Source: an uncultured Planctomycetia bacterium
GTDB lineage: Bacteria > Omnitrophota > Gorgyraeia > 2-02-FULL-51-18
Reading direction: 5' to 3'
Length of the DNA: 64,000 bases
Assembly: GCA_964606485.1 (NCBI GenBank)
Contig: CAZSGP010000001.1
Location: 417,085 to 481,084 of the forward strand
Shown here in pieces: positions 1 through 64,000 of the stretch. The notes beneath the pieces were generated by a model. The model was not told where the DNA came from. It made no database searches and saw only the letters and a program-made list of their open reading frames with translations. Position numbers and translations under genes: made by a program. Positions within the stretch are counted from its first letter, which is position 1. Every line of letters starts with the position of its first letter.

Positions 1-62
1 CCAGTGATTTCTGTGCTAAAATAAAAAACTTAGGCTTGCTTGGGCTCGTAGTCTGTAAAAAA

Positions 63-136
63 GGGCCTGTAGCTCAGGTGGTTAGAGCAGCTGACTCATA
101 ATCAGCTAGTCGTTGGTTCAAGTCCAACCAGGCCCA
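63..136 (+). tRNA. tRNA-Met (anticodon CAT); elongator type, Ile2-lysidine tRNA not excluded
   Basis: Cloverleaf drawn by hand: acceptor GGGCCTG/CAGGCCC, D-stem GCTC/GAGC, anticodon stem GCTGA/TCAGC with loop CTCATAA (CAT at 97-99), T-stem GTTGG/CCAAC with loop TTCAAGT. The 1-72 pair is G-C and there are no 3 GC pairs in the anticodon stem, so it is not an initiator. No CCA is encoded. Confidence 0.75.
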
Positions 137-170
137 AATTATTTATTTTAGGATGGTAAAAGATACTTAG

Positions 171-247
171 GGGTGCGTAGCTCAGTTGGTTAGAGCGTTG
201 CGTTCACATCGCAAAGGTCACTGGTTCGAGCCCAGTCGTACCCACCA
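171..247 (+). tRNA. tRNA-Val (anticodon CAC), CCA encoded
   Basis: Acceptor GGGTGCG/CGTACCC (one G-U), D-stem GCTC/GAGC, anticodon stem TTGCG/CGCAA with loop TTCACAT (CAC at 205-207), T-stem ACTGG/CCAGT with loop TTCGAGC, discriminator A, then CCA. Confidence 0.75.
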
Positions 248-262
248 CGTGTTTAAAAAATT

Positions 263-979
263 ATGCCAATTGCGATACAAGATCAGATAAAAGTTCTCAA
301 AGAGCTCCAGACGGTGGATTCAGAAATCCATCATCTGAGAAAAGAGCTTTCCGAGCAGCCTATTCTTCAAAAACAGATTGAAACTGAGTTTGAAAAAAAG
401 AAAGTTTCATTAAAAGCTGCCGAAGATGAGTACAAGGCTTTCCAGCTCAAACAAAAAGAAAAAGAAATGGGGCTAGCCTCCTCAGAAGATAAAATTAATA
501 AGCTCTCCGGGCAGCTCTATCAGCTTAAATCCAACAAAGAATACTCCGCGATGGAGATGGAGATCAAGGGTCTGAAAGCGGATAAATCCCTTTTAGAAGA
601 AGAGATTCTTATTCTCTTAGATACGGTTGAGACCGCCAAGGCGAAGATTACAAAAGAAAAAGAAATTCTCGCCGGCGAGGAAAAAAAATTGAAAGCCGAA
701 GTGGATGTTATTAAGAAAAAGTCCTCAGAGCTCGAGCAGCAAATTGCTCAAGGCGAGGAGAAGCGCAAAGTCCATCTTCCGGGAGTCGAAGCGCGGTTGC
801 TCGCGCAATACGAAAAACTTTTGAAAAACCGGGATGGCCTGGCCGTGGCACCCCTTTTAAAAGGCTCCTGTGGCGGATGCCACATTGGGTTGCCTCCTCA
901 GGTAGTGAACGAAATTCATATGCGCGATAAAATTATTACCTGTGAGTCTTGCGCGCGCATTCTTTACTTTGTGGAATGA
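263..979 (+). CDS. Zinc-ribbon domain protein (COG1579/DUF164-like): N-terminal coiled coil, C-terminal CxxC...CxxC ribbon
   Basis: 238 aa. Lys/Glu-rich coiled-coil N-terminus. C-terminus CGGCHIGLPPQVVNEI...ITCESCARILY. Stop overlaps the start of the next gene (ATGA). Confidence 0.7.
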   Translation: MPIAIQDQIKVLKELQTVDSEIHHLRKELSEQPILQKQIETEFEKKKVSLKAAEDEYKAFQLKQKEKEMGLASSEDKINKLSGQLYQLKSNKEYSAMEMEIKGLKADKSLLEEEILILLDTVETAKAKITKEKEILAGEEKKLKAEVDVIKKKSSELEQQIAQGEEKRKVHLPGVEARLLAQYEKLLKNRDGLAVAPLLKGSCGGCHIGLPPQVVNEIHMRDKIITCESCARILYFVE

Positions 980-1392
980 AAATTAAAAAAGCCGTTGTTT
1001 TTATCGACGGAGCTTCCCGGGGAAATCCGGGACCCGCTTCCGTTGGAGTGGTGTTGCTCGAGGAAGACGGGAAGTTGATTCGGGAGTTCGGAGCAAAAAT
1101 TGGAGTCACCACGAATAACGTTGCGGAGTATAGCGCGCTTTTAACGGCTTTGCAGGAAGCGTTGATGCTGGGCATACCCAATCTGGAAGTTCGTACGGAC
1201 AGCGAGCTTTTGGCGAAGCAGTTTAGCGGTGAATACAAAGTCAAAGATCCAAATTTAAAAGTTTTGTTCTTTTTAGCAACACATCTAAAAAAAGGTTTTA
1301 AGAGTTTGAACGTCAGCCATGTGCCGCGCGAGGAAAATAAAAAAGCCGACGCGTGTGCCAACAGGGCGTTAGACGACGAATTTTTTTTGTAG
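976..1392 (+). CDS. Ribonuclease HI-family protein (RNase H-like)
   Basis: Start MKIKKAVVFIDGASRGNPGPASVGVV; motifs TTNNVAEYSALLTAL, TDSELL and VPREENKKADACANRA are a typical RNase HI-like fold. ATG at 976 overlaps the upstream stop. The ORF-track start at 949 looks like a 5' over-extension. Confidence 0.8.
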   Translation: MKIKKAVVFIDGASRGNPGPASVGVVLLEEDGKLIREFGAKIGVTTNNVAEYSALLTALQEALMLGIPNLEVRTDSELLAKQFSGEYKVKDPNLKVLFFLATHLKKGFKSLNVSHVPREENKKADACANRALDDEFFL

Positions 1393-1681
1393 ATCGGATG
1401 GTCGCCCGCCGCGTTTTTGGCGGGAGGAAAGTCCGGGCTCCATTAAGCAGCGTGGCGGGTAACTCCCGTCATTCGTGTCTTCGGGCGCAAATAGGATCAG
1501 AGCTACAGAGACGAGCCGCTTTAAGGGCGGAGTGAAACGAGCAATCTCCACGCGGAGCAAGGTCAAATAGGGAGAGAGGGTGCTTACCCGCTTGTATCTC
1601 CGGGTAGACCGCTTGAGCTTGTCAGTAATGATAAGCCTAGATAGATGATCGTTTAAAACAGAACCCGGCTTACGGATCTGC
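1389..1681 (+). ncRNA. rnpB: RNase P RNA, bacterial type A (rnpB)
   Basis: Universal P4 strands are present: GGAGGAAAGTCCGGGCTCCA near 1424-1443 and ACAGAACCCGGCTTA near 1658-1672. GCAAGGTCAAATAGGGAG is present. A P1 stem forms between GTAGATCGG (5') and CGGATCTGC (3'). Track ORFs 1353-1535 (+) and 1369-1695 (-) over this region are spurious. Ends are approximate to +/-5 nt. Confidence 0.85.
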
Positions 1682-1702
1682 AAAAAAACCGTCAAAGCGG
1701 CG

Positions 1703-1730
1703 CTTCGGGCAACCCCCGAAGTGTCCGTTT
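1703..1730 (+). terminator. Hairpin after rnpB (CTTCGGG-caacc-CCCGAAG) with a partial T tract
   Basis: Seven bp perfect stem followed by tgtccgtttt. Confidence 0.35.
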
Positions 1731-1743
1731 TGGCCCAAAATTT

Positions 1744-2703
1744 ATGAACCCGATTAAAAAGTTCTGCTTATTTTTAATTTTGATCGCCCTGCCACTGCCC
1801 AATCTTTGGGCTGATACCGTCACTTTAAAAAATGGAAAACTTTTAAAAGGTTTGGTCGTGGAGCGCCACGAGGACCGCATTATTTTGAGTACCGAAAGCG
1901 GAGAGATTCCGATTCTTCTGCGCGGTGTCAAAGAGGTGAAGTACGATGACCCCGAGCAAAGCTTGTACCAGATGGGTCGAATGTATGAAAGCCAGTCGAA
2001 ACTTGGGGAAGCTTTGTCTTTTTACGAAAAAGCTGCTGAGCTTAATCCTGATTTTGAAGAAGCGCGCAATGCCGCCACCGGAGTGCGGAGTCGTTTGCTA
2101 GCTAGCCAGTCTCAAGGCCCTCGCAATGAAATGGAAAAGCAGCAAGCCATTCAGGATTCCTGGAGTCAAGGTCGCGGGCCAGTCTCTGAAACCACCACCA
2201 AACCATCACCTGCAAAACTACTCAAAGACCGTATGGGTTTAAGTCTTGAAAAAAAGGGGGATTGGGTTTTGTTGGGATTTGTGGAGTCCAAAAAAACAGC
2301 TGCCTTAGCGGGACTCAAAAAAGGAGACCGCTTGGTCTCGATCGACGGGGTTTCATTGCGCTATTTAAGCCCTGTAGTTGTTTGTGAAAAAATGCTTGAA
2401 CCTCGGCTTTCAACATTTACACTGGAGATCGAGCGGGATTTATTTATTAAGCAGGCTGAGCGCAATCCGAGTAAATTAGGTTTTGATATGGGCTTAGAGT
2501 ATGAAGGGATTCGAATCAAGAAGTCACGGGCCGAAAGCGCTGCGGATATGGCCGGGCTCAAAGAAGATGATTATTTGGTTGGTGTGAACGGAACATCAAC
2601 CCGTTACTTTGCTGTTAAGAAGGCAGCGGTTTTGATTCAAAATTCTAAAACAGAAAGACTTGTCTTAACCGTTCGTCGTAACGCAATGTTATCGAGAGGA
2701 TAA
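1744..2703 (+). CDS. Secreted protein with a TPR-like region and two PDZ domains
   Basis: Signal peptide MNPIKKFCLFLILIALPLPNLWA. YEKAAELNPDFEEA is TPR-like. Two PDZ-like segments: GLKKGDRLVSIDGVSL and GLKEDDYLVGVNGTS. Confidence 0.6.
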   Translation: MNPIKKFCLFLILIALPLPNLWADTVTLKNGKLLKGLVVERHEDRIILSTESGEIPILLRGVKEVKYDDPEQSLYQMGRMYESQSKLGEALSFYEKAAELNPDFEEARNAATGVRSRLLASQSQGPRNEMEKQQAIQDSWSQGRGPVSETTTKPSPAKLLKDRMGLSLEKKGDWVLLGFVESKKTAALAGLKKGDRLVSIDGVSLRYLSPVVVCEKMLEPRLSTFTLEIERDLFIKQAERNPSKLGFDMGLEYEGIRIKKSRAESAADMAGLKEDDYLVGVNGTSTRYFAVKKAAVLIQNSKTERLVLTVRRNAMLSRG

Positions 2704-2704
2704 A

Positions 2705-3145
2705 ATGGCAACCGAATCATTCCGCAGAAAAAAAATATTCGTAGAGAAAGGGCTTCAGCTTCGTTTTGCCCGTTTCGTGATTTTGTTTGTCCTCATCTCT
2801 TGCCTGGTGACGGGTCTGCTTGTTTTTTACACGACTTTCATGATGCTCGGACAGCGTCTCGCGGATGTCTATCCGCCCGGGCGACTGGTATCTATTTTTA
2901 GAACCGTGCATCTTTTGTTTGTCGCAAATATTCTCATCATGCTGCCGATTATTTTTTATGGGTCCATCGTATTCTCTCACCGCATCGCAGGACCTCTTCC
3001 AAAAATTTATAGGATTTTACGGGAGATTGGACAGGGGAATTTCGACACGAAGATTGTGCTTAGACAACACGATGAGCTAAAAGATTTGGCAGAAGAAATC
3101 AACCAGATGGCGCTTCACCTCAAAGAAAGAGAAATAAAAAAATAA
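2705..3145 (+). CDS. Small membrane protein with 2 TM helices and a HAMP domain
   Basis: Two hydrophobic helices followed by a HAMP-like segment PLPKIYRILREIGQGNFDTKIVLRQHDELKDLAEEINQMALHL. Confidence 0.55.
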   Translation: MATESFRRKKIFVEKGLQLRFARFVILFVLISCLVTGLLVFYTTFMMLGQRLADVYPPGRLVSIFRTVHLLFVANILIMLPIIFYGSIVFSHRIAGPLPKIYRILREIGQGNFDTKIVLRQHDELKDLAEEINQMALHLKEREIKK

Positions 3146-3183
3146 GCACTCTTTAGCCTAAAAAAAGACCTTTTTAGCTCTCA

Positions 3184-3217
3184 AAACCGCCTTTTAAAAA
3201 AGGGCGGTTTTCTCTTT
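3184..3217 (+). terminator. Rho-independent terminator
   Basis: AAACCGCC-ttttaaaaaag-GGCGGTTT followed by TCTCTTT. Confidence 0.6.
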
Positions 3218-3231
3218 CTAAGGGGCAAACC

Positions 3232-3260
3232 TTGACAATGGGGAGGGAGTGATGTATAGT
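3232..3260 (+). promoter_or_regulatory. Consensus sigma70 promoter of the dcw cluster (mraZ promoter)
   Basis: TTGACA (3232-3237), 17-nt spacer, TATAGT (3255-3260). Confidence 0.65.
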
Positions 3261-3281
3261 TTTCCCAGGAAGACCCATAAA

Positions 3282-3300
3282 GTGGTGGAGAGTGGAGGAA
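3282..3300 (+). promoter_or_regulatory. Putative MraZ operator (direct GTGG-N6 repeats at 10-bp spacing)
   Basis: GTGGTGGAGA then GTGGAGGAAA, directly downstream of the -10 and 8 nt upstream of the mraZ ATG. A third GGGAGGGAGTG copy sits in the spacer. MraZ is known to bind GTGGG direct repeats with 10-nt periodicity. Confidence 0.45.
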
Positions 3301-3307
3301 AGCCTAA

Positions 3308-3775
3308 ATGTTCTACGGGGAACATGAACACAGCATCGATCGGAAAGGGCGGCTTATCATCCCCTCTAAATTCAGAGAGGTATTCAAAGAAAATTATGTG
3401 GAGCGATTTTTTATCACTAGAGGCCTTGATTCATGTCTCTTTGTATTCGCAGAAGATGAATGGAAAAAGCAGGAGTCTCGATTCAAGTCGCTTTCGTTCA
3501 CGAATGCACAGGCCAGAAACTTCAACCGGCTTTATTTTTCCGGGGCTTGCGAAGTTAACTGCGATAAGCAGGGGAGAATTCTTGTCCCGCAGTTTTTAAA
3601 AGACTACGCAAAAATTAAGCGGGATTGCGTGATTGTGGGCGTGTCGAATCGTATGGAAATTTGGAGCAAAGAACTGTGGGTACACTTTTATGAAAACACG
3701 AAGGATACATTCGAAAAGATTGCAGAAGATCTCATGGGCGGTACAAACGAAAACCCGCAAGGGGGAGGGGTCTAA
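3308..3775 (+). CDS. mraZ: Division/cell-wall cluster transcriptional regulator MraZ
   Basis: 155 aa. MFYGEHEHSIDRKGRLIIPSKFRE and a second half-domain GRILVPQFL are the duplicated MraZ fold. It is the first gene of the dcw cluster. Confidence 0.9.
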   Translation: MFYGEHEHSIDRKGRLIIPSKFREVFKENYVERFFITRGLDSCLFVFAEDEWKKQESRFKSLSFTNAQARNFNRLYFSGACEVNCDKQGRILVPQFLKDYAKIKRDCVIVGVSNRMEIWSKELWVHFYENTKDTFEKIAEDLMGGTNENPQGGGV

Positions 3776-3776
3776 C

Positions 3777-3989
3777 ATGCATAGAGCCAAGCGAATAAAT
3801 CTCGAAGATAGTCTCTCGGAAGTGAGTTTGTCGTTTGAAACGAATGTTGAAAATTTTAAACGCAAGAGGGCGTTGCAGTCTCTGTCCATTCTTGACAGAA
3901 CTTCAAAGCTCTTTTTTGACCGCATGCTCGAAGTCAAAAAAATAAAAGATCTGATCTTTGTGACAAAGTCACAAGGGTATGCTCGTTAA
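3777..3989 (+). CDS. Hypothetical small protein (70 aa) in the mraZ-rsmH spacer
   Basis: ATG at 3777, preceded by GGGGAGGGG (SD-like) inside the mraZ 3' end. Basic and charged composition with no recognisable domain. A 220-bp gap is otherwise unusual here. Confidence 0.25.
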   Translation: MHRAKRINLEDSLSEVSLSFETNVENFKRKRALQSLSILDRTSKLFFDRMLEVKKIKDLIFVTKSQGYAR

Positions 3990-3997
3990 GAGGCGGT

Positions 3998-4882
3998 TTG
4001 AAGCATCAAAGTGTTTTGCTGAATGAAGTGCTGGGAGCTTTCGAGTCTATGGAAAATGCGGTGATTGTGGACGGCACGCTGGGAGCCGGTGGACACGCGA
4101 AAGCGATTTTGGAAAAGTTAGGGGAGAGTGCGAAGTTGATCGGATTCGATAAAGACCCGTTGGCGCTAGAAGAAGCTCGAATGAACTTAATGCAGTTCGG
4201 AGGGCGCGTCACCATGATAAACGATGACTTTAAAAATATCGCACAAAGGCTCGAAGAATTAAAAGTAGGTCCGGTGAGCGGCGCGTTGGTGGATCTCGGT
4301 GTTTCGTCTATGCAGCTCGATGAACCGGGAAGAGGTTTTAGTTTTATGAATGACGGCCCTCTCGACATGCGCATGAATCCCAATAGTCCGCTGAGCGCTG
4401 AGAGCATCGTGAATGATTATTCAAAGGCAGACTTACTCCAAATTCTTTGGAGGCTCGGGGAAGAGCGCTTCGCCAGAAAAATTGTCGATGCGATTCTTGT
4501 TGAGCGGAAGAAAAAAAGAATTCAAACGACACTGGAACTGGCTGAGCTGATTAAGCGTTCAGTGCCCGGTTTTTATCGGCACGGACGAATTCATCCGGCA
4601 ACGAAAACATTTCAAGCGCTGCGCATCGCGGTGAATGAAGAGCTGAGTGCGCTAGAGGAGTTTTTATCGCATTCGCTGAATTTTCTTTCAAATGGCGGTA
4701 GACTTGTTATAATTTCATTCCATTCGTTAGAAGATCGTATCGTCAAGCAAACGTTTAACAGATTTAAGTCCGAGAAGCTTGGGAAAGTTGTTACAAAAAA
4801 ACCAGTCCAGGCTTCTGAAGATGAAGTCCGGCGCAATCCGCGTTCGCGAAGTGCGAAGCTGCGGATTTTTGAGAAATTTTAA
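3998..4882 (+). CDS. rsmH: 16S rRNA (cytosine1402-N4)-methyltransferase RsmH (MraW)
   Basis: TTG start with AAGAGG RBS. LNEVL...VDGTLGAGGH...GFDKDP and the MraW-family fold. Conserved position after mraZ. Confidence 0.9.
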   Translation: MKHQSVLLNEVLGAFESMENAVIVDGTLGAGGHAKAILEKLGESAKLIGFDKDPLALEEARMNLMQFGGRVTMINDDFKNIAQRLEELKVGPVSGALVDLGVSSMQLDEPGRGFSFMNDGPLDMRMNPNSPLSAESIVNDYSKADLLQILWRLGEERFARKIVDAILVERKKKRIQTTLELAELIKRSVPGFYRHGRIHPATKTFQALRIAVNEELSALEEFLSHSLNFLSNGGRLVIISFHSLEDRIVKQTFNRFKSEKLGKVVTKKPVQASEDEVRRNPRSRSAKLRIFEKF

Positions 4883-4893
4883 GGGAGCACCAG

Positions 4894-5259
4894 GTGAAAC
4901 GCTTCGTTGTTTTTGTAGTCATGGCCACATTGTCTTCTCTGATGTACGTTTATCAGGAGATCGAGGCGGTGCAGGTAGGTTACCGCATTCGCAAACAGAT
5001 CGAAGAAAAAACACAACTGCTTGACCATGCTCGTAACCTTAAGTACAATATATCGCGGTTGAAGGCTCCGGCCGACCTGGAGAAAAAGCTGTCCGATCGC
5101 AACATTGTTCTCGGCGCTCCACAGGCTTGGCAGACACTGGTGCTTTCGAAAGATGGAACGTTTCAAAGGCCTGTTCCGGTACCGCAAGCGGTTCAAAATT
5201 CGTCATTTTTGGGAAAAATTTTTATCGGGACCGCACAGGCTGAAGCAAAAGACGCTTAA
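4894..5259 (+). CDS. ftsL: Cell division protein FtsL-like (single TM plus coiled coil)
   Basis: GTG start. TM segment FVVFVVMATLSSLMYVY followed by a coiled coil. Sits between rsmH and ftsI. Confidence 0.6.
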   Translation: MKRFVVFVVMATLSSLMYVYQEIEAVQVGYRIRKQIEEKTQLLDHARNLKYNISRLKAPADLEKKLSDRNIVLGAPQAWQTLVLSKDGTFQRPVPVPQAVQNSSFLGKIFIGTAQAEAKDA

Positions 5260-5273
5260 AAAGCCAAAACAAT

Positions 5274-7079
5274 TTGACCCAAGCCCGATTCTCCAAAACG
5301 AGACTTTTTTTTGTATTTTTCCTCTTCCTGGGGGCGCTCGGTTGTCTCCTTGTTCGTTTAAGCTTCCTTCAAATCTTTAAAGCCAGCAAATATACCTCCA
5401 TCGCTCAAAACCAATCGCGTTCGGTTATCGAAATGCAGCCCGCGCGCGGCAAGATTTTAGACTCTAAGGGCCGCGAACTGGCGCTCGACGTCCGTCTCGA
5501 TTCGGTCTATGCGGTATCGCGTGAAGTTAAAAATAAATTACTTGCGGCTACACAAATCCAAAAAGTACTTTCGCTTGATCGGCGGATTTTGATGAGCCGT
5601 CTCGCCAAGGACAAACTTTTTGTTTGGATCGCGCGTAAAATTGACGAAGGAAAATCTGCGACACTTAAAAAAATGAAGGTACAGGGGCTTGGGTTTATTA
5701 AAGAGTCCGAACGCGTTTATCCAAAGGGAGATCTAGGTTGTCACTTGGTGGGTTTTACCGACATTGATAACAACGGAATTGAAGGGATTGAGCTGTACTA
5801 CAATAGTTTCCTGAAAGGGGTGCCTGGTTGGCGCATGGTTCAAAAAGATGCCAAGCAGCGTGAACTCGTCTCCAAAGAAATTGAAATGATGCCGCCGGTC
5901 GATGGTTATAACGTGCACTTGACGATTGATCAGGTGATTCAATCCATCGCACAAACACAGCTTGCCGAAACCTGCAAAAAATTTAATGCAAAAGGCGGTT
6001 CCGTCACCGTGATGGATCCTAAAACGGGGGATATTTTAGCCATGGCTACTTACCCGGTTTACGATTTAAATGATCCCGGTAAAAGCGATGCGGATGTGCG
6101 CCGCAACCGAGCCATCACCGATATTTTTGAGCCCGGCTCAGTGTTCAAAGCGATTACACTGTCTTCCATTTTAGATAATAAAATATTTACACTGGATGAA
6201 AAGTTTGATTGCGAGCGCGGATCTTGGGCTGTCGCTGGAAAAGTTTTACACGATCATCACGGAAGCGGTGTTTTGAGTTTTCGTGAGGTGATTGAAAAAT
6301 CAAGCAACATTGGTACGGTAAAGGGTGCGCTGCGGCTCGGGGGCGATAAGCTCTATAAAACAATTCGTGATTTTGGGTTTGGCTCTCGAACGGGCATAGG
6401 TCTTGCGGGTGAGGTTAATGGCATTTTGCCGAACCCTAAAAATTGGTCAAGAAGCTCAATTATCAATATTCCCATCGGACAGGGCGTGGCGGTGACGCCG
6501 ATTCAGCTTGCCTGTGCACTTGGCGCGATTGCCAACGACGGCGTGCTCATGAAGCCGCGCATTGTGACGCTAATTGATGATCAGGATGGAAAAATGATCC
6601 GTAGTTTTAAGCCGGAACCCGCACGGCGCGTCATTTCCAAAGAAACGTCCCTGCAGGTGCGTTCGGTGTTGCAGGGAGTTGTGGAAAGGGGAACGGGTAA
6701 AAAAGCGGCCGTGCCAGGTTTTAAGGCGGCCGGAAAAACGGGGACGGCTCAGAAAATTTTGCCCAATGGCACATATTCCCATGACCACTTTGTTGGGTCG
6801 TTCGTTGGATTTGTTCCCTACGATGAACCAAAAGTCGTGATCACGGTGAGCATTGATGAGCCGCATCCGGTTTATTTTGGCGGCGACGTGGCAGCACCCG
6901 CTTTTTCGAAGATTGCCTCACAAATTTTAGAATATTGGCGCGTGCCGAAGGCCATCGCACCTCCGGAAGTGGCTAAGGCCTCTGTAAAAAATGCAAAAAA
7001 ATTAACCAAGAAAAATTCTTCCTCACCGCGTCTGGCTCGCCTCAACGCAACTTCTGCTCAAGCCGTTCCGGTTCAATGA
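5274..7079 (+). CDS. ftsI: Peptidoglycan D,D-transpeptidase FtsI (PBP3-like class B penicillin-binding protein)
   Basis: N-terminal TM helix, then SVFK (SxxK), SSN and KTGT motifs. dcw context. The TTG start is tentative. Confidence 0.9.
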   Translation: MTQARFSKTRLFFVFFLFLGALGCLLVRLSFLQIFKASKYTSIAQNQSRSVIEMQPARGKILDSKGRELALDVRLDSVYAVSREVKNKLLAATQIQKVLSLDRRILMSRLAKDKLFVWIARKIDEGKSATLKKMKVQGLGFIKESERVYPKGDLGCHLVGFTDIDNNGIEGIELYYNSFLKGVPGWRMVQKDAKQRELVSKEIEMMPPVDGYNVHLTIDQVIQSIAQTQLAETCKKFNAKGGSVTVMDPKTGDILAMATYPVYDLNDPGKSDADVRRNRAITDIFEPGSVFKAITLSSILDNKIFTLDEKFDCERGSWAVAGKVLHDHHGSGVLSFREVIEKSSNIGTVKGALRLGGDKLYKTIRDFGFGSRTGIGLAGEVNGILPNPKNWSRSSIINIPIGQGVAVTPIQLACALGAIANDGVLMKPRIVTLIDDQDGKMIRSFKPEPARRVISKETSLQVRSVLQGVVERGTGKKAAVPGFKAAGKTGTAQKILPNGTYSHDHFVGSFVGFVPYDEPKVVITVSIDEPHPVYFGGDVAAPAFSKIASQILEYWRVPKAIAPPEVAKASVKNAKKLTKKNSSSPRLARLNATSAQAVPVQ

Positions 7080-8539
7080 CCTCGCTAAAGCTGTTGTTGC
7101 GAGACTCCTTCCCGGAGCGTTCAGATCTTTCGGGTTTACCCGATATTTCCATTCAAAGCATTGAGTCCGATTCTCGAGCGGTGCAAAAAGGAGCTTTGTT
7201 TGTGGCGGTGAAGGGGGCCGTAGCAGATGGTCGTCAATTCATTGAGGATGCGCTCAATCGAGGGGCCGCGGCAGTGGTGGGAGAGGGTCCTCGTCCCGAA
7301 AGCTGTGCAGTTCCTTTTATAGAGGTTCAAGATACGCGGCAGGCCGCCGCAAGACTCGCCACCTCTTTCTACGATCACCCCACTAAACGCCTCTCCATGG
7401 TCGGGATCACCGGAACCAACGGCAAAACGACGAGCGCGTATCTCTTGGAACATTTCCTAAATTCAGCTCATAAAAAAACAGGAGTGTTGGGGACGGTATC
7501 GCACCGTTATCCGGGCAAAGAAACATTGGCGTCGGAAACGACACCCGGTCCGCTCAAGCTTCAAGCCATTTTAAAAGAAATGGCAGATGCTAATTGTGAA
7601 TGGGCCGTGATGGAAGTTTCTTCCCATGCGCTCGACCAGCGCCGCACTGAAGGCATTCGATTTAAGGCAGCACTCTTTACGAATTTAACTCAAGACCATT
7701 TGGACTATCACCACACACTCGAAGCGTATTTTGAAGCGAAGGCTAAATTATTTTTGAGTCTTGAACCTAGTCAAACGGCGGTGCTCAACGCGGATGACGC
7801 TTGGAATCAAAAATTACGCAACCGGCTTTCTTGCCGAGTTTTAACTTATTCTGTAAACGGCCCATCCGATTTTAAGGCGGAATCGATCCGCTTTGAAAAT
7901 AGCCAAGTGCATTTTAATGTTCGGTTTCAAAACCAAATTATCCCTGTTAGCACCTCTCTTTTAGGCTCACACAATATTTATAATATTCTCGGAGCAACCG
8001 CAGTTTTTCACGCGCTTGGGTTTAATTTGGGCTTGATTCCAGATTATCTCCAATCTTTCATTGGGGTTCCCGGGCGTCTAGAGCGCGTGGATGCCGGTCA
8101 AAATTTCCATGTGTTTATCGATTTTGCGCACACGCCTGACGGCCTAGAAAACGTGCTAAAGAGTCTGCAGGCGTATAAAAAAAACCGGCTGATCACGCTT
8201 TTTGGCTGCGGTGGCGATCGTGATCGGGGCAAGCGTCCTAAGATGGCCGAAATTGCCGCACGGCTGTCAGATCAAGTAATTGTAACCTCCGACAACCCCC
8301 GTTCGGAAGACCCAAAGGCCATTGCGCAGGAAATTTGCGCTGGATTCACACAAGATTTTAAAAATTTTAGCGTTATTTTAGATCGTAAAAAAGGGATTCG
8401 TCAGGCGCTGATGGATGCGCGTGAAAATGATATTGTTATTCTTGCCGGAAAAGGGCATGAGCGCAATCAGGTGATTGGCGCGCAGTCGTTCCCGTTTTCA
8501 GACCGCGAGGAAGCCATAAAGGTGCTCAATGGACATTAG
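7076..8539 (+). CDS. murE: UDP-N-acetylmuramoyl-L-alanyl-D-glutamate--2,6-diaminopimelate ligase MurE
   Basis: GITGTNGKTT P-loop; DNPRSEDP (the DNPR motif is typical of meso-DAP-adding MurE). Confidence 0.9.
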   Translation: MTSLKLLLRDSFPERSDLSGLPDISIQSIESDSRAVQKGALFVAVKGAVADGRQFIEDALNRGAAAVVGEGPRPESCAVPFIEVQDTRQAAARLATSFYDHPTKRLSMVGITGTNGKTTSAYLLEHFLNSAHKKTGVLGTVSHRYPGKETLASETTPGPLKLQAILKEMADANCEWAVMEVSSHALDQRRTEGIRFKAALFTNLTQDHLDYHHTLEAYFEAKAKLFLSLEPSQTAVLNADDAWNQKLRNRLSCRVLTYSVNGPSDFKAESIRFENSQVHFNVRFQNQIIPVSTSLLGSHNIYNILGATAVFHALGFNLGLIPDYLQSFIGVPGRLERVDAGQNFHVFIDFAHTPDGLENVLKSLQAYKKNRLITLFGCGGDRDRGKRPKMAEIAARLSDQVIVTSDNPRSEDPKAIAQEICAGFTQDFKNFSVILDRKKGIRQALMDARENDIVILAGKGHERNQVIGAQSFPFSDREEAIKVLNGH

Positions 8540-9911
8540 TCTCAAAGAAATTCAAGACGCGACGGGCGGGACGGTTTTGTCGTCTGCAGCGAGTGATTTG
8601 GTGGTGCGAAAGGTGTCGACCGATACGCGCACCATCGAAAAAGGTGATTTATTTTTTGCGCTCATTGGTCCCAATTTTGACGGCCATGATTTTATAAAAG
8701 ACGCTTACGAAAAAGGCGCGCGCACTTTTGTGGTCTCGGATGAAAAAAAAGTCCCAGCCGCTGTAAAAACGACGACCAATTTAATTCACGTTGAGGACAC
8801 GCTCAAAGCTTACGGGGATCTCGCCAAACTTTATCGCCAAAAATTTAAAATTCCTGCCGTGGCTATTACGGGAAGCTCCGGAAAAACCACTCTCAAAGAA
8901 ATGACCGCGCATATTTTGGGAGCGAAGTTTAAGGTGCTCAAAAATCGCGGCACTGAAAATAATCTGGTTGGAGTTCCCAAAACCATTTTCCAGCTTGAAG
9001 AGTCCCATGAGATTTTAGTTTTAGAAATGGGCACCAATGCTCCCGGCGAAATCGAACGCCTTGCGTCGATTGTGGCGCCGCAGATCGGCGTTGTGACGCA
9101 AATCGGGCTCTCTCATTTGGAGGGCCTAAAAACGCGCGAGGGCGTGAAAGAAGAGAAGCTTAAAATTCTGACCCATTTAGAGCGCGGTGGCATTCTTGTT
9201 TTGAACGGCGAAGACGAGTTGTTGAAGGACGTTCAAAGCGGCGTTCATAAAATTATTCGTGCGGGCTTCGGAAAAGAAGGCGAAGAATGGGCAGCCGATC
9301 AAGTATGGTGTCACGAAAAGGGAAGTTCTTTTCATTTAAAAGGTGAAATCTTTGAAACACAGCTTCTAGGTCGCCACAATGTGCTGAATTGTGTGCTCGC
9401 CGTCTCAGTGGCAGGTCTACTCGGAATGGAATTTTCGGCGATTCAAAAGGCGCTCGCTTCATTTAAGCCTGTGTCCGGTCGGCTTTATTCAAAAGAACTC
9501 GCAGGCATTATCTTTTTGGATGACACGTACAACGCTAACCCAACTTCTTTGCGCGCCGCGCTCGAGACGCTAAAAGATATGAAGCTTCGTGAGCGAAAAG
9601 GCGTTGTGTGTGGAGACATGTTGGAGCTCGGCGCTCAAAATGAGACGCTTCACCGCGAGGCTGGAAAACAAATTGCGGCTATGTTGTTTGATTTTGTAAT
9701 CGCGGCCGGCCCTTCTTGTAAATTTTTAGTGGAGGAAGCTTTAAAATGCGGTTTTGACCCAACGCGCATTCATCACGTCAAAGACAGTGTGGAGGCGGGG
9801 AAGGTTTGCCGGCAAATTGCGAAAGAGGGCGACCGGATTTTAGTGAAAGGTTCCCGTGGCATGAAAATGGAGAAAGTTTTCGAATGCTTTACCACTTCCT
9901 CTACCCGCTAA
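8529..9911 (+). CDS. murF: UDP-N-acetylmuramoyl-tripeptide--D-alanyl-D-alanine ligase MurF
   Basis: AITGSSGKTT; Mur ligase domain organisation; dcw position. Confidence 0.9.
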   Translation: MDISLKEIQDATGGTVLSSAASDLVVRKVSTDTRTIEKGDLFFALIGPNFDGHDFIKDAYEKGARTFVVSDEKKVPAAVKTTTNLIHVEDTLKAYGDLAKLYRQKFKIPAVAITGSSGKTTLKEMTAHILGAKFKVLKNRGTENNLVGVPKTIFQLEESHEILVLEMGTNAPGEIERLASIVAPQIGVVTQIGLSHLEGLKTREGVKEEKLKILTHLERGGILVLNGEDELLKDVQSGVHKIIRAGFGKEGEEWAADQVWCHEKGSSFHLKGEIFETQLLGRHNVLNCVLAVSVAGLLGMEFSAIQKALASFKPVSGRLYSKELAGIIFLDDTYNANPTSLRAALETLKDMKLRERKGVVCGDMLELGAQNETLHREAGKQIAAMLFDFVIAAGPSCKFLVEEALKCGFDPTRIHHVKDSVEAGKVCRQIAKEGDRILVKGSRGMKMEKVFECFTTSSTR

Positions 9912-10972
9912 GAGATCTCTTTTTCGGGTTTAACGTTTTTCGCTACATCACGTTTCGTGCTGCTATGGCTAGCATCACGGCGTTTCTGGTTAGTTTATGG
10001 CTCGGACCGAAAGTGATTCAAGCGCTCAAGGATTTAAACCTAAAACAAACCATCGAGCGCGCCGGATTCGCCAAACTTTACGCCGAGCATCTCGGAAAAG
10101 AAAAAGTTCCGACCATGGGTGGAGTTCTCATCATGGGTGCGATGGGGGTTTCCGTTCTTTTGTGGGCGGATCTTTCCAATCGATTCGTCATTTTAAGCAT
10201 GCTCACCATGGCGTGGCTTGGGGCGGTCGGTTTTTGGGATGACTATTTAAAGCTTTCCAAGAAGGACTCAAAAGGGCTGCGCGCAAGCCTGAAATTAATG
10301 GGGCAGGTGGTTTTTGCATTGGGGCTCGGAGCGTATTTGTATTGGGATTCGCCGGCATGGCAAGTGGTTCCTGTGCCATTTTTAAAGAATGTGGTTTTTT
10401 CGCTCGGGATTTTTTACATTTTATTTGTAGTGCTTGTGATTGTGGGTTCCTCGAATGCCGTGAATTTGACTGATGGGCTAGACGGCTTGGCGATTGGTTG
10501 CACGCTGATGGTGGCACTCGCGTATTCTATTTTTAGCTATGTCACGGGAAACTTTAAAATTAGCCACTATTTGCAAATTCCATTTGTGCCGGGAGCGGGG
10601 GAGCTCACCGTGATTTGCGCGGCGCTCTTTGGCGCGGCGCTGGGTTTTCTGTGGTTTAATGCGCATCCGGCGACAGTGTTTATGGGAGATATTGGCTCTC
10701 TAAGTCTTGGTGGCGTACTCGGCGCCATAGCTGTGTTCACCAAAAAAGAACTGCTGCTCCTCATTGTCGGCGGTGTTTTTGTGGTAGAAGCGTTGTCGGT
10801 CATTTTGCAGGTCGCTAGTTTCAAGTTACGAGGCAAGCGGATTTTTTTAATGTCGCCGCTTCACCATCACTTTCAGCTCACCGGCCTCAAAGAAACAAAA
10901 GTCGTGATCCGGTTTTGGATTGTTTCGATCATCCTCGCGCTGATCGGTTTTGCGTCGCTCAAATTGCAGTAA
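9884..10972 (+). CDS. mraY: Phospho-N-acetylmuramoyl-pentapeptide transferase MraY
   Basis: Polytopic membrane protein with NAVNLTDGLDGLA and FMGDIGSLSLGG motifs. Start moved to the ATG at 9884 (MLYHFLYP); the track ORF is extended upstream into murF. Confidence 0.9.
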   Translation: MLYHFLYPLRDLFFGFNVFRYITFRAAMASITAFLVSLWLGPKVIQALKDLNLKQTIERAGFAKLYAEHLGKEKVPTMGGVLIMGAMGVSVLLWADLSNRFVILSMLTMAWLGAVGFWDDYLKLSKKDSKGLRASLKLMGQVVFALGLGAYLYWDSPAWQVVPVPFLKNVVFSLGIFYILFVVLVIVGSSNAVNLTDGLDGLAIGCTLMVALAYSIFSYVTGNFKISHYLQIPFVPGAGELTVICAALFGAALGFLWFNAHPATVFMGDIGSLSLGGVLGAIAVFTKKELLLLIVGGVFVVEALSVILQVASFKLRGKRIFLMSPLHHHFQLTGLKETKVVIRFWIVSIILALIGFASLKLQ

Positions 10973-10976
10973 TCGC

Positions 10977-12320
10977 ATGAAACTTAAAAATAAAAAAATA
11001 GCCGTCATAGGCCTTGGTAAAAGCGGGTTTGCCGCAGCGAAATTTTTGGTGTCTCAAAAAGCGCAGGTCCGCGCAACCGATGCTGGTCAGAAAAATGAAG
11101 TCTTAGAAAACGCAGGATATCTTAAGAGTCTAGGTATTTCTGTAGAAACGGGCGGTCACAGCGAAGCGTTTCTAAAAGGGGCGGAGCTGATCGTGACGAG
11201 TCCTGGGGTTCCTAAAAATAGCCTACCGCTCGCGTACGCGGCAGCCCAAAAAATTCCGGTGATCAGCGAAATTGAACTTGCCGCTGCCTTTTGCAAGGGG
11301 ACAATTATTGCCGTGACGGGTTCGAACGGAAAAACCACGACGTGTCATTTGATTCATCGCTTGCTCAGTGACGCTGGCAAAAAAAGCGCGCTCTGCGGGA
11401 ATGTTGGGTTTTCATTTATCGAGGCGCTCGGTGAAATTGATCGTCAAACACTGGTGGTGCTAGAGCTTAGCTCGTTTCAGCTCGAAGATAGCCCTCGATT
11501 CCGGCCGCAGATTGCAGTTTTACTCAATGTAAGCCCGAATCACTTGGATCGCCATAAAACCATCGAAAAATATGCCGCGGCTAAAGCCAAAATTTTTAAG
11601 AATCAAACCTCCAAAGATTGCCTGGTTGCCAATTTTGACAACGCGTTCACAAAAGAAATGGCTTTAAAGGCGCGTTCCAAAACCATTTTTTTTAGCAAAG
11701 CGCCGCTCAAGTCAGGGGTTTACGTCAAAGACGGGAAAGTGTTTTGGAAATCCAAAGGATCCGCACGCCCCATTTTGAACACGCGGACGTTTTCCCTAAA
11801 GGGCGCACACAATCTAGAAAATATGATGGCTGCGGCAGCGGTGGGGCAGGTGTTGGGTGTTTCGAGTGTGGTAACACAGAAAACGTTTGAAAATTTTACG
11901 ACGCTTGAGCATCGGATTGAGCCCGTTCGCGAAATAAAAGGTGTGCGCTTTTTCAACGATTCGAAGTCTACAACGCTCGACAGCACACGTGCCGCCATCA
12001 TGGCTGTGCCGGGACCGCTGGTTTTGATTGCGGGAGGGCGCGATAAAGGTTCAGATTTTGAGCGCATCGAAGATCTGGTCCGCGAAAGGGCGAGGTGTGT
12101 CATTTTGTACGGCGAGTCGCGCGAGAAAATTAAAAAAGCCTTCAGGAATGTTCCTGTCTGTGAAACGGAGGAGCTGTTTGAAAAAGCAGTTCTGAAAGCG
12201 TTTGGCGCAGCCCGCTCAGGGGACGCGGTTTTGCTATCGCCCATGTGTACGAGCTTCGATCAGTTCAACTCGTTTGAGCACCGCGGCGAAGTGTTTAAAA
12301 AGATCGTTCAAGGCCTCTAA
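10977..12320 (+). CDS. murD: UDP-N-acetylmuramoylalanine--D-glutamate ligase MurD
   Basis: N-terminal Rossmann IAVIGLGKSG; VTGSNGKTTT P-loop. Start at the ATG at 10977 (MKLKNKKIAVIG). Confidence 0.9.
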   Translation: MKLKNKKIAVIGLGKSGFAAAKFLVSQKAQVRATDAGQKNEVLENAGYLKSLGISVETGGHSEAFLKGAELIVTSPGVPKNSLPLAYAAAQKIPVISEIELAAAFCKGTIIAVTGSNGKTTTCHLIHRLLSDAGKKSALCGNVGFSFIEALGEIDRQTLVVLELSSFQLEDSPRFRPQIAVLLNVSPNHLDRHKTIEKYAAAKAKIFKNQTSKDCLVANFDNAFTKEMALKARSKTIFFSKAPLKSGVYVKDGKVFWKSKGSARPILNTRTFSLKGAHNLENMMAAAAVGQVLGVSSVVTQKTFENFTTLEHRIEPVREIKGVRFFNDSKSTTLDSTRAAIMAVPGPLVLIAGGRDKGSDFERIEDLVRERARCVILYGESREKIKKAFRNVPVCETEELFEKAVLKAFGAARSGDAVLLSPMCTSFDQFNSFEHRGEVFKKIVQGL

Positions 12321-13424
12321 ATGGAAACCTTGCAGAGAGTGCGTTCGCTTTTAATCGGATCAGCGCTCATTCTTATGGGCATTGGTGTCGTGATGATTTA
12401 CAGTGCCAGCGCTATTTATGCGTTTGATCAAATGAAAGACAGCACTTATTTTTTAAAACGGCATTTGGTTTACCTTGCTCTTGGCGGAATACTGCTCTGG
12501 GTGGCAAGCCGGGTCAATATTCAAGCGTTGCGGCGCCACACCAAGGCGATTTTAATTTGGGGGATTGTGCTGGTTGTTCTGGTGCTGCTTCCGTTTGTGG
12601 GTCACTCGGCGGGGGGCGCGCGGCGTTGGTTTAAAATTTTGGGGCTGAGTTTTCAACCGTCCGAGTATTTGAAGCTTGCTGTTATTTTTTACATGGCTGA
12701 TTTTTTGGATCGCCGAAAAGAAACAATTTCTGATTTAAAGCACACCGTTTTTCCGGCGATTGTAGTCTTAGGGCTTTGTGCGGGCCTCGTTTTTTTACAG
12801 CCCGATCTCGGAACCGCGGTCACGATTGCGCTTGTGACGCTTATTCTATTTTTTACGGCGGGATTTAACATTAAACATCTCTTGTCGATGATTATCTGCG
12901 GTATTCCAGTCCTTTTGTACGCGATGCTCGCAAAGCCTTACCGGCGAAAAAGAATCTTGGCGTTCGTGAACCCGTGGGAAGATCCGCGGGGAGTGGGGTA
13001 TCAGGTGATTCAATCTTTTCTAGCCATTGGCTCCGGAGGAATTTTTGGCGTGGGTCTTGGACGGTCGCAGCAAAAATTATTTTTCCTCCCGGAATCTCAC
13101 ACGGATTTTATTTTCTCGATTATTGCCGAGGAGCTTGGATTTCTAGGAACAAGTTCGATTGTAATTTTATTTGCGGTGTTTATTTTTTCAGGCATGGTGA
13201 TTGTGTTTCGTGCGAAGAGTCATTTTTCACAGCTCTTGGGCATGGGGCTTGTGAGTTTGATCGGCCTTCAGGCGGTGATCAATATTGGAGTCAGCACCGG
13301 CGCGCTGCCCACCAAAGGGTTGTCACTCCCGTTTATTAGCTACGGAGGTTCCGCGCTTTTAACGAATATGACCGCTTTGGGGTTACTCATTAATCTTTCA
13401 AGGGAGCTTCCGGAGGACTCATGA
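12321..13424 (+). CDS. ftsW: Peptidoglycan glycosyltransferase / lipid II flippase FtsW (SEDS family)
   Basis: Ten-TM SEDS protein with PESHTDFIFS and GGSALL motifs, between murD and murG. Confidence 0.9.
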   Translation: METLQRVRSLLIGSALILMGIGVVMIYSASAIYAFDQMKDSTYFLKRHLVYLALGGILLWVASRVNIQALRRHTKAILIWGIVLVVLVLLPFVGHSAGGARRWFKILGLSFQPSEYLKLAVIFYMADFLDRRKETISDLKHTVFPAIVVLGLCAGLVFLQPDLGTAVTIALVTLILFFTAGFNIKHLLSMIICGIPVLLYAMLAKPYRRKRILAFVNPWEDPRGVGYQVIQSFLAIGSGGIFGVGLGRSQQKLFFLPESHTDFIFSIIAEELGFLGTSSIVILFAVFIFSGMVIVFRAKSHFSQLLGMGLVSLIGLQAVINIGVSTGALPTKGLSLPFISYGGSALLTNMTALGLLINLSRELPEDS

Positions 13425-14506
13425 AAATTGTTCTAGCTTGCGGAGGAACTGGGGGGCACATTTTCCCGGCCTTTAGCGTCGCCGAAGAATTAAAAAAAAG
13501 AAATCCATCTGTCGAAATTGTTTATGTCTGCGGCAACATGGACATTGAAAGCGCTATTTTTAAAATTATTCGAGGTGAGCGCGTGTTTTCGGTGACGAGC
13601 GCGGCGTTCCGTGGAGGGAGATCGCTTCTTGATATTCGTTTTCTGATCAAGCTATTTAAAGGTCTTTCGGCGAGCTTCTGGTTCTTAAAAAAAGAAAAGC
13701 CGGCGCTTGTGGTGGGTTTTGGCGGATATTTTTCGTTTCCCATGGTGTTCACAGCGCGTCTACTCGGAATTCGCGCCATGGTTCACGAGCAAAATGTGAT
13801 TCCGGGGGTCGCCAATAAGATTTTAGCCAAAATGGTCAACGGTGTGGCGCTTAGCTTCGAGGACACGCTCTCTTACTTTAACGATAAACACAATTTGCGC
13901 GTGACGGGAAACCCCATTCGCTCGTCGATCGAAAATGCTTCCCAAAAAGACGCGCTTCAATTTTTTGGATTTTCTCCTGACAAAAAAACCCTGCTTGTGC
14001 TCGGGGGAAGCCAAGGAGCAGAGTCGATTAACACGCTTTTTATTGACGCGCTTTCTTATTTGGAGCCCGAATTTAAAAGTAAATTGCAGGTGTTGCATCT
14101 ATGCGGCAAAATGAATCCAGCCGAATCAGAGGCTGCGTTTAAGCGCCACGGAATTCTCGCCAAATCTTTTTCGTTTTTTGAGCGAATGGACTTGGCGTAT
14201 GGCGCAAGCTCTGCGGCGATTGGACGCGCGGGCGCTACTTTCTTAGCGGAAATTCAGGCGCGAAAAATCCCAGCGATTTTAATCCCTTATCCGTACAGCA
14301 ATGGTCATCAGTCCAAAAATGCGGAAAGTTATAGTCGGACCGATCGCGCTATCGTCGCCGAGCAATTTGGGTTATCCTCGCAGAAATTGGCAGAACATGT
14401 TAAAAGTATAGTAGCGCTTTCGGATGAACAGGGTTCGAAAACCATGCCGTCAGTGAGTGCGCGGGCGAGACTAGCGGATTACATCGAAGAAACAGTTGGA
14501 GTTTAA
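13421..14506 (+). CDS. murG: UDP-GlcNAc:undecaprenyl-PP-MurNAc-pentapeptide GlcNAc transferase MurG
   Basis: MKIVLACGGTGGHIFPA N-terminal G-loop; GGSQGA. Confidence 0.9.
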   Translation: MKIVLACGGTGGHIFPAFSVAEELKKRNPSVEIVYVCGNMDIESAIFKIIRGERVFSVTSAAFRGGRSLLDIRFLIKLFKGLSASFWFLKKEKPALVVGFGGYFSFPMVFTARLLGIRAMVHEQNVIPGVANKILAKMVNGVALSFEDTLSYFNDKHNLRVTGNPIRSSIENASQKDALQFFGFSPDKKTLLVLGGSQGAESINTLFIDALSYLEPEFKSKLQVLHLCGKMNPAESEAAFKRHGILAKSFSFFERMDLAYGASSAAIGRAGATFLAEIQARKIPAILIPYPYSNGHQSKNAESYSRTDRAIVAEQFGLSSQKLAEHVKSIVALSDEQGSKTMPSVSARARLADYIEETVGV

Positions 14507-14509
14507 GAC

Positions 14510-17500
14510 GTGAAAATTCATTTTATCGGAATTGGTGGCATTGGCATGAGCGGCATTGCGCGCCTTTATCTGCAAAGCGGCCACACCGTTTCTGGAAGCG
14601 ATTTGAAGTATGCGGATGTGATTGGCGGGCTCGAAAAGCTGGGAGCTAAAATTTTTATTGGTCACAAAGCGCAAAACGTCGAAGGCGCCGAGCTTGTCGT
14701 GTATTCCTCGAGCATTAAAAACGATCACGTGGAAATTGTGTTTGCGCGCGAACGGCAGATCCAGGTGATTCATCGTTCGGAAGCGCTGGCGCGTCTTTGT
14801 GAGGGAAGATTTACCATTGCCGTGTCTGGAACGCACGGCAAGACGACTACCACTTCGTTGATTGGTATGATTCTAAAAGAAGCTGAAAAAGATCCGCTCG
14901 TGGTGGTTGGGGGGATTGTGAAGGAGTTTGGCGGCAATGCCCGCGCAGGTTCCGGCCCTGCCGTCATCGAAGCTGACGAGAGCGATGCTTCTTTTTTAAA
15001 TTTTTCACCCAATATTTCCGTCGTCACCAATATCGAAGCCGAGCATTTGGATCACTTTGGAAATTTTGAAAATGTACTCACGGCGTTTCGAAATTTTATC
15101 AAGCGCCTGCCTGAAAACGGCGTGTGGATTGGCACGTCGGACGACAGCGGTGTGAAGATTTTGGCCGAAGAAAAAAGCCGGCGCTTTGTGGGTTGCAAGC
15201 TCGGTGAGAGTGGCGTTGATTTCTGGGCGAGCGATATTGTGGAGTGTCCCGAAGGAAACCGTGGAATTTCTTTTAATGTTTGGAAAGGCAGCGAGAATTT
15301 AGGCAAAGTGTCGATGCGCATGATGGGCACGCATAACGCCTCAAACGCGCTTTGCGCGGTAGCCGTCGGCTTGGAGTTAGGAATCAATTTTCAAGTCATT
15401 GCCTCAGCCCTCGGCAAATACGAAGGCGCCCGGCGCCGTTTTGACGTGCGCTACGAAGATTCTGAGCTATTAATTGTCGATGACTATGCCCATCACCCGA
15501 CAGAAATTAAAAAAACATTGTCTGCTGCAAGGGCCATTGCCAATAAACGCATTGTGGCGCTTTTTCAGCCGCATCGCTACTCGCGCACCGAAGCATTTTT
15601 AAATGAATTCAGCGAAAGCTTTCATCATGCCGATCAGCTCATCATTACCGATATTTATGCCGCGTCCGAATCTCCGCGGCCCGGCATTAGCGGGGAAAAG
15701 CTTTCCGAAGCCGCTCACGACGCGGGGCACCCAAACGTAACCTTTGTGAAGCGAGACCGCTTGAGCGACTTTGCTAAAAATGAAATCCGGCCAGGGGATT
15801 TAGTGATTACGCTCGGCGCCGGAGACATTAGTCAAGTGGCTAGCGAAATTTCTGATTACTTGCGTCAAAGAAGTCTTTTTTCCGGATTTCGCGGACGCGT
15901 GTTGATCAATGAATCCTTGAGCCGCCACACCTCCTTAAAAATCGGAGGACCGGTCGAAGCGTGGGTAGAGCCAGCTGACGAAGCGGATTTAAAACGGCTT
16001 TTAGAAATCGCCAAGGAAAATAATAAAAAAATTTATATTTTTGGTGGGGGAAGCAATATTTTGGTCGCCGACGAGGGCTTAAAAGGATTCGCGTTGAACC
16101 TTGGTGGAAACGCTTTTAAGGAAATTCGATTGGAAAATGGGAAGGTGCTTGTCCGGGGAGGCGTTCCCAATGCGCTATTTATTCAATTTGCGCTGGAACA
16201 CAATTTAGGCGGTTCTGAATTTTTATCAGGCATCCCGGGGACGATTGGTGGAGCGGTGGCGATGAACGCCGGAAGCCACGGACAGTCAGTGGACCTCATT
16301 TTAGAACAAATTCGTGTGATGGATTTTGATGGCAATGAAAGTGTGCTTAAAAAAGATGATCTGGGTTTCGGATACCGGACTTCGAATATTAAAAATAAAA
16401 TTGTGCTCGAGGCTACATTTGCTCTGCCAGCGCGGGCCCACGAAGAATCTCAGAAAATATTAGACGAATACCGCCAACGCCGCGCTAAAACACAGGATCT
16501 GTGGCATGCCAGTGCCGGCTGTATGTTTAAAAACCCGATGGATTCGAATTGTTCGAGCGGCAAACTCATCGACGACGCCGGTTTAAAAGGCAAGACCGTT
16601 GGTCGGGCTCAAGTTTCGGAGAAGCACGCGAATTTTATTATCAATTTGGGTGGCGCTAAGTCCGGCGACATCATTGGATTAATCCGCGAAGTTCAAAAAT
16701 CTGTCGAGCAGCGCTTTGGGTTGCGGCTAGAGGAAGAGGTTCGGTATTTTTCAGACGAGCCGGAGAAGTTGAAAGGCGCTGCCGTTGCGATTGAAGCGGT
16801 GGAACTTCCCAAAAAAATCGTGGTTTTGGCTGGGGGAACGTCTTGTGAGCGGGAAGTGTCACTCGTTTCCGGAAAAGCCGTTTGTGACGCGCTTACTCAA
16901 AAAGGATTGAATGCTATTCTGCTCGACCCTGTCGGAGATTTTGAGCCTCAGCTTCGAAACCAAAAACCGGATTTTGCGTTCATTGCCTTGCACGGAACGT
17001 TTGGCGAAGACGGAGCTGTGCAGAAAATTTTAGATAAAGAAGAAATTCCTTATAGCGGCTCAGGACCCGAAGCGAGTGCCAAAGCGTTTGATAAGGCCAA
17101 AGCTCAAGCCTTTTTTAAGGATGCAGGAATCGACGTGGCTGATTTTGCAGTGCTCGACCAAAGCTTTGGAATTCGCGTGCCTCAAGGGATCCCATTTCCG
17201 CTCGTGGTGAAGCCTTCTGCTGCCGGTTCCAGTGTGGGAATCACTCTTCTGCAGGACGCTGGTATGTTTGAGGCTGCGGTGAAAGAAGCGTTTAAGTATT
17301 CGGACAAGGTGCTCGTCGAAAAATACATCTCTGGACGGGAGTTGACGGTGGGAATTTTGGGGGACCAGACGCTTCCCATAGTCGAAATTGTATCCAAAAG
17401 AAAATTTTATGATTATCAAGCGAAATACGGCGACTCCGGAACGACGTATGAAGTGCCGGCAAAAATTGAGCCGGTCCTCGCTCAAAAGATCGCTCAAATT

Positions 17501-17725
17501 GCACTCAAAGCCCATCGCATTTTAGGCTGTGAAGCCATGTCCCGCGTTGATTTTATCCTGGGCGAAGACGGAACGCCGTATCTGCTTGAAATCAATACCA
17601 TCCCGGGTCTCACGGGCCGGAGCTTGCTCCCGAAGGCAGCCAAAGCTGCCGGCATCGATTTCGGCTCGCTTTGTGTTAAAATCATCGAGCTTTCACTGGA
17701 GTCCCAAAGTTGCCAAAGCCCGTAA
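14510..17725 (+). CDS. murC-murB-ddl: Trifunctional fusion MurC - MurB - Ddl in one ORF
   Basis: 1071-aa uninterrupted ORF. aa 1 to ~460 are MurC-like (IHFIGIGGIGMSGIA, VSGTHGKTTT). aa ~465 to ~755 are MurB-like FAD-binding reductase (LKIGGP, FGGGSNIL, GIPGTIGGAVAMNAG). aa ~770 to 1071 are D-Ala-D-Ala ligase ATP-grasp (KIVVLAGGTSCEREVSL, LHGTFGEDG, EINTIPG). There are no stops at the junctions near 15890 and 16790. Confidence 0.85.
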   Translation: MKIHFIGIGGIGMSGIARLYLQSGHTVSGSDLKYADVIGGLEKLGAKIFIGHKAQNVEGAELVVYSSSIKNDHVEIVFARERQIQVIHRSEALARLCEGRFTIAVSGTHGKTTTTSLIGMILKEAEKDPLVVVGGIVKEFGGNARAGSGPAVIEADESDASFLNFSPNISVVTNIEAEHLDHFGNFENVLTAFRNFIKRLPENGVWIGTSDDSGVKILAEEKSRRFVGCKLGESGVDFWASDIVECPEGNRGISFNVWKGSENLGKVSMRMMGTHNASNALCAVAVGLELGINFQVIASALGKYEGARRRFDVRYEDSELLIVDDYAHHPTEIKKTLSAARAIANKRIVALFQPHRYSRTEAFLNEFSESFHHADQLIITDIYAASESPRPGISGEKLSEAAHDAGHPNVTFVKRDRLSDFAKNEIRPGDLVITLGAGDISQVASEISDYLRQRSLFSGFRGRVLINESLSRHTSLKIGGPVEAWVEPADEADLKRLLEIAKENNKKIYIFGGGSNILVADEGLKGFALNLGGNAFKEIRLENGKVLVRGGVPNALFIQFALEHNLGGSEFLSGIPGTIGGAVAMNAGSHGQSVDLILEQIRVMDFDGNESVLKKDDLGFGYRTSNIKNKIVLEATFALPARAHEESQKILDEYRQRRAKTQDLWHASAGCMFKNPMDSNCSSGKLIDDAGLKGKTVGRAQVSEKHANFIINLGGAKSGDIIGLIREVQKSVEQRFGLRLEEEVRYFSDEPEKLKGAAVAIEAVELPKKIVVLAGGTSCEREVSLVSGKAVCDALTQKGLNAILLDPVGDFEPQLRNQKPDFAFIALHGTFGEDGAVQKILDKEEIPYSGSGPEASAKAFDKAKAQAFFKDAGIDVADFAVLDQSFGIRVPQGIPFPLVVKPSAAGSSVGITLLQDAGMFEAAVKEAFKYSDKVLVEKYISGRELTVGILGDQTLPIVEIVSKRKFYDYQAKYGDSGTTYEVPAKIEPVLAQKIAQIALKAHRILGCEAMSRVDFILGEDGTPYLLEINTIPGLTGRSLLPKAAKAAGIDFGSLCVKIIELSLESQSCQSP

Positions 17726-18525
17726 AAAACAGGCCTAAGAAAAAATCTGTCTTAGGTTCCTTCTCCGTCAAGATGGCCGGAGGTTTTAGAAGCACGCTCC
17801 TTGCGTGTTTTCCTTACTTTTTATCGCTGGCGCTGGCCGGAATTTTTTTTGGCGGAGTGCTAGCCTACGCGATGAATTCTTCGGCCTTTCAGTTGCGGGA
17901 TGTCAAAATTTTAAATGCCGGCCCGATGAACTATGAGCAAGCTTTCGAATTTTGTGATCTAAGACCGGGGGAAAATCTGATTACGCTTGATCTTGTGGCT
18001 GTTCAACAGGTGATTCGCCGCAAGCATCCCGAGTTTAAAGAAGTTCGTGTTTCGAGAGTGCTGCCTAACCGCGTGGAAGTGGTGCTCAAGCGCCGCACAC
18101 CTGCCGCACAAATTGCATTTGGATCGCGCTTTGTGCAAATGGACCGCGATCTTGTTATTCTTCCTGGATCTGCCAATGCGCCTTTTAAAAATTTAACGGT
18201 TATCGACGGCGCTGTGGTTCCAAAGACCGGACTTTTTGTCGGCTCGAGTTTAACCGACCCCATGACCAAAAAAGCGCTAAAGCTTACTGAAATTATCAGG
18301 CAGTCGGAGCTCTCCAAAAAACACGTGCTTACCTCTATCGACATTCGTGACCCCAAGAACGTCTCCTTTTATTTTGATGGGGACCTGGAAATTCGTGTGG
18401 GCGGAAATCATTTTATTGAGAGGCTCAAAATTCTCGAGCAAACGACGAAAAACATCGAACTCGATCGCTCTAAGGTCCGATACGTCGATCTGCGTTTTGA
18501 CGACGTCGTCATCGGTCCCCGATGA
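17710..18525 (+). CDS. ftsQ: Cell division protein FtsQ/DivIB (POTRA domain)
   Basis: N-terminal TM helix and POTRA-like LRDVKILNAGPMNYEQAFEFCDLRPGENLITLDL. dcw position. The start may be M23 at 17773. Confidence 0.75.
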   Translation: MPKPVKNRPKKKSVLGSFSVKMAGGFRSTLLACFPYFLSLALAGIFFGGVLAYAMNSSAFQLRDVKILNAGPMNYEQAFEFCDLRPGENLITLDLVAVQQVIRRKHPEFKEVRVSRVLPNRVEVVLKRRTPAAQIAFGSRFVQMDRDLVILPGSANAPFKNLTVIDGAVVPKTGLFVGSSLTDPMTKKALKLTEIIRQSELSKKHVLTSIDIRDPKNVSFYFDGDLEIRVGGNHFIERLKILEQTTKNIELDRSKVRYVDLRFDDVVIGPR

Positions 18526-19547
18526 GCGAATACTCCATTCTCGACGTCGGTCATAAGACGACTGTTGTCCTTACCGCTCGCCGCGCAACACCCAATAGTT
18601 GGCAGATTCTAGGGGCAGGAGACAGCCCAACCCGCGGTTTTTTAAACGGGGAAATTTCTCATATTGGCGACTTGGTGGAAACGCTTGCGGAGGCCCGACG
18701 AAAATGCGAAAAGGCGTCCGGTGTTGCCATTAATCGTTTGTATTACAATTTTGATGACTCGCAGATTCAATCCATTCGTTCCAAGGGCCATAAATATTTA
18801 AAGGGAGAAGGCGAGATCACCTCGGTCGATGTGAAGGATGCAGCCGACGCTGCGCGTCGAAGCGCCGATACTTTCGAGCGCGCCACGGTTTACGCCAAAG
18901 AATTGTCGTTTGTCATTGACGGACGCGATCCCGTTTGGGATCCGATTGGAGTTTTTGGAGCAGAGCTCGAGGCCACACTTCATTTGCTGCAGGCGCGCTC
19001 TTCGCTGTGCCAGCAATGGAAAAGCGCTATTGAGCGCGCGCATATTTCGCAAGGGACTCTCGTGCCGTCGGCTTGGTCGGCTGCCGTTGCGATTTTGCCG
19101 CCATCAGACCGCGAGCGCGTGAGACTGATTTTGGATTTGGGCGAAGATTTCTTTAATTTTTTTACTTTTGAAAAATCGCGCATTACCGATGCCTGCACGT
19201 TGCTAGCCTGCTTGGATAGTAATGGCACCATGGATGAAGGCGCAGCGATGCTCCTTAAAAAAATTACCCAAGAAAATCCAAACATCGAACAAGTTTTTGT
19301 GACGGGTGATTTGGCAAGCCAGGAAAAAGTAATTCAAAAACTCGAAAGTGTCACGGGTCTTCCTGTTTTACAAGCGCCGGCTCTTGGAGTGTCGGGAGTT
19401 TTATCGCAACCTCGTTTCGCGTCAGCCGTTGGCCTTTTGTCGGTAGCGGAAGAAATTGAAAAAAGAGAGCCTGTGATGCGTAAGCCCCGGGGATTTCTAG
19501 ATGGAGTCAAAACAAAGGCGACGACGTTTATTCATGAATACTTTTAA
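18522..19547 (+). CDS. ftsA: FtsA-like actin-fold cell division protein (short, degenerate nucleotide-binding motifs)
   Basis: 341 aa, where FtsA is usually ~410-440. [12 protein letters not shown] phosphate-1-like N-terminus. The region equivalent to DxGGGT reads LDLGEDFF. Alignable to FtsA along its length. ftsZ is not downstream. Confidence 0.65.
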
Positions 19548-20748
19548 ACCAAGCCCCATTCCGGAAGTATTGGCGGAGCTCAAAAAAGGCCGCGTGATCA
19601 TCGTGGTGGACGACGAAGATCGCGAAAACGAAGGTGATCTCATCGTCTCCGCAGAATTTGCAACACCGGCCAATATTAATTTTATGGCCAAGCACGGCCG
19701 CGGCATTATTTGCGTGCCCATGGAGTCTGATCGTCTAAAGGAGCTTGGTATCGATTTAATGGTTCAGGTGAATACAGACGAGCTCAAAACGGCCTGGACG
19801 GTATCGATCGATGCCAAAAAGGGAGTCACGACCGGAATCTCCGCGTATGACCGCGCGCATACGATTAAAGTTTTAATTGATCCTAAGTCGAAGCCATCGG
19901 AATTGGCGAGACCGGGGCATATTTTCCCGCTGCGCGCCAGAGAGGGTGGCGTGCTCGTGCGCGCGGGCCACACCGAAGCGTGTGTGGACTTGATGAAGCT
20001 TGCCGGACTTTATCCGGCAGGCGCCATTTGTGAAATTATGAACGATGATGGCAGTATGGCGCGCACGCCGGATCTTGCGGCATTTGCAAAAACGCACAAA
20101 TTAAAAGTTTGCACCATTCGCGATCTCATCGAATACCGTCGCAAAAAGGAAAACCTGGTCTTCAAGGCGGTCGAAACGCAAATGACAAATGCGTACGGCG
20201 AATTTAAGCTTGTGGCCTACGAGTCTTCGGTGGATAAAGACTATCATGTGGCTCTCGTGATGGGAGATCTAACTGGTTCTAAGCCGGTGCTCGTGCGTGT
20301 GCACTCCGAATGTTTTACCGGAGACGTTCTGGGTTCCAAGCGATGTGACTGTGGTGAGCAATTAAACGCAGCGCTTGAGAAAATCGCCCGCGAAAAAAGA
20401 GGCGTTTTGCTTTACATGCGTCAAGAAGGGCGGGGGATTGGACTGCTGAACAAATTAAAAGCCTACCAACTTCAGGATCAGGGGCTGGATACTGTGGAGG
20501 CCAACGAGCGCCTGGGCTTTCCGGCGGATCTGCGACATTACGGAGTTGGCGCGCAAATTTTGGCAGATTTGGGAATCAAAAAAATTAAACTGCTAACCAA
20601 TAATCCTAAAAAAATTGTGGGTCTCGACGCGTATGGATTAAAAGTGGTCGAGCGCATTCCCATTGAAATGAAGCCAGGCCCTCACAATAAAAAATATCTC
20701 GCGACTAAAAAGAAAAAATTAGGCCATTTTCTGGAAGGCGTCGAATGA
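19534..20748 (+). CDS. ribBA: Bifunctional 3,4-dihydroxy-2-butanone-4-phosphate synthase / GTP cyclohydrolase II (RibBA)
   Basis: [14 protein letters not shown] (RibB domain); CDCGEQL and [11 protein letters not shown] (GTP cyclohydrolase II zinc site and loop). Start at the ATG at 19534, overlapping the ftsA-like stop by 14 nt. Confidence 0.9.
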
Positions 20749-21209
20749 TTCGGAAAACGAAGGGAAGTTACTCGGCGAAAAATTTAAAATTTGCGATCGT
20801 GGTGTCGCAGTTCAACGAAGCGCTCACGAACCGCCTCTTAGAAGGTGCCGTGGATACACTTCTGCGCAGTGGCGCCCAGGAAAAAAATATTGAAGCTATT
20901 TACGTTCCGGGAGCATTTGAAATTCCGCTCGCAGTTAAAAAAATTATTTCGCGGGAAAAAATTGATGCAGTGATCACGCTAGCGGTGGTGATTCGGGGGA
21001 AGACCAAACATTTTGACCAGGTGGTAAAAGAATCAGCCAAAGGAGTGCGTGAAATTTCTATGAAAACTCAAGTTCCGGTTATTTTGGGAATTATCCCAGC
21101 AGAAAATGAAGCCGATGCGCTTGCGCGTACCGGCATTAAACAAGCCAACAAAGGTCGCGACTGGGCACTTGCCGCGATTGAAATGGCCAATCTCATGAAG
21201 AAAATTTAA
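20745..21209 (+). CDS. ribH: 6,7-dimethyl-8-ribityllumazine synthase
   Basis: 154 aa. [10 protein letters not shown]...VPGAFEIP lumazine synthase signature. Confidence 0.9.
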
Positions 21210-21210
21210 G

Positions 21211-21636
21211 ATGAGAAAACGCACCCGTTCGAGAGAAATGGCGCTTCAAGCGCTGTACCAGTTAGACCTCGTTCAATCGAAGATCTCTGAGGCTTTGGAA
21301 AGCACCCGCGAAGAGCGGCAAGCTGAAGCGGCCGGCCCCGAAGTTAAAAAATATGCAGAAGTTTTAGTTCGCGGCGTCTCTGACAAGATCACGGATCTCG
21401 ATCAAGTTATTGAGCAGTTTGCCGAACACTGGAAAATTAACCGCATGGCCTGTGTGGACCGGAACATTTTAAGACTCTCCGCGTATGAAATTATTTACGT
21501 GGATGATGTTCCGCCGAAAGTGGCCATGAACGAAGCCATTGAGCTCGCCAAAAAATTTGGAGACTCCGATTCTCCCAAATTCGTGAACGGTATTTTGGAC
21601 AAGGTGGCCAACGTTTATGGGAAAAATAAATCCTAA
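21211..21636 (+). CDS. nusB: Transcription antitermination factor NusB
   Basis: 141 aa. ARxxALQALYQ-type NusB N-terminus. Classic ribH-nusB pairing. Confidence 0.9.
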   Translation: MRKRTRSREMALQALYQLDLVQSKISEALESTREERQAEAAGPEVKKYAEVLVRGVSDKITDLDQVIEQFAEHWKINRMACVDRNILRLSAYEIIYVDDVPPKVAMNEAIELAKKFGDSDSPKFVNGILDKVANVYGKNKS

Positions 21637-22717
21637 AGATATTCTCCTGATGCGCCAGGCGCTCAAGTGCGCCGAAAAAGGCCGCGGAGCCGTTCACCCT
21701 AATCCCATGGTGGGTGCGGTTCTTGTGAAAGAAGGCCGAGTGATCGCAGAAGGCTTTCACGAGAAATTTGGCGACCCCCACGCTGAAGTGAACGCGATTA
21801 AAAATTCGAAAGTAGACCCTCGCGGAGCGACGCTCTACGTCACGCTCGAACCCTGTTCGCATCAAGGGAAAACGCCGCCTTGCGCAGAATTCGTCATTAA
21901 AAGCGGTATTAAAAAAGTGGTGATTGCGCGCCAGGACTCGAATCCACTCGTTTCAGGCCGTGGAATTGCTGCCCTCAAAAAAGCAGGTGTTGAAGTTGTG
22001 TTGGGCGTACTCGAAAAAGAAAGTTCGCGGCTGAACCAGGATTTTGATTTTTGGATCCGCACTAAAATTCCATACGTTGTGGTCAAAGCCGCTCAGAGCG
22101 TGGACGGTAAAATTGCCACGAGCAGCGGTGACTCACAGTGGATTACAGGGGTTGAAGCCCGAAAACTTTCGCATCAACTTCGCTTGGAGGCTGACGCGGT
22201 TTTGGTGGGGGTGAACACAGTCTTAAAAGACGATCCGAAGCTTAGCGTCCGTGCCGTCAGAACAAAGCATCAGCCCGTTAAAATTATTTTAGACAGTTTT
22301 TTAAAAACGCCCCCGAACGCTAAGATTTTTTCGAAGGAATCTCCGGGCAAAGTGATTCTTGCGGTCACATCCAAAGTATCTCGACGTAAAATAAAATCCT
22401 TCGAGAAAAAAGCGCAGGTTTTAGTGGTCCCAGAAAAGGCGGGCCGCGTGGATTTCGAGTCCCTACTCAGAACGCTTGGAAAAGACGGGATTGTGAAAAT
22501 CTTAGTTGAGGGCGGTGGTGAGACAATTGCCTCCGCGCTCGAATCCAAGCGTGTTCAGGAAGCTTATTTTTTTGTGGCACCAACGATTATTGGAGGCCGA
22601 AGCGCAGTCGGTTCGGTGGCTGGAAATGGCGTAGGTCGTTTATCGCAAGCGCTTCACTTTCGGGAGTGGAGTGCGAAGCCGGTGGGAAAAGATCTTTTGA
22701 TTCATGGGTATTTTTAA
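21617..22717 (+). CDS. ribD: Bifunctional riboflavin biosynthesis protein RibD (deaminase/reductase)
   Basis: HAEVNAI...PCSHQGKTPPC CDA zinc motif, then a RibD reductase C-terminal domain. Confidence 0.9.
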   Translation: MGKINPKDILLMRQALKCAEKGRGAVHPNPMVGAVLVKEGRVIAEGFHEKFGDPHAEVNAIKNSKVDPRGATLYVTLEPCSHQGKTPPCAEFVIKSGIKKVVIARQDSNPLVSGRGIAALKKAGVEVVLGVLEKESSRLNQDFDFWIRTKIPYVVVKAAQSVDGKIATSSGDSQWITGVEARKLSHQLRLEADAVLVGVNTVLKDDPKLSVRAVRTKHQPVKIILDSFLKTPPNAKIFSKESPGKVILAVTSKVSRRKIKSFEKKAQVLVVPEKAGRVDFESLLRTLGKDGIVKILVEGGGETIASALESKRVQEAYFFVAPTIIGGRSAVGSVAGNGVGRLSQALHFREWSAKPVGKDLLIHGYF

Positions 22718-22718
22718 A

Positions 22719-23303
22719 ATGTTCACAGGCATAATCGAAGCGCAGGGAACGGTTAAAGCTTTTAAAAGCGGCAAGCTTGAGATTGTGGTCCCTCAATTTT
22801 TTGGAAAATTAAAAAGGGGTTCGAGTCTCGCTGTCGACGGCGTTTGTCTCACCGTTACGCGCCAGACTGCAAGAATTGCTGTTTTTGACGTGGTTCGAGA
22901 AACCCAGAAGCGCAGCACACTTGGATTGCTCGCAGCTGGTAGCCAGGTTAATTTGGAGCGTCCGCTCAAATGGCAGGGGCGCATCGAAGGGCATTTTGTA
23001 TCGGGCCATGTGGACGGGGTAGGAATTGTTAAAGTGGTGACAAAACGCAAGAACGAAACGGATATTCAAATCCAAGCATCCCCCAATCTAAAGGCCTTTC
23101 TCGTTGAAAAGGGGTCTGTGGCCATTAATGGGGCGAGTCTGACCCTTGGGAAAGTTAAGGGGGGTATTTTTTGGATTCATTGCATCCCCCACACCTTAAA
23201 ACTCACTAATTTAAACCGCCTCCAAAAGGGCGATCGGGTGAATTTGGAAGCGGATCTCGCCGCAAAGTTGATTTGCGCCAAACGTTCCCGGCGTTTTAAT
23301 TGA
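22719..23303 (+). CDS. ribE: Riboflavin synthase alpha subunit
   Basis: MFTGIIE start; two lumazine-binding repeats (SLAVDGVCLTV / SVAINGASLTL). Start at the ATG at 22719 rather than the track's 22704. Confidence 0.9.
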   Translation: MFTGIIEAQGTVKAFKSGKLEIVVPQFFGKLKRGSSLAVDGVCLTVTRQTARIAVFDVVRETQKRSTLGLLAAGSQVNLERPLKWQGRIEGHFVSGHVDGVGIVKVVTKRKNETDIQIQASPNLKAFLVEKGSVAINGASLTLGKVKGGIFWIHCIPHTLKLTNLNRLQKGDRVNLEADLAAKLICAKRSRRFN

Positions 23304-23337
23304 CAAGGTGTTTCGAACGCTATAAGCTATTTCATCT

Positions 23338-24333
23338 ATGAAAAACAAAGCCATTGCACTCCTCGTTCTAGCATTATTTTTAGCCGGAAACACCGCTCAA
23401 GCCTACTGGGTTTGGAGCCCTGAAACAGGCAAGTGGGTGAACCCCAAAAAGTCCGCCAAGGACACCCCTGAAGACCAACTCGCCTGGGCTAAGCAGTTTT
23501 ATGACAATCGGGACTGGGACCGTTCTATCGAAGAATTTGAAAAGTTAGCCATCGTATTTCCTGCATCGCGTTTAGCGGCTGAAGGCGTTTATTTTACCGG
23601 CATGAGCTGGGAAGAAAAGGGAGATCTGGCCAAAGCAGCAGACAACTACCAGAAACTTATTGATAAGTATCCCTACAGCGATCGCATTAAAGACGCCATC
23701 GGCCGGGAGTTTGCCATTGCCGGATCGTTTGCGAGCGGCGGCAAAGTCAAAGTGTTGGGCGTGCCTGCGCTTCCGGGTCAGGAAAAGGCCATCGAACTCT
23801 ACAAACACATCATTAAAAATGCGCCGTTTGGAACTTTTGGGGACCAAGCTCAGTTTCAAATTGGCGAAGTCTACAAAATGCAAGGGGAGTACGAGGAGGC
23901 GCAGAAGGCGTTTCAAGCCGTGGTGGATGATTACCCGAACTCCGAACTGCTTCCGAAGGCGCGTTATCAAATTGCGTATTGCTCCATGCTTTCTTCGAAA
24001 AAATTTCAGTACAATGAGCAATCCGCCCAGCGCGCGATTGAAGAGTTTGAAGGTTTTAAGAAAAATTATCCTGCCAATGCCGCCTCGATCGAGGCCGATG
24101 AGTCCATCAAAGCGCTTCGTGAAAAACGGGCTGCGACTTATTGGGACACAGCAGAGTTTTATGAAAAACAAAGCAAGCTCGGAAGCGCAAAAGTTTATTA
24201 TCAGGAAGTGGTGGACCGCTTTCCAGACACGACTTACGGCGAGCGCGCAAAAAAGAAAGTGGCAGAGATGGTTATTTCTTCGAGCCAAAAAGAAAGTGCT
24301 CCCAAAAAGCCCTGGTACAAGGTGTGGGGATGA
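23338..24333 (+). CDS. Secreted TPR-repeat protein (BamD/YbgF-like)
   Basis: Signal peptide MKNKAIALLVLALFLAGNTAQA (SPase I type, no lipobox). Multiple TPR-like repeats. A promoter-like TTGACA sits at ~23301. Confidence 0.5.
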   Translation: MKNKAIALLVLALFLAGNTAQAYWVWSPETGKWVNPKKSAKDTPEDQLAWAKQFYDNRDWDRSIEEFEKLAIVFPASRLAAEGVYFTGMSWEEKGDLAKAADNYQKLIDKYPYSDRIKDAIGREFAIAGSFASGGKVKVLGVPALPGQEKAIELYKHIIKNAPFGTFGDQAQFQIGEVYKMQGEYEEAQKAFQAVVDDYPNSELLPKARYQIAYCSMLSSKKFQYNEQSAQRAIEEFEGFKKNYPANAASIEADESIKALREKRAATYWDTAEFYEKQSKLGSAKVYYQEVVDRFPDTTYGERAKKKVAEMVISSSQKESAPKKPWYKVWG

Positions 24334-24869
24334 GAAAATTACTTCTAACGCTTCTTTTGCCCCTAGCCTTACTTCAGAGCGGTTGCGGGTATTCTCAGAA
24401 ATCCCTTTTGCCGAGCCACATTAAGTCAATTCACATTTTGCCCGTAAAAAATACCATCGATTTATCTGCCGAAATCAGCGACAAGGACCGTTTTAAAGTT
24501 TACCGCCCGGGCGTGGAAGTGGAGCTTACGAACGCGATTATCAACCGTTTTATTTTTGACGGAACACTGCAAGTTTCAAAGTCCGGAGCTGCTGACGCGG
24601 TGGTTGAAGCGAAGCTTGTGGATTACCGCCGCGATGTGTTGCGATACACCAATGGGGACGATGTGGAGGAGTATCGCCTGAGCATTGTTCTCGACGTCAC
24701 GGTAACCGAGACGCAGTCTCAAAAACAGATTTGGCATGAAACAGGGCTCACCGGCGACACTACTTTTTTCCTTAGAAATGCCCGCGCTCAAACCGAAGAT
24801 GAAGCCGTGGCAAAGGCTGTGGATGACACGGCCCGCCGCGTGGTGGAAAAAACCGTAGAGATATGGTAA
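24324..24869 (+). CDS. lptE: Lipoprotein, LptE-like (LPS-assembly lipoprotein); located directly upstream of holA as in many Proteobacteria
   Basis: Lipobox LLQSGC. ~180 aa. Conserved lptE-holA synteny. Confidence 0.5.
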   Translation: MGMRKLLLTLLLPLALLQSGCGYSQKSLLPSHIKSIHILPVKNTIDLSAEISDKDRFKVYRPGVEVELTNAIINRFIFDGTLQVSKSGAADAVVEAKLVDYRRDVLRYTNGDDVEEYRLSIVLDVTVTETQSQKQIWHETGLTGDTTFFLRNARAQTEDEAVAKAVDDTARRVVEKTVEIW

Positions 24870-25828
24870 CCGCGCCCGAACCGGCAAAGGGCGCGCTGTA
24901 TCTTTTGACGGGTAAAGAAAGTTTCCTTAAAAAAGAATTTATTCAAAATCTCCGCACTGATGGCGTCTCCTGCCGTGAGTTTCACTCCGAAAATGATTCT
25001 CTGAATGAATTTCTGGACTTTGCCGGCACCTCTTCCTTTTTCGAATCTAAAAAAGTGGCTGTCTTGTGGAGTGTGGGGGATTTGCCTAAAGCGGACCGTG
25101 GACGACTGGCAAGCTTCATCAATGCGATTCCGGCCTCGTGCTCAGTGGTCCTCGAGTCCGAAGAGACCGCTTCTAAACGAAACGATTTTTTAACCGAACT
25201 TTTTTTAAAGGCCAAAGTGGTGACTTGCCACACGCCGTTTGACCGTGACTTGCCGCGCTGGGTTGAAACGCGCGCTAAAAAACGTGGAAAGGCTATTGCG
25301 GCACCCGCCGTTCAGGCGCTCATTTCTCAAAGCGCCAAGAATTTATCGCTCATCGATGCGTCGCTCGAGGAATTGTCACTCTACGCCATGGAGCGTGAGC
25401 GCATAGAGCTTGCCGATGTGGAGACGCTGCTTGGGCGCTCCGCTCAGAGCGACGCCTTTTTGTTGATGGATTTTATTTTAGACGGGAAAAAGAAAGAGGC
25501 CTTGTTTCTGGTGGGCGATATTTTAAAGTCGGGAAAGCGTGCGTTTGAAATTGTCGGAATGCTTCAGACTCAGTGGGAACGCTTACGGAAGGCTGTACAT
25601 CTTATGGAGAACGGGGCGTCCCAGCAAGAAATTGGAAATCAGCTCAGAGTTCACTCGTTTTTCCTGGAAAAATTTATGAGGCAGGTCCGACAGGTGAAGG
25701 CGGTTCAGTTTGATGAAATTGCCAGGCAGATTTTAGCATGCGACCAGTCGCTCAAAAGAAGTTTGGTTTCTGAGCGACTGGGCTTGGAAAAACTCGTTTT
25801 AGAAGAGTTTGTTACTTTAAAGAATTGA
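24863..25828 (+). CDS. holA: DNA polymerase III subunit delta (HolA)
   Basis: 321 aa. N-terminal LYLLTGKESFL and a clamp-loader delta fold. Downstream of the lptE-like gene. Confidence 0.75.
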   Translation: MVTAPEPAKGALYLLTGKESFLKKEFIQNLRTDGVSCREFHSENDSLNEFLDFAGTSSFFESKKVAVLWSVGDLPKADRGRLASFINAIPASCSVVLESEETASKRNDFLTELFLKAKVVTCHTPFDRDLPRWVETRAKKRGKAIAAPAVQALISQSAKNLSLIDASLEELSLYAMERERIELADVETLLGRSAQSDAFLLMDFILDGKKKEALFLVGDILKSGKRAFEIVGMLQTQWERLRKAVHLMENGASQQEIGNQLRVHSFFLEKFMRQVRQVKAVQFDEIARQILACDQSLKRSLVSERLGLEKLVLEEFVTLKN

Positions 25829-26075
25829 TTTTGAGCGTGATGCGGGACTTTTTTCTCGAGGCGCGGTTCTGATGGACAATTCCTTTTTTAACGGCCTTAT
25901 CCAGTTTCGAGAAAAAATTGCTGCTAGCTTTCACAGCCTCATCCCGTTTCTTGTCTGTGAGCGCGGTGGTGAGTTTGCGGGCAGCGGTGCGAAGGTCCGA
26001 GATAATACGGACATTAACTTCGCGGCGGCGAGCATCAATTCTGATTTTTTTAATAGCCGATCTTCTGTGTGCCAT
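25812..26075 (-). CDS. rpsT: 30S ribosomal protein S20
   Basis: 87 aa. MAHRRSAIKKIRIDARRREVN and KGIVHQNRASRKKSR are canonical S20. Confidence 0.9.
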   Translation of the reverse strand: MAHRRSAIKKIRIDARRREVNVRIISDLRTAARKLTTALTDKKRDEAVKASSNFFSKLDKAVKKGIVHQNRASRKKSRITLKINSLK

Positions 26076-26127
26076 AAGTTCCTTCTATTGTTAAATTGTC
26101 GTGAAATTCTACAGAAAATAAGCCTTT

Positions 26128-27687
26128 ATGTCAACCCATAGGCATTTAGCCAAATCTACCGGAATTATCGGGGGCTTAACCGCGGTGAGCCGTGTTTTGG
26201 GCTTTGTGCGGGACCTGGTTATCGCCTCCTTTTTTGGGACGGGGGTGGCGGCTGAGGCGTTTGTGGTCAGTTTCAAGATCCCCAATCTCTTGCGCGACCT
26301 GGTGGGGGAGGGCGCCACGAATGCGGCGTTTGTCCCTGTTTTAACGCAGTGCCACCAAGAGCGGAAGGAGGATTTTTGGAAGCTTGTGTCAACATTAGTG
26401 CTCACAATGACGCTTGTGCTGACAGCGCTTTCGGTGCTTGGCATTTGTTTTGCGCCCTGGGTGGTCAAAGCCATCGCACCGGGCTTCGCACAGTCGACCG
26501 ATAGCGAAAAACTTCCGCTCACGATTCATCTGACACAGATTATCTTTCCCTACATTTTACTGATTGGTCTCTCGGCACTGGCGATGGGAGTTTTAAATTC
26601 GCTCAAAGAATTCACGAGTTCCGCTTTGGGACCCTGCCTCATGAATCTTTCAATGATTGCGGCAGGTTTCTTTTTTGAAAGAACATACGGCCCAATGGCG
26701 CTTGTGATTGGAGTCCTGGCCGGAGGATTTTTACAGCTAGCCTGCCAGATCCCGGCGCTTTATCGCGTAGGATTTCGTTTTGAGAAGCCTGTTTTTAATC
26801 ATCCGGCGGTGGCGCAAATCGGAAAACTTTTAATTCCTCGAGCTCTAGGTTCAGCGCTTTACCAGATCAATGTATTCGTCGACTCAATCCTTGCATCTTT
26901 TGAAACGATTATCGGTCCGGGCGGGCAGTCGGCTCTTTATTATTCCAACCGCCTATTTCAGCTGCCGCTTGCGATATTCGGCGTTTCTTTGGCGCAAGCG
27001 GTTCTCCCGACTTTCTCAACGCAAGCCGTCCAAAAAGACATGGAGGGCTTTAAGCGCACACTCGCCGTGTCACTGCGCACGCTCGCGATGATTATTTTGC
27101 CAGCCGCGGTCGGGCTCCTTATGCTTTCGGAGCCGATTGTCCGAATAATTTTTGAGCACGGAAAATTTGATTCTTATTCGACAGGCATTACAAGCCAAGC
27201 GCTATTTTTTTACAGTTTCGGACTTTTGTCATGCTGCTTCATTAAAATTTATGCAAACGCATTTTATGCACTGCAAGACACCCGTACGCCGGTGAGAACG
27301 GCGTTGTTCGCCGTGTTTGTGAATATTTGCCTGAGTATTCTTCTGATGTATTCCTTGAGAATTGGGGGGCTGACACTCGCCTCGTCAATATCAGCGACCA
27401 TCAACGTTTGCTCGCTGCATTATTTTTTGAAGAAAAGGATTGGAGATTTTTCAGCGCCTGGATTTTTAAATTTTGCGTGGAAAATCGCTTTATCCAGCGC
27501 TGTGATGGCTGCCTACTGTTTTTTTCTGAACCAGTTTATTCTTGAAAACTGCAAGCATGCCTCAACGGCTGCGCAGGCTCTGCGGCTTGGAGGGGGAATC
27601 ACCGGCGGCGCTCTCCTTTATTTTGCCTGTGTGTATCTTCTACGCGTCGAAGAGCTCCAAAAAATTCTCAAATGGGCAAAGCGCTAG
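26128..27687 (+). CDS. murJ: Lipid II flippase MurJ (MviN)
   Basis: 519 aa, ~14 TM. GLTAVSRVLGFVRDLVIASFFG...PNLLRDLVGEGA MurJ N-terminal signature. Confidence 0.9.
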   Translation: MSTHRHLAKSTGIIGGLTAVSRVLGFVRDLVIASFFGTGVAAEAFVVSFKIPNLLRDLVGEGATNAAFVPVLTQCHQERKEDFWKLVSTLVLTMTLVLTALSVLGICFAPWVVKAIAPGFAQSTDSEKLPLTIHLTQIIFPYILLIGLSALAMGVLNSLKEFTSSALGPCLMNLSMIAAGFFFERTYGPMALVIGVLAGGFLQLACQIPALYRVGFRFEKPVFNHPAVAQIGKLLIPRALGSALYQINVFVDSILASFETIIGPGGQSALYYSNRLFQLPLAIFGVSLAQAVLPTFSTQAVQKDMEGFKRTLAVSLRTLAMIILPAAVGLLMLSEPIVRIIFEHGKFDSYSTGITSQALFFYSFGLLSCCFIKIYANAFYALQDTRTPVRTALFAVFVNICLSILLMYSLRIGGLTLASSISATINVCSLHYFLKKRIGDFSAPGFLNFAWKIALSSAVMAAYCFFLNQFILENCKHASTAAQALRLGGGITGGALLYFACVYLLRVEELQKILKWAKR

Positions 27688-28940
27688 TTTCCCCGAGTCT
27701 CGAACGTCGTATTCACGAATTGCCGCTGACCTGCGGCGTTTATTTTTTTAAGGACGGGCAGGGCATTCCGATCTACATCGGAAAAGCCATTTCCATTCGT
27801 AAGCGCATCCTGTCGCATTTTCGCGCGTATGGCGACACGGGTTCGAAAGCGGGGATGATGCTGTCGGAAGCGCGACGCATTGATTTTATAGAAACGCCGT
27901 CAGAAGCCGAGGCGCTGCTCCTCGAAGCGGCTCTCGTCAAAGAAAACCAGCCCAAGTTCAACAGCCTTTTAAAAGACGATAAAAGTTACCCTTTTTTAAA
28001 ATTAACGGCGGAGGAATATCCGCGGCTCATGGTGGTGCGAATCCGCAAATCCGACGGCGGGCGGTATTTTGGTCCCTACACCGATGTGCGTCTTCTCAAG
28101 CAGGCGGTTGGTCTATTGCGGCGCATGTTTCCGATGAGAACCTGCAAAAAACTTCCCAAAAAGGTGTGTCTCATGTATCACATCGGTCAGTGCGGGGGAC
28201 CGTGTGAAAATTTTCAATCGAAAGAAGATTATCTAAAAATCGTTAAAGAATTGGAAAATTTTTTAGATGGCCGCCGCGATGCGATGGTTCGCACGCTCAC
28301 GAAACGCATGAAAGAATTTTCTGCGGCCCAGGAATTTGAAAAAGCTAAAAGCACGTATGAAATGATTCGGGCTCTGTCTTTACTCCCGTCCGGGAATTCT
28401 AAAATAAAAGAGCGAAGCTCGCAAATTGAAGAACTTCAAAAAACGCTTGAGCTCCCCAAAACGCCGCACCGGATGGAATGTTTTGATATATCCAATATTT
28501 CCGGCAAGGAGGCGGTGGCGTCGATGGTGGTGTTTATCGATGGGCGTCCCGCAAAATCGGAGTATCGCAAGTTCAAGATTAAGACGGTTCAAGGAATTGA
28601 TGATTATAAGATGATGCGCGAAGTGGTGCGCCGGCGCTACACCCGCGTTTTAAACGAAAAAACACCTCTGCCAGATTTAGTGGTGATTGACGGGGGAAAG
28701 GGACACCTTTCCTCCGCGAAGGCGGAGTTGGATGTGATGGGGCTGCAGGACCAACCCATTATTTCCATCGCTAAGCAGCATGAGCATCTCTTTAAACCTG
28801 GTCGTGAAAAGCCCTATGTTTTGTCTTTAAGCTCGCCACTGCTTCAAATGATTCGTCATCTGCGCGACGAAGCCCACCGCTTCGCCATCCGCTACCACCG
28901 CGGCCTCCATCTCAAAGAGTCTCTCTCCAAAAAACGTTAA
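27672..28940 (+). CDS. uvrC: Excinuclease ABC subunit C (UvrC), short form without the C-terminal HhH domain
   Basis: GIY-YIG at the N-terminus (GVYFFKD...IYIGKA). Cys-rich CKK...CLMYHIGQCGGPC. UVR motif. RNase H-like endonuclease domain (FDISN...VIDGGKGHL). Ends at 422 aa, where UvrC is usually ~600. Confidence 0.8.
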   Translation: MGKALVSPSLERRIHELPLTCGVYFFKDGQGIPIYIGKAISIRKRILSHFRAYGDTGSKAGMMLSEARRIDFIETPSEAEALLLEAALVKENQPKFNSLLKDDKSYPFLKLTAEEYPRLMVVRIRKSDGGRYFGPYTDVRLLKQAVGLLRRMFPMRTCKKLPKKVCLMYHIGQCGGPCENFQSKEDYLKIVKELENFLDGRRDAMVRTLTKRMKEFSAAQEFEKAKSTYEMIRALSLLPSGNSKIKERSSQIEELQKTLELPKTPHRMECFDISNISGKEAVASMVVFIDGRPAKSEYRKFKIKTVQGIDDYKMMREVVRRRYTRVLNEKTPLPDLVVIDGGKGHLSSAKAELDVMGLQDQPIISIAKQHEHLFKPGREKPYVLSLSSPLLQMIRHLRDEAHRFAIRYHRGLHLKESLSKKR

Positions 28941-28992
28941 GTTAATAGAATATATACCTAGTATGCTTCCGGGATGCATACCGGGTTCAAAC

Positions 28993-29036
28993 TTGACAAA
29001 TAGTGATTATTAGTATATATTTTTAATAAATACTAA
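28993..29036 (+). promoter_or_regulatory. Sigma70-like promoter (TTGACA-17-TATATT) overlapped by a 7-bp inverted repeat TTAGTAT-N13-ATACTAA
   Basis: Positions 28993-28998 and 29016-29021; inverted repeat at 29010-29016 and 29030-29036. Upstream of the DUF883 gene. Confidence 0.4.
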
Positions 29037-29079
29037 CAATGTTTAACAAATCTAATCAATTGAAAGGAACGTTGACTCT

Positions 29080-29319
29080 ATGAATACCGTTGCTAATGGA
29101 CACCGCAAGATGGATCGCACAATTTTGGATTTAGCGCATGCCGCTAAGAGCAAAGCTGAGGCGTTGAAGAAACAAGTGCTCAATCAGTACTCCGACGCCA
29201 AAGATGCGGTTGAAGATATCGACAAACAGGCTCATCGTCACCCTTGGGAACTGATTGCCAAGATCGCTTTTGCGAGCGCAGCTGTCGGATTTTGTTTTGG
29301 CTGGTTAAAACGAAAATAA
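29080..29319 (+). CDS. DUF883/ElaB/YqjD-family protein (C-terminal membrane anchor)
   Basis: 79 aa. HPWELIAKIAFASAAVGFCFGWL C-terminal anchor typical of ElaB/YqjD. Confidence 0.6.
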   Translation: MNTVANGHRKMDRTILDLAHAAKSKAEALKKQVLNQYSDAKDAVEDIDKQAHRHPWELIAKIAFASAAVGFCFGWLKRK

Positions 29320-29335
29320 TAAGGATCTTTTCTGG

Positions 29336-29374
29336 ACGGCCCGGTCATTTTTGACGGGCCGTTTTTATTTTTTG
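29336..29374 (+). terminator. Rho-independent terminator
   Basis: ACGGCCCG-gtcatttttga-CGGGCCGT followed by TTTTTATTTTTT. Confidence 0.7.
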
Positions 29375-29393
29375 TGTTACAATCTACCGCATT

Positions 29394-30492
29394 ATGAAAA
29401 AAGATTTGTTGGAAAAAATGAAGGCATCCGCTGAAAAGATCGATGCCTTGGGGAGGTTTCTTTGACGTCCCCAGTATGGAAAAAAGAATTCTCGAATTGG
29501 AAGCCGAAGTCTCTAGCCCTGCCTTTTGGGATAACCCCGATAACAAGAATAAAGTGATTCAAGAGTTAAAGCGTCTCAAAAGCCAAACGGGACCGTATTT
29601 GGTTCTTCAAAAACAGCGTGCTGAAACCGAAGAAATGCTTTCCATTATCGATGAGTCGGATCTGGTCTCGCTCAAGCAATTGGACGGCGAAATCGATCTT
29701 CTCTCAAAGCAGATCGACGCGCTCGAATTTCAAAAACTTTTAAGTGGTCCGAATGACGCCGCGAGCGCGATTTTAAGCATCAACGCCGGCGCCGGCGGAA
29801 CCGAGTCTTGCGACTGGGCCTCAATGTTACTCAGAATGTACACGCGCTGGGCCGAAGAGCAGGGACATAGGACGTCGATGATCGACGTGCTTCCCGGCGA
29901 AGAAGCGGGGATTAAAAACGTAACACTGCTCATCGAAGGCGATTACGCGTACGGATATTTGAAAGCGGAGACCGGCGTGCATCGCTTGGTTCGTATTTCG
30001 CCATTTGATTCCAACAAGCGCCGGCACACGTCGTTTGCCTCGGTCGAAGCCATTCCGGAAGTCGATGACGCGATTGATATTCAAATAAAAGAAGAAGAGC
30101 TTCGCATTGACGTGTTTCGTTCCGGCGGAAAAGGCGGACAGGGCGTCAACACCACGGACTCGGCAGTCAGAATCACTCATTTACCAACCAACACTGTGGT
30201 GCAGTGCCAAAACGAGCGCTCTCAGATTAAAAATAGGGCCACGGCGCTCAAAGTTTTGAAAAGCCGTTTGTACGAAAAAGAAATGCAAAAACGCGAAGCC
30301 GAAGCGCAAAAACAATACGGCCAAAAAAAAGAAATTTCATGGGGAAGTCAGATTCGTTCGTATGTGCTTCATCCGTACAACATGGTCAAAGATCACCGCA
30401 CCGATCACGAAACGTCGAATGCGACGGCTGTGCTCGATGGGCGGCTCACACCATTTATGGAAGCGTATTTAAAATCACAAGGGGCCTCATAA
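29394..30492 (+). CDS. prfB: Peptide chain release factor 2 with programmed +1 ribosomal frameshift
   Basis: Frame 0 runs ATG 29394 ... GGG AGG TTT CTT TGA (stop 29463-29465). The +1 frame continues GAC GTC CCC... = [15 protein letters not shown]... to 30492. The frameshift cassette GGGGAGG-ttt-CTT-TGA-C has the internal SD 3 nt upstream of CUU and a weak UGA-C stop. SPF and GGQ motifs lie downstream. Confidence 0.9.
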
Positions 30493-30493
30493 A

Positions 30494-33070
30494 ATGATTG
30501 GATGGGTTTTAGCAAAAATTTTCGGAACGCAAAATGAACGAGTTTTGGGGCGTCTGAAGCCATTGGTGGCTCAGGTCAATGATTGGGAAGCAACGATCCA
30601 AAAATTATCGGATCCCGAACTTCAAGCGAAGACCACCGAATTTCGCGATCGCCTCCAAAAAGGTGAGACGCTTGATGAATTGCTTCCCGAGGCATTTGCA
30701 GTCGTTCGCGAAGCGAGTGTGCGCGTTTTAAAAATGCGCCATTTTGATGTTCAGCTCATTGGGGGTATGGCGCTTCACAAAGGAATGATTGCCGAAATGG
30801 CCACCGGTGAAGGAAAAACACTGATGGCGACACTGCCGGTGTATCTGAACGCACTGTCCGGAAAAGGCGTACATGTCGTGACGGTGAATGACTACCTCGC
30901 TAAGCGCGACCGTGAGTGGATGGGGCCATTGTATGAATTTTTAGGGCTTACGATCGGCGTGATTCAGCATGGCATTCACAATGCGGACCGTCAAAAGGCG
31001 TACGGCTCGGACATCACCTACGGAACAAATAACGAATTCGGTTTTGATTATTTACGCGACAACATGGTGCGCCACGTGTCTCAGCGCGTTCAGCGTCCGC
31101 TTAATTTTGCCATTGTCGACGAAGTGGACAGCATTTTGATTGACGAAGCGCGCACGCCGCTGATTATTTCCGGTCCCAGCGAAGAATCCACCGATAAATA
31201 CGCCAAAATTGACAAAATCATTCCGTATTTAAAGAAAGAAGAGCACTATCAGATCGAAGAAAAAACCCGCACAGTGTCGCTCACCGACGCGGGGAATAAA
31301 AAAATCGAAGAGCTGCTGCACGTGGATAATTTGTATGATCCCAATAACGTGGAGCTTGTGCATCACGTCAGTCAAGCGCTGAGAGCACACACACTGTTTA
31401 AAGCGGATGTCGATTATGTGGTGAAAGACAACGAAGTCATCATTGTTGATGAGTTCACCGGCCGCCTCATGCCGGGTCGCCGGTATTCGGACGGACTGCA
31501 CCAGGCGCTTGAAGCCAAAGAGGGTGTGAAGGTTGAAGAAGAAAACCAAACGCTTGCCACGGTGACGTTTCAAAATTATTTTAGACTCTATCAGAAGTTA
31601 GCCGGTATGACCGGAACCGCTCTCACTGAAGCGCACGAATTTCATGAAATTTATAAATTAAACGTTTTAGTGGTTCCCACGAACCGTCCGATGAATCGTA
31701 AAAATCATGCCGACCGCGTCTACCGCACCGAACGCGAAAAATTCAACGCCGTCGTGAATGAAATTATTGAACTTCACAAAAAAGGACAGCCGGTGCTCGT
31801 CGGAACAATTTCCATCGAAAAATCTGAAACTTTGAGTTCGCAGTTGAGACGCGCCAACGTGCTTCACAATGTGTTGAATGCCAAGTATCACGAGCAGGAA
31901 GCCGAAATCATTAAACAAGCCGGTCAGCGCAGCACGGTGACGATTGCCACCAACATGGCGGGTCGCGGAACGGATATCGTGCTCGGCGAAGGCGTAAAAG
32001 ATTTGGGTGGGCTGCACGTGCTCGGCACCGAGCGCCATGAAGCGCGTCGCATTGACAATCAGCTGCGCGGACGCTCTGGCCGCCAAGGCGACCCAGGATC
32101 CTCGCGTTTTTATTTATCGCTAGAAGATGATCTGATGCGCATATTTGGATCGGACCGTATTTCCACGTTCATGCAAAAGCTCGGCATGGAAGAGGGTCAG
32201 GAAATCGAACATCCGCTGATTAGCCGTTCAATCGAAACCGCGCAAAAGCGCGTCGAAGGCCGCAATTTCGAAATCCGTAAACAGCTTTTGGAATACGACA
32301 ACGTCATGAACCGCCAGCGCGAGGTGATTTACGAAGAGCGGCGCAAGGTGCTGGAAGGGGAAGATTTAAAAGAGCATTATCTCGGAATGATTGAAGAAGT
32401 GGCCGACGAACTCGCCGCAAGTTATCACTCCAAAGAAGAAGGCTCATTCAAAAGTTTCTCGGATATGGTTAAAAATATTTTTCCGATCACGTTCGACGAG
32501 TTGGAAGGTTTAGAGGGCGACGCATTGGCCGACCAACTCATTGAGCGCGCCAAAGCGGCTTATGAAGCCAAGGAAAAACAAGTAAGCACCGATTTCTTGA
32601 GACATTTGGAGCGGATGATTTTGCTCGATGTTGTGGACTCGAAGTGGAAGCAGCATTTGCGAAATATGGACGATCTGCGCGAGGGAATCGGTCTGCGCGC
32701 CTACGGCCAAAAAGACCCGCTCGTCGAATACAAGCGCGAAGCTTACGAAGCGTTTCAGGTGATGGTGGGCGCTATCAAAGAAGACGCGCTCTCGTTTGTG
32801 TTTCGTGTTCAACCGGCGACTGAAACACCGGAAGGTCTTCGCCCTGCGGATTCTCCGAGAAAAGAAACTCCGAGCCGCCTGCAATTTTTACACCCCGATG
32901 CTTCGAGTGCCAAGCCGGTATTGCCGTCCGAAGTACTGGGTGAGCCAGAGACTCTTGCCTCAAGCGAACCTCGCCGCGGCGTGACGATTGAGGCGGACGA
33001 TAAAACTGGCCGCAACGACCCGTGCCCATGCGGCTCCGGAAAAAAATACAAAAAGTGTCACGGGTCCTAG
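30494..33070 (+). CDS. secA: Preprotein translocase ATPase SecA
   Basis: 858 aa. MATGEGKTL Walker A, DEAD-like motor, and a C-terminal zinc finger [14 protein letters not shown]. Confidence 0.95.
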
Positions 33071-33077
33071 AGAACGG

Positions 33078-34616
33078 ATGCCAAGCTCTTTTGTTCTGAT
33101 GTTGGCTTCGGCCATCTTGCTTGTGCTGCCATTTCATTGTGGCAGTCTGGGTTTCCTCGCATTTTTTGCGCTCATCCCTTATTTCACACTGCTTAAAAAT
33201 AAAGAAGCCGGCGAAGCTTTTAAAATTTCCTATTGGACCGGACTTTTATTTTTTGCCTTGATGGGGTATTGGCTCAATTGGGTGAACGTGCTCGGGTTTG
33301 CGCTGCTGGTGCTGTATCTCGCACTTTATTTTGGTTTATTTGGGTACTGGGCTTCGAAGTTTATTCATTCCTCGTCACTGCGCACCGTGTTTTACATCCC
33401 CGCATTTTGGGTGGCGCTCGAATTTGTGCGCGGGTTTTTATTCAGCGGACTGCCGTGGGGCTTACTGGGATACAGCCAATGGAAAAGCATTGTTTGGATT
33501 CAAATTTCAGATCTCACCGGCGCGTGGGGCGTGTCGTATTTTGTGCTGCTTATAAACGTGCTTCTTTTTAAGATCATCGACGTGTGGCGTCTCAAAGTCT
33601 TACGGGGGCGCTTGATCGGCATTCTATTTATTGCGCTCGTCGTGGTGGCAAGCTACGGCGAATATCAGCTCATGAGCTGGAAAAATTATTTTAATGGCCC
33701 TTCTAAAAAAGCGGCTTTTAAAGTCTCGGTGTTGCAAGGCAATATTCCGCAAGAACAGAAATGGGACGCCAAGATTAAAGGCATTATTTTTGAAAAATAC
33801 AAACGCCTCACCTTGATGGCAGCGCTTCAAAAACCCGATTTGATTGTGTGGCCCGAAACGTCTTTTCCGGGGTTTTTGGAAGATGAGCCGACTCTCGCCG
33901 CGTCTTTGCGCAGTGTGGTGCGTCAGGCGCAAACGCCGGTTTTGGTTGGCGCGCCGGTGTTTGGAGATCTGGAAAAGGGCCTCAAGTTTTATAACAGCGG
34001 CGTTTACTACAGCGCGCAGGGCGAGGAGAAGGGGCGTTACAGCAAAATTCACCTCGTCCCATTTGGGGAGTACGTTCCCTTTGAGCCGCTAATCGGATTC
34101 ATTCGCCATTTTGTCACGATTGGGCATTTTAGTGCCGGATCCGAAAAAACCGTGTTTGAGTTGAAGCCCCGCGATGCGAGCCTAGGCTACTCCGCGCGCT
34201 TTAGCACGCTGATCTGCTACGAAGATATTTTTCCGGGACTGGTTCGCGGCTTTTGTTTGAATGGAGCTAATTTACTCGTGAATATCACAAACGACGCCTG
34301 GTTTGGTAAAACCACCGCCCCTTATCAGCATGCGCAAGGGTCAATTTTCCGGGCGGTGGAAAACCGTGTTCCCGTCGTGCGCTCGACGAATACAGGGCTA
34401 TCCTGTTTCATTTCCCAGACGGGGGAGATCCTTTCTTCTGTAAAGGATAGTGGCGAGGAAATCATGGTGACGGGTCACGCCACCGAAACCCTGATGCTGC
34501 GGAAAATCACAACCTTTTATACGCGGTTTGGGGAGGTATTTATGGTGCTGATCGGCTTTCTTTGCTTCTTGGCTTACCGCGACCGGGCCGCCCAAAACGA
34601 CTACTCAAAAATTTGA
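33078..34616 (+). CDS. lnt: Apolipoprotein N-acyltransferase Lnt (CN-hydrolase)
   Basis: N-terminal polytopic membrane domain plus a C-terminal nitrilase-like domain (VWPET...; LICYE). Start moved to the ATG at 33078 (MPSSFVLML). Confidence 0.85.
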   Translation: MPSSFVLMLASAILLVLPFHCGSLGFLAFFALIPYFTLLKNKEAGEAFKISYWTGLLFFALMGYWLNWVNVLGFALLVLYLALYFGLFGYWASKFIHSSSLRTVFYIPAFWVALEFVRGFLFSGLPWGLLGYSQWKSIVWIQISDLTGAWGVSYFVLLINVLLFKIIDVWRLKVLRGRLIGILFIALVVVASYGEYQLMSWKNYFNGPSKKAAFKVSVLQGNIPQEQKWDAKIKGIIFEKYKRLTLMAALQKPDLIVWPETSFPGFLEDEPTLAASLRSVVRQAQTPVLVGAPVFGDLEKGLKFYNSGVYYSAQGEEKGRYSKIHLVPFGEYVPFEPLIGFIRHFVTIGHFSAGSEKTVFELKPRDASLGYSARFSTLICYEDIFPGLVRGFCLNGANLLVNITNDAWFGKTTAPYQHAQGSIFRAVENRVPVVRSTNTGLSCFISQTGEILSSVKDSGEEIMVTGHATETLMLRKITTFYTRFGEVFMVLIGFLCFLAYRDRAAQNDYSKI

Positions 34617-34692
34617 ACCAAAGGGGTGCTTGTGATAAAGTACCCCTCGTCTTAAAAGTAACGTTTGTCCAATCAAAGGAGCTAAAGAGGGA

Positions 34693-35028
34693 ATGAAAAA
34701 GTCGTTTGCAATACTCGCGGCGTTTGTCGCAGTGATCGGATTTTCAGGATTGTCTTTTGCGGAAGATAAGAATTTGGTTGAGAACATTGCCGACGGAACC
34801 GGACAAGTGGTTGCCGGAGCCGCCAATGGTGTTGGAACCGTTGTGGCCGGTACGCCCGATGCGACGAAAAACGTCGTAGAAGGAACCGCCAATGCTACCG
34901 GAACGGTAATTGCCGGAACCCCTGATGCCACGAAGAATGTGGTCGAAGGAACTGGAAACGCCGTTGTAACTGTTGCTAAAACGGTGACGGGTCAGAATTT
35001 TTCCAGCGGAAACAAGAAAAAAGCTTAA
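34693..35028 (+). CDS. Small secreted protein with tandem ~22-aa repeats
   Basis: Signal peptide MKKSFAILAAFVAVIGFSGLSFA. Repeats VVAGTPDATKNVVEGTANATGTV / IAGTPDATKNVVEGTGNAVVTV. Confidence 0.5.
   Translation: MKKSFAILAAFVAVIGFSGLSFAEDKNLVENIADGTGQVVAGAANGVGTVVAGTPDATKNVVEGTANATGTVIAGTPDATKNVVEGTGNAVVTVAKTVTGQNFSSGNKKKA
34801..34975 (+). repeat. Tandem 66-nt coding repeat (2.5 copies) inside the small secreted protein gene
   Basis: gccggtacgcccgatgcgacgaaaaacgtcgtagaaggaacc recurs as gccggaacccctgatgccacgaagaatgtggtcgaaggaact. Confidence 0.5.
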
Positions 35029-35041
35029 GATTTAAAATAAG

Positions 35042-35076
35042 AAAACCGGGAGGCCTCACGGCTTCCCGGTTTTTTT
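35042..35076. terminator. Bidirectional rho-independent terminator between convergent genes
   Basis: AAAA-CCGGGAGGCC-tcac-GGCTTCCCGG-TTTTTTT: 10-bp stem with one G-U, A tract on one side and T tract on the other. Confidence 0.7.
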
Positions 35077-35087
35077 GTGCCTAAAAA

Positions 35088-35474
35088 TTACTTTTTAACG
35101 CTGTCGAGAGTCAGTTGAACCGATTGAATAACTTTTTTAGATTCAAAGGGTTTTGGAATGTAATCCGCAGCACCTAGCTTGATGGCTTCCTGAGCGATCT
35201 CCACGCTTTGATAACCGCTCACGATGATGACCGGAAGCGCAGGGCGCACCTTCTTGATCTGCTTTAAGATTTCAAGGCCGTGAAGTTTAGGCATTTTGAT
35301 ATCCAAGAGCATCACGTCAGGGGAGAAAGTCTTTAAAAGTTCAACGGCCTCAAGGCCATTGTGCGATAGGCGAATATTATAGAAGTCCGCCAAAATCAGC
35401 TTGAGCGACTCGCGAATACCTTCCTCGTCGTCGCAGATGAGAACCGTTTTCCTCGATGCATCATGGTTTGCCAT
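35088..35474 (-). CDS. Single-domain response regulator (CheY-like receiver)
   Basis: 128 aa. LICDDEEGIRESL with conserved Asp (MLLDIKMP), T/S (IIVSGY) and Lys (IPKPF). No output domain. No cognate kinase adjacent. Confidence 0.8.
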   Translation of the reverse strand: MANHDASRKTVLICDDEEGIRESLKLILADFYNIRLSHNGLEAVELLKTFSPDVMLLDIKMPKLHGLEILKQIKKVRPALPVIIVSGYQSVEIAQEAIKLGAADYIPKPFESKKVIQSVQLTLDSVKK

Positions 35475-35553
35475 TAAATTCTCCTTATTGAAAGTGTGAA
35501 AGAAACTCTACCATGAATTTGAATAATAATCAAATGCCCTGTCGCATCTCTTA

Positions 35554-35606
35554 ATTTGATTATAAATCAAATAAATGTTGACATAAATGAATCCCGCGTG
35601 TAATCT
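35554..35606 (+). promoter_or_regulatory. Promoter of the giant gene (TTGACA-17-TAATCT) preceded by a perfect 19-bp palindrome ATTTGATT-ATA-AATCAAAT
   Basis: Palindrome 35554-35572; a third AATCAAAT copy at 35528-35535. -35 at 35578-35583, -10 at 35601-35606. RBS GGGAGGAG before the ATG at 35641. Confidence 0.5.
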
Positions 35607-35640
35607 TTGGTTATCGTTGACCGTTTGGGAGGAGCTCGGC

Positions 35641-38600
35641 ATGAAAAAATCAAAAATTTTAATGAAAGTCGTGGCTTGGGTTTTGGTGTTTAGCACATTT
35701 CTCCAGAGCGGCGCCTGGGCACTGACTCCGCGGGAACTTTTGGACCAGGCGAAAGCGTCGTTTGGGTTTATGAGCGAGGATCATCACCAAGGCGGGGGAT
35801 TGAGTGCTGCCGGATTAGCCACGACGCAGTCTCAAGCGCAGAGCGCGGTCGATCAGCAGAACGTTTTGCAGGATCTTCAGGGGATGAATTTTAGTCTCAC
35901 CACTCAAAACGGCGACACACTGAGCTATGTCCAAAACACATTGTCTCAAATTACTCGTCCAGACGGAACCACTCTGAATAACATTTCTCAAGATTCGAGT
36001 GGCAACATTACCGGGGCCAACCTTCTTTTGAGTGACGGGACCGTGCAGGTTCTGCAAGGTGGAAGCATTTTGGGGAGTCAGTCGCCCGACGGCGCTCAGG
36101 TTTTCTATGATCTGCAAACGGGAAAAATTCAAAGAACGGTTTCCGCAAGCGGAGAAGAAACGACTTATACCTATTCCGATACAGAAACCCTGTTAGAGAA
36201 CATTCATTTTCAAACTGTTTATGACACTGACCAAAAACTAAAGAAGATTGTTGATAAATCATCCGGTAAACAAAGTTTTTTTCAGGACGGAAGGCTTCAG
36301 CGAATTGTGTTGGCAGACCATTCTGAAATTTTATACAACTCTGCAGCCCAGGGAAACCAAATCAAGGTTTCGCTTGGCGCTTATAAGGATGCAAGCGGTA
36401 ATCTTTACACGTTTGACGCGAGTGGGCTTGTCACGCGCATTGAGTCGAGCGTTGGCGTGCGCTACGGCTCGCTCATTTGGGGCGTTGATCAAAAAATAAA
36501 AGACGCGGAGATTACTTTTTCGAATGGCTCAAGAGGGGTGTATCAGTCTCAGAAACTTGTCCGGCTCACAGATTCGTCGGGGCAGATTACAAATTTTACT
36601 TACACCGCGGACCGAATAGTGGCGGCGTCGAGTGGGGTGAGTTCAGAGTATCAGCTAGACGGAACACTCGTAAAGTCGACGGATTCTGTTGGTGGCCAGA
36701 GTTTTTATTTCACCAGCGGACTCCACAAGGGCTACAAAGAAAGAGAAGTCGATACAGCTGGAAATATTTTTGTTTATGAATATTCAGCTAATAACACAGT
36801 TGAGCGAAAACAAATTCTTCGATCTGAGCAGACAGTGACTACATTTGCTGGCCAATCCACGCTTTTGGCGCGCAACAACCCCTTTTTAGGATTCGAAGTT
36901 TCGTTTAATCAAGACACCGACACCCAAGGCGTGACCCTGCAAAGCCAGGGCTCCTATCCGCCGCTTCAAATTAAATTGATTCCCGGTCAGGACGCTCAAT
37001 GCACCATTGGTTCAAGTCCCGCGCAATTACTGGGTGTAAGAATTGAGAAGTCCGCGACTTATAAAGTTGAAATAAAATTAAGCCAAGCCAATGCTAAAAT
37101 TTTTATTTATAAATCAGGCACGCCCATTCCGCAAACTCCCACCAAAATTATTCAACAACGCGATTGGAATGCGCGCTTCAATCTTCAAGCCACAAACGCT
37201 CGTCTTGTGTTGGATTCGCGTTCAAGCGGCGTTTACCGAACGGCGGTGGAAACTTCAGATCGCCAAGCGGTTTACCGGACTGGGGCCGTGGTTGAACGCG
37301 TGGATTTTAGAATTGATCCGAATACTCAGAATCGCCCGAGCATTAGTCTGAATGCTGAGCAGAAAGATGCGGCCAATCACAGGCGCAGTTTCTCTATGGA
37401 ATACTCCAGCGGAAAATGGAGAATTCAGGCATACGGCGGCGGACCGCGCTCTCAAAGTTTTACGGTGAATCAAAATCTTCAGGCGGGTGTGGATTACGTG
37501 GCGGAGTTGCGCTTCGAAAATAACGCCCTCAATTTTTACGTTTACCCAAGCGCTCAAGCGCGACCCGCGAGTCCAACAGCAACGCTCAGCGCGCTTTCAA
37601 ACGCTGGCGCACGATTTTCGTCAAGCCTCGATAAAGCGCAAGGCACAGCCCAAGTTTTTTACAATCTGCAATCGGTTTCACTGCAAAGTGTGAAAGGGAA
37701 GGCTTTGCCTCAGGAGATGGACCCTGTTCGCAATGATCCTAATTTTTGGCTTGTTCAGCCGGCGCAAAGCGTTTTGGAAGCCGCTTCACCCGCAAAAATG
37801 ATTCTTTATGGTCAGACCGGCCAGATGGAGCGCGTTGAGAAATGGGACGGCTCAAAATTTATTTTTACAAATGGCGCTTTGTCTCAAATGTTGGATCCCC
37901 AAGGAAATATCACTCAGCTTTCGGTTAACTCTTCCGATCTTGGAAATATTCTTGGAGCGACGATTGAGCAGAGTGGGGCCGAGTCGCATTACAACGCCGA
38001 GGGAAAATTAGAAACCGTGCGGGTGGGAGACATAACGGTTCATTATAAAAGACAAGATTCTTCGGCTTCGCCTCAGAATGACGGGGGAATTGATTATCTT
38101 GAAAAATCGGATGGAACCGAAATTCACGACATTGTTTTTGGTGGTCAAGGTGAAATTCAAAACGCGTCGGTTTATTTGACGGATGGCCGTATTAAATTTT
38201 ATGAGAATGGTCATCTGGTTAAGAGCGTAGAAGCAGATCGCTCCCAGATTTTCTTTGTGAATGACCAAGCCACGCAAATGATTACGCCTCAGGACCTGCA
38301 TTACGATTTTAATTACATGCCCGGACAGATTGAGGCGGTTCTGAATGTCGGATCTGTCATTCCCGCGCAGGCGGGAATCAGCGTGGATCCCCGCTTCCGC
38401 GCGGATGACACCGTTGTCCGGATGGTCTACGACTCCAATTTCAATCTCCAGAGCATGGTCCGGCAAAATAACGAAATCATCAATTTCTCCGGCAATCACA
38501 TTCAGTCGATTTTGACTCCCAGTCAGTTGCCGCAAACCGTTGTGCAGTTGGCTGAGGGTTACAAAGTTCTACAGGACAACACTGAAACGTTTTACGACTC

Positions 38601-41600
38601 GAGCAATCAAATTCAAAAGGTGTTGATCCATCCGCAAACGGGGACAGGGCAGTCTGTCCCAAGAAATGCGGGACAGACAGACCTGTCCCCGATGGGTCAT
38701 GAGCTTGAAATAACCTATCAATACGGCAAAATCCGGCAAATTAAAAAAGATAACGCGCTCACGTTTACGTATTCGTACACCTTTGAAAATGATAGGGAGC
38801 AGACTGTTATTCACGACTTGGAAGAAAACACGACGAAGACCTACGAAGAGAGCCTGCTTCAAAAAAGTTTCGACAACAACACCTCGGTGTTATCGAATTA
38901 TTCTTACGATTCTAATCAAAAGGTCTCTCAGGTTCTCGTCTCACGTCTTGGTCGCTCTCTTCACACCTACACTTACGCTTACAACGACAGGGCCACAGCC
39001 GATACCGCAGATGATTGGACGATTGTTACTGATGAAGCGGGTGTAATTCGGACCTACGGCCAAGCCCCCGTGACAAAAGTCACTCTCAAGAAAAAGGACG
39101 TCACCGACCCCAATGATTTGGATGCGAGCGGCAACCCCAGAGTCATCGGCCAAACGCTGGAAGAACAACCCCTGGAAATTCTCCCGCTCGAGAACAATAA
39201 GCTTCTCTCGATGGAAAAAGATCATAAGCTTTTTACTTATACCTACTCACTCAATGTTACCCAAGAAAAAGACGGCACGATTCTCGCCGGCAATTCTCAA
39301 GAATCTATTCAAGAGCGGCTCATCCAACAAACGCTCTCTGATGGATCTGTGGCGCATTACGACGAGTGGGGACAGATTCAAAATATCGTGTTGTCCAATG
39401 GGCTTACCCTGACAGATGTCGTGGTGGATCAAGCTCGTCAAATTCAAAGTGCGAAGGTGGTGGTTCCCGACGGACGGACACTCACCTTTAGCCAAGACCA
39501 TTTGCTAGAAGAAGTCACGCCGCAGAACGTGCATTATTCGTATCAAAACGGAAGACTGTCTCGCGTTGTCGATGAAAATGCACACGACTATTCTTTGGCT
39601 TATGATTTTTCATTGAGTGATCAGTTAAGCTCTATTCATTTAGATTTAGGAAATGAGGTTCTCAATTACAATTCTCAGGGACAAATTCAGTCGCTAGAGG
39701 TTGAAAATATTTTGACGCCTCAAGAAATTTTAGCGGGCCGCGTTAACACATCTTCCGGAGGAAACGGGGGAGATTGGGGCTACGATGGAAATTTCAACAC
39801 CGCCCAAACTGGAGGGCTTTACGTGGATCTTATTTCCACGCAAATGCTTCCGACTGCGAGCACGATCACCTCGCTTACCTATCGGCTTTTTGCGGACGCC
39901 AATTCCCAAGGCTCGCAAAACAACGGCAGTTCGGCTTACAGCTACATTCAAACACAGGACGCCACAACGCTTGCGTGGACCATAGTTCCGGGAAGCTTGC
40001 TGGTTGATAGTCACAACAACGGCGGTGGCGGCGGCTCCACCGCGCATGCGACGTCTGCGAATCCCGCCCAACTCAATGTGAATATTTCAAATGTCATTGC
40101 GGTGCGGGCTCTGACCGGGACCGCTGCGTACGCCAATAACGGCAGTGGTACGGCCGGCGGCTCCTCCGCTATTTATGAAGTCGAGCTTGGACTTGCGGAT
40201 TTATCGCAATTTCAATTTTCATCTTCAAGTCCAAATGGGCTTGTGTTTCAAAATTTATCCGGATCCCGAACTGTTTTAGGTTCTCAAAATATGGGCGTCC
40301 TGCCTTATTTTTCAAAAATTAACGAAGAGCTTCCAGCCGAACTCGCGTCATGGACGCAAAGTATCAAAAGCGCTCTCTTAGACACGAGCACGGTGACGAG
40401 TCAGGAATATTCCGCCGCGGGAATTTTACAAACTCAAACCAAAGCGGATCAGACCGTGACGCTTTTTAATGAGCACAACAAGCCCGTTCAGGTTTTGGAT
40501 AAAACCGGCAACACGCTGATGCAGTATCTTTACGACAATGACGGAAATCCCACGCGTGTGTATTTGAAAAACGCGCGCGATACGCTTCCGGACCAGATTC
40601 GCGCGGCAAGGGAAGCGATTGAAACTCAGAGAGCGTCCCAGCTTAAAATTCTCGCCCAGCAAAAAAATCTCGCTTACCAGACTATTTATGCGCAAGCCGA
40701 AACCCAGCGCCAGCTCCTAGGTTTTCAGATTCAAATGTTGGAAGATCAGGAAAATTATATCGAAAAAATTGAGGTTCAGGGATCTCAAGCCCGCTCTCAA
40801 AAAGCGGACGCTTTGTCTCAAATTCAAGACTCGCTCGACCACATCACCGGAGTGATCACGCAAATTTCTAGTTCAGAAGCGGATGCCTACGCAGGACTCA
40901 ATGCACAAGTCCAAACGCTTTCGAATCAAATTAATTTAGACGCCCAGCACGCATTTTCCGATCTCGATACCCAAGGACTGCTTCTTGAAAAAGAAATTCT
41001 GCGTCAGGAAGTGTCGCCCATTGTTTACGACGTCTATCGGCGGGTATTGGGCCGCGATCCAAATTCACAGGAATATGATGGTTGGATTAGTCAACTTAGC
41101 TACAGTCAAAATAATGGGCTCGCCGAGGCCAAAACACTTTCAGGGATCGGTTTAACACAGGCCATTGCAACGTCTCTGTCCAATTCGCAGGAACTAGCGG
41201 ATCGCCAAGCTTATGTTCAGGCTGTTCGCAGTGGCGTTTCGGCACAGATTCAACAATTCTTAAATCTTTCGGACGCTGGCAAGCTCGCTTTTGCCCAGAA
41301 CTTGGGACTGCCCGCGCAGGATTTAATTGCGCTTTCGCAAGCCGACGCTCAAAAAATAATGACATGGCTTAGCTCGCGCTCGCTTCACTTTGGGCAATCC
41401 GCGTTTTTGTCTTTGGAGTCATTGCTCGATCAAAATAATATTTCTTACAACCGTATCGACATTGCTCAGAAAGCCATCTTGATCGACATCTTGAGCGGCG
41501 TGATTTCTCCGCTCGATGATGGGGATCTTGTGATCTCTGTATTTGCACTCAATAAAGTTGCGGCGCTTTATGGATTGAATCTTTCCGGCGCTCGTCTTAC

Positions 41601-44415
41601 TTGGGACGACTTGCGCGTCATCCCGAGCGGTACTCGCATTATCGCCCACATTCTTGGAAACCACTATGTTGTAATCACAGGGATAACTCAGGATTCGATT
41701 ACCTATATCGATCCCGGTATTGGGGCCGATAAACAGAACGAAGTCGTAACCGTATCAAAAGCTGGCTTCCTGAAAGTTTGGAAGGGGAACGTTACCCTTG
41801 AACAATCTAAGCTACAAACCGTCGCCGGGTACCAGAACAAGGTCCTATCCGCCACACAGACCCAACAGATCAGAGGGGCCTTCTTTGGCAGTATTCTTGG
41901 CCTTATAGGCTCGATTCTAACGTGGGTCCCAGGCCTCAATGGCATTGGCATAGCGCTTACCGCAATCTCTGCTGCTGTATCCGCGATTGAAGGCGACTTC
42001 ATTTCAGCGATCTCATCCATTGTTACCCTCGGCATGGCCAATTTGGGTAGTTTCTTTCAGACGGCTTTTGATGGGGTAATAAAAGCCATGGGTCCCCTTG
42101 GCCAGGCATTCTCCAAGGTGGGGCAGGTGTTCGGAAGTATTTATAACGGTGTGGTCGGCTTTATCAATAGCGCCGTTGGATTCTTGCCCGGCATTGGCAC
42201 AGCGCTTCAAGGAGCCGCAGGTGCGTTGCACACCACCATTGGGAATGCGATAGTAAACACAGCCCTTTCTACAGGTCTCAATATCGGGGCGACCAAGGGG
42301 CTCACAGCTTTGGGCGTATCGCCCCAAATTGCTTCGTTCCTCGGTCAGCTAACCGCCGGTGCTGTGATCGGAGCCCTGCAACCCCAAACAATGGCGGGTG
42401 GGCACGTTGCTATTACCCAAGCGCAGAATATCCAAGCAGCTGTTCAGCAGACGATCATCTTAAACCAAGTCGGCCGTCTTGGCACAGAGCTTGGTCTTGA
42501 CCCATCTTTCACCAACATAATTGGACTGTCCCTTGGAGCAATTCAAGGCCAACTCATTACGAATCCCAGCGCCGATCCCTTGACTTATGCATTCTCCAAT
42601 ATAAAACCCGAGCTTTTTTCATCCCTGGCACAATACGGAATTCAAAAGCTGGGAACCTCTCTGGGCATAGACCCACGGCTGTCAACCCTGATCGGCTCGC
42701 CAATCAGCGCTGGAATTGGAACTGCTTTTGGGCAAGGCGTAACGGCAGGCACTCAAATAATCAATTCGATCAATGATGGTTTATTGCGAGGGGTTACTTC
42801 ACTGGGAATCGAATATGCTACGCAAAATGTTGATCCACTTCTTGGATCTTTGACTTCAAGGGCAGTAACAGGGGCTATTGAGGGAATGTTGGGTGGAAAT
42901 ATCTTTGATGGAATCTTCAGAGCATATTCGCAGTCAGTGCTTAATGTGGCAAGACTTGGTGTGTCGGGCTCTGATTCGTGGAGTCAGGCACAATATATTC
43001 AAAGAGCGACTAATTTCTCTACAATTGTTCAACAAAAAGGTTTGGCCCAAGCAATCGAAGACACAGCTACACAGGTAATGACTGAAGATTCAATCAGCTC
43101 TATTCTCAAATCTTTCCAGACCGTTGGGGCATTTATTCAAGACCAGATTCAGGGCAATAAACCACAATCGGTTCAGCAGGATGGGACTACATACAAGAAG
43201 GTCCTGCTGGCCAACGGTGATTATCAGATTTACACAGCTGACTACAAAGACCTTGTAGAAGTGAAAATGGGGAACACAATTCTTCGGGGAACATTTGGCA
43301 GGGACGAAACCGGGCTTCTTGGACTTAAGACGGGCACTATCTCAATCTATGATGCCAGCGGGAAACTACAGTCCAAAACGTATATTGAAAACGGCTGGAA
43401 TATCGAAGATGTCCATTATTCGGTTGACCCTCTTTCGGGGCAAGAGGCAGTTGACTTAACCGTTAAGCCAATTAAGGGCAAACTTGGTATTACCTTTGAT
43501 GAGTTTGGTAATTATCGAGACGCAGATCTTATAGGCAAAGACAACCAGTTCCATTTCTCGATCAATAGTGGCATTGCGACGTCGGCTCAGTATGGATTTC
43601 AATTTATGGCTGATAGCGACTTAACATGGCTAAGCCAACAAGGACTTGATTCGGCCAGCTTGAATAATCTTTTGTTCAACGAAACAGTTGATGCGACCGG
43701 AAACTATGCAACTTCTTTAAGGTGGGAAGCCAATAATTCCCTTATACCCGAAAATTGGGTTGATGCATTTAAATCGCCGGATTCTGCTGAGCGAATTATG
43801 AATGCGTTCCAAGGCTTCGGATTCAGGACTAATAGCGAAATTGCGCAACATTTTAGCAATGACGCCGAAATTCTTAAAACAGCTGCAAAAACTGGTACAA
43901 TAATTTCTGTTAGGGGGCGGACATTATCGGCAGCGGTAATAAAAACAGTAACGTCAGGCCCAGTCAATCATACAGCTACCTTGTATATTGATAACCAAGG
44001 TCAGCGTTGGGTATTTGAAGAATTGGGCCCATTGCCACAACAAGGTCTCCAAAAAGTTCGTCTCGATGATTGGCTCGCTCGATATCAGTCTGAGAAACCA
44101 GATATTAACATTGGAGGCTTAGATCAAGTGGGAGCCGATCAAGATATTAAACAGGCGATTGAACGTAGCTTCTTCTATTGGAATCGGGATGCGAACGGCA
44201 ACTGGACTATGACGGATGAGGTTATTCCAATGCCGTATAATACTGCAAACTTGATAGGGTTATCTTCCGGCGGCAATATTTGCAGTAGCCTGATCGTTGA
44301 ACTATATCGAGATAGCGGCCATCCTCTATTCGGCTTGACCGAAACGGACGTTCAACTTCAATATTCGCCAAATGATGTCTATAGACGTTTGAAATTACTA
44401 GGATATACGGATTAA
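35641..44415 (+). CDS. Giant secreted multidomain protein (2924 aa): YD/RHS-like repeats, coiled coil, degenerate C39-like peptidase domain, Gly/Ala-zipper hydrophobic segment, divergent C-terminal module
   Basis: Signal peptide MKKSKILMKVVAWVLVFSTFLQSGAWA. Recurring YD-type repeat motifs (TYTYSDTE, FTYSYTF, FTYTYSL, VHYSYQNGRL, YSLAYDF). Gly-rich low-complexity stretches (NNGGGGGSTAHAT). ~150-aa coiled coil (aa ~1550-1700). C39-like block HYVVITGI...ITYIDPGIG...FLKVWKGNV with no Cys at the expected nucleophile position. ~450-aa Gly/Ala-rich amphipathic region (GAFFGSILGLIGSIL...). C-terminal Cys/His motif GGNICSSLIVELYRDSGHP. The track ORF starts at 35587; ATG 35641 is preferred. Confidence 0.85.
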   Translation: MKKSKILMKVVAWVLVFSTFLQSGAWALTPRELLDQAKASFGFMSEDHHQGGGLSAAGLATTQSQAQSAVDQQNVLQDLQGMNFSLTTQNGDTLSYVQNTLSQITRPDGTTLNNISQDSSGNITGANLLLSDGTVQVLQGGSILGSQSPDGAQVFYDLQTGKIQRTVSASGEETTYTYSDTETLLENIHFQTVYDTDQKLKKIVDKSSGKQSFFQDGRLQRIVLADHSEILYNSAAQGNQIKVSLGAYKDASGNLYTFDASGLVTRIESSVGVRYGSLIWGVDQKIKDAEITFSNGSRGVYQSQKLVRLTDSSGQITNFTYTADRIVAASSGVSSEYQLDGTLVKSTDSVGGQSFYFTSGLHKGYKEREVDTAGNIFVYEYSANNTVERKQILRSEQTVTTFAGQSTLLARNNPFLGFEVSFNQDTDTQGVTLQSQGSYPPLQIKLIPGQDAQCTIGSSPAQLLGVRIEKSATYKVEIKLSQANAKIFIYKSGTPIPQTPTKIIQQRDWNARFNLQATNARLVLDSRSSGVYRTAVETSDRQAVYRTGAVVERVDFRIDPNTQNRPSISLNAEQKDAANHRRSFSMEYSSGKWRIQAYGGGPRSQSFTVNQNLQAGVDYVAELRFENNALNFYVYPSAQARPASPTATLSALSNAGARFSSSLDKAQGTAQVFYNLQSVSLQSVKGKALPQEMDPVRNDPNFWLVQPAQSVLEAASPAKMILYGQTGQMERVEKWDGSKFIFTNGALSQMLDPQGNITQLSVNSSDLGNILGATIEQSGAESHYNAEGKLETVRVGDITVHYKRQDSSASPQNDGGIDYLEKSDGTEIHDIVFGGQGEIQNASVYLTDGRIKFYENGHLVKSVEADRSQIFFVNDQATQMITPQDLHYDFNYMPGQIEAVLNVGSVIPAQAGISVDPRFRADDTVVRMVYDSNFNLQSMVRQNNEIINFSGNHIQSILTPSQLPQTVVQLAEGYKVLQDNTETFYDSSNQIQKVLIHPQTGTGQSVPRNAGQTDLSPMGHELEITYQYGKIRQIKKDNALTFTYSYTFENDREQTVIHDLEENTTKTYEESLLQKSFDNNTSVLSNYSYDSNQKVSQVLVSRLGRSLHTYTYAYNDRATADTADDWTIVTDEAGVIRTYGQAPVTKVTLKKKDVTDPNDLDASGNPRVIGQTLEEQPLEILPLENNKLLSMEKDHKLFTYTYSLNVTQEKDGTILAGNSQESIQERLIQQTLSDGSVAHYDEWGQIQNIVLSNGLTLTDVVVDQARQIQSAKVVVPDGRTLTFSQDHLLEEVTPQNVHYSYQNGRLSRVVDENAHDYSLAYDFSLSDQLSSIHLDLGNEVLNYNSQGQIQSLEVENILTPQEILAGRVNTSSGGNGGDWGYDGNFNTAQTGGLYVDLISTQMLPTASTITSLTYRLFADANSQGSQNNGSSAYSYIQTQDATTLAWTIVPGSLLVDSHNNGGGGGSTAHATSANPAQLNVNISNVIAVRALTGTAAYANNGSGTAGGSSAIYEVELGLADLSQFQFSSSSPNGLVFQNLSGSRTVLGSQNMGVLPYFSKINEELPAELASWTQSIKSALLDTSTVTSQEYSAAGILQTQTKADQTVTLFNEHNKPVQVLDKTGNTLMQYLYDNDGNPTRVYLKNARDTLPDQIRAAREAIETQRASQLKILAQQKNLAYQTIYAQAETQRQLLGFQIQMLEDQENYIEKIEVQGSQARSQKADALSQIQDSLDHITGVITQISSSEADAYAGLNAQVQTLSNQINLDAQHAFSDLDTQGLLLEKEILRQEVSPIVYDVYRRVLGRDPNSQEYDGWISQLSYSQNNGLAEAKTLSGIGLTQAIATSLSNSQELADRQAYVQAVRSGVSAQIQQFLNLSDAGKLAFAQNLGLPAQDLIALSQADAQKIMTWLSSRSLHFGQSAFLSLESLLDQNNISYNRIDIAQKAILIDILSGVISPLDDGDLVISVFALNKVAALYGLNLSGARLTWDDLRVIPSGTRIIAHILGNHYVVITGITQDSITYIDPGIGADKQNEVVTVSKAGFLKVWKGNVTLEQSKLQTVAGYQNKVLSATQTQQIRGAFFGSILGLIGSILTWVPGLNGIGIALTAISAAVSAIEGDFISAISSIVTLGMANLGSFFQTAFDGVIKAMGPLGQAFSKVGQVFGSIYNGVVGFINSAVGFLPGIGTALQGAAGALHTTIGNAIVNTALSTGLNIGATKGLTALGVSPQIASFLGQLTAGAVIGALQPQTMAGGHVAITQAQNIQAAVQQTIILNQVGRLGTELGLDPSFTNIIGLSLGAIQGQLITNPSADPLTYAFSNIKPELFSSLAQYGIQKLGTSLGIDPRLSTLIGSPISAGIGTAFGQGVTAGTQIINSINDGLLRGVTSLGIEYATQNVDPLLGSLTSRAVTGAIEGMLGGNIFDGIFRAYSQSVLNVARLGVSGSDSWSQAQYIQRATNFSTIVQQKGLAQAIEDTATQVMTEDSISSILKSFQTVGAFIQDQIQGNKPQSVQQDGTTYKKVLLANGDYQIYTADYKDLVEVKMGNTILRGTFGRDETGLLGLKTGTISIYDASGKLQSKTYIENGWNIEDVHYSVDPLSGQEAVDLTVKPIKGKLGITFDEFGNYRDADLIGKDNQFHFSINSGIATSAQYGFQFMADSDLTWLSQQGLDSASLNNLLFNETVDATGNYATSLRWEANNSLIPENWVDAFKSPDSAERIMNAFQGFGFRTNSEIAQHFSNDAEILKTAAKTGTIISVRGRTLSAAVIKTVTSGPVNHTATLYIDNQGQRWVFEELGPLPQQGLQKVRLDDWLARYQSEKPDINIGGLDQVGADQDIKQAIERSFFYWNRDANGNWTMTDEVIPMPYNTANLIGLSSGGNICSSLIVELYRDSGHPLFGLTETDVQLQYSPNDVYRRLKLLGYTD

Positions 44416-44819
44416 TGAAGAAAATACACGCTGGCTTGCCTTACGTAATATCGTTAATATATGTTTTCCTTGGCGTTGTTATTTATGATTGGACCACGCA
44501 CATGGCCCCGGCGCTGGACGGAAGAGGGCAAGCTAGAACTATTTTTCTAGAAACATTTTTAATATGTCTCGGCTTAATTATTTTTGTCACAACGTTTATC
44601 GAGCGAAGGAAAAATATTAGCCAGTTATTTTGGTCTTTTTTATTCTTTTCGGGGTTGACCATACTTGTGGTTGTCGGCTTCATAGTGTCACTGGCTGATA
44701 GATCAGCAAATTCAACCCTATTGAAGAATTACTGGGAATATTTGTGGGTATCAGTTATTCTTTACTTGCCAGCAGTACTTTTGTATCTTTTGAAGATTAA
44801 GAGGCCCGTTAACTCATAA
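44415..44819 (+). CDS. Small 4-TM membrane protein, translationally coupled (TAATG) to the giant gene; candidate immunity/partner protein
   Basis: 134 aa, four hydrophobic helices. The start overlaps the giant gene stop by 1 nt. Confidence 0.5.
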   Translation: MKKIHAGLPYVISLIYVFLGVVIYDWTTHMAPALDGRGQARTIFLETFLICLGLIIFVTTFIERRKNISQLFWSFLFFSGLTILVVVGFIVSLADRSANSTLLKNYWEYLWVSVILYLPAVLLYLLKIKRPVNS

Positions 44820-45175
44820 TGAGAACAATATTAACCCCCATTTTGCTTCTGTTGTTTTTTAGCGTAGGCGTCATTGCAAACGCAAGCGATGCTCTTGTTC
44901 AGGAAGGGAAAAAGGCCATCGAAAATGGTCGTTACGAGGAAGCTGTTAATGACGTTGGTCAGATTTTAGATAAGTCAGACAACGTTTCGCGTGATCCTGA
45001 AGTATTGAGTTTGCATAAGGCCATCCAAGCATATGGTATGATTCGGTTAAATGATCACGGTTATGATAAAGAAATCGAACAAAATTTAACAGGTGCAATT
45101 AGCCTTGATCCAAATTGGGAGTATCCAAAAAAATTATTGGAAGAATTTCGAATTTCCAAGGACCATAAAATTTAG
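44819..45175 (+). CDS. Small secreted protein (TPR-like helix pair), translationally coupled (TAATG)
   Basis: 118 aa. Signal peptide MRTILTPILLLLFFSVGVIANA. Confidence 0.45.
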   Translation: MRTILTPILLLLFFSVGVIANASDALVQEGKKAIENGRYEEAVNDVGQILDKSDNVSRDPEVLSLHKAIQAYGMIRLNDHGYDKEIEQNLTGAISLDPNWEYPKKLLEEFRISKDHKI

Positions 45176-45187
45176 AAATTTATCTGC

Positions 45188-45397
45188 ATGAACGACCACG
45201 AAACCGTCCTCACCAAGCAGTTACGATCCCAGCTTATTGAAGAGCGTCGGGATCTCGAAGCCGAATACTTCAGGCGGATGCCTCTAAACCAGAAAATCCA
45301 CTCTTTTGCCTTCGCCATAGTCTTTGTAGGCGGCATCTTTTTCGGGGTGGGGCTGATCGGATTCATCCTGTATAAGCTGATTTTTCGCCATCCCTGA
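45188..45397 (+). CDS. Hypothetical small protein with a C-terminal TM helix
   Basis: 69 aa, FAFAIVFVGGIFFGVGLIGFILY. Preferred over the antisense ORF 45172-45441. Confidence 0.3.
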   Translation: MNDHETVLTKQLRSQLIEERRDLEAEYFRRMPLNQKIHSFAFAIVFVGGIFFGVGLIGFILYKLIFRHP

Positions 45398-45616
45398 AGA
45401 GCCGCAATAAAAATATTTTTCCAGCCGGAATTTCGCGGCAATTCGTAATTTTATCCAAAGTAAGCGCAATTAAGCGATAAAACGTGAAGATACACTACGA
45501 GCCATCAAAAGCATTTTTTATATGGCTAAAGAAGTTAAAGATTTTTAAGAAGTGCTCTTGTAAGCGGGTCATTCATATGCCAGACTTTTTCCGTGGTAGG
45601 ATTGGAGGTCTGAGCA

Positions 45617-45862
45617 ATGAAGATAGTGGTCCATTTGAATCACGGCGTTGATAAGAGTTACTTGCTGGTATTCGGCAAAAACTCCATCACCAGAGATCAA
45701 GTTCGCCAAATCATCAATCAAAACGACGATATTTCGGCGAAGCAGCTTATTTTTAAATCCGGCGAGAGGTATGAGCTCAACCCTTCAGAAGCACGCCGAG
45801 CAGAAATGGTTGCCGATTTTGTGGTGAGCCAGCACGGTTACAGTGCTGAACGTTTAGCATAA
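45617..45862 (+). CDS. Hypothetical protein
   Basis: 81 aa. GGAGG RBS 8 nt upstream. Followed by the terminator at 45890-45923. Confidence 0.4.
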   Translation: MKIVVHLNHGVDKSYLLVFGKNSITRDQVRQIINQNDDISAKQLIFKSGERYELNPSEARRAEMVADFVVSQHGYSAERLA

Positions 45863-45889
45863 GTTAGTCAGCAATCTCCAAGTAAAAGT

Positions 45890-45923
45890 CGAAGCGTTTT
45901 GGCGCTTCGGCTTTTTTGTTTTT
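45890..45923 (+). terminator. Rho-independent terminator
   Basis: CGAAGCG-ttttgg-CGCTTCG then CTTTTTTGTTTTT. Confidence 0.6.
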
Positions 45924-46034
45924 ATCAGATAAGCCCATCCAGAATAGTCCGTGACAAATCTCTTTTCCCTCTGTTATTATTAGGTATCAGTTTCGGATAA
46001 TTACGGTTATCAACGGAAAAGGGCGATTAATAAA

Positions 46035-46241
46035 ATGACCACAGATATCATGTCTTTGCCAGAGGTCTGCGAATACCTAAAGCTGACCAAAAGCACTGTT
46101 TATAAGCTTTCGCAAAGAGGGGATTTGCCGTCTTCGCGCATTGGAAGACAACTGCGTTTTCGGAAGTCCAGGGTAGATTCTTGGCTCGATTCAAGAGAAA
46201 TTCAGAAAGCAAAGAAAGCGAAGAAATCAGCAAGACGTTAA
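46035..46241 (+). CDS. Excisionase/AlpA-family helix-turn-helix DNA-binding protein (HTH_17-like)
   Basis: 68 aa. LPEVCEYLKLTKSTVYKLSQRGDLPSSRIGRQLRFRKSRVDSWL. Resembles the protein at 56478-56672. Confidence 0.7.
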   Translation: MTTDIMSLPEVCEYLKLTKSTVYKLSQRGDLPSSRIGRQLRFRKSRVDSWLDSREIQKAKKAKKSARR

Positions 46242-46270
46242 ACGGCGGCTGCATGTAGCGACGGAGATTC

Positions 46271-47218
46271 ATGGAGAAGCAAGACTACATACACACAAGC
46301 AAGAGTGGGCATAAAATCAATATTGTTTCATTGGTCCCCAATGAACCGAAACGGATTTTACTTATCCCGCCTTTGGTTGGAGCAACCGGGACACTTGCTA
46401 TTAGGACTTTTCGCTATTTTTTTCGTGAAAATGGTTACTTAATGTCATTCCAGTATTGCGGGCATTCCGATCAGCTTCACAATCAATTTACAATTACAGG
46501 CACTTTCGTAGATACCAAAGAGGCAATATTGCACGCGATTGAAACGGGAAGAAAACTGGAGATCCCGGTTCACGTGGTAGGCGCTTGTTATGGCTTAATC
46601 CCTTTAATCTGCGTTCTTCATGAATTGAAATGGCCCCGTGAAGTAAAGTCATTATTTAGCGTGGGTGGGTTATTCAGTATGCACGAGCTCATTAATTTTG
46701 ACGGATATAGCCCCTATCTGAAGAAACGCGGAATCACATTCAAAAATAAGACTGAATTCATCGAATACATGAAAACAGAAAAATCAACTTTTGTAAAAAA
46801 CAAAAAAATTTACACTGAGGCATTGACAGAGTATTTGATCTCCATTTTTGATGAATTAAAAGATGTCATTTCGTATGAAAGCTTCGGAGTGATGCAGTAT
46901 TCAAACGTCGATTTTTATAAAGCATTTTATGAATTTATAACCATCGACTTGCCGAAGGTCACGATACCCAGCTATTTTCCTTGTTTATTTTTCACCGGCG
47001 TCGAAGATCACGTATTGAAGTTGGAGACGGCGACCGGAAATAGCGTTTACACCAAAAAAATTACCGCAATGGCCCCGCACGCTCAATTCCGCAACATTAA
47101 GATTGACCACTTTGGCAGAGGTGAAGACCATTATGTAATAGGGGAAGATGGGATGAAGTTTCTATTAAAAAATGAAAAGCTGAATGTCCTCGAGGGAGTG
47201 CGCGATGGCAATTCATAA
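46271..47218 (+). CDS. Hypothetical protein, possible alpha/beta-hydrolase fold with a Cys nucleophile elbow (G-A-C-Y-G)
   Basis: 315 aa. RILLIPPLVGATG...VHVVGACYGLIP. Weak call. Confidence 0.4.
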   Translation: MEKQDYIHTSKSGHKINIVSLVPNEPKRILLIPPLVGATGTLAIRTFRYFFRENGYLMSFQYCGHSDQLHNQFTITGTFVDTKEAILHAIETGRKLEIPVHVVGACYGLIPLICVLHELKWPREVKSLFSVGGLFSMHELINFDGYSPYLKKRGITFKNKTEFIEYMKTEKSTFVKNKKIYTEALTEYLISIFDELKDVISYESFGVMQYSNVDFYKAFYEFITIDLPKVTIPSYFPCLFFTGVEDHVLKLETATGNSVYTKKITAMAPHAQFRNIKIDHFGRGEDHYVIGEDGMKFLLKNEKLNVLEGVRDGNS

Positions 47219-48101
47219 TAGAATTTCAACACAAGACCTTGAAGCCAAAAGGTGGCCATATTATCTCATTTACCCCATGACATCGCTTTTGGTTCTGTGG
47301 GCTGTCCTTAAGAAGAAACTCTATGGGTTATTCCGGCCAAGGAAGGAAGTCAATTTTCTGCTTTTTGATGGAATTGGCAAATATGGCAAAGTTATCAAAC
47401 GAAATGTGACTGGCTGGAGAGCGGTCGATTTGATTTATAACCACCGTTTTGGCGAGACGAAATCGATTGGTGGCCGCCTTGATGATTTTTGGTTTGATAG
47501 TCTCAATTGTCAGGCTGCAAGAAACCGCTTCAAATTAGCAAAGAGGGAGCTGGAGAAGGCGATATTGAATACACCAGCCTCTGAAGTAAGAGTGCTTTCA
47601 TTGGCATCTGGGACCGGACAAATCGAAAGCGAAACGTTGGCAAATGTAAGAGATAAAAACGTAAACGTCAAAGCAGTCCTCATCGACCGTGAGGCTGAAG
47701 CGCTCGAACGAGCAGAACACTTTATTTCGTCAAACGGAGTTTCCGAAAGCATTAAGTTAATCAATTCAGACGTGATGCAGGCGATCGAAATTGCAAAAGA
47801 ATTTAATCCGCATATCATTCAAATGGTGGCGTTCTTGGATTATCTGCAAGAACAGGAGGCAATTGATTTCTTGTCGGATATCTATGGCACTCTCCCGGAG
47901 GGAGGGTATTTTATCGCGTCAAATACGATGCCAAATCTTGAAATGCATTTTGTAAAAGAGGTGGTTGGCTGGCCCCTGATATACAGGAACCATGAAGAGA
48001 TAGGGCGTATATTTGAAAAAAGCGGCTTCAAAAATGCCCAAATTATTGACGAACCTTTAGGTATTCAAAATATGATAGTCGCTAAAAAGCAGGCTGGGTA
48101 G
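47205..48101 (+). CDS. Class I SAM-dependent methyltransferase
   Basis: VLSLASGTGQIE (motif I, GxGxG-like), acidic residue after beta2 (LIDRE), LINSDVM. The ATG at 47205 overlaps the upstream stop. Confidence 0.55.
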   Translation: MAIHNRISTQDLEAKRWPYYLIYPMTSLLVLWAVLKKKLYGLFRPRKEVNFLLFDGIGKYGKVIKRNVTGWRAVDLIYNHRFGETKSIGGRLDDFWFDSLNCQAARNRFKLAKRELEKAILNTPASEVRVLSLASGTGQIESETLANVRDKNVNVKAVLIDREAEALERAEHFISSNGVSESIKLINSDVMQAIEIAKEFNPHIIQMVAFLDYLQEQEAIDFLSDIYGTLPEGGYFIASNTMPNLEMHFVKEVVGWPLIYRNHEEIGRIFEKSGFKNAQIIDEPLGIQNMIVAKKQAG

Positions 48102-48109
48102 CCCGCCGG

Positions 48110-50350
48110 ATGAAATTTCTATTTATAAACTTTGTCATTGTTTTATGGATCACATCCCTCACCGCTTTTCTGCTTGGAATTTTTGCCTGGATAAGAAGAC
48201 GTAATACCGTCAACAAATGCTTTGCGCTCTACTGCTTCAGTATTTCATGGTGGAGCTTCTGCGAAATCTGGGGTATTTCCTGCAATTCGGAATCCACGGC
48301 TCTTCTTTGGACCCGCATTGAACAGATAGGCGTATTTTTTATTCCCACCTTTTTTGTCCATTTCGTCATATCGCTATTGAACATAAAAGACAAAAAATGG
48401 CTGCTTAAAACTGCATATATTTTCAGCTCAATTGCCGCTGCACTTTGCTTTACGCCGCTAATGATGGCCGGATCTGCTCCGATATCGGCAGCGCCCTACG
48501 TCAAACGCTTTGGTGTCCCAGGCGTTGCTTATCACTTTGCTATTTTATTCTTTCTAATCTTGATTGTGTATGGACTGAACGAACTATTTAAGGCATATCT
48601 TACTTCGCGGGGCGCGAGAAGGAACCAGCTGAAATATTTATTTTTTAGCACGCTTTTTGGATATCTTGGCGGCGGCGCAAACTTTTTATTGGTTTATAAC
48701 GTCAGCATTCCATTCCTTAATCCCTTTGGCACATATGCACTTCCAATTTATATAGCCGTTGTTACATATGCCATCGTCAAGTACCGGTTGATGGACATTA
48801 GAATTGCGGCGATAAGGACCGTAGTATTTGTCGGAGTATATGTCCCGGTTTTATTCTTGCCATTTATCGGTGGATTCATTTTAAAAAGCAAACTTGCTGC
48901 ATTAGCAGGAGAAAACTGGTGGATCATTCCTGCTATTGGATCAAGCATTTTGGCCCCTCTCGGAATATATATCTTTTTAAATATAAAAAATCGCGCCGAA
49001 GCGATGCTGCTGAAGGAGCAGAGGCAATATCAAGACACACTGTTGGGAATTTCAAAGAGCATGACGTATGAGCGCAACCTTGCGATTCTCCTTCAAAAGA
49101 TTGTTCAAGGCGTCGCTGATTCACTTAAATTAAACGCTGTTCATCTGTTTTTGGTGGATAAGGAAACGGGCCGCTATTTGCTAAAAGCATCGCATCCGAA
49201 GAGTTTATTATCAGAGCCAATGGCTTTTGAGACTGATGATCCTCTAATCAAGAAGCTGCTTAATGAAAAATCGTCAATTGTTATAGAAGAGGATCATATT
49301 CATTCAAAAACCGGCGCCGGTGAGGGAGATGGGCTTAAGCTGATGGAAGAAAAGAGCGGCATGAAAATTGCTTTAGCGACGCCCTCATTTGCTCAAAATG
49401 AACTCATCGCATTTTTGCTGCTCGGTGATAAGCCAAATGGGCATATGTATACCCAAGACGATCTGAATGTCTTTTCAGTGCTTGCGACCCAAGCTGCGCT
49501 TGCGATTGAAAATGCTATTTTTTATGAGGAGCAGGGAAAATCCCTGGCGCAGGAACTTCAAGAGCACAAGCTGAAATATTTAGGCAACATGGCTTCAAAT
49601 ATCAGCCACGATGTAAATAACCGGTTTAATAGCGTGGCGCTCGAAGCTTTTGAAATTATCGACCAAATCATGCCAGCTTTGAAACAAAAACTTGGAGCTA
49701 CTTCAATTCCGGACGGACTAAATGAATTGATCGAACGTATTTTGCAGAATCTCGACAAGATTTCCCACCATGCCCAAGCGGGCGGAGAAACCGTTGAAAG
49801 ATTTCGCCGCCGCTCTCGTCAGGCAAAAATCGAGCCCCTTGATTTGGCTGCTGTTATAGAGAGCACATTGTCGATCGTTGTTTATCCAAAAGAAAAAGCC
49901 GGTGAGATTGTCAAAGTAATCCCAAGAGAAGTGTATGGTTTAGAAGTAGATCTGCCAACGGGGTTCCCGAAACTTTCTGCAGAAGTTTTTTCTCTTGAAA
50001 ACACAATTGCCAATCTACTTAGAAACGCCTATGAAGCTCAGCAAAAAAGAAGAGAAATTATTGGGCGAGATGGATATAGCCCGTTTGTAAAAATTTCAGC
50101 GCAGGTTCTTGGTGACACAGCTGACATAAAAATTGCGGATAATGGGATAGGTATGACGCCAGACCAGCTAAATCAGATTTTTGTGCCGTTTTATACAACG
50201 AAAGTTAAAGGCACGGGCCTTGGACTCTCTATTTTGAAATCGATGATTGAGCTGCAACGCGGGAAAATTTCCGTTGACTCGGAATATGGAAAAGGAACAA
50301 CATTCACCATTACATTGCCAGTCGCAAAAGAAGGGAGTGAGAATGCCTAG
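48110..50350 (+). CDS. Sensor histidine kinase: N-terminal 7-TM sensor, GAF domain, HisKA/HATPase
   Basis: 746 aa. ~7 hydrophobic helices in aa 1-290. GAF-like middle (LLGDKPNG...ALAIENA). H-box NISHDVNNRFNSV. G-boxes DNGIGM and GTGLGLS. Confidence 0.85.
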   Translation: MKFLFINFVIVLWITSLTAFLLGIFAWIRRRNTVNKCFALYCFSISWWSFCEIWGISCNSESTALLWTRIEQIGVFFIPTFFVHFVISLLNIKDKKWLLKTAYIFSSIAAALCFTPLMMAGSAPISAAPYVKRFGVPGVAYHFAILFFLILIVYGLNELFKAYLTSRGARRNQLKYLFFSTLFGYLGGGANFLLVYNVSIPFLNPFGTYALPIYIAVVTYAIVKYRLMDIRIAAIRTVVFVGVYVPVLFLPFIGGFILKSKLAALAGENWWIIPAIGSSILAPLGIYIFLNIKNRAEAMLLKEQRQYQDTLLGISKSMTYERNLAILLQKIVQGVADSLKLNAVHLFLVDKETGRYLLKASHPKSLLSEPMAFETDDPLIKKLLNEKSSIVIEEDHIHSKTGAGEGDGLKLMEEKSGMKIALATPSFAQNELIAFLLLGDKPNGHMYTQDDLNVFSVLATQAALAIENAIFYEEQGKSLAQELQEHKLKYLGNMASNISHDVNNRFNSVALEAFEIIDQIMPALKQKLGATSIPDGLNELIERILQNLDKISHHAQAGGETVERFRRRSRQAKIEPLDLAAVIESTLSIVVYPKEKAGEIVKVIPREVYGLEVDLPTGFPKLSAEVFSLENTIANLLRNAYEAQQKRREIIGRDGYSPFVKISAQVLGDTADIKIADNGIGMTPDQLNQIFVPFYTTKVKGTGLGLSILKSMIELQRGKISVDSEYGKGTTFTITLPVAKEGSENA

Positions 50351-50705
50351 GACGTTATTAGTTATTGATGACGAAGTCGAAATGACGCGTATTTTAGTAG
50401 GCACATTTAGCAATCGCGGTTATACCGTCTTTGAAGCCAATTCCGGACACGATGCCATCTCTATTTTAGAGAAGAACCACATTGATGCCGTGACATTGGA
50501 TCTTAATATGCCGGGGATGGATGGAATTGCCGTTGCCGCAGAGATGAATAAGCGTTTCCCCAAGGTAAAGATTATCGTCGTCTCAGGCTTCGGTGGGGAA
50601 TATGACGAAGAACTTAAAACCGTCAAAGTCGACGCTCACATTCCAAAGCCGATTAACATGACGGCCTTACTCAAAAAAATTCCTGAATTGCTGGATGGAA
50701 AATAA
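50343..50705 (+). CDS. Single-domain response regulator receiver
   Basis: LLVIDDE...LDLNMPGMDG...IIVVSGFG...KPI. The start overlaps the kinase stop by 8 nt. Confidence 0.8.
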   Translation: MPRTLLVIDDEVEMTRILVGTFSNRGYTVFEANSGHDAISILEKNHIDAVTLDLNMPGMDGIAVAAEMNKRFPKVKIIVVSGFGGEYDEELKTVKVDAHIPKPINMTALLKKIPELLDGK

Positions 50706-51300
50706 GTCCAGAAGCGTGAAAAGTTCATCAAGAACTCAATTGGCAAGCACCGCTTACCATGAGGCGGCTCATGCAGTCGCGCGGCATTGTCTTGGCATCA
50801 AAATTAAAAAAGTAACAATTGTTCCGCACGATGATTGCTTAGGAAGTGTTTCGGGTCCGAGCGCGACCGGTAAACATCAATTGGACGTTGATAATTCAAA
50901 TCAGGCGCGACTAAAAGCTGAACGTGATGTTATGGTCTCACTTGCAGGAGGCATAGCCCAAAGGAAGTTTAGTCCGAAAAACTTCAGGCACGATCATTGC
51001 AGCCAAGACCTTCATCAAGCCATGGATATATTGAGTTATTTCGCAGGGTCGCATGACGAATTGAATGCCTACCATAGTTATTTGAGTAAGCGAACAGAGA
51101 ACCTGCTTAGTAAGCCAATGGTATGGACAATGATACAGGCTGTGGCAAAAGAACTTCTATTCCGCCAGACCCTGACAGGTGCTCAGGTTAAGGAGATTAT
51201 ATTTAACGCATTTCCTGATCTTAAAGCTTTTTCAGATCGCTCCAAGGTTTCAGCAAAGTCAAAAACTTTGACCAAGCGAGGATTTAAGAGTAACATTTAG
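50695..51300 (+). CDS. Standalone FtsH-like (M41) zinc metallopeptidase domain, no AAA ATPase
   Basis: 201 aa. AYHEAAHAVARH (HExxH), then KVTIVPHDDCLG and LAGGIAQRKF, colinear with the FtsH protease domain (YHEAGHA...KVTIIPRG...LGGRAAEE). Confidence 0.55.
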   Translation: MENKSRSVKSSSRTQLASTAYHEAAHAVARHCLGIKIKKVTIVPHDDCLGSVSGPSATGKHQLDVDNSNQARLKAERDVMVSLAGGIAQRKFSPKNFRHDHCSQDLHQAMDILSYFAGSHDELNAYHSYLSKRTENLLSKPMVWTMIQAVAKELLFRQTLTGAQVKEIIFNAFPDLKAFSDRSKVSAKSKTLTKRGFKSNI

Positions 51301-51401
51301 CTAACGACATACTGAAGCAGTCCCAAGGCTGTTTTTTAGCCACTGATAGAAATGTGAGCAACATTCTATCGGTGGCTTTTTCTTTTTTGGAGGCCTTTTG
51401 G

Positions 51402-52409
51402 ATGAGGATGTTTAAGGCGTTGTTGCCATATTACGGTGGGAAGAGAAAGCTTTGCCCAATAATCTTTAGTCACATCTCAAAGTATCTTCCAAGGGATAAA
51501 TGGGCGGGAGCGGTATTTGTGGACGCTTTTTTAGGAAGTGGGGCGGTCAGTCTCTATGCCAAGGCTCAGGGTTTTCAGATCTACGCTAATGACATCGCCG
51601 AGCGAAGCTATATTGCTGGGCAATCACTTATTGAAAATAACAACATAGTGCTCACCGACAATGATCTCCATCGATTATGTCGTCCTAATGGCGATGTAAC
51701 GCCATTTATTCAGGAACATTTTTCTCCCGACGTCTTTACCTCAAAACATGCTGCATTTCTAGACGGTGCTTTTTCGAACGCCAAGAAACCACTCGATAAG
51801 TATTTACTCTTGAAATACATCTTCGCCATTAGACCCTATTCTAAATTCAGTTCACCCAATGCGTTTAATCGGCCAATGGAAGAGGGCCGCTTTGATGAAA
51901 TTAAATCCACGTACACAAAACACATCAAGGACAATCTGAAATCACCACTATCTATTTTAAAAAACGAAATGCGGAATGTAAATCTTGGCATATTTTCCAA
52001 TGGACTAAACAACTGGATAGCCAAGAAAGACGTATTTGAGTTTCTTGATGATGCCGAAGGGGATGTTCTTTACCTCGACCCTCCTTACGCCGGGACACTT
52101 GCTTACGAGAACGAGTATGAAGTGCTCGACAAGATATTAGGGCAGAACGAGAACCCTAAAAGTGATTTCTCCAGTGGGATGGATGCGCTGGGTAGGCTTT
52201 TAGCAGAGTGCGAGAAGTATCCGCTGTGGGTCATCAGTTTCGGAAACGCTGGTGGAAAGAACGAATTAAACGAACTATTGGGTATCGTCAGTAAATACCG
52301 TAAATGCGAAGCCCATGAGTTTCATTATCGGCACTGCGCGGCAGTAGCCTCGGAAGCGCACAAACAAAAATCAAGGGAGTGGCTCATTCTTGGAAATCAC
52401 ACAAGTTAG
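51402..52409 (+). CDS. DNA N6-adenine methyltransferase, D12 (Dam) class
   Basis: LPYYGGKRKL (Dam N-terminal motif), FVDAFLGSGAV (motif I), LYLDPPY (motif IV). Start placed at the ATG at 51402; the track ORF begins at 51354. Confidence 0.8.
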   Translation: MRMFKALLPYYGGKRKLCPIIFSHISKYLPRDKWAGAVFVDAFLGSGAVSLYAKAQGFQIYANDIAERSYIAGQSLIENNNIVLTDNDLHRLCRPNGDVTPFIQEHFSPDVFTSKHAAFLDGAFSNAKKPLDKYLLLKYIFAIRPYSKFSSPNAFNRPMEEGRFDEIKSTYTKHIKDNLKSPLSILKNEMRNVNLGIFSNGLNNWIAKKDVFEFLDDAEGDVLYLDPPYAGTLAYENEYEVLDKILGQNENPKSDFSSGMDALGRLLAECEKYPLWVISFGNAGGKNELNELLGIVSKYRKCEAHEFHYRHCAAVASEAHKQKSREWLILGNHTS

Positions 52410-53043
52410 AATAGACAAAATACACCCAAACAAATACAACCCGAATGTTGTACCAGCCGACATCATTGCCAAATTACGGGCAGAAATTGGCCAGAAAGGG
52501 CTCTGTGAGCCCATCATGGTGCGCTTCAGCCCCAATGGCTACGAAATTGTAAATGGCGAGCACAGGTGGCGGATTTGCCGGGATTTGGGCTGGCGGGAGA
52601 TCCCGTGCATTATTCAGGACTATGACGACAACGAAGCTAAAATAAAGACTTTGCAACTCAACTACATGCACGGGTCGGTCATCCCGGTCAGACTCGCATC
52701 GCTTATCCATGATTTGAGCAAAGAGATAAAACTCGAGGATTTGGCAAAGCGCCTTCCGTATGAAGAACTCCATTTGATGGACCAGTTGGAGCTCTTGAAG
52801 CTGCCGGAAGATTTTGGAAGCGCGCTCGAGGATAGAGCCAAGAAAGACGATGAAGAAATGCCTTCCGTCGTTTCTTTCGTACTTTATAAGAGTCAACTTC
52901 AAGTGCTTGAAGAAGCAATCCGGGCTATAGCCGAAGTCATACCAAAGGGTACGAAAAATACGAAAGCCGTCGCGCTTGAAGCGATTTGCTCATATTTCCT
53001 TGAGACCAAAGGGCTTAAGCAAGATTTGGAGTCGGCAACCTAA
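52390..53043 (+). CDS. ParB-like nuclease domain protein (ParB/Srx fold)
   Basis: GYEIVNGEHRWRICRDLGW is the ParB N-terminal domain GxxR motif. Common phage-encoded partner of Dam-type methylases. Confidence 0.7.
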   Translation: MEITQVRIDKIHPNKYNPNVVPADIIAKLRAEIGQKGLCEPIMVRFSPNGYEIVNGEHRWRICRDLGWREIPCIIQDYDDNEAKIKTLQLNYMHGSVIPVRLASLIHDLSKEIKLEDLAKRLPYEELHLMDQLELLKLPEDFGSALEDRAKKDDEEMPSVVSFVLYKSQLQVLEEAIRAIAEVIPKGTKNTKAVALEAICSYFLETKGLKQDLESAT

Positions 53044-53078
53044 GAACAGCAGGGCGGAGAATTTCGGAGTTTTAGGAT

Positions 53079-53585
53079 ATGGGGTACGAGCCGGTAAAAG
53101 ACGAAACCAAAGAGTTGTATCTCAAGATTTGGATGCACTACTGCGTCGGGCATCTGAGCCAGGAGCAGCTTGCCAAGCTATTTGATTGCAGCCAGGACAC
53201 CATCGCCAACGCTATCAACTGGGCGGCAGAGAATAGGGCTCAATTTGCAACGCCAATTCTCGGTGAGGCGGCCAAAGAGTCACTCGAAAGCCGTCTTCGT
53301 GACTTACGAAATGACCTGGTGAGAATTAAAGAGTCAGAGCCGGTGAACTGGAACGCCGTCATAGGCATGCACAAGTTAATTAAAGAAAACGAGGAGTTAC
53401 TGTGGAAGCTTCAGGCGGTGATTCAAGACCGGAGCACGATTACGATAAATGCGGCCCAAATAAACCAAGTAGCAAAAGCCCGTAACGAAATCCTGGAAGG
53501 TATGAACGATGAAGAGCGACAGGCCCTTATATCCCGAATTAGAGAAGTTACTGACAAGCCGGTCGACGACCAAAGAGGAAATTGA
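53079..53585 (+). CDS. Putative phage terminase small subunit (HTH-containing)
   Basis: 168 aa. N-terminal HTH (LSQEQLAKLFDCSQDTIANAINWA). Sits directly upstream of the large terminase. Position-based call. Confidence 0.35.
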   Translation: MGYEPVKDETKELYLKIWMHYCVGHLSQEQLAKLFDCSQDTIANAINWAAENRAQFATPILGEAAKESLESRLRDLRNDLVRIKESEPVNWNAVIGMHKLIKENEELLWKLQAVIQDRSTITINAAQINQVAKARNEILEGMNDEERQALISRIREVTDKPVDDQRGN

Positions 53586-55068
53586 TGATCTCCTTTGGTT
53601 TCTGGAGCACCCCGAATACGAACACCGGGTTGTCGATATCCGGACCTTCATTGATAGCCCCGAATATCTAAACGCCAAATCCGAGTGCTGGCCAAGCGTC
53701 AAAGACGACCTTGTGGTATTGTTCGAGGGCGGTTATACAGAAGCCGTGTTCTGTGAGGCTATTGGTTCAGGAAAAAGCTACAAGTCGTCACTCATCATAA
53801 GTTACATGACCTATCGGGTGTTATGTCTTCGGGACCCGCAGAACTTTTTCGGTTTAGCTAAGGGTAGTCCCATTTGTTTTATCAATATGTCCGTGCGGGC
53901 CGAGCAAAGCCGCAAGGTTGTATTCGGTGAAATCAAAAGCCGTGTTGACAATAGCCCGTGGTTTCGTAAATATTATCCTCCCGATTCTGAAATCAGGTCC
54001 GAGCTTCGTTTTGCAAAAAATATCGTAGTATTCCCCGGCAACTCCAGAGAAACATTCCCACTTGGATTTAATATCCTAGGTGGTGTTATGGACGAGGCCG
54101 CCTGGTATACCGAAACCTCAGACCATGATGTAGCCGAGGAAATGTTCAACGCTCTCCATAGCCGCATCAAAAATAGATTCGGGGATAAGGGTTTGCTGGT
54201 AATGATTTCATCCCCGAGATACGTCGATGATTTTATTGAACTCAAAGTCAAAGAAGCGCTGACCAACCAAAAAATATTCTCACGCAGAAAAATGCTTTGG
54301 CAGTCAAAACCAGCGCATTGCTTTTGCGGCCAATGGATTGACTTCCAGGACTATAAAATTCCTATTGAATTTGAGATTGAGGCCAAGCGCAATCCCGAAA
54401 CCTTCAAGCGTGATTTTATGGCCATCCCGGCCCTGGCACTTGAGCCATATTTCAAACGAATGGACATCGTTGAGTCGTGCATTGATTTGAGTATGCATCA
54501 CCCAATAGATGACACTGGGAAATTTCAACCCTGGTTTCGTGGCAAATTAAAAACGTATTACTATGTCCATGTGGATCTCTCTCACAAGCGAGACGCCACA
54601 GGTATTGCCATGGCGCATGACGAGGGGGACAAGGTTATCGTTGATTTCATGCTGCGCATCAAAGCTCCTGTAGGAGGTGAGATTTACTTCTCCGACATCC
54701 GGGACATGATTTTTCGACTGAGAGATGAATGTCGATTCAAAATTGATAAGGTTACTTTCGATGGGTGGCAGTCCATTGATAGTATTCAGATCCTGAAAGA
54801 GAATAGATTCAAATGTGGAGTCTTTAGCGTCGATAGGGACACGAGCGCCTATGACACTTTAAAGGAGAAAATGTATTCCAGGAAACTACGCTGCTACCGC
54901 TACGAGCCGTTTCTTGAAGAGTTAAAAAGGTTGGAGTTGTTTGAAGGCATCAAGGTTGACCATCCACCCAGCGGTTCAAAGGATGTTGCCGATGCTGTCG
55001 CTGGGGCTTGTTATGCTGCCGTGGAAAATGAAGGCAAGATTCGGGAGGTTCAATGTTTTATCGTCTAA
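53509..55068 (+). CDS. Phage terminase large subunit (ATPase plus RNase H-like nuclease)
   Basis: Walker A EAIGSGKSY, Walker B/coupling GGVMDEAAWY, C-terminal nuclease acidic residues (HVDLSHKRDATGIAMAHDEG, FDGWQ). The 5' end overlaps the previous ORF by 77 nt, so the true start is uncertain. Confidence 0.7.
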   Translation: MKSDRPLYPELEKLLTSRSTTKEEIDDLLWFLEHPEYEHRVVDIRTFIDSPEYLNAKSECWPSVKDDLVVLFEGGYTEAVFCEAIGSGKSYKSSLIISYMTYRVLCLRDPQNFFGLAKGSPICFINMSVRAEQSRKVVFGEIKSRVDNSPWFRKYYPPDSEIRSELRFAKNIVVFPGNSRETFPLGFNILGGVMDEAAWYTETSDHDVAEEMFNALHSRIKNRFGDKGLLVMISSPRYVDDFIELKVKEALTNQKIFSRRKMLWQSKPAHCFCGQWIDFQDYKIPIEFEIEAKRNPETFKRDFMAIPALALEPYFKRMDIVESCIDLSMHHPIDDTGKFQPWFRGKLKTYYYVHVDLSHKRDATGIAMAHDEGDKVIVDFMLRIKAPVGGEIYFSDIRDMIFRLRDECRFKIDKVTFDGWQSIDSIQILKENRFKCGVFSVDRDTSAYDTLKEKMYSRKLRCYRYEPFLEELKRLELFEGIKVDHPPSGSKDVADAVAGACYAAVENEGKIREVQCFIV

Positions 55069-55327
55069 AATTGTCTGATATTTGGGTGCTCGCCATGTTC
55101 TCGTTATTTTGAATTAAACATACATTTCTCACCCCGATTTCTACCTCGATTTTTTGAATAATCCGGTATCTCGCTAACGTTCAAAGAGTTGTGGCGTTTT
55201 CCAAGGCGCATGGCCCATTATTTACCCCCGCTATTGTTTGCGATTAAATTGAGTATTTAATCTCAAATAGACTGGATTTCCCCGGAATCCATGGCATCAT
55301 TCGACTGACAAAGGGGAGGGCACACCG

Positions 55328-56242
55328 ATGGACCGCGAAATTACCGAGTTTTTAGCCTATAAGGCTACAGAACGGGGGCTCACACCCCGGACCATAGAAG
55401 CATATCGCCACGATTTGGCTAAATTTGGCCAATTCATAGCCAAGGAAACCGGGTCTAAACCAGCGCTCGGCGATATCGACCAGTATACGATTAAGGCCTA
55501 CCTGCAATTTTTAGCGAACACAGGTATCAAGAAAGGAAACGCCACTGTAACCCGGGGCAGAAAACTCGCAACTCTGAAGTCATTCTTCAAATACCTCGTG
55601 TCCGAGGGGAAGGTAAAATCCGATCCCACCAGCCAAGTAAAGATGCCCAAGGTAAAACGGAAGGAGCCATCCTATCTAACCGAGCAGGAATACAAGCGGC
55701 TTCTGCGGACGGTTCAGAAGAACGCCACCAAATACTTCAAACACCGTGATGTTGCTATTATCAATATGCTTTTGGGCATGGGTCTGCGCCTGAACGAGTT
55801 AGTGGGCTTGAATGTGGGCAGCGTAAACGTCGAGGACGGGGCAATCAAGGTTTCAAGAAAAGGAAACCAGGAGCGTATACTTCCCGCGAATGACGAGGTG
55901 ATGATTTGCCTTCAACGATATTTGAAAACGAGGGCAGATGCCTCATTTTCATCACCCTTATTTTTAAGCAAACGTGACCAGCGAATCGATGGCGCTACGG
56001 TCTGGTATCTGGTAAAAAAATATCTGAAACAAGCGCAGATAGAAAAGGACAAGCTATCACCCCACACCCTGCGGCATACGTTCGCAACGACCCTATTAAA
56101 ACAAGGGGTCAATATACTTGCCATCAAAGAGTTGTTGTCTCACCGCAATCTCCGCACCACGGAACGATACCTTCACATCACCGGCGAGGACTTAAAAATA
56201 GCCGTAGGAAAGATGGATCTAAACTCGAAAAAGAGCGGCTAG
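55328..56242 (+). CDS. Tyrosine site-specific recombinase/integrase (XerC/D-like)
   Basis: 304 aa. N-terminal SAM-like domain. Catalytic R...HTLRHTFAT...LSHRNLRTTERYLH, giving the R-H-R-Y tetrad. Confidence 0.9.
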   Translation: MDREITEFLAYKATERGLTPRTIEAYRHDLAKFGQFIAKETGSKPALGDIDQYTIKAYLQFLANTGIKKGNATVTRGRKLATLKSFFKYLVSEGKVKSDPTSQVKMPKVKRKEPSYLTEQEYKRLLRTVQKNATKYFKHRDVAIINMLLGMGLRLNELVGLNVGSVNVEDGAIKVSRKGNQERILPANDEVMICLQRYLKTRADASFSSPLFLSKRDQRIDGATVWYLVKKYLKQAQIEKDKLSPHTLRHTFATTLLKQGVNILAIKELLSHRNLRTTERYLHITGEDLKIAVGKMDLNSKKSG

Positions 56243-56478
56243 GGCTTACGTTTCTCTTTTTCGTCCCACTCGTGAAGTAGCTTGATAAAACCCACCATAT
56301 TATCCGTTATCTCCACTGCATCTTGGTACGTTAACGGCTCCTTGGAGCGCGGCTGCCATACCTTTAGTGTTTTATCCAAGAACTCCTTCGAGTATTTATA
56401 TTGCCAACTCATGCCACCTCCTTGTGTTAAGAATCTACTCTGCAGGATAACCCTTTTCTGGTAAAATTTAGCAAACAT
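56239..56478 (-). CDS. Hypothetical protein
   Basis: 79 aa, convergent with the integrase. No recognisable domain. Confidence 0.3.
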   Translation of the reverse strand: MFAKFYQKRVILQSRFLTQGGGMSWQYKYSKEFLDKTLKVWQPRSKEPLTYQDAVEITDNMVGFIKLLHEWDEKEKRKP

Positions 56479-56672
56479 TGGAAGGGCAAAGAATGACGGA
56501 CAAATGGCTTACCATCAACCAAATCGCTAGATATCTACAGGTTTCGAAAGAAAAAATCTACAAAATTTGTCAGAAGGGCAAAATGCCTGCCTCGAAATTT
56601 GGTGGGCAGTGGCGTTTTAAAAAAGAGGCGGTCGATAAATGGATGCTGGGCCAACAAAGGAAAAATAAATAG
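56478..56672 (+). CDS. Excisionase/AlpA-family HTH DNA-binding protein (HTH_17-like)
   Basis: 64 aa. LTINQIARYLQVSKEKIYKICQKGKMPASKFGGQWRFKKEAVDKWM. First gene of the methylase-helicase operon. Confidence 0.7.
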   Translation: MEGQRMTDKWLTINQIARYLQVSKEKIYKICQKGKMPASKFGGQWRFKKEAVDKWMLGQQRKNK

Positions 56673-56718
56673 CATTTTTTTGGGAAGAGACGACTTGCAA
56701 GGAGATCATAAAAGCAAA

Positions 56719-57810
56719 ATGAGAAGACGCACTAGACAAATAGTAGCTATCGATCTGTTCTGCGGCGCTGGTGGCCTGACCAAGGGCCTGGAGGATGCAG
56801 GGATAAAAGTGCGGCTGGGCGTCGACGCTGACCCGGCCTGCAAGTATCCCTTCTCGGCGAACAACAAAGCAAAATTTCTTCTCGCTAAGGTAGAAGACGT
56901 CAAATCCGAGCAGCTTAATGAGTTCTATGGAAAGAATAGCATTAGGGTCTTGGCAGGCTGTGCCCCATGCCAAACATTTTCTACCTATAATCAAAAAGCT
57001 AATAGTTCTGATGAGCGCTGGTGGTTGCTACTCCAGTTCTCTCGATTAGCGAAGGAAATACTGCCTGAAGTCATTACGATGGAAAATGTGCCGCGTTTAC
57101 AAAAGCAAGATGTGTTCGGCCGATTTGTGCGAGATCTCAAACGTTCCGGTTATTACGTGACTTCACAAGTTGTGAGTTGTCTCAACTACGGCGTTCCGCA
57201 GCAGCGCAAAAGACTGGTGTTGCTCGCCTCACGACTCGGGCCTATCGAGTTGAGAAGGCCGATAGATATTTCTAAATCAAATCTTACAGTGCGCAAACAT
57301 ATTGGATCTCTACCTACTATTAAGGCTGGTGCCGCTCATAAAAATGATCGGCTGCATCGAAGCTCCAATCTTTCTGAGATGAATCAGAGGCGCATCAGGG
57401 CTTCTGCGCCAGGTGGTACCTGGCGCGATTGGGATAATTCAATCGTGGCTAAGTGTCACAGAAAGAAACAGGGGAAAACTTATCCGAGCGTCTACGGAAG
57501 AATGAAGTGGGATGAGCCAGCCCCAACTCTGACCACTCTTTTTTTTGGGTTTGGGAATGGCCGCTTCGGGCATCCATCGCAAAACAGAGCCATTTCGCTG
57601 CGCGAAGGCGCTATTCTCCAAAGTTTTCCAAGGACCTACAAGTTCGTGGAACCAAGAAAGCCCGTGTTCACTAGAACCATAGGTCGATTGATTGGAAATG
57701 CCGTGCCCGTGAAATTAGGCACGGCTATTGGTGAGAGTATTTTGCAGCACGTTTCCGAATGGCGTGGGAGAAGACCTGCGCCACGCCTACAAAATCGAAA
57801 AGATAACTAA
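56719..57810 (+). CDS. dcm: DNA (cytosine-5)-methyltransferase
   Basis: Motif I IDLFCGAGGLTKG, motif IV GCAPCQTFS, ENV, QQRKRLVLLAS, motif X GNAVPVKLG. AAGGAG RBS 13 nt upstream of the ATG at 56719. Confidence 0.9.
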   Translation: MRRRTRQIVAIDLFCGAGGLTKGLEDAGIKVRLGVDADPACKYPFSANNKAKFLLAKVEDVKSEQLNEFYGKNSIRVLAGCAPCQTFSTYNQKANSSDERWWLLLQFSRLAKEILPEVITMENVPRLQKQDVFGRFVRDLKRSGYYVTSQVVSCLNYGVPQQRKRLVLLASRLGPIELRRPIDISKSNLTVRKHIGSLPTIKAGAAHKNDRLHRSSNLSEMNQRRIRASAPGGTWRDWDNSIVAKCHRKKQGKTYPSVYGRMKWDEPAPTLTTLFFGFGNGRFGHPSQNRAISLREGAILQSFPRTYKFVEPRKPVFTRTIGRLIGNAVPVKLGTAIGESILQHVSEWRGRRPAPRLQNRKDN

Positions 57811-60800
57811 TGCCCATTGAAGTCGAGTCGATACGAAGTAGTAAACCCTCTTCTCATAGCTATGTCGTGCCCGAGCAAGGCCAGCTCGTCGAAGTACGTC
57901 GCAGGCAATGGGTCGTTGCTGACGTGGCGAGGTCATCGCTTCAAAGCAATACCCACAAACAGTTCGAACATCTTTTACGGTTGGCTTCGATTGACGAAGA
58001 TGCTTTGGGTGAAGAGCTGCACGTTATATGGGAACTAGAGCCCGGTGCTCGAGTTCTGGAAAAAGCAGGGCTTCCGACACTTTCAGGGATTGACGAGTCA
58101 CGGCGAATGGATGCATTTTTAGACGCAATCCGCTGGGGTGCAGCCACGAATGTTGATATCCAAGCACTACAGGCGCCATTCAGGAGTGGCATAGCGATTG
58201 AGGATTACCAGCTAGATCCATTGGTCCGAGCGCTTGATATGCCTCGAGTCAATCTCCTGATTGCCGACGATGTGGGATTGGGAAAGACGATTGAGGCTGG
58301 GCTCATCATACAGGAAATGCTACTCCGATATCGAGCACGAACAGTACTAGTCGTTTGCCCAGCGTCTCTACAGGTGAAGTGGCAACAAGAGATGCGGGAG
58401 AAGTTCGGTTTAGATTTTAGGATAGTTGATACAGACTATATGCGCGAGCTCAGACGCTCTCGCGGGATTCATACGAATCCATGGACATCATTTCCGCGGC
58501 TCATTACTTCAATTGATTGGATCAAATCCGACTTCGCGATGACGATGATGAAGGATATTCTTCCCAGGATTCCGACTTATCCGAGAAAGTTCGATATGCT
58601 CGTCGTTGACGAAGCTCATAATGTTGCGCCAGTCGGCGGCGGAAACTACGCTGTCGATAGTTTGAGGACCCAGGCGATAAATGCGATCGCTCCTCATTTC
58701 GAGCACCGTCTTTTTTTATCCGCAACTCCTCACAACGGTGACAAAGTTTCTTTTACTGGGCTATTGGAGATGCTTGATAGTCAACGTTTCGCTAGAGGTA
58801 TCAGCCCAGATGCTAAAAGCCTAGAGCAGATCATGGTACGGCGGCTCAAGACAGATATTGTGGAAAAAGATGGAAAACCCGTGTTTCCTGTCCGAAAACT
58901 TGAAGCCCTGGAAGTCGATTATGCAGAAGAAGAACGTGAAATCCACGAGCTCTTAAAGCGATACAGCGAGTCGCGCGTAAAAAATGCCAAAGGCGTGGGA
59001 GGTGGGTACGGGACGTATTTCTTGCTTAAACTTCTCAAAAAGAGGTTGTTTTCTTCTCCCGCCGCATTTGCATCTACGCTGGAAAAGCACCGCGAGAACC
59101 TGTCAGGACGCCACGCCAAATCCACGGCTGATCACTTGGACGAGCGAATTCTTCATCAGGCTATACAACGTGTAGACGAAGATTACGCGGATGACGAAGT
59201 GAAGGAATCTGATTTATTGGACGCCATTCAAACAGCTACTGCATCGTGTGTCAGCGTTAATCCAAGTGAGAAGGAGATGCTAGATAAGATGACACGTTGG
59301 GCCGAGAAGGCTAGAGAAAAGCCAGATTCAAAGATGTCAGCCGTTATTGAGTGGTTAGACCTACATATTAAGCCCAAGGGCCAATGGGCAAGCGAGCGAG
59401 TAATTATTTTTACTGAGTATCGCACGACGCAGAAGTGGCTAGTGGACATCCTAACGGCCAAGGGATTCGGCGGACAAGATCGGCTGATGACAATCTATGG
59501 CGGGATGGACGTGAAACAAAGAGAGATGGTCAAGGCTGCTTTCCAGGCGAACCCTGAAGGGTCACCCGTGAGGATTTTGGTTGCGACGGACGCCGCTGCA
59601 GAGGGTATCGATTTGCAGAATCACTGCTCCCGCATGATCCATTTCGAGATACCTTGGAATCCAAATATCATGGAGCAGCGCAACGGGCGTATTGATCGAC
59701 ATGGGCAGCGTGATAAAGAGGTCCAAGTCTGGCATCCCGTGAGTAAGGGCTACGGAAAGAAGATCGGTGAGGGAAGAGAGCGGGTGGGCGCGCTTGATGG
59801 AGATCTTGAGTTTTTGATGGCTGCTGCGAAAAAAGTAGAGTCGATTCGGCAGGATTTGGGCAGCGTCGGTTCCGTGATTGCCCAGCAAATTGAAGAAGCC
59901 ATGATTGGGAAAAGAATCTCTCTGGATACGCGAAACATTGAGACGCAGGCTACGGAAACACGGAAGCGACTTCCAACCGAAAAGAGGATCCGCGAGCGTG
60001 TTGAGCGCTTGCATCAGAGACTGCTAGAAAGCGTAGAAGCTTTCCGACTGAGCCCAGAAAACGTGGCTAATGCTGTGAAGGTTGCTCTTGAGATAGCGAA
60101 TCAACCGGCGTTGCGGCCAATCCGATTCAGTGGTGCCCCGGAGGGAACAGTTTTCGAGATGCCTGCATTTCAAGGAACGTGGGCGCGATGTGCGGAGGGC
60201 CTTGCCCATCCCCACACGCAGGCAAAACGCCCGATTACATTTCACCATGATGTGGCCAAAGGACGCGATGACGTGGTTTTGGTTCATTTGAACCATCGCC
60301 TCACACAACTGTCCCTCGGTTTGTTACGAGCAGAGGTATGGGCGATGGAGGATACCAAGAAACTCCATCGTGTTGTCATCCGAAGTATTCCAAAAATGTT
60401 TTCCGAGCATCCGGTTATAGGAGTTTGGTCACGTCTAGTTGTTACCGGAAAGCAGTCGCACCGATTACACGAAGAGCTAACTCTCTCCGGCGGGCAAATC
60501 TGCCAGGGGAAGCTTGAAAGATTGAGCGTGACCCAAATGCAAGAGATTGCAGATGCATCACGTAATGAGCCACCAACAAATTTCCGTCTAAATGATCTGA
60601 AAAAAGTATGGCCTGACCTTGAGTCTAGTATTTTGGGCGCAGTCGAGGCGAGGTCCAGAGACCGTATGCGGAACCTCGAAAGTACACTAAAAATAAGGAA
60701 AGAAAAACTTGTGAAGGATGCAGCCGATATTCTGTCGGAGCTCAAGGCCACCATTGAAAGAGAAATCAACGACACGAATCCTGCTAGTCAGCAGCTTGAG

Positions 60801-60992
60801 TTCTGGAAGAGTGAAGAAAAGATCCAGCTAGAAAAGAACACATCAAGTCTGCGGTCTCGCATGGCTGAGATTCCAAAAGAGATCGAAGAAGAAAAGCGCT
60901 CAATAGAAACACGATTTGATTCGCCGGTAGCTAGGACGTTCCCCGTTGCTATCAGCGTATTTGTGCCATCGGATGGAGAGGGGAAGCTCTGA
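57810..60992 (+). CDS. SNF2-family helicase (DISARM DrmD-like)
   Basis: 1060 aa. LLIADDVGLGKTIEAG (motif I), LVVDEAHNV (DEAH), helicase-C ILVATDAAAEGIDLQ...EIPWNPNIMEQRNGRIDRHGQ. The start overlaps the dcm stop (TAATG). Confidence 0.85.
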   Translation: MPIEVESIRSSKPSSHSYVVPEQGQLVEVRRRQWVVADVARSSLQSNTHKQFEHLLRLASIDEDALGEELHVIWELEPGARVLEKAGLPTLSGIDESRRMDAFLDAIRWGAATNVDIQALQAPFRSGIAIEDYQLDPLVRALDMPRVNLLIADDVGLGKTIEAGLIIQEMLLRYRARTVLVVCPASLQVKWQQEMREKFGLDFRIVDTDYMRELRRSRGIHTNPWTSFPRLITSIDWIKSDFAMTMMKDILPRIPTYPRKFDMLVVDEAHNVAPVGGGNYAVDSLRTQAINAIAPHFEHRLFLSATPHNGDKVSFTGLLEMLDSQRFARGISPDAKSLEQIMVRRLKTDIVEKDGKPVFPVRKLEALEVDYAEEEREIHELLKRYSESRVKNAKGVGGGYGTYFLLKLLKKRLFSSPAAFASTLEKHRENLSGRHAKSTADHLDERILHQAIQRVDEDYADDEVKESDLLDAIQTATASCVSVNPSEKEMLDKMTRWAEKAREKPDSKMSAVIEWLDLHIKPKGQWASERVIIFTEYRTTQKWLVDILTAKGFGGQDRLMTIYGGMDVKQREMVKAAFQANPEGSPVRILVATDAAAEGIDLQNHCSRMIHFEIPWNPNIMEQRNGRIDRHGQRDKEVQVWHPVSKGYGKKIGEGRERVGALDGDLEFLMAAAKKVESIRQDLGSVGSVIAQQIEEAMIGKRISLDTRNIETQATETRKRLPTEKRIRERVERLHQRLLESVEAFRLSPENVANAVKVALEIANQPALRPIRFSGAPEGTVFEMPAFQGTWARCAEGLAHPHTQAKRPITFHHDVAKGRDDVVLVHLNHRLTQLSLGLLRAEVWAMEDTKKLHRVVIRSIPKMFSEHPVIGVWSRLVVTGKQSHRLHEELTLSGGQICQGKLERLSVTQMQEIADASRNEPPTNFRLNDLKKVWPDLESSILGAVEARSRDRMRNLESTLKIRKEKLVKDAADILSELKATIEREINDTNPASQQLEFWKSEEKIQLEKNTSSLRSRMAEIPKEIEEEKRSIETRFDSPVARTFPVAISVFVPSDGEGKL

Positions 60993-63900
60993 TGAACCAA
61001 CACGCAGAACTTTTGTCTCTCATAGAACACACTGGCCCGTTTCTCACAGAACCGGTCTTGGACCGCATTTTTCCGCAAGGCATAGATCCTATAGAACACG
61101 GGACCGGAGCGCGTCTGAGATCTGCTTATACGGAATGGACAGAGTCTCAACAGCGTTGCGATGCTGAAAGCCCCAAAATACATGCGGCTTGGATCGATAT
61201 GATGTTGAGAGAGGGGCTTGATTACGAGGAGCGTAGTCTTCGGAGAGGATCTGCGGTATCTGTCGAAATCACAGTTGATCTCGCAGAGCATAACGAGAAG
61301 ATTTCTCCTGAAATAGCTCTCGTCAATCCGGAAGGAAGAACAAATGCTGGTAAAGCAAGGCTTCTGTTGGCCATTTGGCCATTTGGCCAGGATCTAGTCG
61401 GTCAAACGAAGGATTTAAAATGGGCGGCATCTCCCATCGAACGGATGACGGTATTGTGCCGCACCACTGGTACGCAGCTAGGTTTGGTAACCAATGGCGA
61501 AAGATGGACTCTTGTCGATGCGCGTGAAGGCCAAAGTGTAGCCATAGCGTCATGGTACGCACGGCTATGGTTTCAAGAACCATTGACCTTGCAGGGGTTT
61601 CTCTCGCTTTTGGGGGCCCGCCGGTTTTTTGGTGTGCCAGAAGGGGATACGATCGAATCACTTTTTGTGGAATCGAGCAATTACCAGGAAGAAGTCACGG
61701 ATCAGCTGGGACTCCAGGTCCGCCAAGCCGTTGAAGTTCTTGTCCAGGCGCTCGACCGTGCGGACAAGGACCGTAAACGTGAGCTTCTGAAAGATGTCGA
61801 TCCCGTGAGACTCTATGATGCCGCGCTGACTGTCATGATGCGCCTGGTATTCCTTTTTTGCGCCGAAGAACGCGGCCTACTTTTGCTGGAGGACGAAATC
61901 TATGATAGCTGTTATGCCGTATCCACTCTGCGCGGTCTATTGCGCGAACAAGCCGACAAAATCGGGCTCGAAGTTCTAGAGCGACGGCATGACGCTTGGG
62001 CCCGTCTTCTGGCTATTTTTCGAGCGATATACGGCGGGATCTACCACGAAAATTTACGGTTACCTGCTTTAGGGAGTTCATTATTCGATCCAGATCGGTA
62101 TCCATTTCTTGAGGGGAGGGGTGAGAAGACGAGCTGGAGGGATACACCAGCTTTTCCACTACCAATTGACAATCGAACTGTACTCCATCTACTTGAGTCC
62201 TTGCAACTTCTGCGAAGGAGAGGGGGGCGTGGCTTCCAAGAAGCCAGGCGGCTTTCTTTTCGCGCACTTGATATTGAGCAAATCGGTCATGTTTACGAAG
62301 GTTTGCTTGATCATGTTGCGGTGCGCGTCAAATCGCCAACCCTCGGTCTGGTCGGGGCCAAAAGGCAAGAGACCGAAATTTCGCTCGAAGATTTAGAAGA
62401 AAATAGAAAGAAAGGTGAAACCAAACTCATTGAGTTTCTGAACGAAGAAACAGGACGTTCTATCAATGCCTTGAAAAATGACCTCCACCGAAAACCCACG
62501 GAAGATATCCGATCAGCGCTTGTCACAGCTTGTGGGAATGACGAAGAACTCCTGGAGCGAGTTTTGCCATTCCATGCACTCATCCGGGACGACGTTTGGG
62601 GATACCCCGTGGTTTATCAAACGGGGAGTTTTATGGTTACTGGTGGCGCGGATCGACGGTCTACAGGAACTCACTACACACCTAAATCATTCACCGAAGA
62701 AATCGTTAAGGAAACACTCATTCCTCTCGTTTATGAGGGCCCCTCCGAAGGAAGGCTGCGTCATGCGTGGAAACTCAAATCAGCGGCTGAGCTTCTGGAT
62801 CTAAAGATTTGCGACATGGCCATGGGCTCGGCGGCTTTTCTTGTCCAGGTATGTGAGTGGTTGGGGGAGCGTATAGTCGAGGCGTGGATGCTAGCAGAGG
62901 AAATTGGGCAAATTGTTCTGGCGGATGGAAACGTGGTCCAAAATGCCAGTGGATTAGAAACATTAGCTCGCGACAAAGATGAAAGATTGTTGGTGGCAAA
63001 GCGACTAATTGCCGAGAAGTGTATTTACGGAGTAGATATCAATCCAATGGCAGTCGAACTTGCCAAGCTTTCGATATGGCTTGTGACGATGGCGAAAGGA
63101 CGTCCATTTGGCTTTCTTGATCATAATCTCCGGTGCGGGGATAGTTTGCTTGGCATCAATAGGTTAGATCAACTGACGAATTTAAGCATGGAACCAGATG
63201 ATAAATTTCAAGGGCGATTGTTTGGCCAAAAAATTGAGGTTGCCGTCAAGGAAGCTCTCCAAATAAGAAAAAAACTGAGAGAGATCCAGATTTTGGACAT
63301 CAATGATATAGACATCATGAAACGTCTGGACCGTGAAGCTAGGGAGAAGCTCGAAAACGTTGAGCTCATCGCAGATGCAATGATTGGCGAGGTTCTCTGC
63401 CATGGCAGCAATGAGAAAGCCCTTGAGGCAGCACTGTCAGTCTTGTCTGGATTGGCAGATGAATTAATCCTAGGTAAGGTTGGCGTAAAAGAGCGGATAC
63501 TTAAAACTGCTCAAGCAACGCTCGCTTGTGGTCTTCCCGCGGGAACGCCGCCGCGCATGCCATTTCACTGGGCGGTGGAATTTCCCGAAGTTTTTGCTCG
63601 GGAAGGATTTGATGCGATTGTGGGCAATCCCCCCTTTCTTGGTGGAACGCGTATCAGCGAGGTTTGCGGGGATGAATATAACTTATTTCTTGCTCTGCTA
63701 TGGCCGCCAGCATCTCGAAAGACAGACTTGTGTGCCTTTTTCTTTAGAAATGCCTATCTACTTTTGAGATCTAGGGGCTCACTTGGCATGCTCGCCACGA
63801 ATACCATATCTCAGGGGACTACGCGTAAGGGCGGGTTAGAAATTATCTTAACTAATGGAGGAAAAATTGTGCGTGCTTGGCCGTCTTTTAAGTGGCCGGG

Positions 63901-64000
63901 CACAGCATCAGTCATTGCTTCGGCCGTCTGGATTTTTAAAGGCGAATGGGGAGCTAAGTGCGTGGTTGATAACAACCTTTGTGCATATATCGATAGTCTT
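60992..64000 (+). CDS. Large N6-adenine DNA methyltransferase (gamma class; DrmMI/PglX-like), 3' end beyond window
   Basis: At least 1003 codons open to the window end. It is missing from the ORF track because no stop falls in the window. Motif I LDLKICDMAMGSAAFLV and motif IV AIVGNPPFLGG follow a ~650-aa N-terminal domain. The start overlaps the helicase stop (TGATG). Confidence 0.8.
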   Translation, partial: MNQHAELLSLIEHTGPFLTEPVLDRIFPQGIDPIEHGTGARLRSAYTEWTESQQRCDAESPKIHAAWIDMMLREGLDYEERSLRRGSAVSVEITVDLAEHNEKISPEIALVNPEGRTNAGKARLLLAIWPFGQDLVGQTKDLKWAASPIERMTVLCRTTGTQLGLVTNGERWTLVDAREGQSVAIASWYARLWFQEPLTLQGFLSLLGARRFFGVPEGDTIESLFVESSNYQEEVTDQLGLQVRQAVEVLVQALDRADKDRKRELLKDVDPVRLYDAALTVMMRLVFLFCAEERGLLLLEDEIYDSCYAVSTLRGLLREQADKIGLEVLERRHDAWARLLAIFRAIYGGIYHENLRLPALGSSLFDPDRYPFLEGRGEKTSWRDTPAFPLPIDNRTVLHLLESLQLLRRRGGRGFQEARRLSFRALDIEQIGHVYEGLLDHVAVRVKSPTLGLVGAKRQETEISLEDLEENRKKGETKLIEFLNEETGRSINALKNDLHRKPTEDIRSALVTACGNDEELLERVLPFHALIRDDVWGYPVVYQTGSFMVTGGADRRSTGTHYTPKSFTEEIVKETLIPLVYEGPSEGRLRHAWKLKSAAELLDLKICDMAMGSAAFLVQVCEWLGERIVEAWMLAEEIGQIVLADGNVVQNASGLETLARDKDERLLVAKRLIAEKCIYGVDINPMAVELAKLSIWLVTMAKGRPFGFLDHNLRCGDSLLGINRLDQLTNLSMEPDDKFQGRLFGQKIEVAVKEALQIRKKLREIQILDINDIDIMKRLDREAREKLENVELIADAMIGEVLCHGSNEKALEAALSVLSGLADELILGKVGVKERILKTAQATLACGLPAGTPPRMPFHWAVEFPEVFAREGFDAIVGNPPFLGGTRISEVCGDEYNLFLALLWPPASRKTDLCAFFFRNAYLLLRSRGSLGMLATNTISQGTTRKGGLEIILTNGGKIVRAWPSFKWPGTASVIASAVWIFKGEWGAKCVVDNNLCAYIDSL

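Follow-up and report, generated by a model that had tools for sequence, protein, structure and literature searches.

In the window, which is the whole stretch of 64,000 nucleotides analysed here and stems from an Omnitrophota bacterium, the ORF list contains a giant open reading frame at 35587..44415 (+) encoding 2942 amino acids. Orthologues of its product can be aligned from aa 21-23 on, and a separate gene call on the window sequence gave a protein of 2924 aa. Translation likely starts at M19 (nt 35641), which is likely followed by a Sec-type signal peptide ending between MKKSKILMKVVAWVLVFSTFLQSGAWA and L; the hydropathy profile shows a hydrophobic N-terminus at aa 24-46. RHS_repeat matches in the giant protein were weak (18 bits compared to a Pfam cut-off of 22), and the cut-off was exceeded in the orthologue L001 (32 bits) and in the protein P0022 (69 bits). 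The best-conserved part in the orthologue alignments is a Peptidase C39-like domain (E 2e-07, 31.3 bits compared to a cut-off of 22; Table 1) with an identity of 58-78% in nine full-length relatives and of 38% in L010. It retains the His motif NHYVVITG; at the position which we take to be that of the catalytic Cys, based on our own alignment to the C39 consensus, there appears to be a Ser (HFGQSAF) in all relatives.

The subsequent Gly/Ala/Ile-rich region, for which a Pfam search gave no match, comprises two segments at aa 2099-2134 hydrophobic enough for membrane helices and may be a membrane-insertion or translocation region. The conserved pre-toxin module behind it also occurs in short signal-peptide toxins of mobile elements and in 3' gene fragments. 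Within the mosaic linker or at its 5' edge, relatives lose alignment at varied points (aa 2571-2587, 2661-2681 and ~2715).

Table 1. Features of the 3' part of the giant gene and of the region behind it (window coordinates).
Feature	Position	Strand	Basis and remarks
Peptidase C39-like domain	41536..41796	+	aa 1984-2070; Pfam PF03412
29-nt site CACTATGTTGTAATCACAGGGATAACTCA	41662..41690	+	at the His codon of the C39 motif
Gly/Ala/Ile-rich, moderately hydrophobic region	41854..42651	+	aa 2090-2355; hydropathy, composition
Pre-toxin module, conserved	42652..43356	+	aa 2356-2590; alignment A3, 56-88% identity
Mosaic linker	43357..43731	+	aa 2591-2715
C-terminal toxin domain (predicted)	43732..44412	+	aa 2716-2942
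134-aa protein, four membrane-spanning segments (4TM)	44415..44819	+	ORF list, hydropathy (four hydrophobic 19-mers)
118-aa secreted, all-helical TPR-like protein	44819..45175	+	ORF list, hydropathy, AlphaFold2
81-aa ORF, no assigned function	45617..45862	+	separate gene call; GC 0.45, not AT-rich
Terminator-like hairpin, strong	45884-45915 plus T-run		after the 81-aa ORF
Excisionase-type HTH_17 gene	46035-46241		in low-GC island; Pfam
315-aa protein without assigned function			in island beyond cassette
Methyltransferase gene			in island beyond cassette; Pfam
HisKA_7TM histidine kinase and response regulator genes			in island beyond cassette; Pfam
D12 DNA methylase gene	51354..52409		mostly in island; Pfam

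Directly behind the giant gene, the start of the 4TM gene overlaps the stop of the giant gene, and the start of the secreted-protein gene overlaps the stop of the 4TM gene. The TAATG overlaps at 44415 and 44819, on which the sequence-only reading had relied, are both real in the sequence (GATTAATGAAG and TCATAATGAGA). Three small genes had been counted there, two of which are supported, whereas the ORFs 45172..45441(-) and 45188..45397(+) both lack homologues and remained uncalled in the separate gene call. No homologues of the 81-aa ORF were found in related loci either. The hairpin with its T-run (feature 45617..45925) probably represents the end of the transcription unit.

An intragenic break at about 42.8 kb, with a different codon choice and a clearly more AT-rich 3' end, had been proposed by eye, and the computed GC and codon profile across the giant gene is indeed not flat. 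A single change-point search placed the break in GC3 at codon 2374 (nt 42,709; 2-log-unit support interval 42,457-42,814), which corresponds to the 5' edge of the pre-toxin module, and GC3 falls there from 0.500 to 0.387. The log-likelihood ratio of 11.67 was reached in none of 5000 codon permutations (largest value 10.86). The synonymous codon usage 5' and 3' of nt 42,652 differed with a G of 111.6, compared to 44.2 +/- 9.5 in a synonymous-only shuffle (largest value 83.1; 0 of 2000 shuffles as high). For Pro, CCC fell from 0.48 to 0.06 and CCA rose from 0.14 to 0.69, and the Arg codon CGC fell from 0.37 to 0.00. Since control blocks of equal size in the 5' part showed G values of 33-89, the block 40,870-42,651 is also somewhat atypical in its codon usage. 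Among 45 ORF segments, the cassette part (0.396), the 4TM gene (0.422) and the secreted-protein gene (0.345) showed the three lowest GC3 values. Although the drop is real, its size is modest, with GC down by ~6 points and GC3 by ~11. A 3' drop in GC3 was determined in all seven relatives tested, most extremely in L019 (0.70 to 0.44). From nt 41,660 to 44,422, L005 aligns collinearly with the window at ~71% DNA identity, and in L005 the GC drops at approximately the equivalent position (1-kb bins). This indicates that the step arose long ago inside a larger shared unit and is not the mark of a recent acquisition.

A comparison with 23 relatives, comprising orthologous giants and shorter proteins, showed a shared region up to aa ~2570-2680 followed by unrelated C-termini, the last 220 aa of which form 14 BLAST-unrelated groups. 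The first downstream gene falls into 13 groups in 18 loci, and the same tail group is followed by the same downstream gene group. This finding supports the swapped C-terminal module that had been suspected: the orthologous giant genes carry alternative cassettes, with the downstream gene varying with the tail, and not one C-terminus and one set of downstream genes across all homologues. Instead of a single break, the exchangeable unit has several boundaries nested in one another, at aa 2026, at aa ~2356 and at aa ~2570-2680. In the paralogous cassette P0008, an Ntox10 domain (Pfam, E 2.6e-19) is followed with a 4-nt overlap by an Imm27 gene, which is the same combination given as the primary pairing for polymorphic toxins (PMC3482391). 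By eye, the tails in L016, L021 and L022 resemble Gly zippers and those in L001 and L010 GxSxG hydrolases.

The C-terminal domain in the window (aa ~2716-2942) is a circularly permuted papain-like NlpC/P60 fold of the YiiX/YaeF (Peptidase_C92) kind. While the sequence by itself gave no Pfam match, the profile of alignment A2 matched the PDB entries 3kw0 (E 1.3e-14) and 2if6/YiiX (E 5.7e-08), and the homologues P0016, P0017 and P0019 exceed the Pfam cut-off for Peptidase_C92. An AlphaFold2 model of the domain (pLDDT 89.4, pTM 0.86) returned 2if6 and 3kw0 as its top six Foldseek matches with a probability of 1.00. His2795 (nt 43969-43971) and Cys2899 (nt 44281-44283) are invariant in the alignment. 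Altogether, 16 representatives of the domain were found; it also forms the end of P0021, likewise a very long protein (4076 aa), and of P0022 (2734 aa), which comprises RHS repeats and C39. The YiiX clade is usually seen in connection with lipid metabolism and not with toxins, which speaks against the toxin reading (PMC12994826). A precedent in its favour is the permuted NlpC/P60 T6SS effector Tox-Act1, a phospholipase whose toxicity is confined to the periplasm and against which an immunity protein containing two membrane helices protects (PMC12994826).

The 134-aa protein carries an invariant DW..HM.P motif in its first loop, which would be periplasmic according to the positive-inside rule. 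In L005, L006, L029 and, partially, L012, homologues of it stand behind a toxin of the window's type, while a different 156-aa multi-pass family is located behind the P0016-type toxins in L010 and L030, so that the subfamily of the membrane protein goes with the toxin subtype. The 118-aa protein comprises one N-terminal signal-like segment, ending in ANA before S, and its AlphaFold2 model (pLDDT 86.7) showed TPR domains as best fold matches. Its family includes 41 homologous clusters, and homologues take the third place, behind a C92-type toxin and a membrane protein, in three further contexts checked in addition to L005, L006 and L010. The order toxin, membrane protein, secreted protein was observed in the window, L005/L013/L014, L006/L023/L028, L010, L029, L030 and partially in L012, so that, apart from the window, at least five independent loci and a partial one show it. 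In L029, both the toxin and the membrane protein belong to the window type, and the secreted protein groups with those of L010 and L030 (62-74% identity), which points out that the secreted protein does not track the toxin specificity. Correlations of toxin and companion distances were positive and not significant (rho 0.43 and 0.42, p about 0.11). The comparison favours the small membrane protein as a specificity-matched, prime candidate for immunity, as previously suggested; as a refinement, there are two companion genes, and the secreted TPR-like protein is favoured as a second conserved companion and more generic partner (co-immunity or accessory).

In the 29-nt site at the C39 motif, the first 28 nt exactly match the sequence where 3' gene fragments meet a tyrosine-recombinase trio in L005/L014, which belongs to a phage-like element (in IMG/VR); the junction in L007/L024 lies at the same position, and in L005 the inverted repeat TGTGATTA...TAATCACA encloses it. 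The site in the window looks like an unoccupied attachment site. In relatives, cassettes adjoin paired tyrosine recombinases on circular primase elements of ~9.3-9.8 kb. L018 and L031 are circular contigs (terminal overlaps of 123 and 127 nt), and L026 is L031 in circular permutation. Both circles carry a primase-helicase, two tyrosine recombinases and, upstream of a small gene, a short signal-peptide toxin that shares the pre-toxin module. A stretch of 3,254 nt in L018, beginning at the equivalent of nt 42,652, matches the 3' end of a giant gene on the chromosome in L019 at 100% identity. In the window, no orphan cassette and no recombinase adjoining the giant gene were found.

With regard to the break itself, it is conceivable, if rather unlikely, that it marks the left border of one ~9.3-kb horizontally acquired or hypervariable island, the cassette reading being a by-product. 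The low-GC tract was formerly thought to be limited to 42.8-45.4 kb, but a two-boundary likelihood scan of the whole window gave 42,751-52,050 as the best island (GC 0.422 inside compared to 0.482 outside; boundary support 42,701-43,451 and 52,000-52,450), the left edge of which falls within the giant gene. Since the tract extends ~7 kb beyond the cassette, the break could be the edge of this larger island and not that of the cassette. The inclusion of most of the D12 methylase gene, the location of the closest relative of the HTH_17 gene (75% aa identity) just 3' of another cassette in L022, and the likewise low GC of the DNA 3' of the cassettes in L006 and L007 agree with this. However, neither repeats of >=11 nt at the boundaries nor a recombinase inside the island were found, the HisKA_7TM kinase and response-regulator genes regularly neighbour giant genes in other genomes (lying upstream of them in L002 and L003 and downstream in L006 and L007), and the GC3 drop also occurs in relatives with quite different downstream genes. 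Moreover, such an island is compatible with the toxin/immunity reading and not opposed to it. It is highly improbable that the step results from protein composition or local constraints instead of a separate history, with the Gly/Ala-rich region raising the GC upstream. Although this region (15% Gly, 12% Ala) is GC-rich at codon positions 1 and 2, and the control block 40,870-42,651 deviates in codon usage as well (G = 88.8), the step is present at third positions and under the synonymous-only shuffle. In addition, GC3 to its right is below that of the entire 5' 7 kb and not just below that of the Gly-rich block, the low GC continues in the downstream genes, and the step in L019 lies at the junction with the identical element-borne sequence. 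This cause is largely refuted by the GC3 change-point, the drops in the relatives and the shuffle.

Concerning the companions, the secreted TPR-like protein, alone or with the membrane protein, might be the real neutraliser and the 4TM protein an accessory, for example in export or retention of the toxin end, which we regard as a minority possibility. Hydrolase toxins acting in the periplasm often come with soluble periplasmic immunity proteins, and the secreted protein is the better-conserved companion, found with both toxin subtypes; its 41 clusters, compared to 16 toxin-domain representatives, might be expected if orphan immunity genes exist, and small TPR proteins follow other cassettes as well (L001, L006). 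This is opposed by the grouping in L029, by the membrane-protein family switching exactly with the toxin subtype, and by the membrane immunity protein of the studied analogue Tox-Act1. Somewhat more doubtful still is that the hydrolase forms the active end of an organelle for attachment or predation, directed against prey or host, and is not an anti-competitor toxin; the variable tails would then be adaptations to prey, and the companions would guard the producer's own envelope. Giant proteins of Omnitrophota have been proposed for cell-wall degradation by predatory bacteria (bioRxiv 10.1101/2023.11.21.568195). The lifestyle suggested for Omnitrophota fits this reading, as do the very long exported N-terminal region and several alternative tails (L016, L021, L022, L001, L010) that appear envelope-directed by eye. 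In contrast, tight toxin-immunity co-variation and orphan cassettes are a hallmark of kin conflict, and Ntox10/Imm27 is an established polymorphic-toxin pair, while a prey target and a kin target are not separated by the data.

In the polymorphic-toxin reading, the ~2,000 N-terminal residues, with weak YD/RHS-like repeats and a coiled-coil region, would form a constant stalk, followed by the conserved C39-like domain, the hydrophobic Gly/Ala-rich region and an exchangeable cassette of the last ~590 residues, consisting of pre-toxin module, mosaic linker and toxin domain. By analogy to permuted NlpC/P60 enzymes, the latter would act through a His2795-Cys2899 dyad and most likely cleave an acyl bond (ester or amide) of an envelope lipid or lipoprotein, presumably from the periplasmic side of the target cell. 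The two translationally coupled downstream genes would shield the producer, the 4TM protein as toxin-matched immunity factor in the inner membrane and the secreted protein as generic partner. The composition break would be the joint at which cassette DNA, drawn from a lower-GC pool common to genomes and mobile elements, was attached to the resident gene. Altogether, it is assumed with good confidence that the product of the giant gene is a polymorphic toxin exported via Sec, with an exchangeable C-terminal cassette and an immunity module, a role that seemingly has not been proposed before for giant proteins of this class.

The sequence-only reading had placed a compositional break inside the giant gene, with an AT-rich 3' end of deviating codon choice, and this break was confirmed by both a GC3 change-point analysis and a test on synonymous codons. 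The change-point within the giant ORF was determined at codon 2374 (nt 42,709, support 42,457-42,814), where GC3 falls from 0.50 to 0.387, and its likelihood ratio was reached by none of 5000 permutations. Codon choice 5' and 3' of nt 42,652 differed with a G of 111.6 compared to a null of 44 +/- 9.5 when only synonymous codons were shuffled (0/2000), which is reflected by a decrease of the proline codon CCC from 0.48 to 0.06 and of the arginine codon CGC from 0.37 to 0. At the scale of the window, the best low-GC island spans 42,751-52,050 with a GC of 0.422 compared to 0.482. While the left edge of the AT-rich tract was thus found where it had been placed before, the tract extends about 7 kb beyond the end near 45.4 kb assigned to it. 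Direct or inverted repeats of at least 11 nt linking both borders of this island were not found.

An intragenic decrease of GC3 was also observed in all seven related giant genes tested and was very large in the related locus L019 (0.70 to 0.44). The window and the related locus L005 are collinear from nt 41,660 to 44,422 at a DNA identity of about 71%, and the GC of L005 falls at about the equivalent position (1-kb bins). Since both the collinearity and the position of the GC decrease are shared at this distance, the comparison indicates that the seam is an old, inherited feature of the cassette pool and not the mark of a recent acquisition in this genome.

The proposal of a swapped C-terminal module was borne out by the orthologous giant genes, in which unrelated tails follow a shared upstream part. 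A search with the last 538 aa returned the same C-terminal end in two proteins (P0001, 78%; P0002, 53%), and seven further proteins matched the first 170-270 residues only and then diverged, a pattern that was confirmed in four genome loci and fourteen metagenome loci. Depending on the relative, homology to the window protein stops at aa 2571-2587, at aa 2661-2681 or at about aa 2715, and the last 220 residues of 23 relatives fall into 14 groups unrelated by BLAST. The first downstream gene forms 13 groups in 18 loci, and the same tail group is followed by the same downstream gene group, as expected from the earlier claim that the tail is linked to a cognate downstream gene. One alternative tail, located in a paralogous cassette, was identified as the Pfam toxin domain Ntox10 (E 2.6e-19), and its gene overlaps by 4 nt with an Imm27 gene directly downstream; in the catalogue of polymorphic toxins (PMC3482391), Ntox10 and Imm27 are listed as the primary pair. 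By eye, the tails of L016, L021 and L022 resemble glycine-zipper ends and those of L001 and L010 resemble GxSxG hydrolases.

Several single loci deserve mention. A classic toxin array is present in L010 (1-4823): a full-length relative whose tail resembles a hydrolase (GHSAG) is followed by an 81-aa membrane protein with two helices, and immediately downstream lies an orphan cassette of the C92 type together with companions of its own. In L003, the orthologous giant ORF stops about 50 codons past the His motif of the C39-like domain (about 9233), while homology goes on in-frame, so that either an in-frame stop or a sequencing error could account for its early end. A link of the pre-toxin module (aa 2356-2590) to the CdiA-type DUF637 was based on one weak match in the homologous protein P0003, was not reproduced in nine relatives and was dropped, and a weak PT-TG match in P0006 lies under the Pfam cut-off and was discarded as evidence.

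Searched singly against Pfam, NCBIfam and PDB sequences, the C-terminal 538 aa and the two proteins encoded directly downstream gave nothing significant, and therefore a profile of homologues was needed for the family assignment. When 1.84 billion representatives were scanned in full by HMMER with the last 283 aa, no more than 16 proteins were retrieved, among them the C-termini of two proteins of 4,076 aa and 2,734 aa, the shorter of which also has RHS repeats and a C39 domain. Three of the homologues (P0016, P0017 and P0019) lie above the Pfam cut-off for Peptidase_C92 (31-38 bits compared to 27), and the profile of 13 sequences (the window and 12 homologues) matches 3kw0 (E 1.3e-14) and YiiX, 2if6 (E 5.7e-08). 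His2795 (NHTA) and Cys2899 (ICS) are invariant in the 13 sequences and occur in permuted order, with His before Cys. The AlphaFold2 model of the domain (pLDDT 89.4, pTM 0.86) showed 2if6 and 3kw0 as top and only significant Foldseek matches (probability 1.00, TM-score 0.45-0.56). By sequence match, residue order and predicted fold, the window tail is assigned to the Peptidase_C92 / YiiX-YaeF type of permuted NlpC/P60 domains.

Compared to YiiX from E. coli (2if6) and the permuted NlpC/P60 cysteine peptidase of B. cereus (3kw0), the fold and the His...Cys motifs are common (NHTA / ICS compared to HTG / CSE), at a sequence identity of 15-22%. Both reference structures are small stand-alone proteins, whereas the window domain forms the C-terminal tip of an exported protein of about 2,900 aa with immunity-like genes attached. 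[quoted passage not shown] Since related enzymes act on lipid acyl linkages, the domain could by analogy hydrolyse lipids or lipoproteins in the envelope, and we give a lipid target about an even chance.

The TAATG overlaps described before at the starts of the two downstream genes are both present (see table). From the three small genes originally proposed after the giant ORF, these two stood, while for the third the ORFs at 45188..45397 (+) and 45172..45441 (-) were rejected, having no homologues and being absent from the independent gene call. In this gene call on the same sequence the giant protein comprises 2,924 aa, and orthologue alignments begin at residue 21-23; for these reasons M19 (nt 35641) is probably its true start, and a signal-peptide-like segment comes directly after it. 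A strong terminator-like hairpin lies at 45884-45915, 3' of the 81-aa gene, and a promoter-like site precedes the next gene, so that the transcription unit probably ends near 45.9 kb.

Features of the window around the giant gene (nt)
Feature	Position	Strand	Remarks
tRNA-Met, tRNA-Val, bacterial class A RNase P RNA (202 bits)	63-247 and 1386-1688		
HisKA_7TM histidine kinase and response-regulator neighbours	48110-50705 and 35088-35474	- (35088-35474)	also in the related loci L002, L003, L006, L007, L015, L019
Giant ORF	35587..44415	+	2,942 codons
Membrane-protein ORF	44415..44819	+	134 aa; start overlaps giant-gene stop in TAATG
Secreted-protein ORF	44819..45175	+	118 aa; start overlaps preceding stop in TAATG
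81-aa gene	45617..45862	+	from independent gene call
Excisionase-type HTH_17 gene	46035-46241		own promoter-like site
315-aa ORF	46271-47218		no Pfam/NCBIfam match; 35-nt overlap with next (methyltransferase) gene
DNA-modification/mobile-type run	51354-60992		D12 adenine methylase, ParB_N-domain protein, two unknowns, Xer-like integrase (55328-56242), C5 cytosine methylase, SNF2-family helicase

The 134-aa protein comprises four hydrophobic segments and, by the positive-inside rule, two periplasmic loops, the first of which would carry an invariant DW..HM.P motif in the predicted topology. For the 118-aa protein a signal-like N-terminus and a confident fold of five helices were obtained, one of them being the N-terminal signal-like segment, and its best fold matches are TPR domains. 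The order of toxin, membrane protein and secreted protein recurs in at least five further independent loci and one partial locus (L005/L013/L014, L006/L023/L028, L010, L029 and L030, partial in L012). Toxins of the window subtype are followed by a membrane family of 134-137 aa, and those of the P0016 subtype by an unrelated multi-pass family of 156 aa. In a profile comparison, no homology of the 156-aa protein of L010 to the window family was detected (hhalign probability 0.2%), and the two were treated as separate families. The secreted protein occurs with both toxin subtypes, and its copy in L029 groups with the other subtype. Since the membrane family switches with the toxin subtype while the secreted protein does not, the four-helix protein is the likelier carrier of specificity and can be regarded, with somewhat better than even confidence, as the matched immunity factor; the same comparative pattern favours a role of the TPR-like protein as a generic partner. 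A mirror-tree style correlation between toxin and companion divergence was positive, albeit not significant.

Upstream of the tail, the giant protein contains a C39-like domain (41536-41796; more broadly aa 1916-2075), which is by far its most conserved part, with an identity of 58-78% in nine full-length relatives and 38% in L010, compared to about 40% overall. The Pfam C39 match spans the model positions 46-126 only. While the His motif is conserved, the position expected for the catalytic Cys reads Ser (HFGQSAF) in all relatives in an alignment to the C39 consensus by eye. Judged from these residues, the domain may either be a variant with a Ser nucleophile or a non-catalytic C39-like domain.

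Three recurrent cassette boundaries were observed in the relatives, at aa 2026, aa 2269 and aa 2356. The first is the His codon of the C39 motif (nt 41,662). Precisely at this codon, a 3' gene fragment begins in L005/L014 and L007/L024/L025, directly preceded by phage-tail-like genes and a trio of recombinases (341/109/297 aa in L007). IMG/VR lists the L014 contig, with the phage-like element as UViG_3300027815_000126. At this codon, a 29-nt stretch (window 41662-41690) shares its first 28 nt identically between the window, L003 and L005. These 28 nt are the point at which the 3' fragments adjoin the recombinase trio (L005 5893, L007 7980), and an inverted repeat surrounds the junction in L005. 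From this coincidence, the window stretch looks like an empty attachment site within the gene. The contigs end before the far (attL) end of this phage-like element is reached, and its insertion could either displace or replace the tail.

At aa 2269, fragments start in L006/L023/L028 after a primase-like gene, an integrase and an integrase-methyltransferase. The third boundary, aa 2356 (nt 42,652), lies within the GC3 change-point interval and is the point from which short toxins begin to resemble the giant gene. Such toxins are encoded by two circular contigs of relatives, L018 (9,410 nt, terminal overlap of 123 nt) and L031 (9,886 nt, terminal overlap of 127 nt; L026 is a circular permutation of L031). 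Each of these circles of about 9.3 and 9.8 kb encodes a DnaG-type primase-helicase, two tyrosine recombinases and a toxin of 699 or 782 aa, which has a signal peptide of its own and shares the pre-toxin module, and a small gene lies downstream of the toxin gene. L031 also contains a MazE/PIN pair.

Starting exactly at the aa 2356 boundary, L018 and the 3' end of the full-length giant gene on the L019 chromosome share a stretch of 3,254 nt at 100% identity, which comprises the toxin from the boundary onward, two ORFs downstream of it and about the first 90 codons of a response regulator. This regulator gene is truncated in L019 and followed by a Y1-transposase gene, which speaks for an element-like donor as the origin of the chromosomal copy; the data are compatible with either site-specific or homologous joining. 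The Y1 transposase gene of L019 starts right where the element-identical segment ends, and a transposase of this type (IS200-like) was observed downstream of the toxin-immunity module in ten loci (L009, L010, L013, L015, L019, L020, L021, L023, L024 and L025), at a distance of about 0.2-1.3 kb in most and about 3.6 kb in L023. In the window, a second or orphan cassette, a Y1 transposase or element-type recombinases were not found, and the only recombinase candidate is the Xer-like integrase, which is 25-31% identical to the element recombinases.

Based on these observations, a mechanism can be proposed by which mobile elements would re-arm the giant Omnitrophota toxins. Two kinds of elements were seen in relatives, the circular primase and paired-tyrosine-recombinase elements of about 9.3-9.8 kb and the phage-like element in IMG/VR, and in both the toxin 3' cassette and the immunity gene lie directly beside recombinases. 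The elements would dock at fixed conserved codons, one in the C39 His motif (nt 41,662) and the other at the boundary of the pre-toxin module (nt 42,652), and docking would swap or displace the toxic tip and bring the matching immunity in one step. The window would then represent an unoccupied site at 41,662 together with an old junction at about 42.7 kb. That dedicated elements re-arm the giant toxins in this way is a tentative proposal, to which we give somewhat less than even confidence.

The giant gene lies downstream of secA and lnt. Kinase and response-regulator genes regularly neighbour giant genes on either the upstream or the downstream side, depending on the genome, and may form a dedicated two-component control of them. 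The closest relative of the HTH_17 gene (75% aa identity) is located directly downstream of another toxin cassette in L022, and weaker relatives flank L020, L023 and L024, about 7.4-8.3 kb downstream of the toxin. A defence island may be present at 51354-60992, where DNA-modification genes and genes of mobile type form a run.

Altogether, each computable feature of polymorphic toxin systems (Zhang et al. 2012) was found for this locus: a trafficking signal, here a hydrophobic signal-like segment at aa 24-46 ending AWA|L by hydropathy, unrelated tails after a pre-toxin region, a co-varying downstream gene and, in relatives, stand-alone or truncated cassettes, namely the fragments from aa 2026, 2269 and 2356 and the short complete versions on circles. 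Judged by these sequence features, the 3' end of the giant gene and its companions probably form a toxin/immunity cassette. The closest likeness is to the Sec-exported RHS/YD polymorphic toxins (e.g. Ntox10-Imm27, in Bacteroidetes and Verrucomicrobia; PMC3482391), which have in common a long secreted protein with a repeat-rich stalk, a conserved pre-toxin region followed by many alternative toxin tails, a cognate small gene directly downstream and stand-alone or 5'-truncated cassettes elsewhere; the paralogous Ntox10 and Imm27 cassette belongs to this likeness as well. A canonical Rhs protein can nevertheless be excluded: the RHS_repeat matches of the giant protein score 17.6-18 bits compared to a cut-off of 22, and the Rhs core-end motif DPxGL occurs nowhere in it. 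Since the orthologue L001 and P0022 pass the RHS_repeat cut-off, the stalk is probably a divergent YD-type region. The window further differs from these systems in that its pre-toxin module has no Pfam family and follows the C39-like domain, with its apparent exchange of Cys for Ser, and a hydrophobic region rich in Gly, and in that two conserved companions are present instead of one. The name YaeF, searched without the names YiiX and C92, does not occur in the text of PMC3482391. A toxin of the CdiA/two-partner secretion type is likewise excluded, as neither a TPS domain nor FHA repeats (Pfam) nor a VENN motif were found.

Tox-Act1/Imm-Act1 and TseH (PMC12994826) share with the window domain a circularly permuted papain-like core with His before Cys. 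A phospholipase acting from the periplasm together with a membrane-embedded immunity protein is described for Tox-Act1, and by analogy a counterpart activity may be assumed at the window. In contrast, these toxins belong to another clade, while the window domain matches YiiX and 3kw0, and they are delivered by a T6SS; among the window ORFs scanned, which lie beyond 30 kb and include only some of the small ones, T6SS genes were not found. The Tox-Act1 immunity protein has two membrane helices, compared to four in the window candidate, which is accompanied by the extra secreted TPR-like protein.

For the orphan cassette arrays of Rhs and CdiA (PMC3150448) and the recombinase-associated orphan immunity islands (rAID systems of Bacteroidales, cited in PMC12247911), 5'-truncated toxin fragments with immunity genes are described, as well as a shared upstream homology block that could let the expressed tail be replaced and, in some systems, tyrosine recombinases nearby. 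In contrast, the fragments of the relatives begin at fixed codons (aa 2026, 2269 and 2356) directly beside two or three recombinases, complete short versions with a signal peptide reside on small circular primase-encoding elements, and the window itself has no orphan array.

The relatives' loci derive from Omnitrophota MAGs, including the Omnitrophica MAGs L002-L004, and the C39-type very long Omnitrophota proteins described in two preprints (bioRxiv 10.64898/2026.06.07.730766; 10.1101/2023.11.21.568195) are from the same phylum and likewise contain PF03412 in a very long protein. The first preprint (10.64898/2026.06.07.730766) lists an architecture cluster of 24 PF03412 proteins. The word "polymorphic" is absent from both texts, and "immunity" is absent from one and occurs in the other only within a journal name in the reference list. 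Accordingly, a toxin/immunity reading, the cassette polymorphism and a link to mobile elements appear to be absent from these two preprints.

While the logic of polymorphic toxin and immunity is known, the host class of giant Omnitrophota proteins with a C39-like domain and the YiiX/C92 toxin branch are new, the companion module comprises two genes, and the tie to small circular primase-recombinase elements in relatives is unusual. For one architecture class of very long Omnitrophota proteins, a concrete and testable function can thereby be proposed, in a phylum with almost no cultured members whose giant genes have so far been seen mainly as attachment or cell-wall-degrading devices. The findings suggest that the YiiX/C92 branch, usually filed under lipid metabolism, also serves as a weapon, with the four-helix protein and the secreted TPR-like protein as candidate two-protein protection module. 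Furthermore, the related loci suggest that toxin tips are carried by small circular recombinase elements, which is directly testable in long-read metagenomes and would explain the compositional seam within the giant genes.

Follow-up and report, generated by a model that had tools for sequence, protein, structure and literature searches.

Gene organisation of the locus

The DNA analysed here, hereafter the window, is a stretch of 64,000 nucleotides from an uncultured bacterium, and its final part carries four open reading frames that follow one another in the same direction on the forward strand. These comprise a gene for a small DNA-binding protein with a helix-turn-helix (HTH) domain (56493-56672), a C5-cytosine methylase gene (56719-57810), an SNF2 helicase gene (57810-60992) and an N6-adenine methylase gene that starts at 60992 and is cut by the window end. 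All four had been listed in an earlier note on this DNA, and all were found to be present. The continuation of the contig past 64000 is represented by the loci L001 and L085, with identity to the window over 16191 nt. Read along the contig, the full order is HTH - drmMII - drmD - drmMI - drmA - drmB - drmC in a tightly packed arrangement, which includes the five genes of class 1 DISARM (drmD, drmMI, drmA, drmB and drmC) in their canonical order.

The stop codon of drmMII and the start codon of drmD share one nucleotide in the sequence TAATG (57808-57812), and a corresponding stop/start overlap, TGATG (60990-60994), joins drmD to drmMI; both read in the sequence as the earlier note had claimed for positions 57810 and 60992. 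Beyond these, drmMI and drmA meet in a further TAATG, drmA and drmB in a 4-nt ATGA overlap, and drmB and drmC overlap by 14 nt. The HTH gene is separated from the C5 methylase gene by a 46-nt spacer, and thus within the window the overlaps are confined to the last two junctions. The overlaps suggest that translation is coupled across the drmMII/drmD and drmD/drmMI junctions. The catalytic motifs are all intact.

Components of the DISARM system

The product of drmD (1060 aa; 57810-60992) is an SNF2/RapA-like helicase that scores 1324 bits with the NCBIfam DISARM_DrmD equivalog model (cut-off 610) and 1392 bits, over its full length, with the PADLOC DrmD model. The motifs GLGKT and DEAH were found, and the best relative in PDB is RapA. 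A scan of the genome collection with DrmD alone gave one distant locus, in a Longimicrobium MAG (45% identity). It was also observed that one of the PADLOC models named DrmA actually matches DrmD.

The drmMI gene (60992-65068) encodes a methyltransferase of 1358 aa with an MmeI-type target recognition domain (TRD), the first 1003 aa of which are encoded inside the window and the remaining 355 aa past its end. Motif I (DMAMGS) precedes motif IV (NPPF), which is the order of gamma-class N6-adenine methyltransferases, and Pfam matches were obtained with Eco57I, MmeI_Mtase and MmeI_TRD. The PADLOC DrmMI model gives 1356 bits with the partial protein and 1758 bits with the full-length one, while in NCBIfam no model was matched other than a weak PglX. 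The scores of DrmD (1392 bits) and of the partial DrmMI (1356 bits) with their PADLOC models are far beyond chance. The C-terminal, TRD-containing half of DrmMI has diverged sharply from the closest relative and illustrates specificity switching as seen in restriction-modification systems. Homologues of DrmMI are labelled 'type IIL restriction-modification enzyme MmeI' by PGAP.

The C5-cytosine methyltransferase gene drmMII (56719-57810; 363 aa) was identified by Pfam DNA_methylase (1e-52), and its product carries all of the motifs FCGAG, PCQ, ENV, QQRKR and GNAV. PADLOC assigns it 291 bits with DrmMII (PDLC02651) and 293 bits with MTase_II. It shares 76% identity with its counterpart in the closest relative, L083, and 57% with that of Microvirga.

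Past the window end, in window numbering, drmA (65068-68967) encodes a YprA-like SF2 helicase that reaches 1375 bits with NCBIfam DISARM_DrmAS (cut-off 950) and 1313 bits with the Serratia DrmA in 7S9V, and that carries the motifs GGGKT and DEFH. Directly after it, drmB (68964-70844) encodes a DUF1998/MZB zinc-binding protein (NCBIfam DrmB_fam 700 bits, cut-off 240; Pfam MZB 4.3e-10 and DUF1998; 716 bits with the DrmB of 7S9V), followed by drmC (70831-71619), which encodes a PLD-family nuclease (Pfam PLDc_2 1e-15; PADLOC DrmC 252 bits, full length) whose HxKxxxxD motif reads HAKCAVAD. The earlier note had placed these three genes beyond 64000 and had proposed that a DUF1998 drmB, a helicase drmA and a PLD-domain drmC be sought there; all three lie on the same contig, with 1375, 700 and 252 bits for DrmA, DrmB and DrmC, respectively. 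The profile searches that it had suggested for the two large genes likewise returned DISARM (DrmD 1392 bits, DrmMI 1758 bits), with PglX weak, and neither of two outcomes it had named as refuting, a lack of drmABC or a methylase ending in a fused endonuclease, was observed.

Genes for a PD-(D/E)xK-like and a GIY-YIG protein lie directly after drmC. As a weaker possibility, these may be locus-specific alternative effectors, DISARM's own PLD nuclease being known to be dispensable. In the related loci, no conserved extra genes were found upstream of the HTH gene or downstream of drmC.

Since drmA, drmB and drmC lie on the same contig, DrmD, DrmA and DrmB pass their curated NCBIfam cut-offs and the Serratia DrmAB proteins are matched, the locus is assigned, with a probability of about 0.88, to a complete, canonical and apparently intact class 1 DISARM anti-phage/anti-plasmid system, in its two-methylase variant, encoded in one tightly packed operon. 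The proposal that the drmD-drmMI pair marked a class 1 DISARM truncated by the window end was therefore correct. The same note had regarded the 5mC methylase as an unusual extra, which did not hold. Class 1 DISARM with an added drmMII has been described (bioRxiv 10.1101/2021.12.28.474362, citing Ofir 2018), the Serratia sp. SCBI system has this gene, and in 17 of 32 related metagenome loci the gene directly upstream of drmD is drmMII. Nor is an HTH gene and a C5 methylase gene ahead of drmD the departure from the textbook that it was taken for, as 8 of these 17 drmMII loci and a Microvirga plasmid share the arrangement. At the DNA level, homology to L083 begins 21 nt upstream of drmMII and extends to drmC. 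Its 1-nt overlap with drmD, this span of homology and its recurrence in the 17 loci and on Microvirga pR24_2 show that drmMII belongs to the DISARM unit, and the two-methylase layout of class 1 is a known and common option.

The HTH gene, its surroundings and rival readings

The operon lies amid genes derived from phages or mobile elements, among which it is cargo. On the upstream side are genes for a phage-type D12 methylase, a ParB-like protein, a TerL-like protein and an integrase, and on the downstream side a primase-like gene and a PIF1 helicase gene; the D12 methylase, ParB-like and TerL-like genes make the description of the upstream region as a prophage remnant a reasonable one. The integrase reported next to the operon was verified as a XerC/XerD-like tyrosine recombinase (55328-56242, forward strand; 304 aa; Pfam Phage_integrase 7.4e-39 and Phage_int_SAM_1), whose NCBIfam scores (XerD 241 bits, XerC 229 bits) are both under the equivalog cut-offs. 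It is not conserved beside related DISARM loci and is context, not a DISARM component. It converges with a small open reading frame on the reverse strand (56239-56412; 57 aa in the public assembly or 79 aa if read from the upstream ATG at 56478) that diverges from the HTH gene, gave no match in Pfam, PADLOC or PHROG and has no homologue in the other loci compared. A perfect 10-nt inverted repeat (56226-56235 and 56254-56263) is found at the convergent ends of the two genes. To locate att sites, 43000-56720 was compared with the 9 kb following drmC for shared direct repeats of 13 nt or longer; the longest measured 14 nt, which is at chance level, and the ends of the element were not found.

The 80 nt ahead of the HTH gene (56413-56492, forward strand) presumably constitute a leader with promoter and operator. 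Read from the sequence, it holds an extended -10-like element, TGGTAAAAT (56458-56466), and a ribosome binding site, GGAAGGG (56479-56485). The promoter assignment is weak, since a scan of 55000-58200 for consensus promoters and terminators gave no two-hexamer site upstream of the HTH gene, and a repeat search of 56413-56492 did not find an operator-like palindrome. The HTH gene itself stood up to analysis; its start at 56478, an upstream in-frame TTG, did not, the ATG at 56493 with GGAAGGG just before it being the likelier start. The resulting protein of 59 aa belongs to the excisionase/MerR-type HTH_17 family (Pfam HTH_17, E=2.9e-17) and is MAD1-like (PADLOC mad1, 6e-14); a PDB sequence search gave no match. 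To our knowledge, no HTH_17 gene has so far been reported among the components of DISARM.

Two functions may be considered for this protein. It could serve the neighbouring integrase as its excisionase (recombination directionality factor) and be unrelated to DISARM, with the operon proper beginning at drmMII. Consistent with this, it passes the cut-off of TIGR01764, 'excisionase family DNA-binding' (63.6 bits against 28.8), phrog_66, 'excisionase and transcriptional regulator', ranks first among its PHROG matches, the end of the integrase gene lies 250 nt upstream, and the closest relative, L083, is homologous only from drmMII and has no HTH gene. However, HTH homologues on the same strand stand at the head of the operon in 12 other DISARM loci: in 8 metagenome loci, L084 and Microvirga pR24_2 (45% identity) the very next gene is drmMII, and in 2 distant loci it is drmD. 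A tyrosine integrase was the immediate upstream neighbour in none of the 10 loci checked; among the neighbours there are TraG_N, a serine resolvase and unknowns. Moreover, the reverse-strand reading frame and the hairpin separate integrase and HTH gene, which thus do not form one transcription unit. Since the HTH gene accompanies the operon and not integrases, its product is probably a transcriptional regulator of the DISARM operon, and this role is ranked as the most likely one, the excisionase role being rather improbable. The gene is optional, as neither L083 nor roughly half of the loci with drmMII have it. A more specific role, as a dedicated and recurrent transcriptional controller of two-methylase class 1 operons that, in analogy to the controller (C) proteins of restriction-modification systems, would time the expression of the methylases against that of DrmABCD on entry into a new host, is put forward tentatively, as an idea with the odds somewhat against it.

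The remaining rival readings concern the operon as a whole. The large methylase could act on its own, as a type IIG/IIL (MmeI-like) restriction-modification enzyme that has an N-terminal nuclease, the C5 methylase an independent orphan or type II enzyme and the helicases mere neighbours. The PADLOC type IIG model PDLC03618 matches DrmMI over its full length with 1296 bits, and the MmeI_Mtase and MmeI_TRD matches and the PGAP naming of its homologues agree with such an enzyme. But the DrmMI model outscores the type IIG model (1758 against 1296 bits), and drmMI is overlapped by drmD and drmA amid the full drmD/A/B/C set. The match with MmeI_N is weak (E=9e-4; 20 bits, under the gathering score of 27) and confined to model positions 88-179, outside what we take to be the position of the catalytic D/E/K motif of MmeI. 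Among 21 DrmMI homologues, residues 60-140 contain no acidic residue and no lysine that reaches 90% conservation, and the similarity to MmeI in PDB is limited to the TRD. This reading is accordingly very unlikely. A plain type IIG enzyme is among the rejected readings; the complete DrmMI, which sits in a full DISARM operon, ends in the MmeI-type TRD and has no fused C-terminal nuclease.

Even less credible is a BREX-like system or a new hybrid of class 1 and class 2 DISARM with a new mode of action. DrmD does resemble BrxHI/BrxHII (263 bits, PADLOC) and DrmMI, weakly, PglX (49 bits, PADLOC), and class 2 DISARM has a C5 methylase as its hallmark modification enzyme. Against this, DrmMI scores only 33 bits with the NCBIfam BREX PglX model (cut-off 500), no match to PglZ, BrxL, BrxC or DrmE was obtained among the neighbouring genes scanned, and class 1 systems with two methylases have already been described and characterised and are common. 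The hybrid, BREX-like and type ISP/IIG alternatives raised in the earlier note thus find no support. BREX was discarded on the PglX score and the lack of PglZ, BrxC and BrxL among the flanking genes, and class 2 DISARM on the presence of drmD and drmMI together with the lack of a DrmE match in the neighbouring genes (PADLOC). The candidate MADS was set aside too, as the HTH protein stays under the cut-off of the MAD1 equivalog NF047737 (67.1 bits against 80), and only weak domain-level matches to mad1 and mad2, with no other mad genes, were found.

Relation to known systems and probable function

The family that the locus joins has thousands of members. The nearest characterised counterpart of the present locus is the system of Serratia sp. 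SCBI, which has the same six genes, drmD, drmMI, drmA, drmB, drmC and drmMII (Aparicio-Maldonado et al. 2021 bioRxiv), and whose DrmAB structure is available (7S9V/7S9W; Bravo et al. 2022). DrmA (1313 bits) and DrmB (716 bits) match the solved proteins, and the mechanism is presumed to be the same. The host, in contrast, belongs to an uncultivated lineage, the TRDs of the methylases, and hence their motifs, are probably different, and the descriptions of the Serratia operon consulted mention no HTH gene at its head, where the present locus has one. As regards the host, ten housekeeping proteins encoded in the window form singletons at the 90% identity level; the best matches in a homology search with RibD reach 59-60% identity, and the named relatives among the matches listed, at about 50%, are spread across Omnitrophota and Firmicutes. 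The Microvirga terrae plasmid pR24_2 (NZ_CP102847.1, RefSeq) has, as here, the order HTH - C5 methylase - drmD - MmeI-like methylase, followed by drmA and a DUF1998 gene, but there, unlike here, a Vsr gene separates the C5 methylase gene from drmD, and two additional genes, one for an ATP-binding protein and one for an O-methyltransferase, lie between drmMI and drmA. Class 2 DISARM of Bacillus paralicheniformis, as summarised in 10.1101/2021.12.28.474362 from Ofir et al. 2018, consists of drmE, drmA, drmB, drmC and drmMII; it has in common with the present locus the core drmA-drmB-drmC as well as self-marking by a C5 methylase, but class 2 systems lack drmD and drmMI and often have drmE, whereas the locus has drmD and drmMI and no DrmE match. 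MmeI-family type IIL/IIG enzymes (PDB 5HR4) have the methyltransferase and target-recognition architecture in common with DrmMI, which differs in being about 440 aa longer, in an N-terminal region without a conserved nuclease motif and in being embedded in a DISARM operon.

In Serratia, DrmMI forms m6A at ACACAG and DrmMII 5mC at MTCGAK, methylation acts as an off-switch, and single-gene deletions indicate that several components are dispensable (10.1101/2021.12.28.474362); the mechanism of DrmAB is described in PMC9142583. By homology, DrmMI (m6A) and DrmMII (5mC) of the present locus would methylate the host chromosome and so mark it as self, the motif of DrmMI being probably non-palindromic and read by its MmeI-type TRD. 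The DrmA-DrmB helicase complex would be auto-inhibited through a trigger loop and would load on single-stranded 5' overhang DNA of an invading phage or plasmid. Its ATPase activity would rise with unmethylated and fall with methylated DNA, and replication of the invader would be blocked, with accessory roles for DrmD, the SNF2 helicase, and DrmC, the PLD nuclease. The HTH_17 protein encoded at the head of the operon would most likely regulate the operon, in the manner of controller proteins of restriction-modification systems. A regulator ahead of drmD has a precedent in a CapH-CapP fusion (10.1101/2022.04.27.489752), and an HTH_17 protein is also encoded first in another methylation-based defence system, MADS; deletion of its gene mad1 has a limited effect on defence, and MAD1 has been grouped with 'widespread regulators'.

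The locus extends the set of class 1 DISARM systems with two methylases by one more intact example, from a bacterium that has not been cultivated, with little consequence beyond annotation, for which it holds a warning that automated pipelines call DrmMI a 'type IIL restriction-modification enzyme MmeI'. The small DNA-binding gene ahead of drmMII is the sole unstudied part of the operon, and its recurrence at the operon head provides a lead on the control of DISARM expression.

Gene order and class of the operon

Four ORFs follow one another on the plus strand between 56478 and 64000, as the earlier note had described. The first encodes a 59-aa HTH_17 protein (Pfam HTH_17, E=2.9e-17), although its coordinate in the note needs amendment, since 56478 is an in-frame TTG and the ATG at 56493, which has GGAAGGG ahead of it, is the more likely start. 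After a spacer of 46 nt follows drmMII (56719-57810, plus strand, 363 aa; Pfam DNA_methylase, 1e-52), a C5-cytosine methyltransferase gene with the full motif set (FCGAG, PCQ, ENV, QQRKR and GNAV), then drmD (57810-60992, plus strand, 1060 aa), encoding an SNF2 helicase, and drmMI, encoding a gamma-class adenine methylase that extends beyond the window end. Both stop/start overlaps claimed for this stretch were read in the sequence, TAATG between drmMII and drmD and TGATG (60990-60994) between drmD and drmMI, from which we infer co-translation of the overlapped genes.

The contig was extended by exact-protein look-up with the helicase (yielding extension L001) and then via DrmB (yielding extension L085); the 16,191 bases shared by L001 and the window are identical throughout. 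In window numbering continued past 64000, drmMI (60992-65068, plus strand, 1358 aa, with a Pfam MmeI_TRD domain at its C-terminal end) is followed by drmA (65068-68967, 1299 aa), drmB (68964-70844, 626 aa) and drmC (70831-71619, 262 aa), the three genes predicted to lie there, through a TAATG, an ATGA and a 14-nt overlap, respectively. NCBIfam cut-offs are passed by DrmD (curated model, 1324 bits against 610), DrmA (DISARM_DrmAS, 1375 against 950) and DrmB (curated model, 700 against 240), while DrmMI (1758 bits) and DrmC (252 bits) match their PADLOC models at full length. The experimentally characterised Serratia sp. SCBI system, through its solved DrmA:DrmB complex (7S9V/7S9W), is matched by DrmA at 1313 bits and by DrmB at 716 bits. 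Walker A and DExH motifs are intact in DrmD and DrmA, NPPF in DrmMI and HxKxxxxD in DrmC, and the components look functional. Judged by gene set, family scores and intact motifs, the locus is thus a complete class 1 DISARM of ordinary make-up, belonging to the two-methylase variant already known, with every defining component in canonical order, and its first-stage identification was correct.

The large methylase could instead be a type IIG/IIL (MmeI-like) enzyme, given that it scores 1296 bits with the PADLOC type IIG model and that its homologues receive the MmeI name from PGAP. However, the DrmMI model outscores the type IIG model, the PDB similarity to MmeI is confined to the TRD, the MmeI_N match is weak, sub-threshold and restricted to model positions 88-179, and residues 60-140 contain no acidic residue or lysine conserved among 21 homologues. 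For BREX, the PglX model reaches 33 bits where 500 would be required, and no neighbouring gene matched PglZ, BrxC or BrxL; the BREX-like and type ISP/IIG variants floated in the earlier note are not upheld. Class 2 DISARM is excluded, since the locus has drmD and drmMI and no match to DrmE turned up among the neighbouring genes scanned.

The two methylases and related loci

The C5 methylase had been regarded as an unusual addition. However, drmMII has been noted in print as an occasional companion of class 1 systems, and the class 1 system of Serratia sp. SCBI has six genes including drmMII, the same content as here, with DrmMI producing m6A at ACACAG and DrmMII 5mC at MTCGAK; the tested systems could do without DrmC (bioRxiv 10.1101/2021.12.28.474362; PMC9142583). 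For a wider survey, DrmD homologues were aligned (n=33), metagenome loci were fetched (n=80) and their ORFs were searched with the proteins of the window locus. A close DrmD (at least about 45% identity) preceded by 1.3 kb or more of sequence is available in 32 of the metagenome loci, and in at least 17 of these a drmMII homologue lies immediately 5' of drmD on the same strand; the true number may be higher, as C5 methylases that have diverged could escape the search. In the closest relative, L083 (DrmD 82% identical), nucleotide homology begins 21 nt 5' of drmMII and runs through drmC, and drmMII is therefore assigned to the inherited unit. Among annotated RefSeq plasmids, Microvirga terrae pR24_2 has the order HTH, C5 methylase, Vsr and drmD, Deinococcus sp. 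AJ005 p96k carries the C5 methylase and Vsr 3' of drmC, and five others have no adjoining C5 methylase. On these comparisons, the C5 methylase is an optional, common and previously described part of class 1 DISARM.

By homology, DrmMI and DrmMII would methylate the host DNA, DrmAB would be held auto-inhibited by a trigger loop and load at single-stranded 5' overhang DNA, and its ATPase would be raised by unmethylated and lowered by methylated DNA. The first 800 residues of DrmMI share 76-92% identity with L083, against only 31-49% for residues 800-1358 (approximate boundaries; L001 15828-17255), whereas DrmD, DrmA and DrmB are about 65-92% identical throughout. This points to a diverged or exchanged C-terminal, TRD-containing half, resembling a specificity-domain swap, and the adenine-methylation motif therefore probably differs from that of L083.

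Many related class 1 DISARM loci, unlike the window locus, hold extra genes between drmMI and drmA, most commonly a 655-aa HATPase_c_3 (GHKL/MORC-like) ATPase. Gaps of 2-4.5 kb occur in L011, L019, L028, L040, L042, L043 and L045, extra genes lie at 65-2041 of each of L086-L089 and at 19208-21622 of L092, and the Microvirga insert comprises an ATP-binding protein and an O-methyltransferase. PADLOC model PDLC02572, named 'DrmA', appears mislabelled, since it matches DrmD at full length with 1330 bits. RefSeq/PGAP labels DrmMI homologues (L090, L091, L092 and L094) as 'type IIL restriction-modification enzyme MmeI', which masks DISARM loci in name-based searches.

Genomic surroundings

An integrase gene (55328-56242) lies 5' of the operon, preceded by a four-gene cluster (51354-55068) encoding a phage-type D12 adenine methylase, a ParB_N protein, a 168-aa unknown and a 451-aa TerL-like protein (phrog_2, 1.8e-17; MJ0330_N in the precomputed Pfam annotation). 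The cluster resembles what is left of the packaging/partition genes of a phage or satellite, supporting the prophage remnant proposed earlier; no att repeats were found. 3' of drmC are genes for a 419-aa PDDEXK_4-type protein (borderline, 22.1 bits against a cut-off of 22.3), a 152-aa GIY-YIG protein (23.7 against 22.6), a Trypsin_2 protease, SpoVG, a 721-aa primase-like protein and a PIF1 helicase. The first two, small putative nuclease genes on the drmC strand (71653-73390; L085 12690-14427; gaps of 34 and 20 nt), are not conserved 3' of drmC in four relatives and therefore probably represent a separate neighbour; a role as accessory effectors is possible.

A giant ORF (35587-44415, 2942 aa) has a Peptidase_C39 domain (residues ~1984-2070) as its sole Pfam match, and the lower-GC region 3' of it (~44-52 kb, 41-43%) encodes a histidine kinase paired with a response regulator. 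Judged by the sizes and order of its ORFs alone, ~1-34 kb looks like ordinary chromosome with a cell-wall/division-type cluster, in which RibD (21617-22717) is the only protein identified; RNase P RNA (1386-1688) and tRNA-Met and tRNA-Val (63-247) are also present. The housekeeping proteins tested are all singletons at 90% identity, and the host, an uncultivated lineage, is thus poorly sampled.

The HTH gene at the operon head

The HTH protein matches TIGR01764, an excisionase-type HTH domain model, at 63.6 bits, and might accordingly be an excisionase serving the integrase. That reading is unlikely, as none of the 10 genes checked immediately 5' of HTH homologues encodes a tyrosine integrase (among their products are TraG_N, a serine resolvase and proteins without a Pfam match), and the integrase and the HTH gene are separated by a minus-strand ORF convergent with the integrase (56239-56478, 57 or 79 aa, no database match) and, where these two genes end, by a perfect inverted repeat of 10 nt (56226-56263, CGAAAAAGAG / CTCTTTTTCG, 18-nt loop). 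Of the 17 metagenome loci with drmMII, 8 have an HTH homologue immediately 5' of it, and two distant loci lacking drmMII have one immediately 5' of drmD; L084, a related locus, has the order HTH, Vsr, C5 methylase and drmD, and the Microvirga homologue is 45% identical. This recurrence, together with the separation from the integrase, makes an operon-associated regulator the probable identity. Precedents for a regulator in this position are the CapH-CapP-type regulators preceding some drmD genes (10.1101/2022.04.27.489752) and MAD1, the first gene of MADS, whose model scores 67.1 bits here, under its cut-off of 80, and whose deletion has a limited effect on defence. Promoter scan and repeat search revealed no clear promoter or operator 5' of the HTH gene, the extended -10-like TGGTAAAAT at 56458-56466 being a weak candidate. 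Since the HTH was not found in L083, a core role is disfavoured for the putative regulator. Its recurrence at the head of such operons is the sole mildly new lead from this locus.
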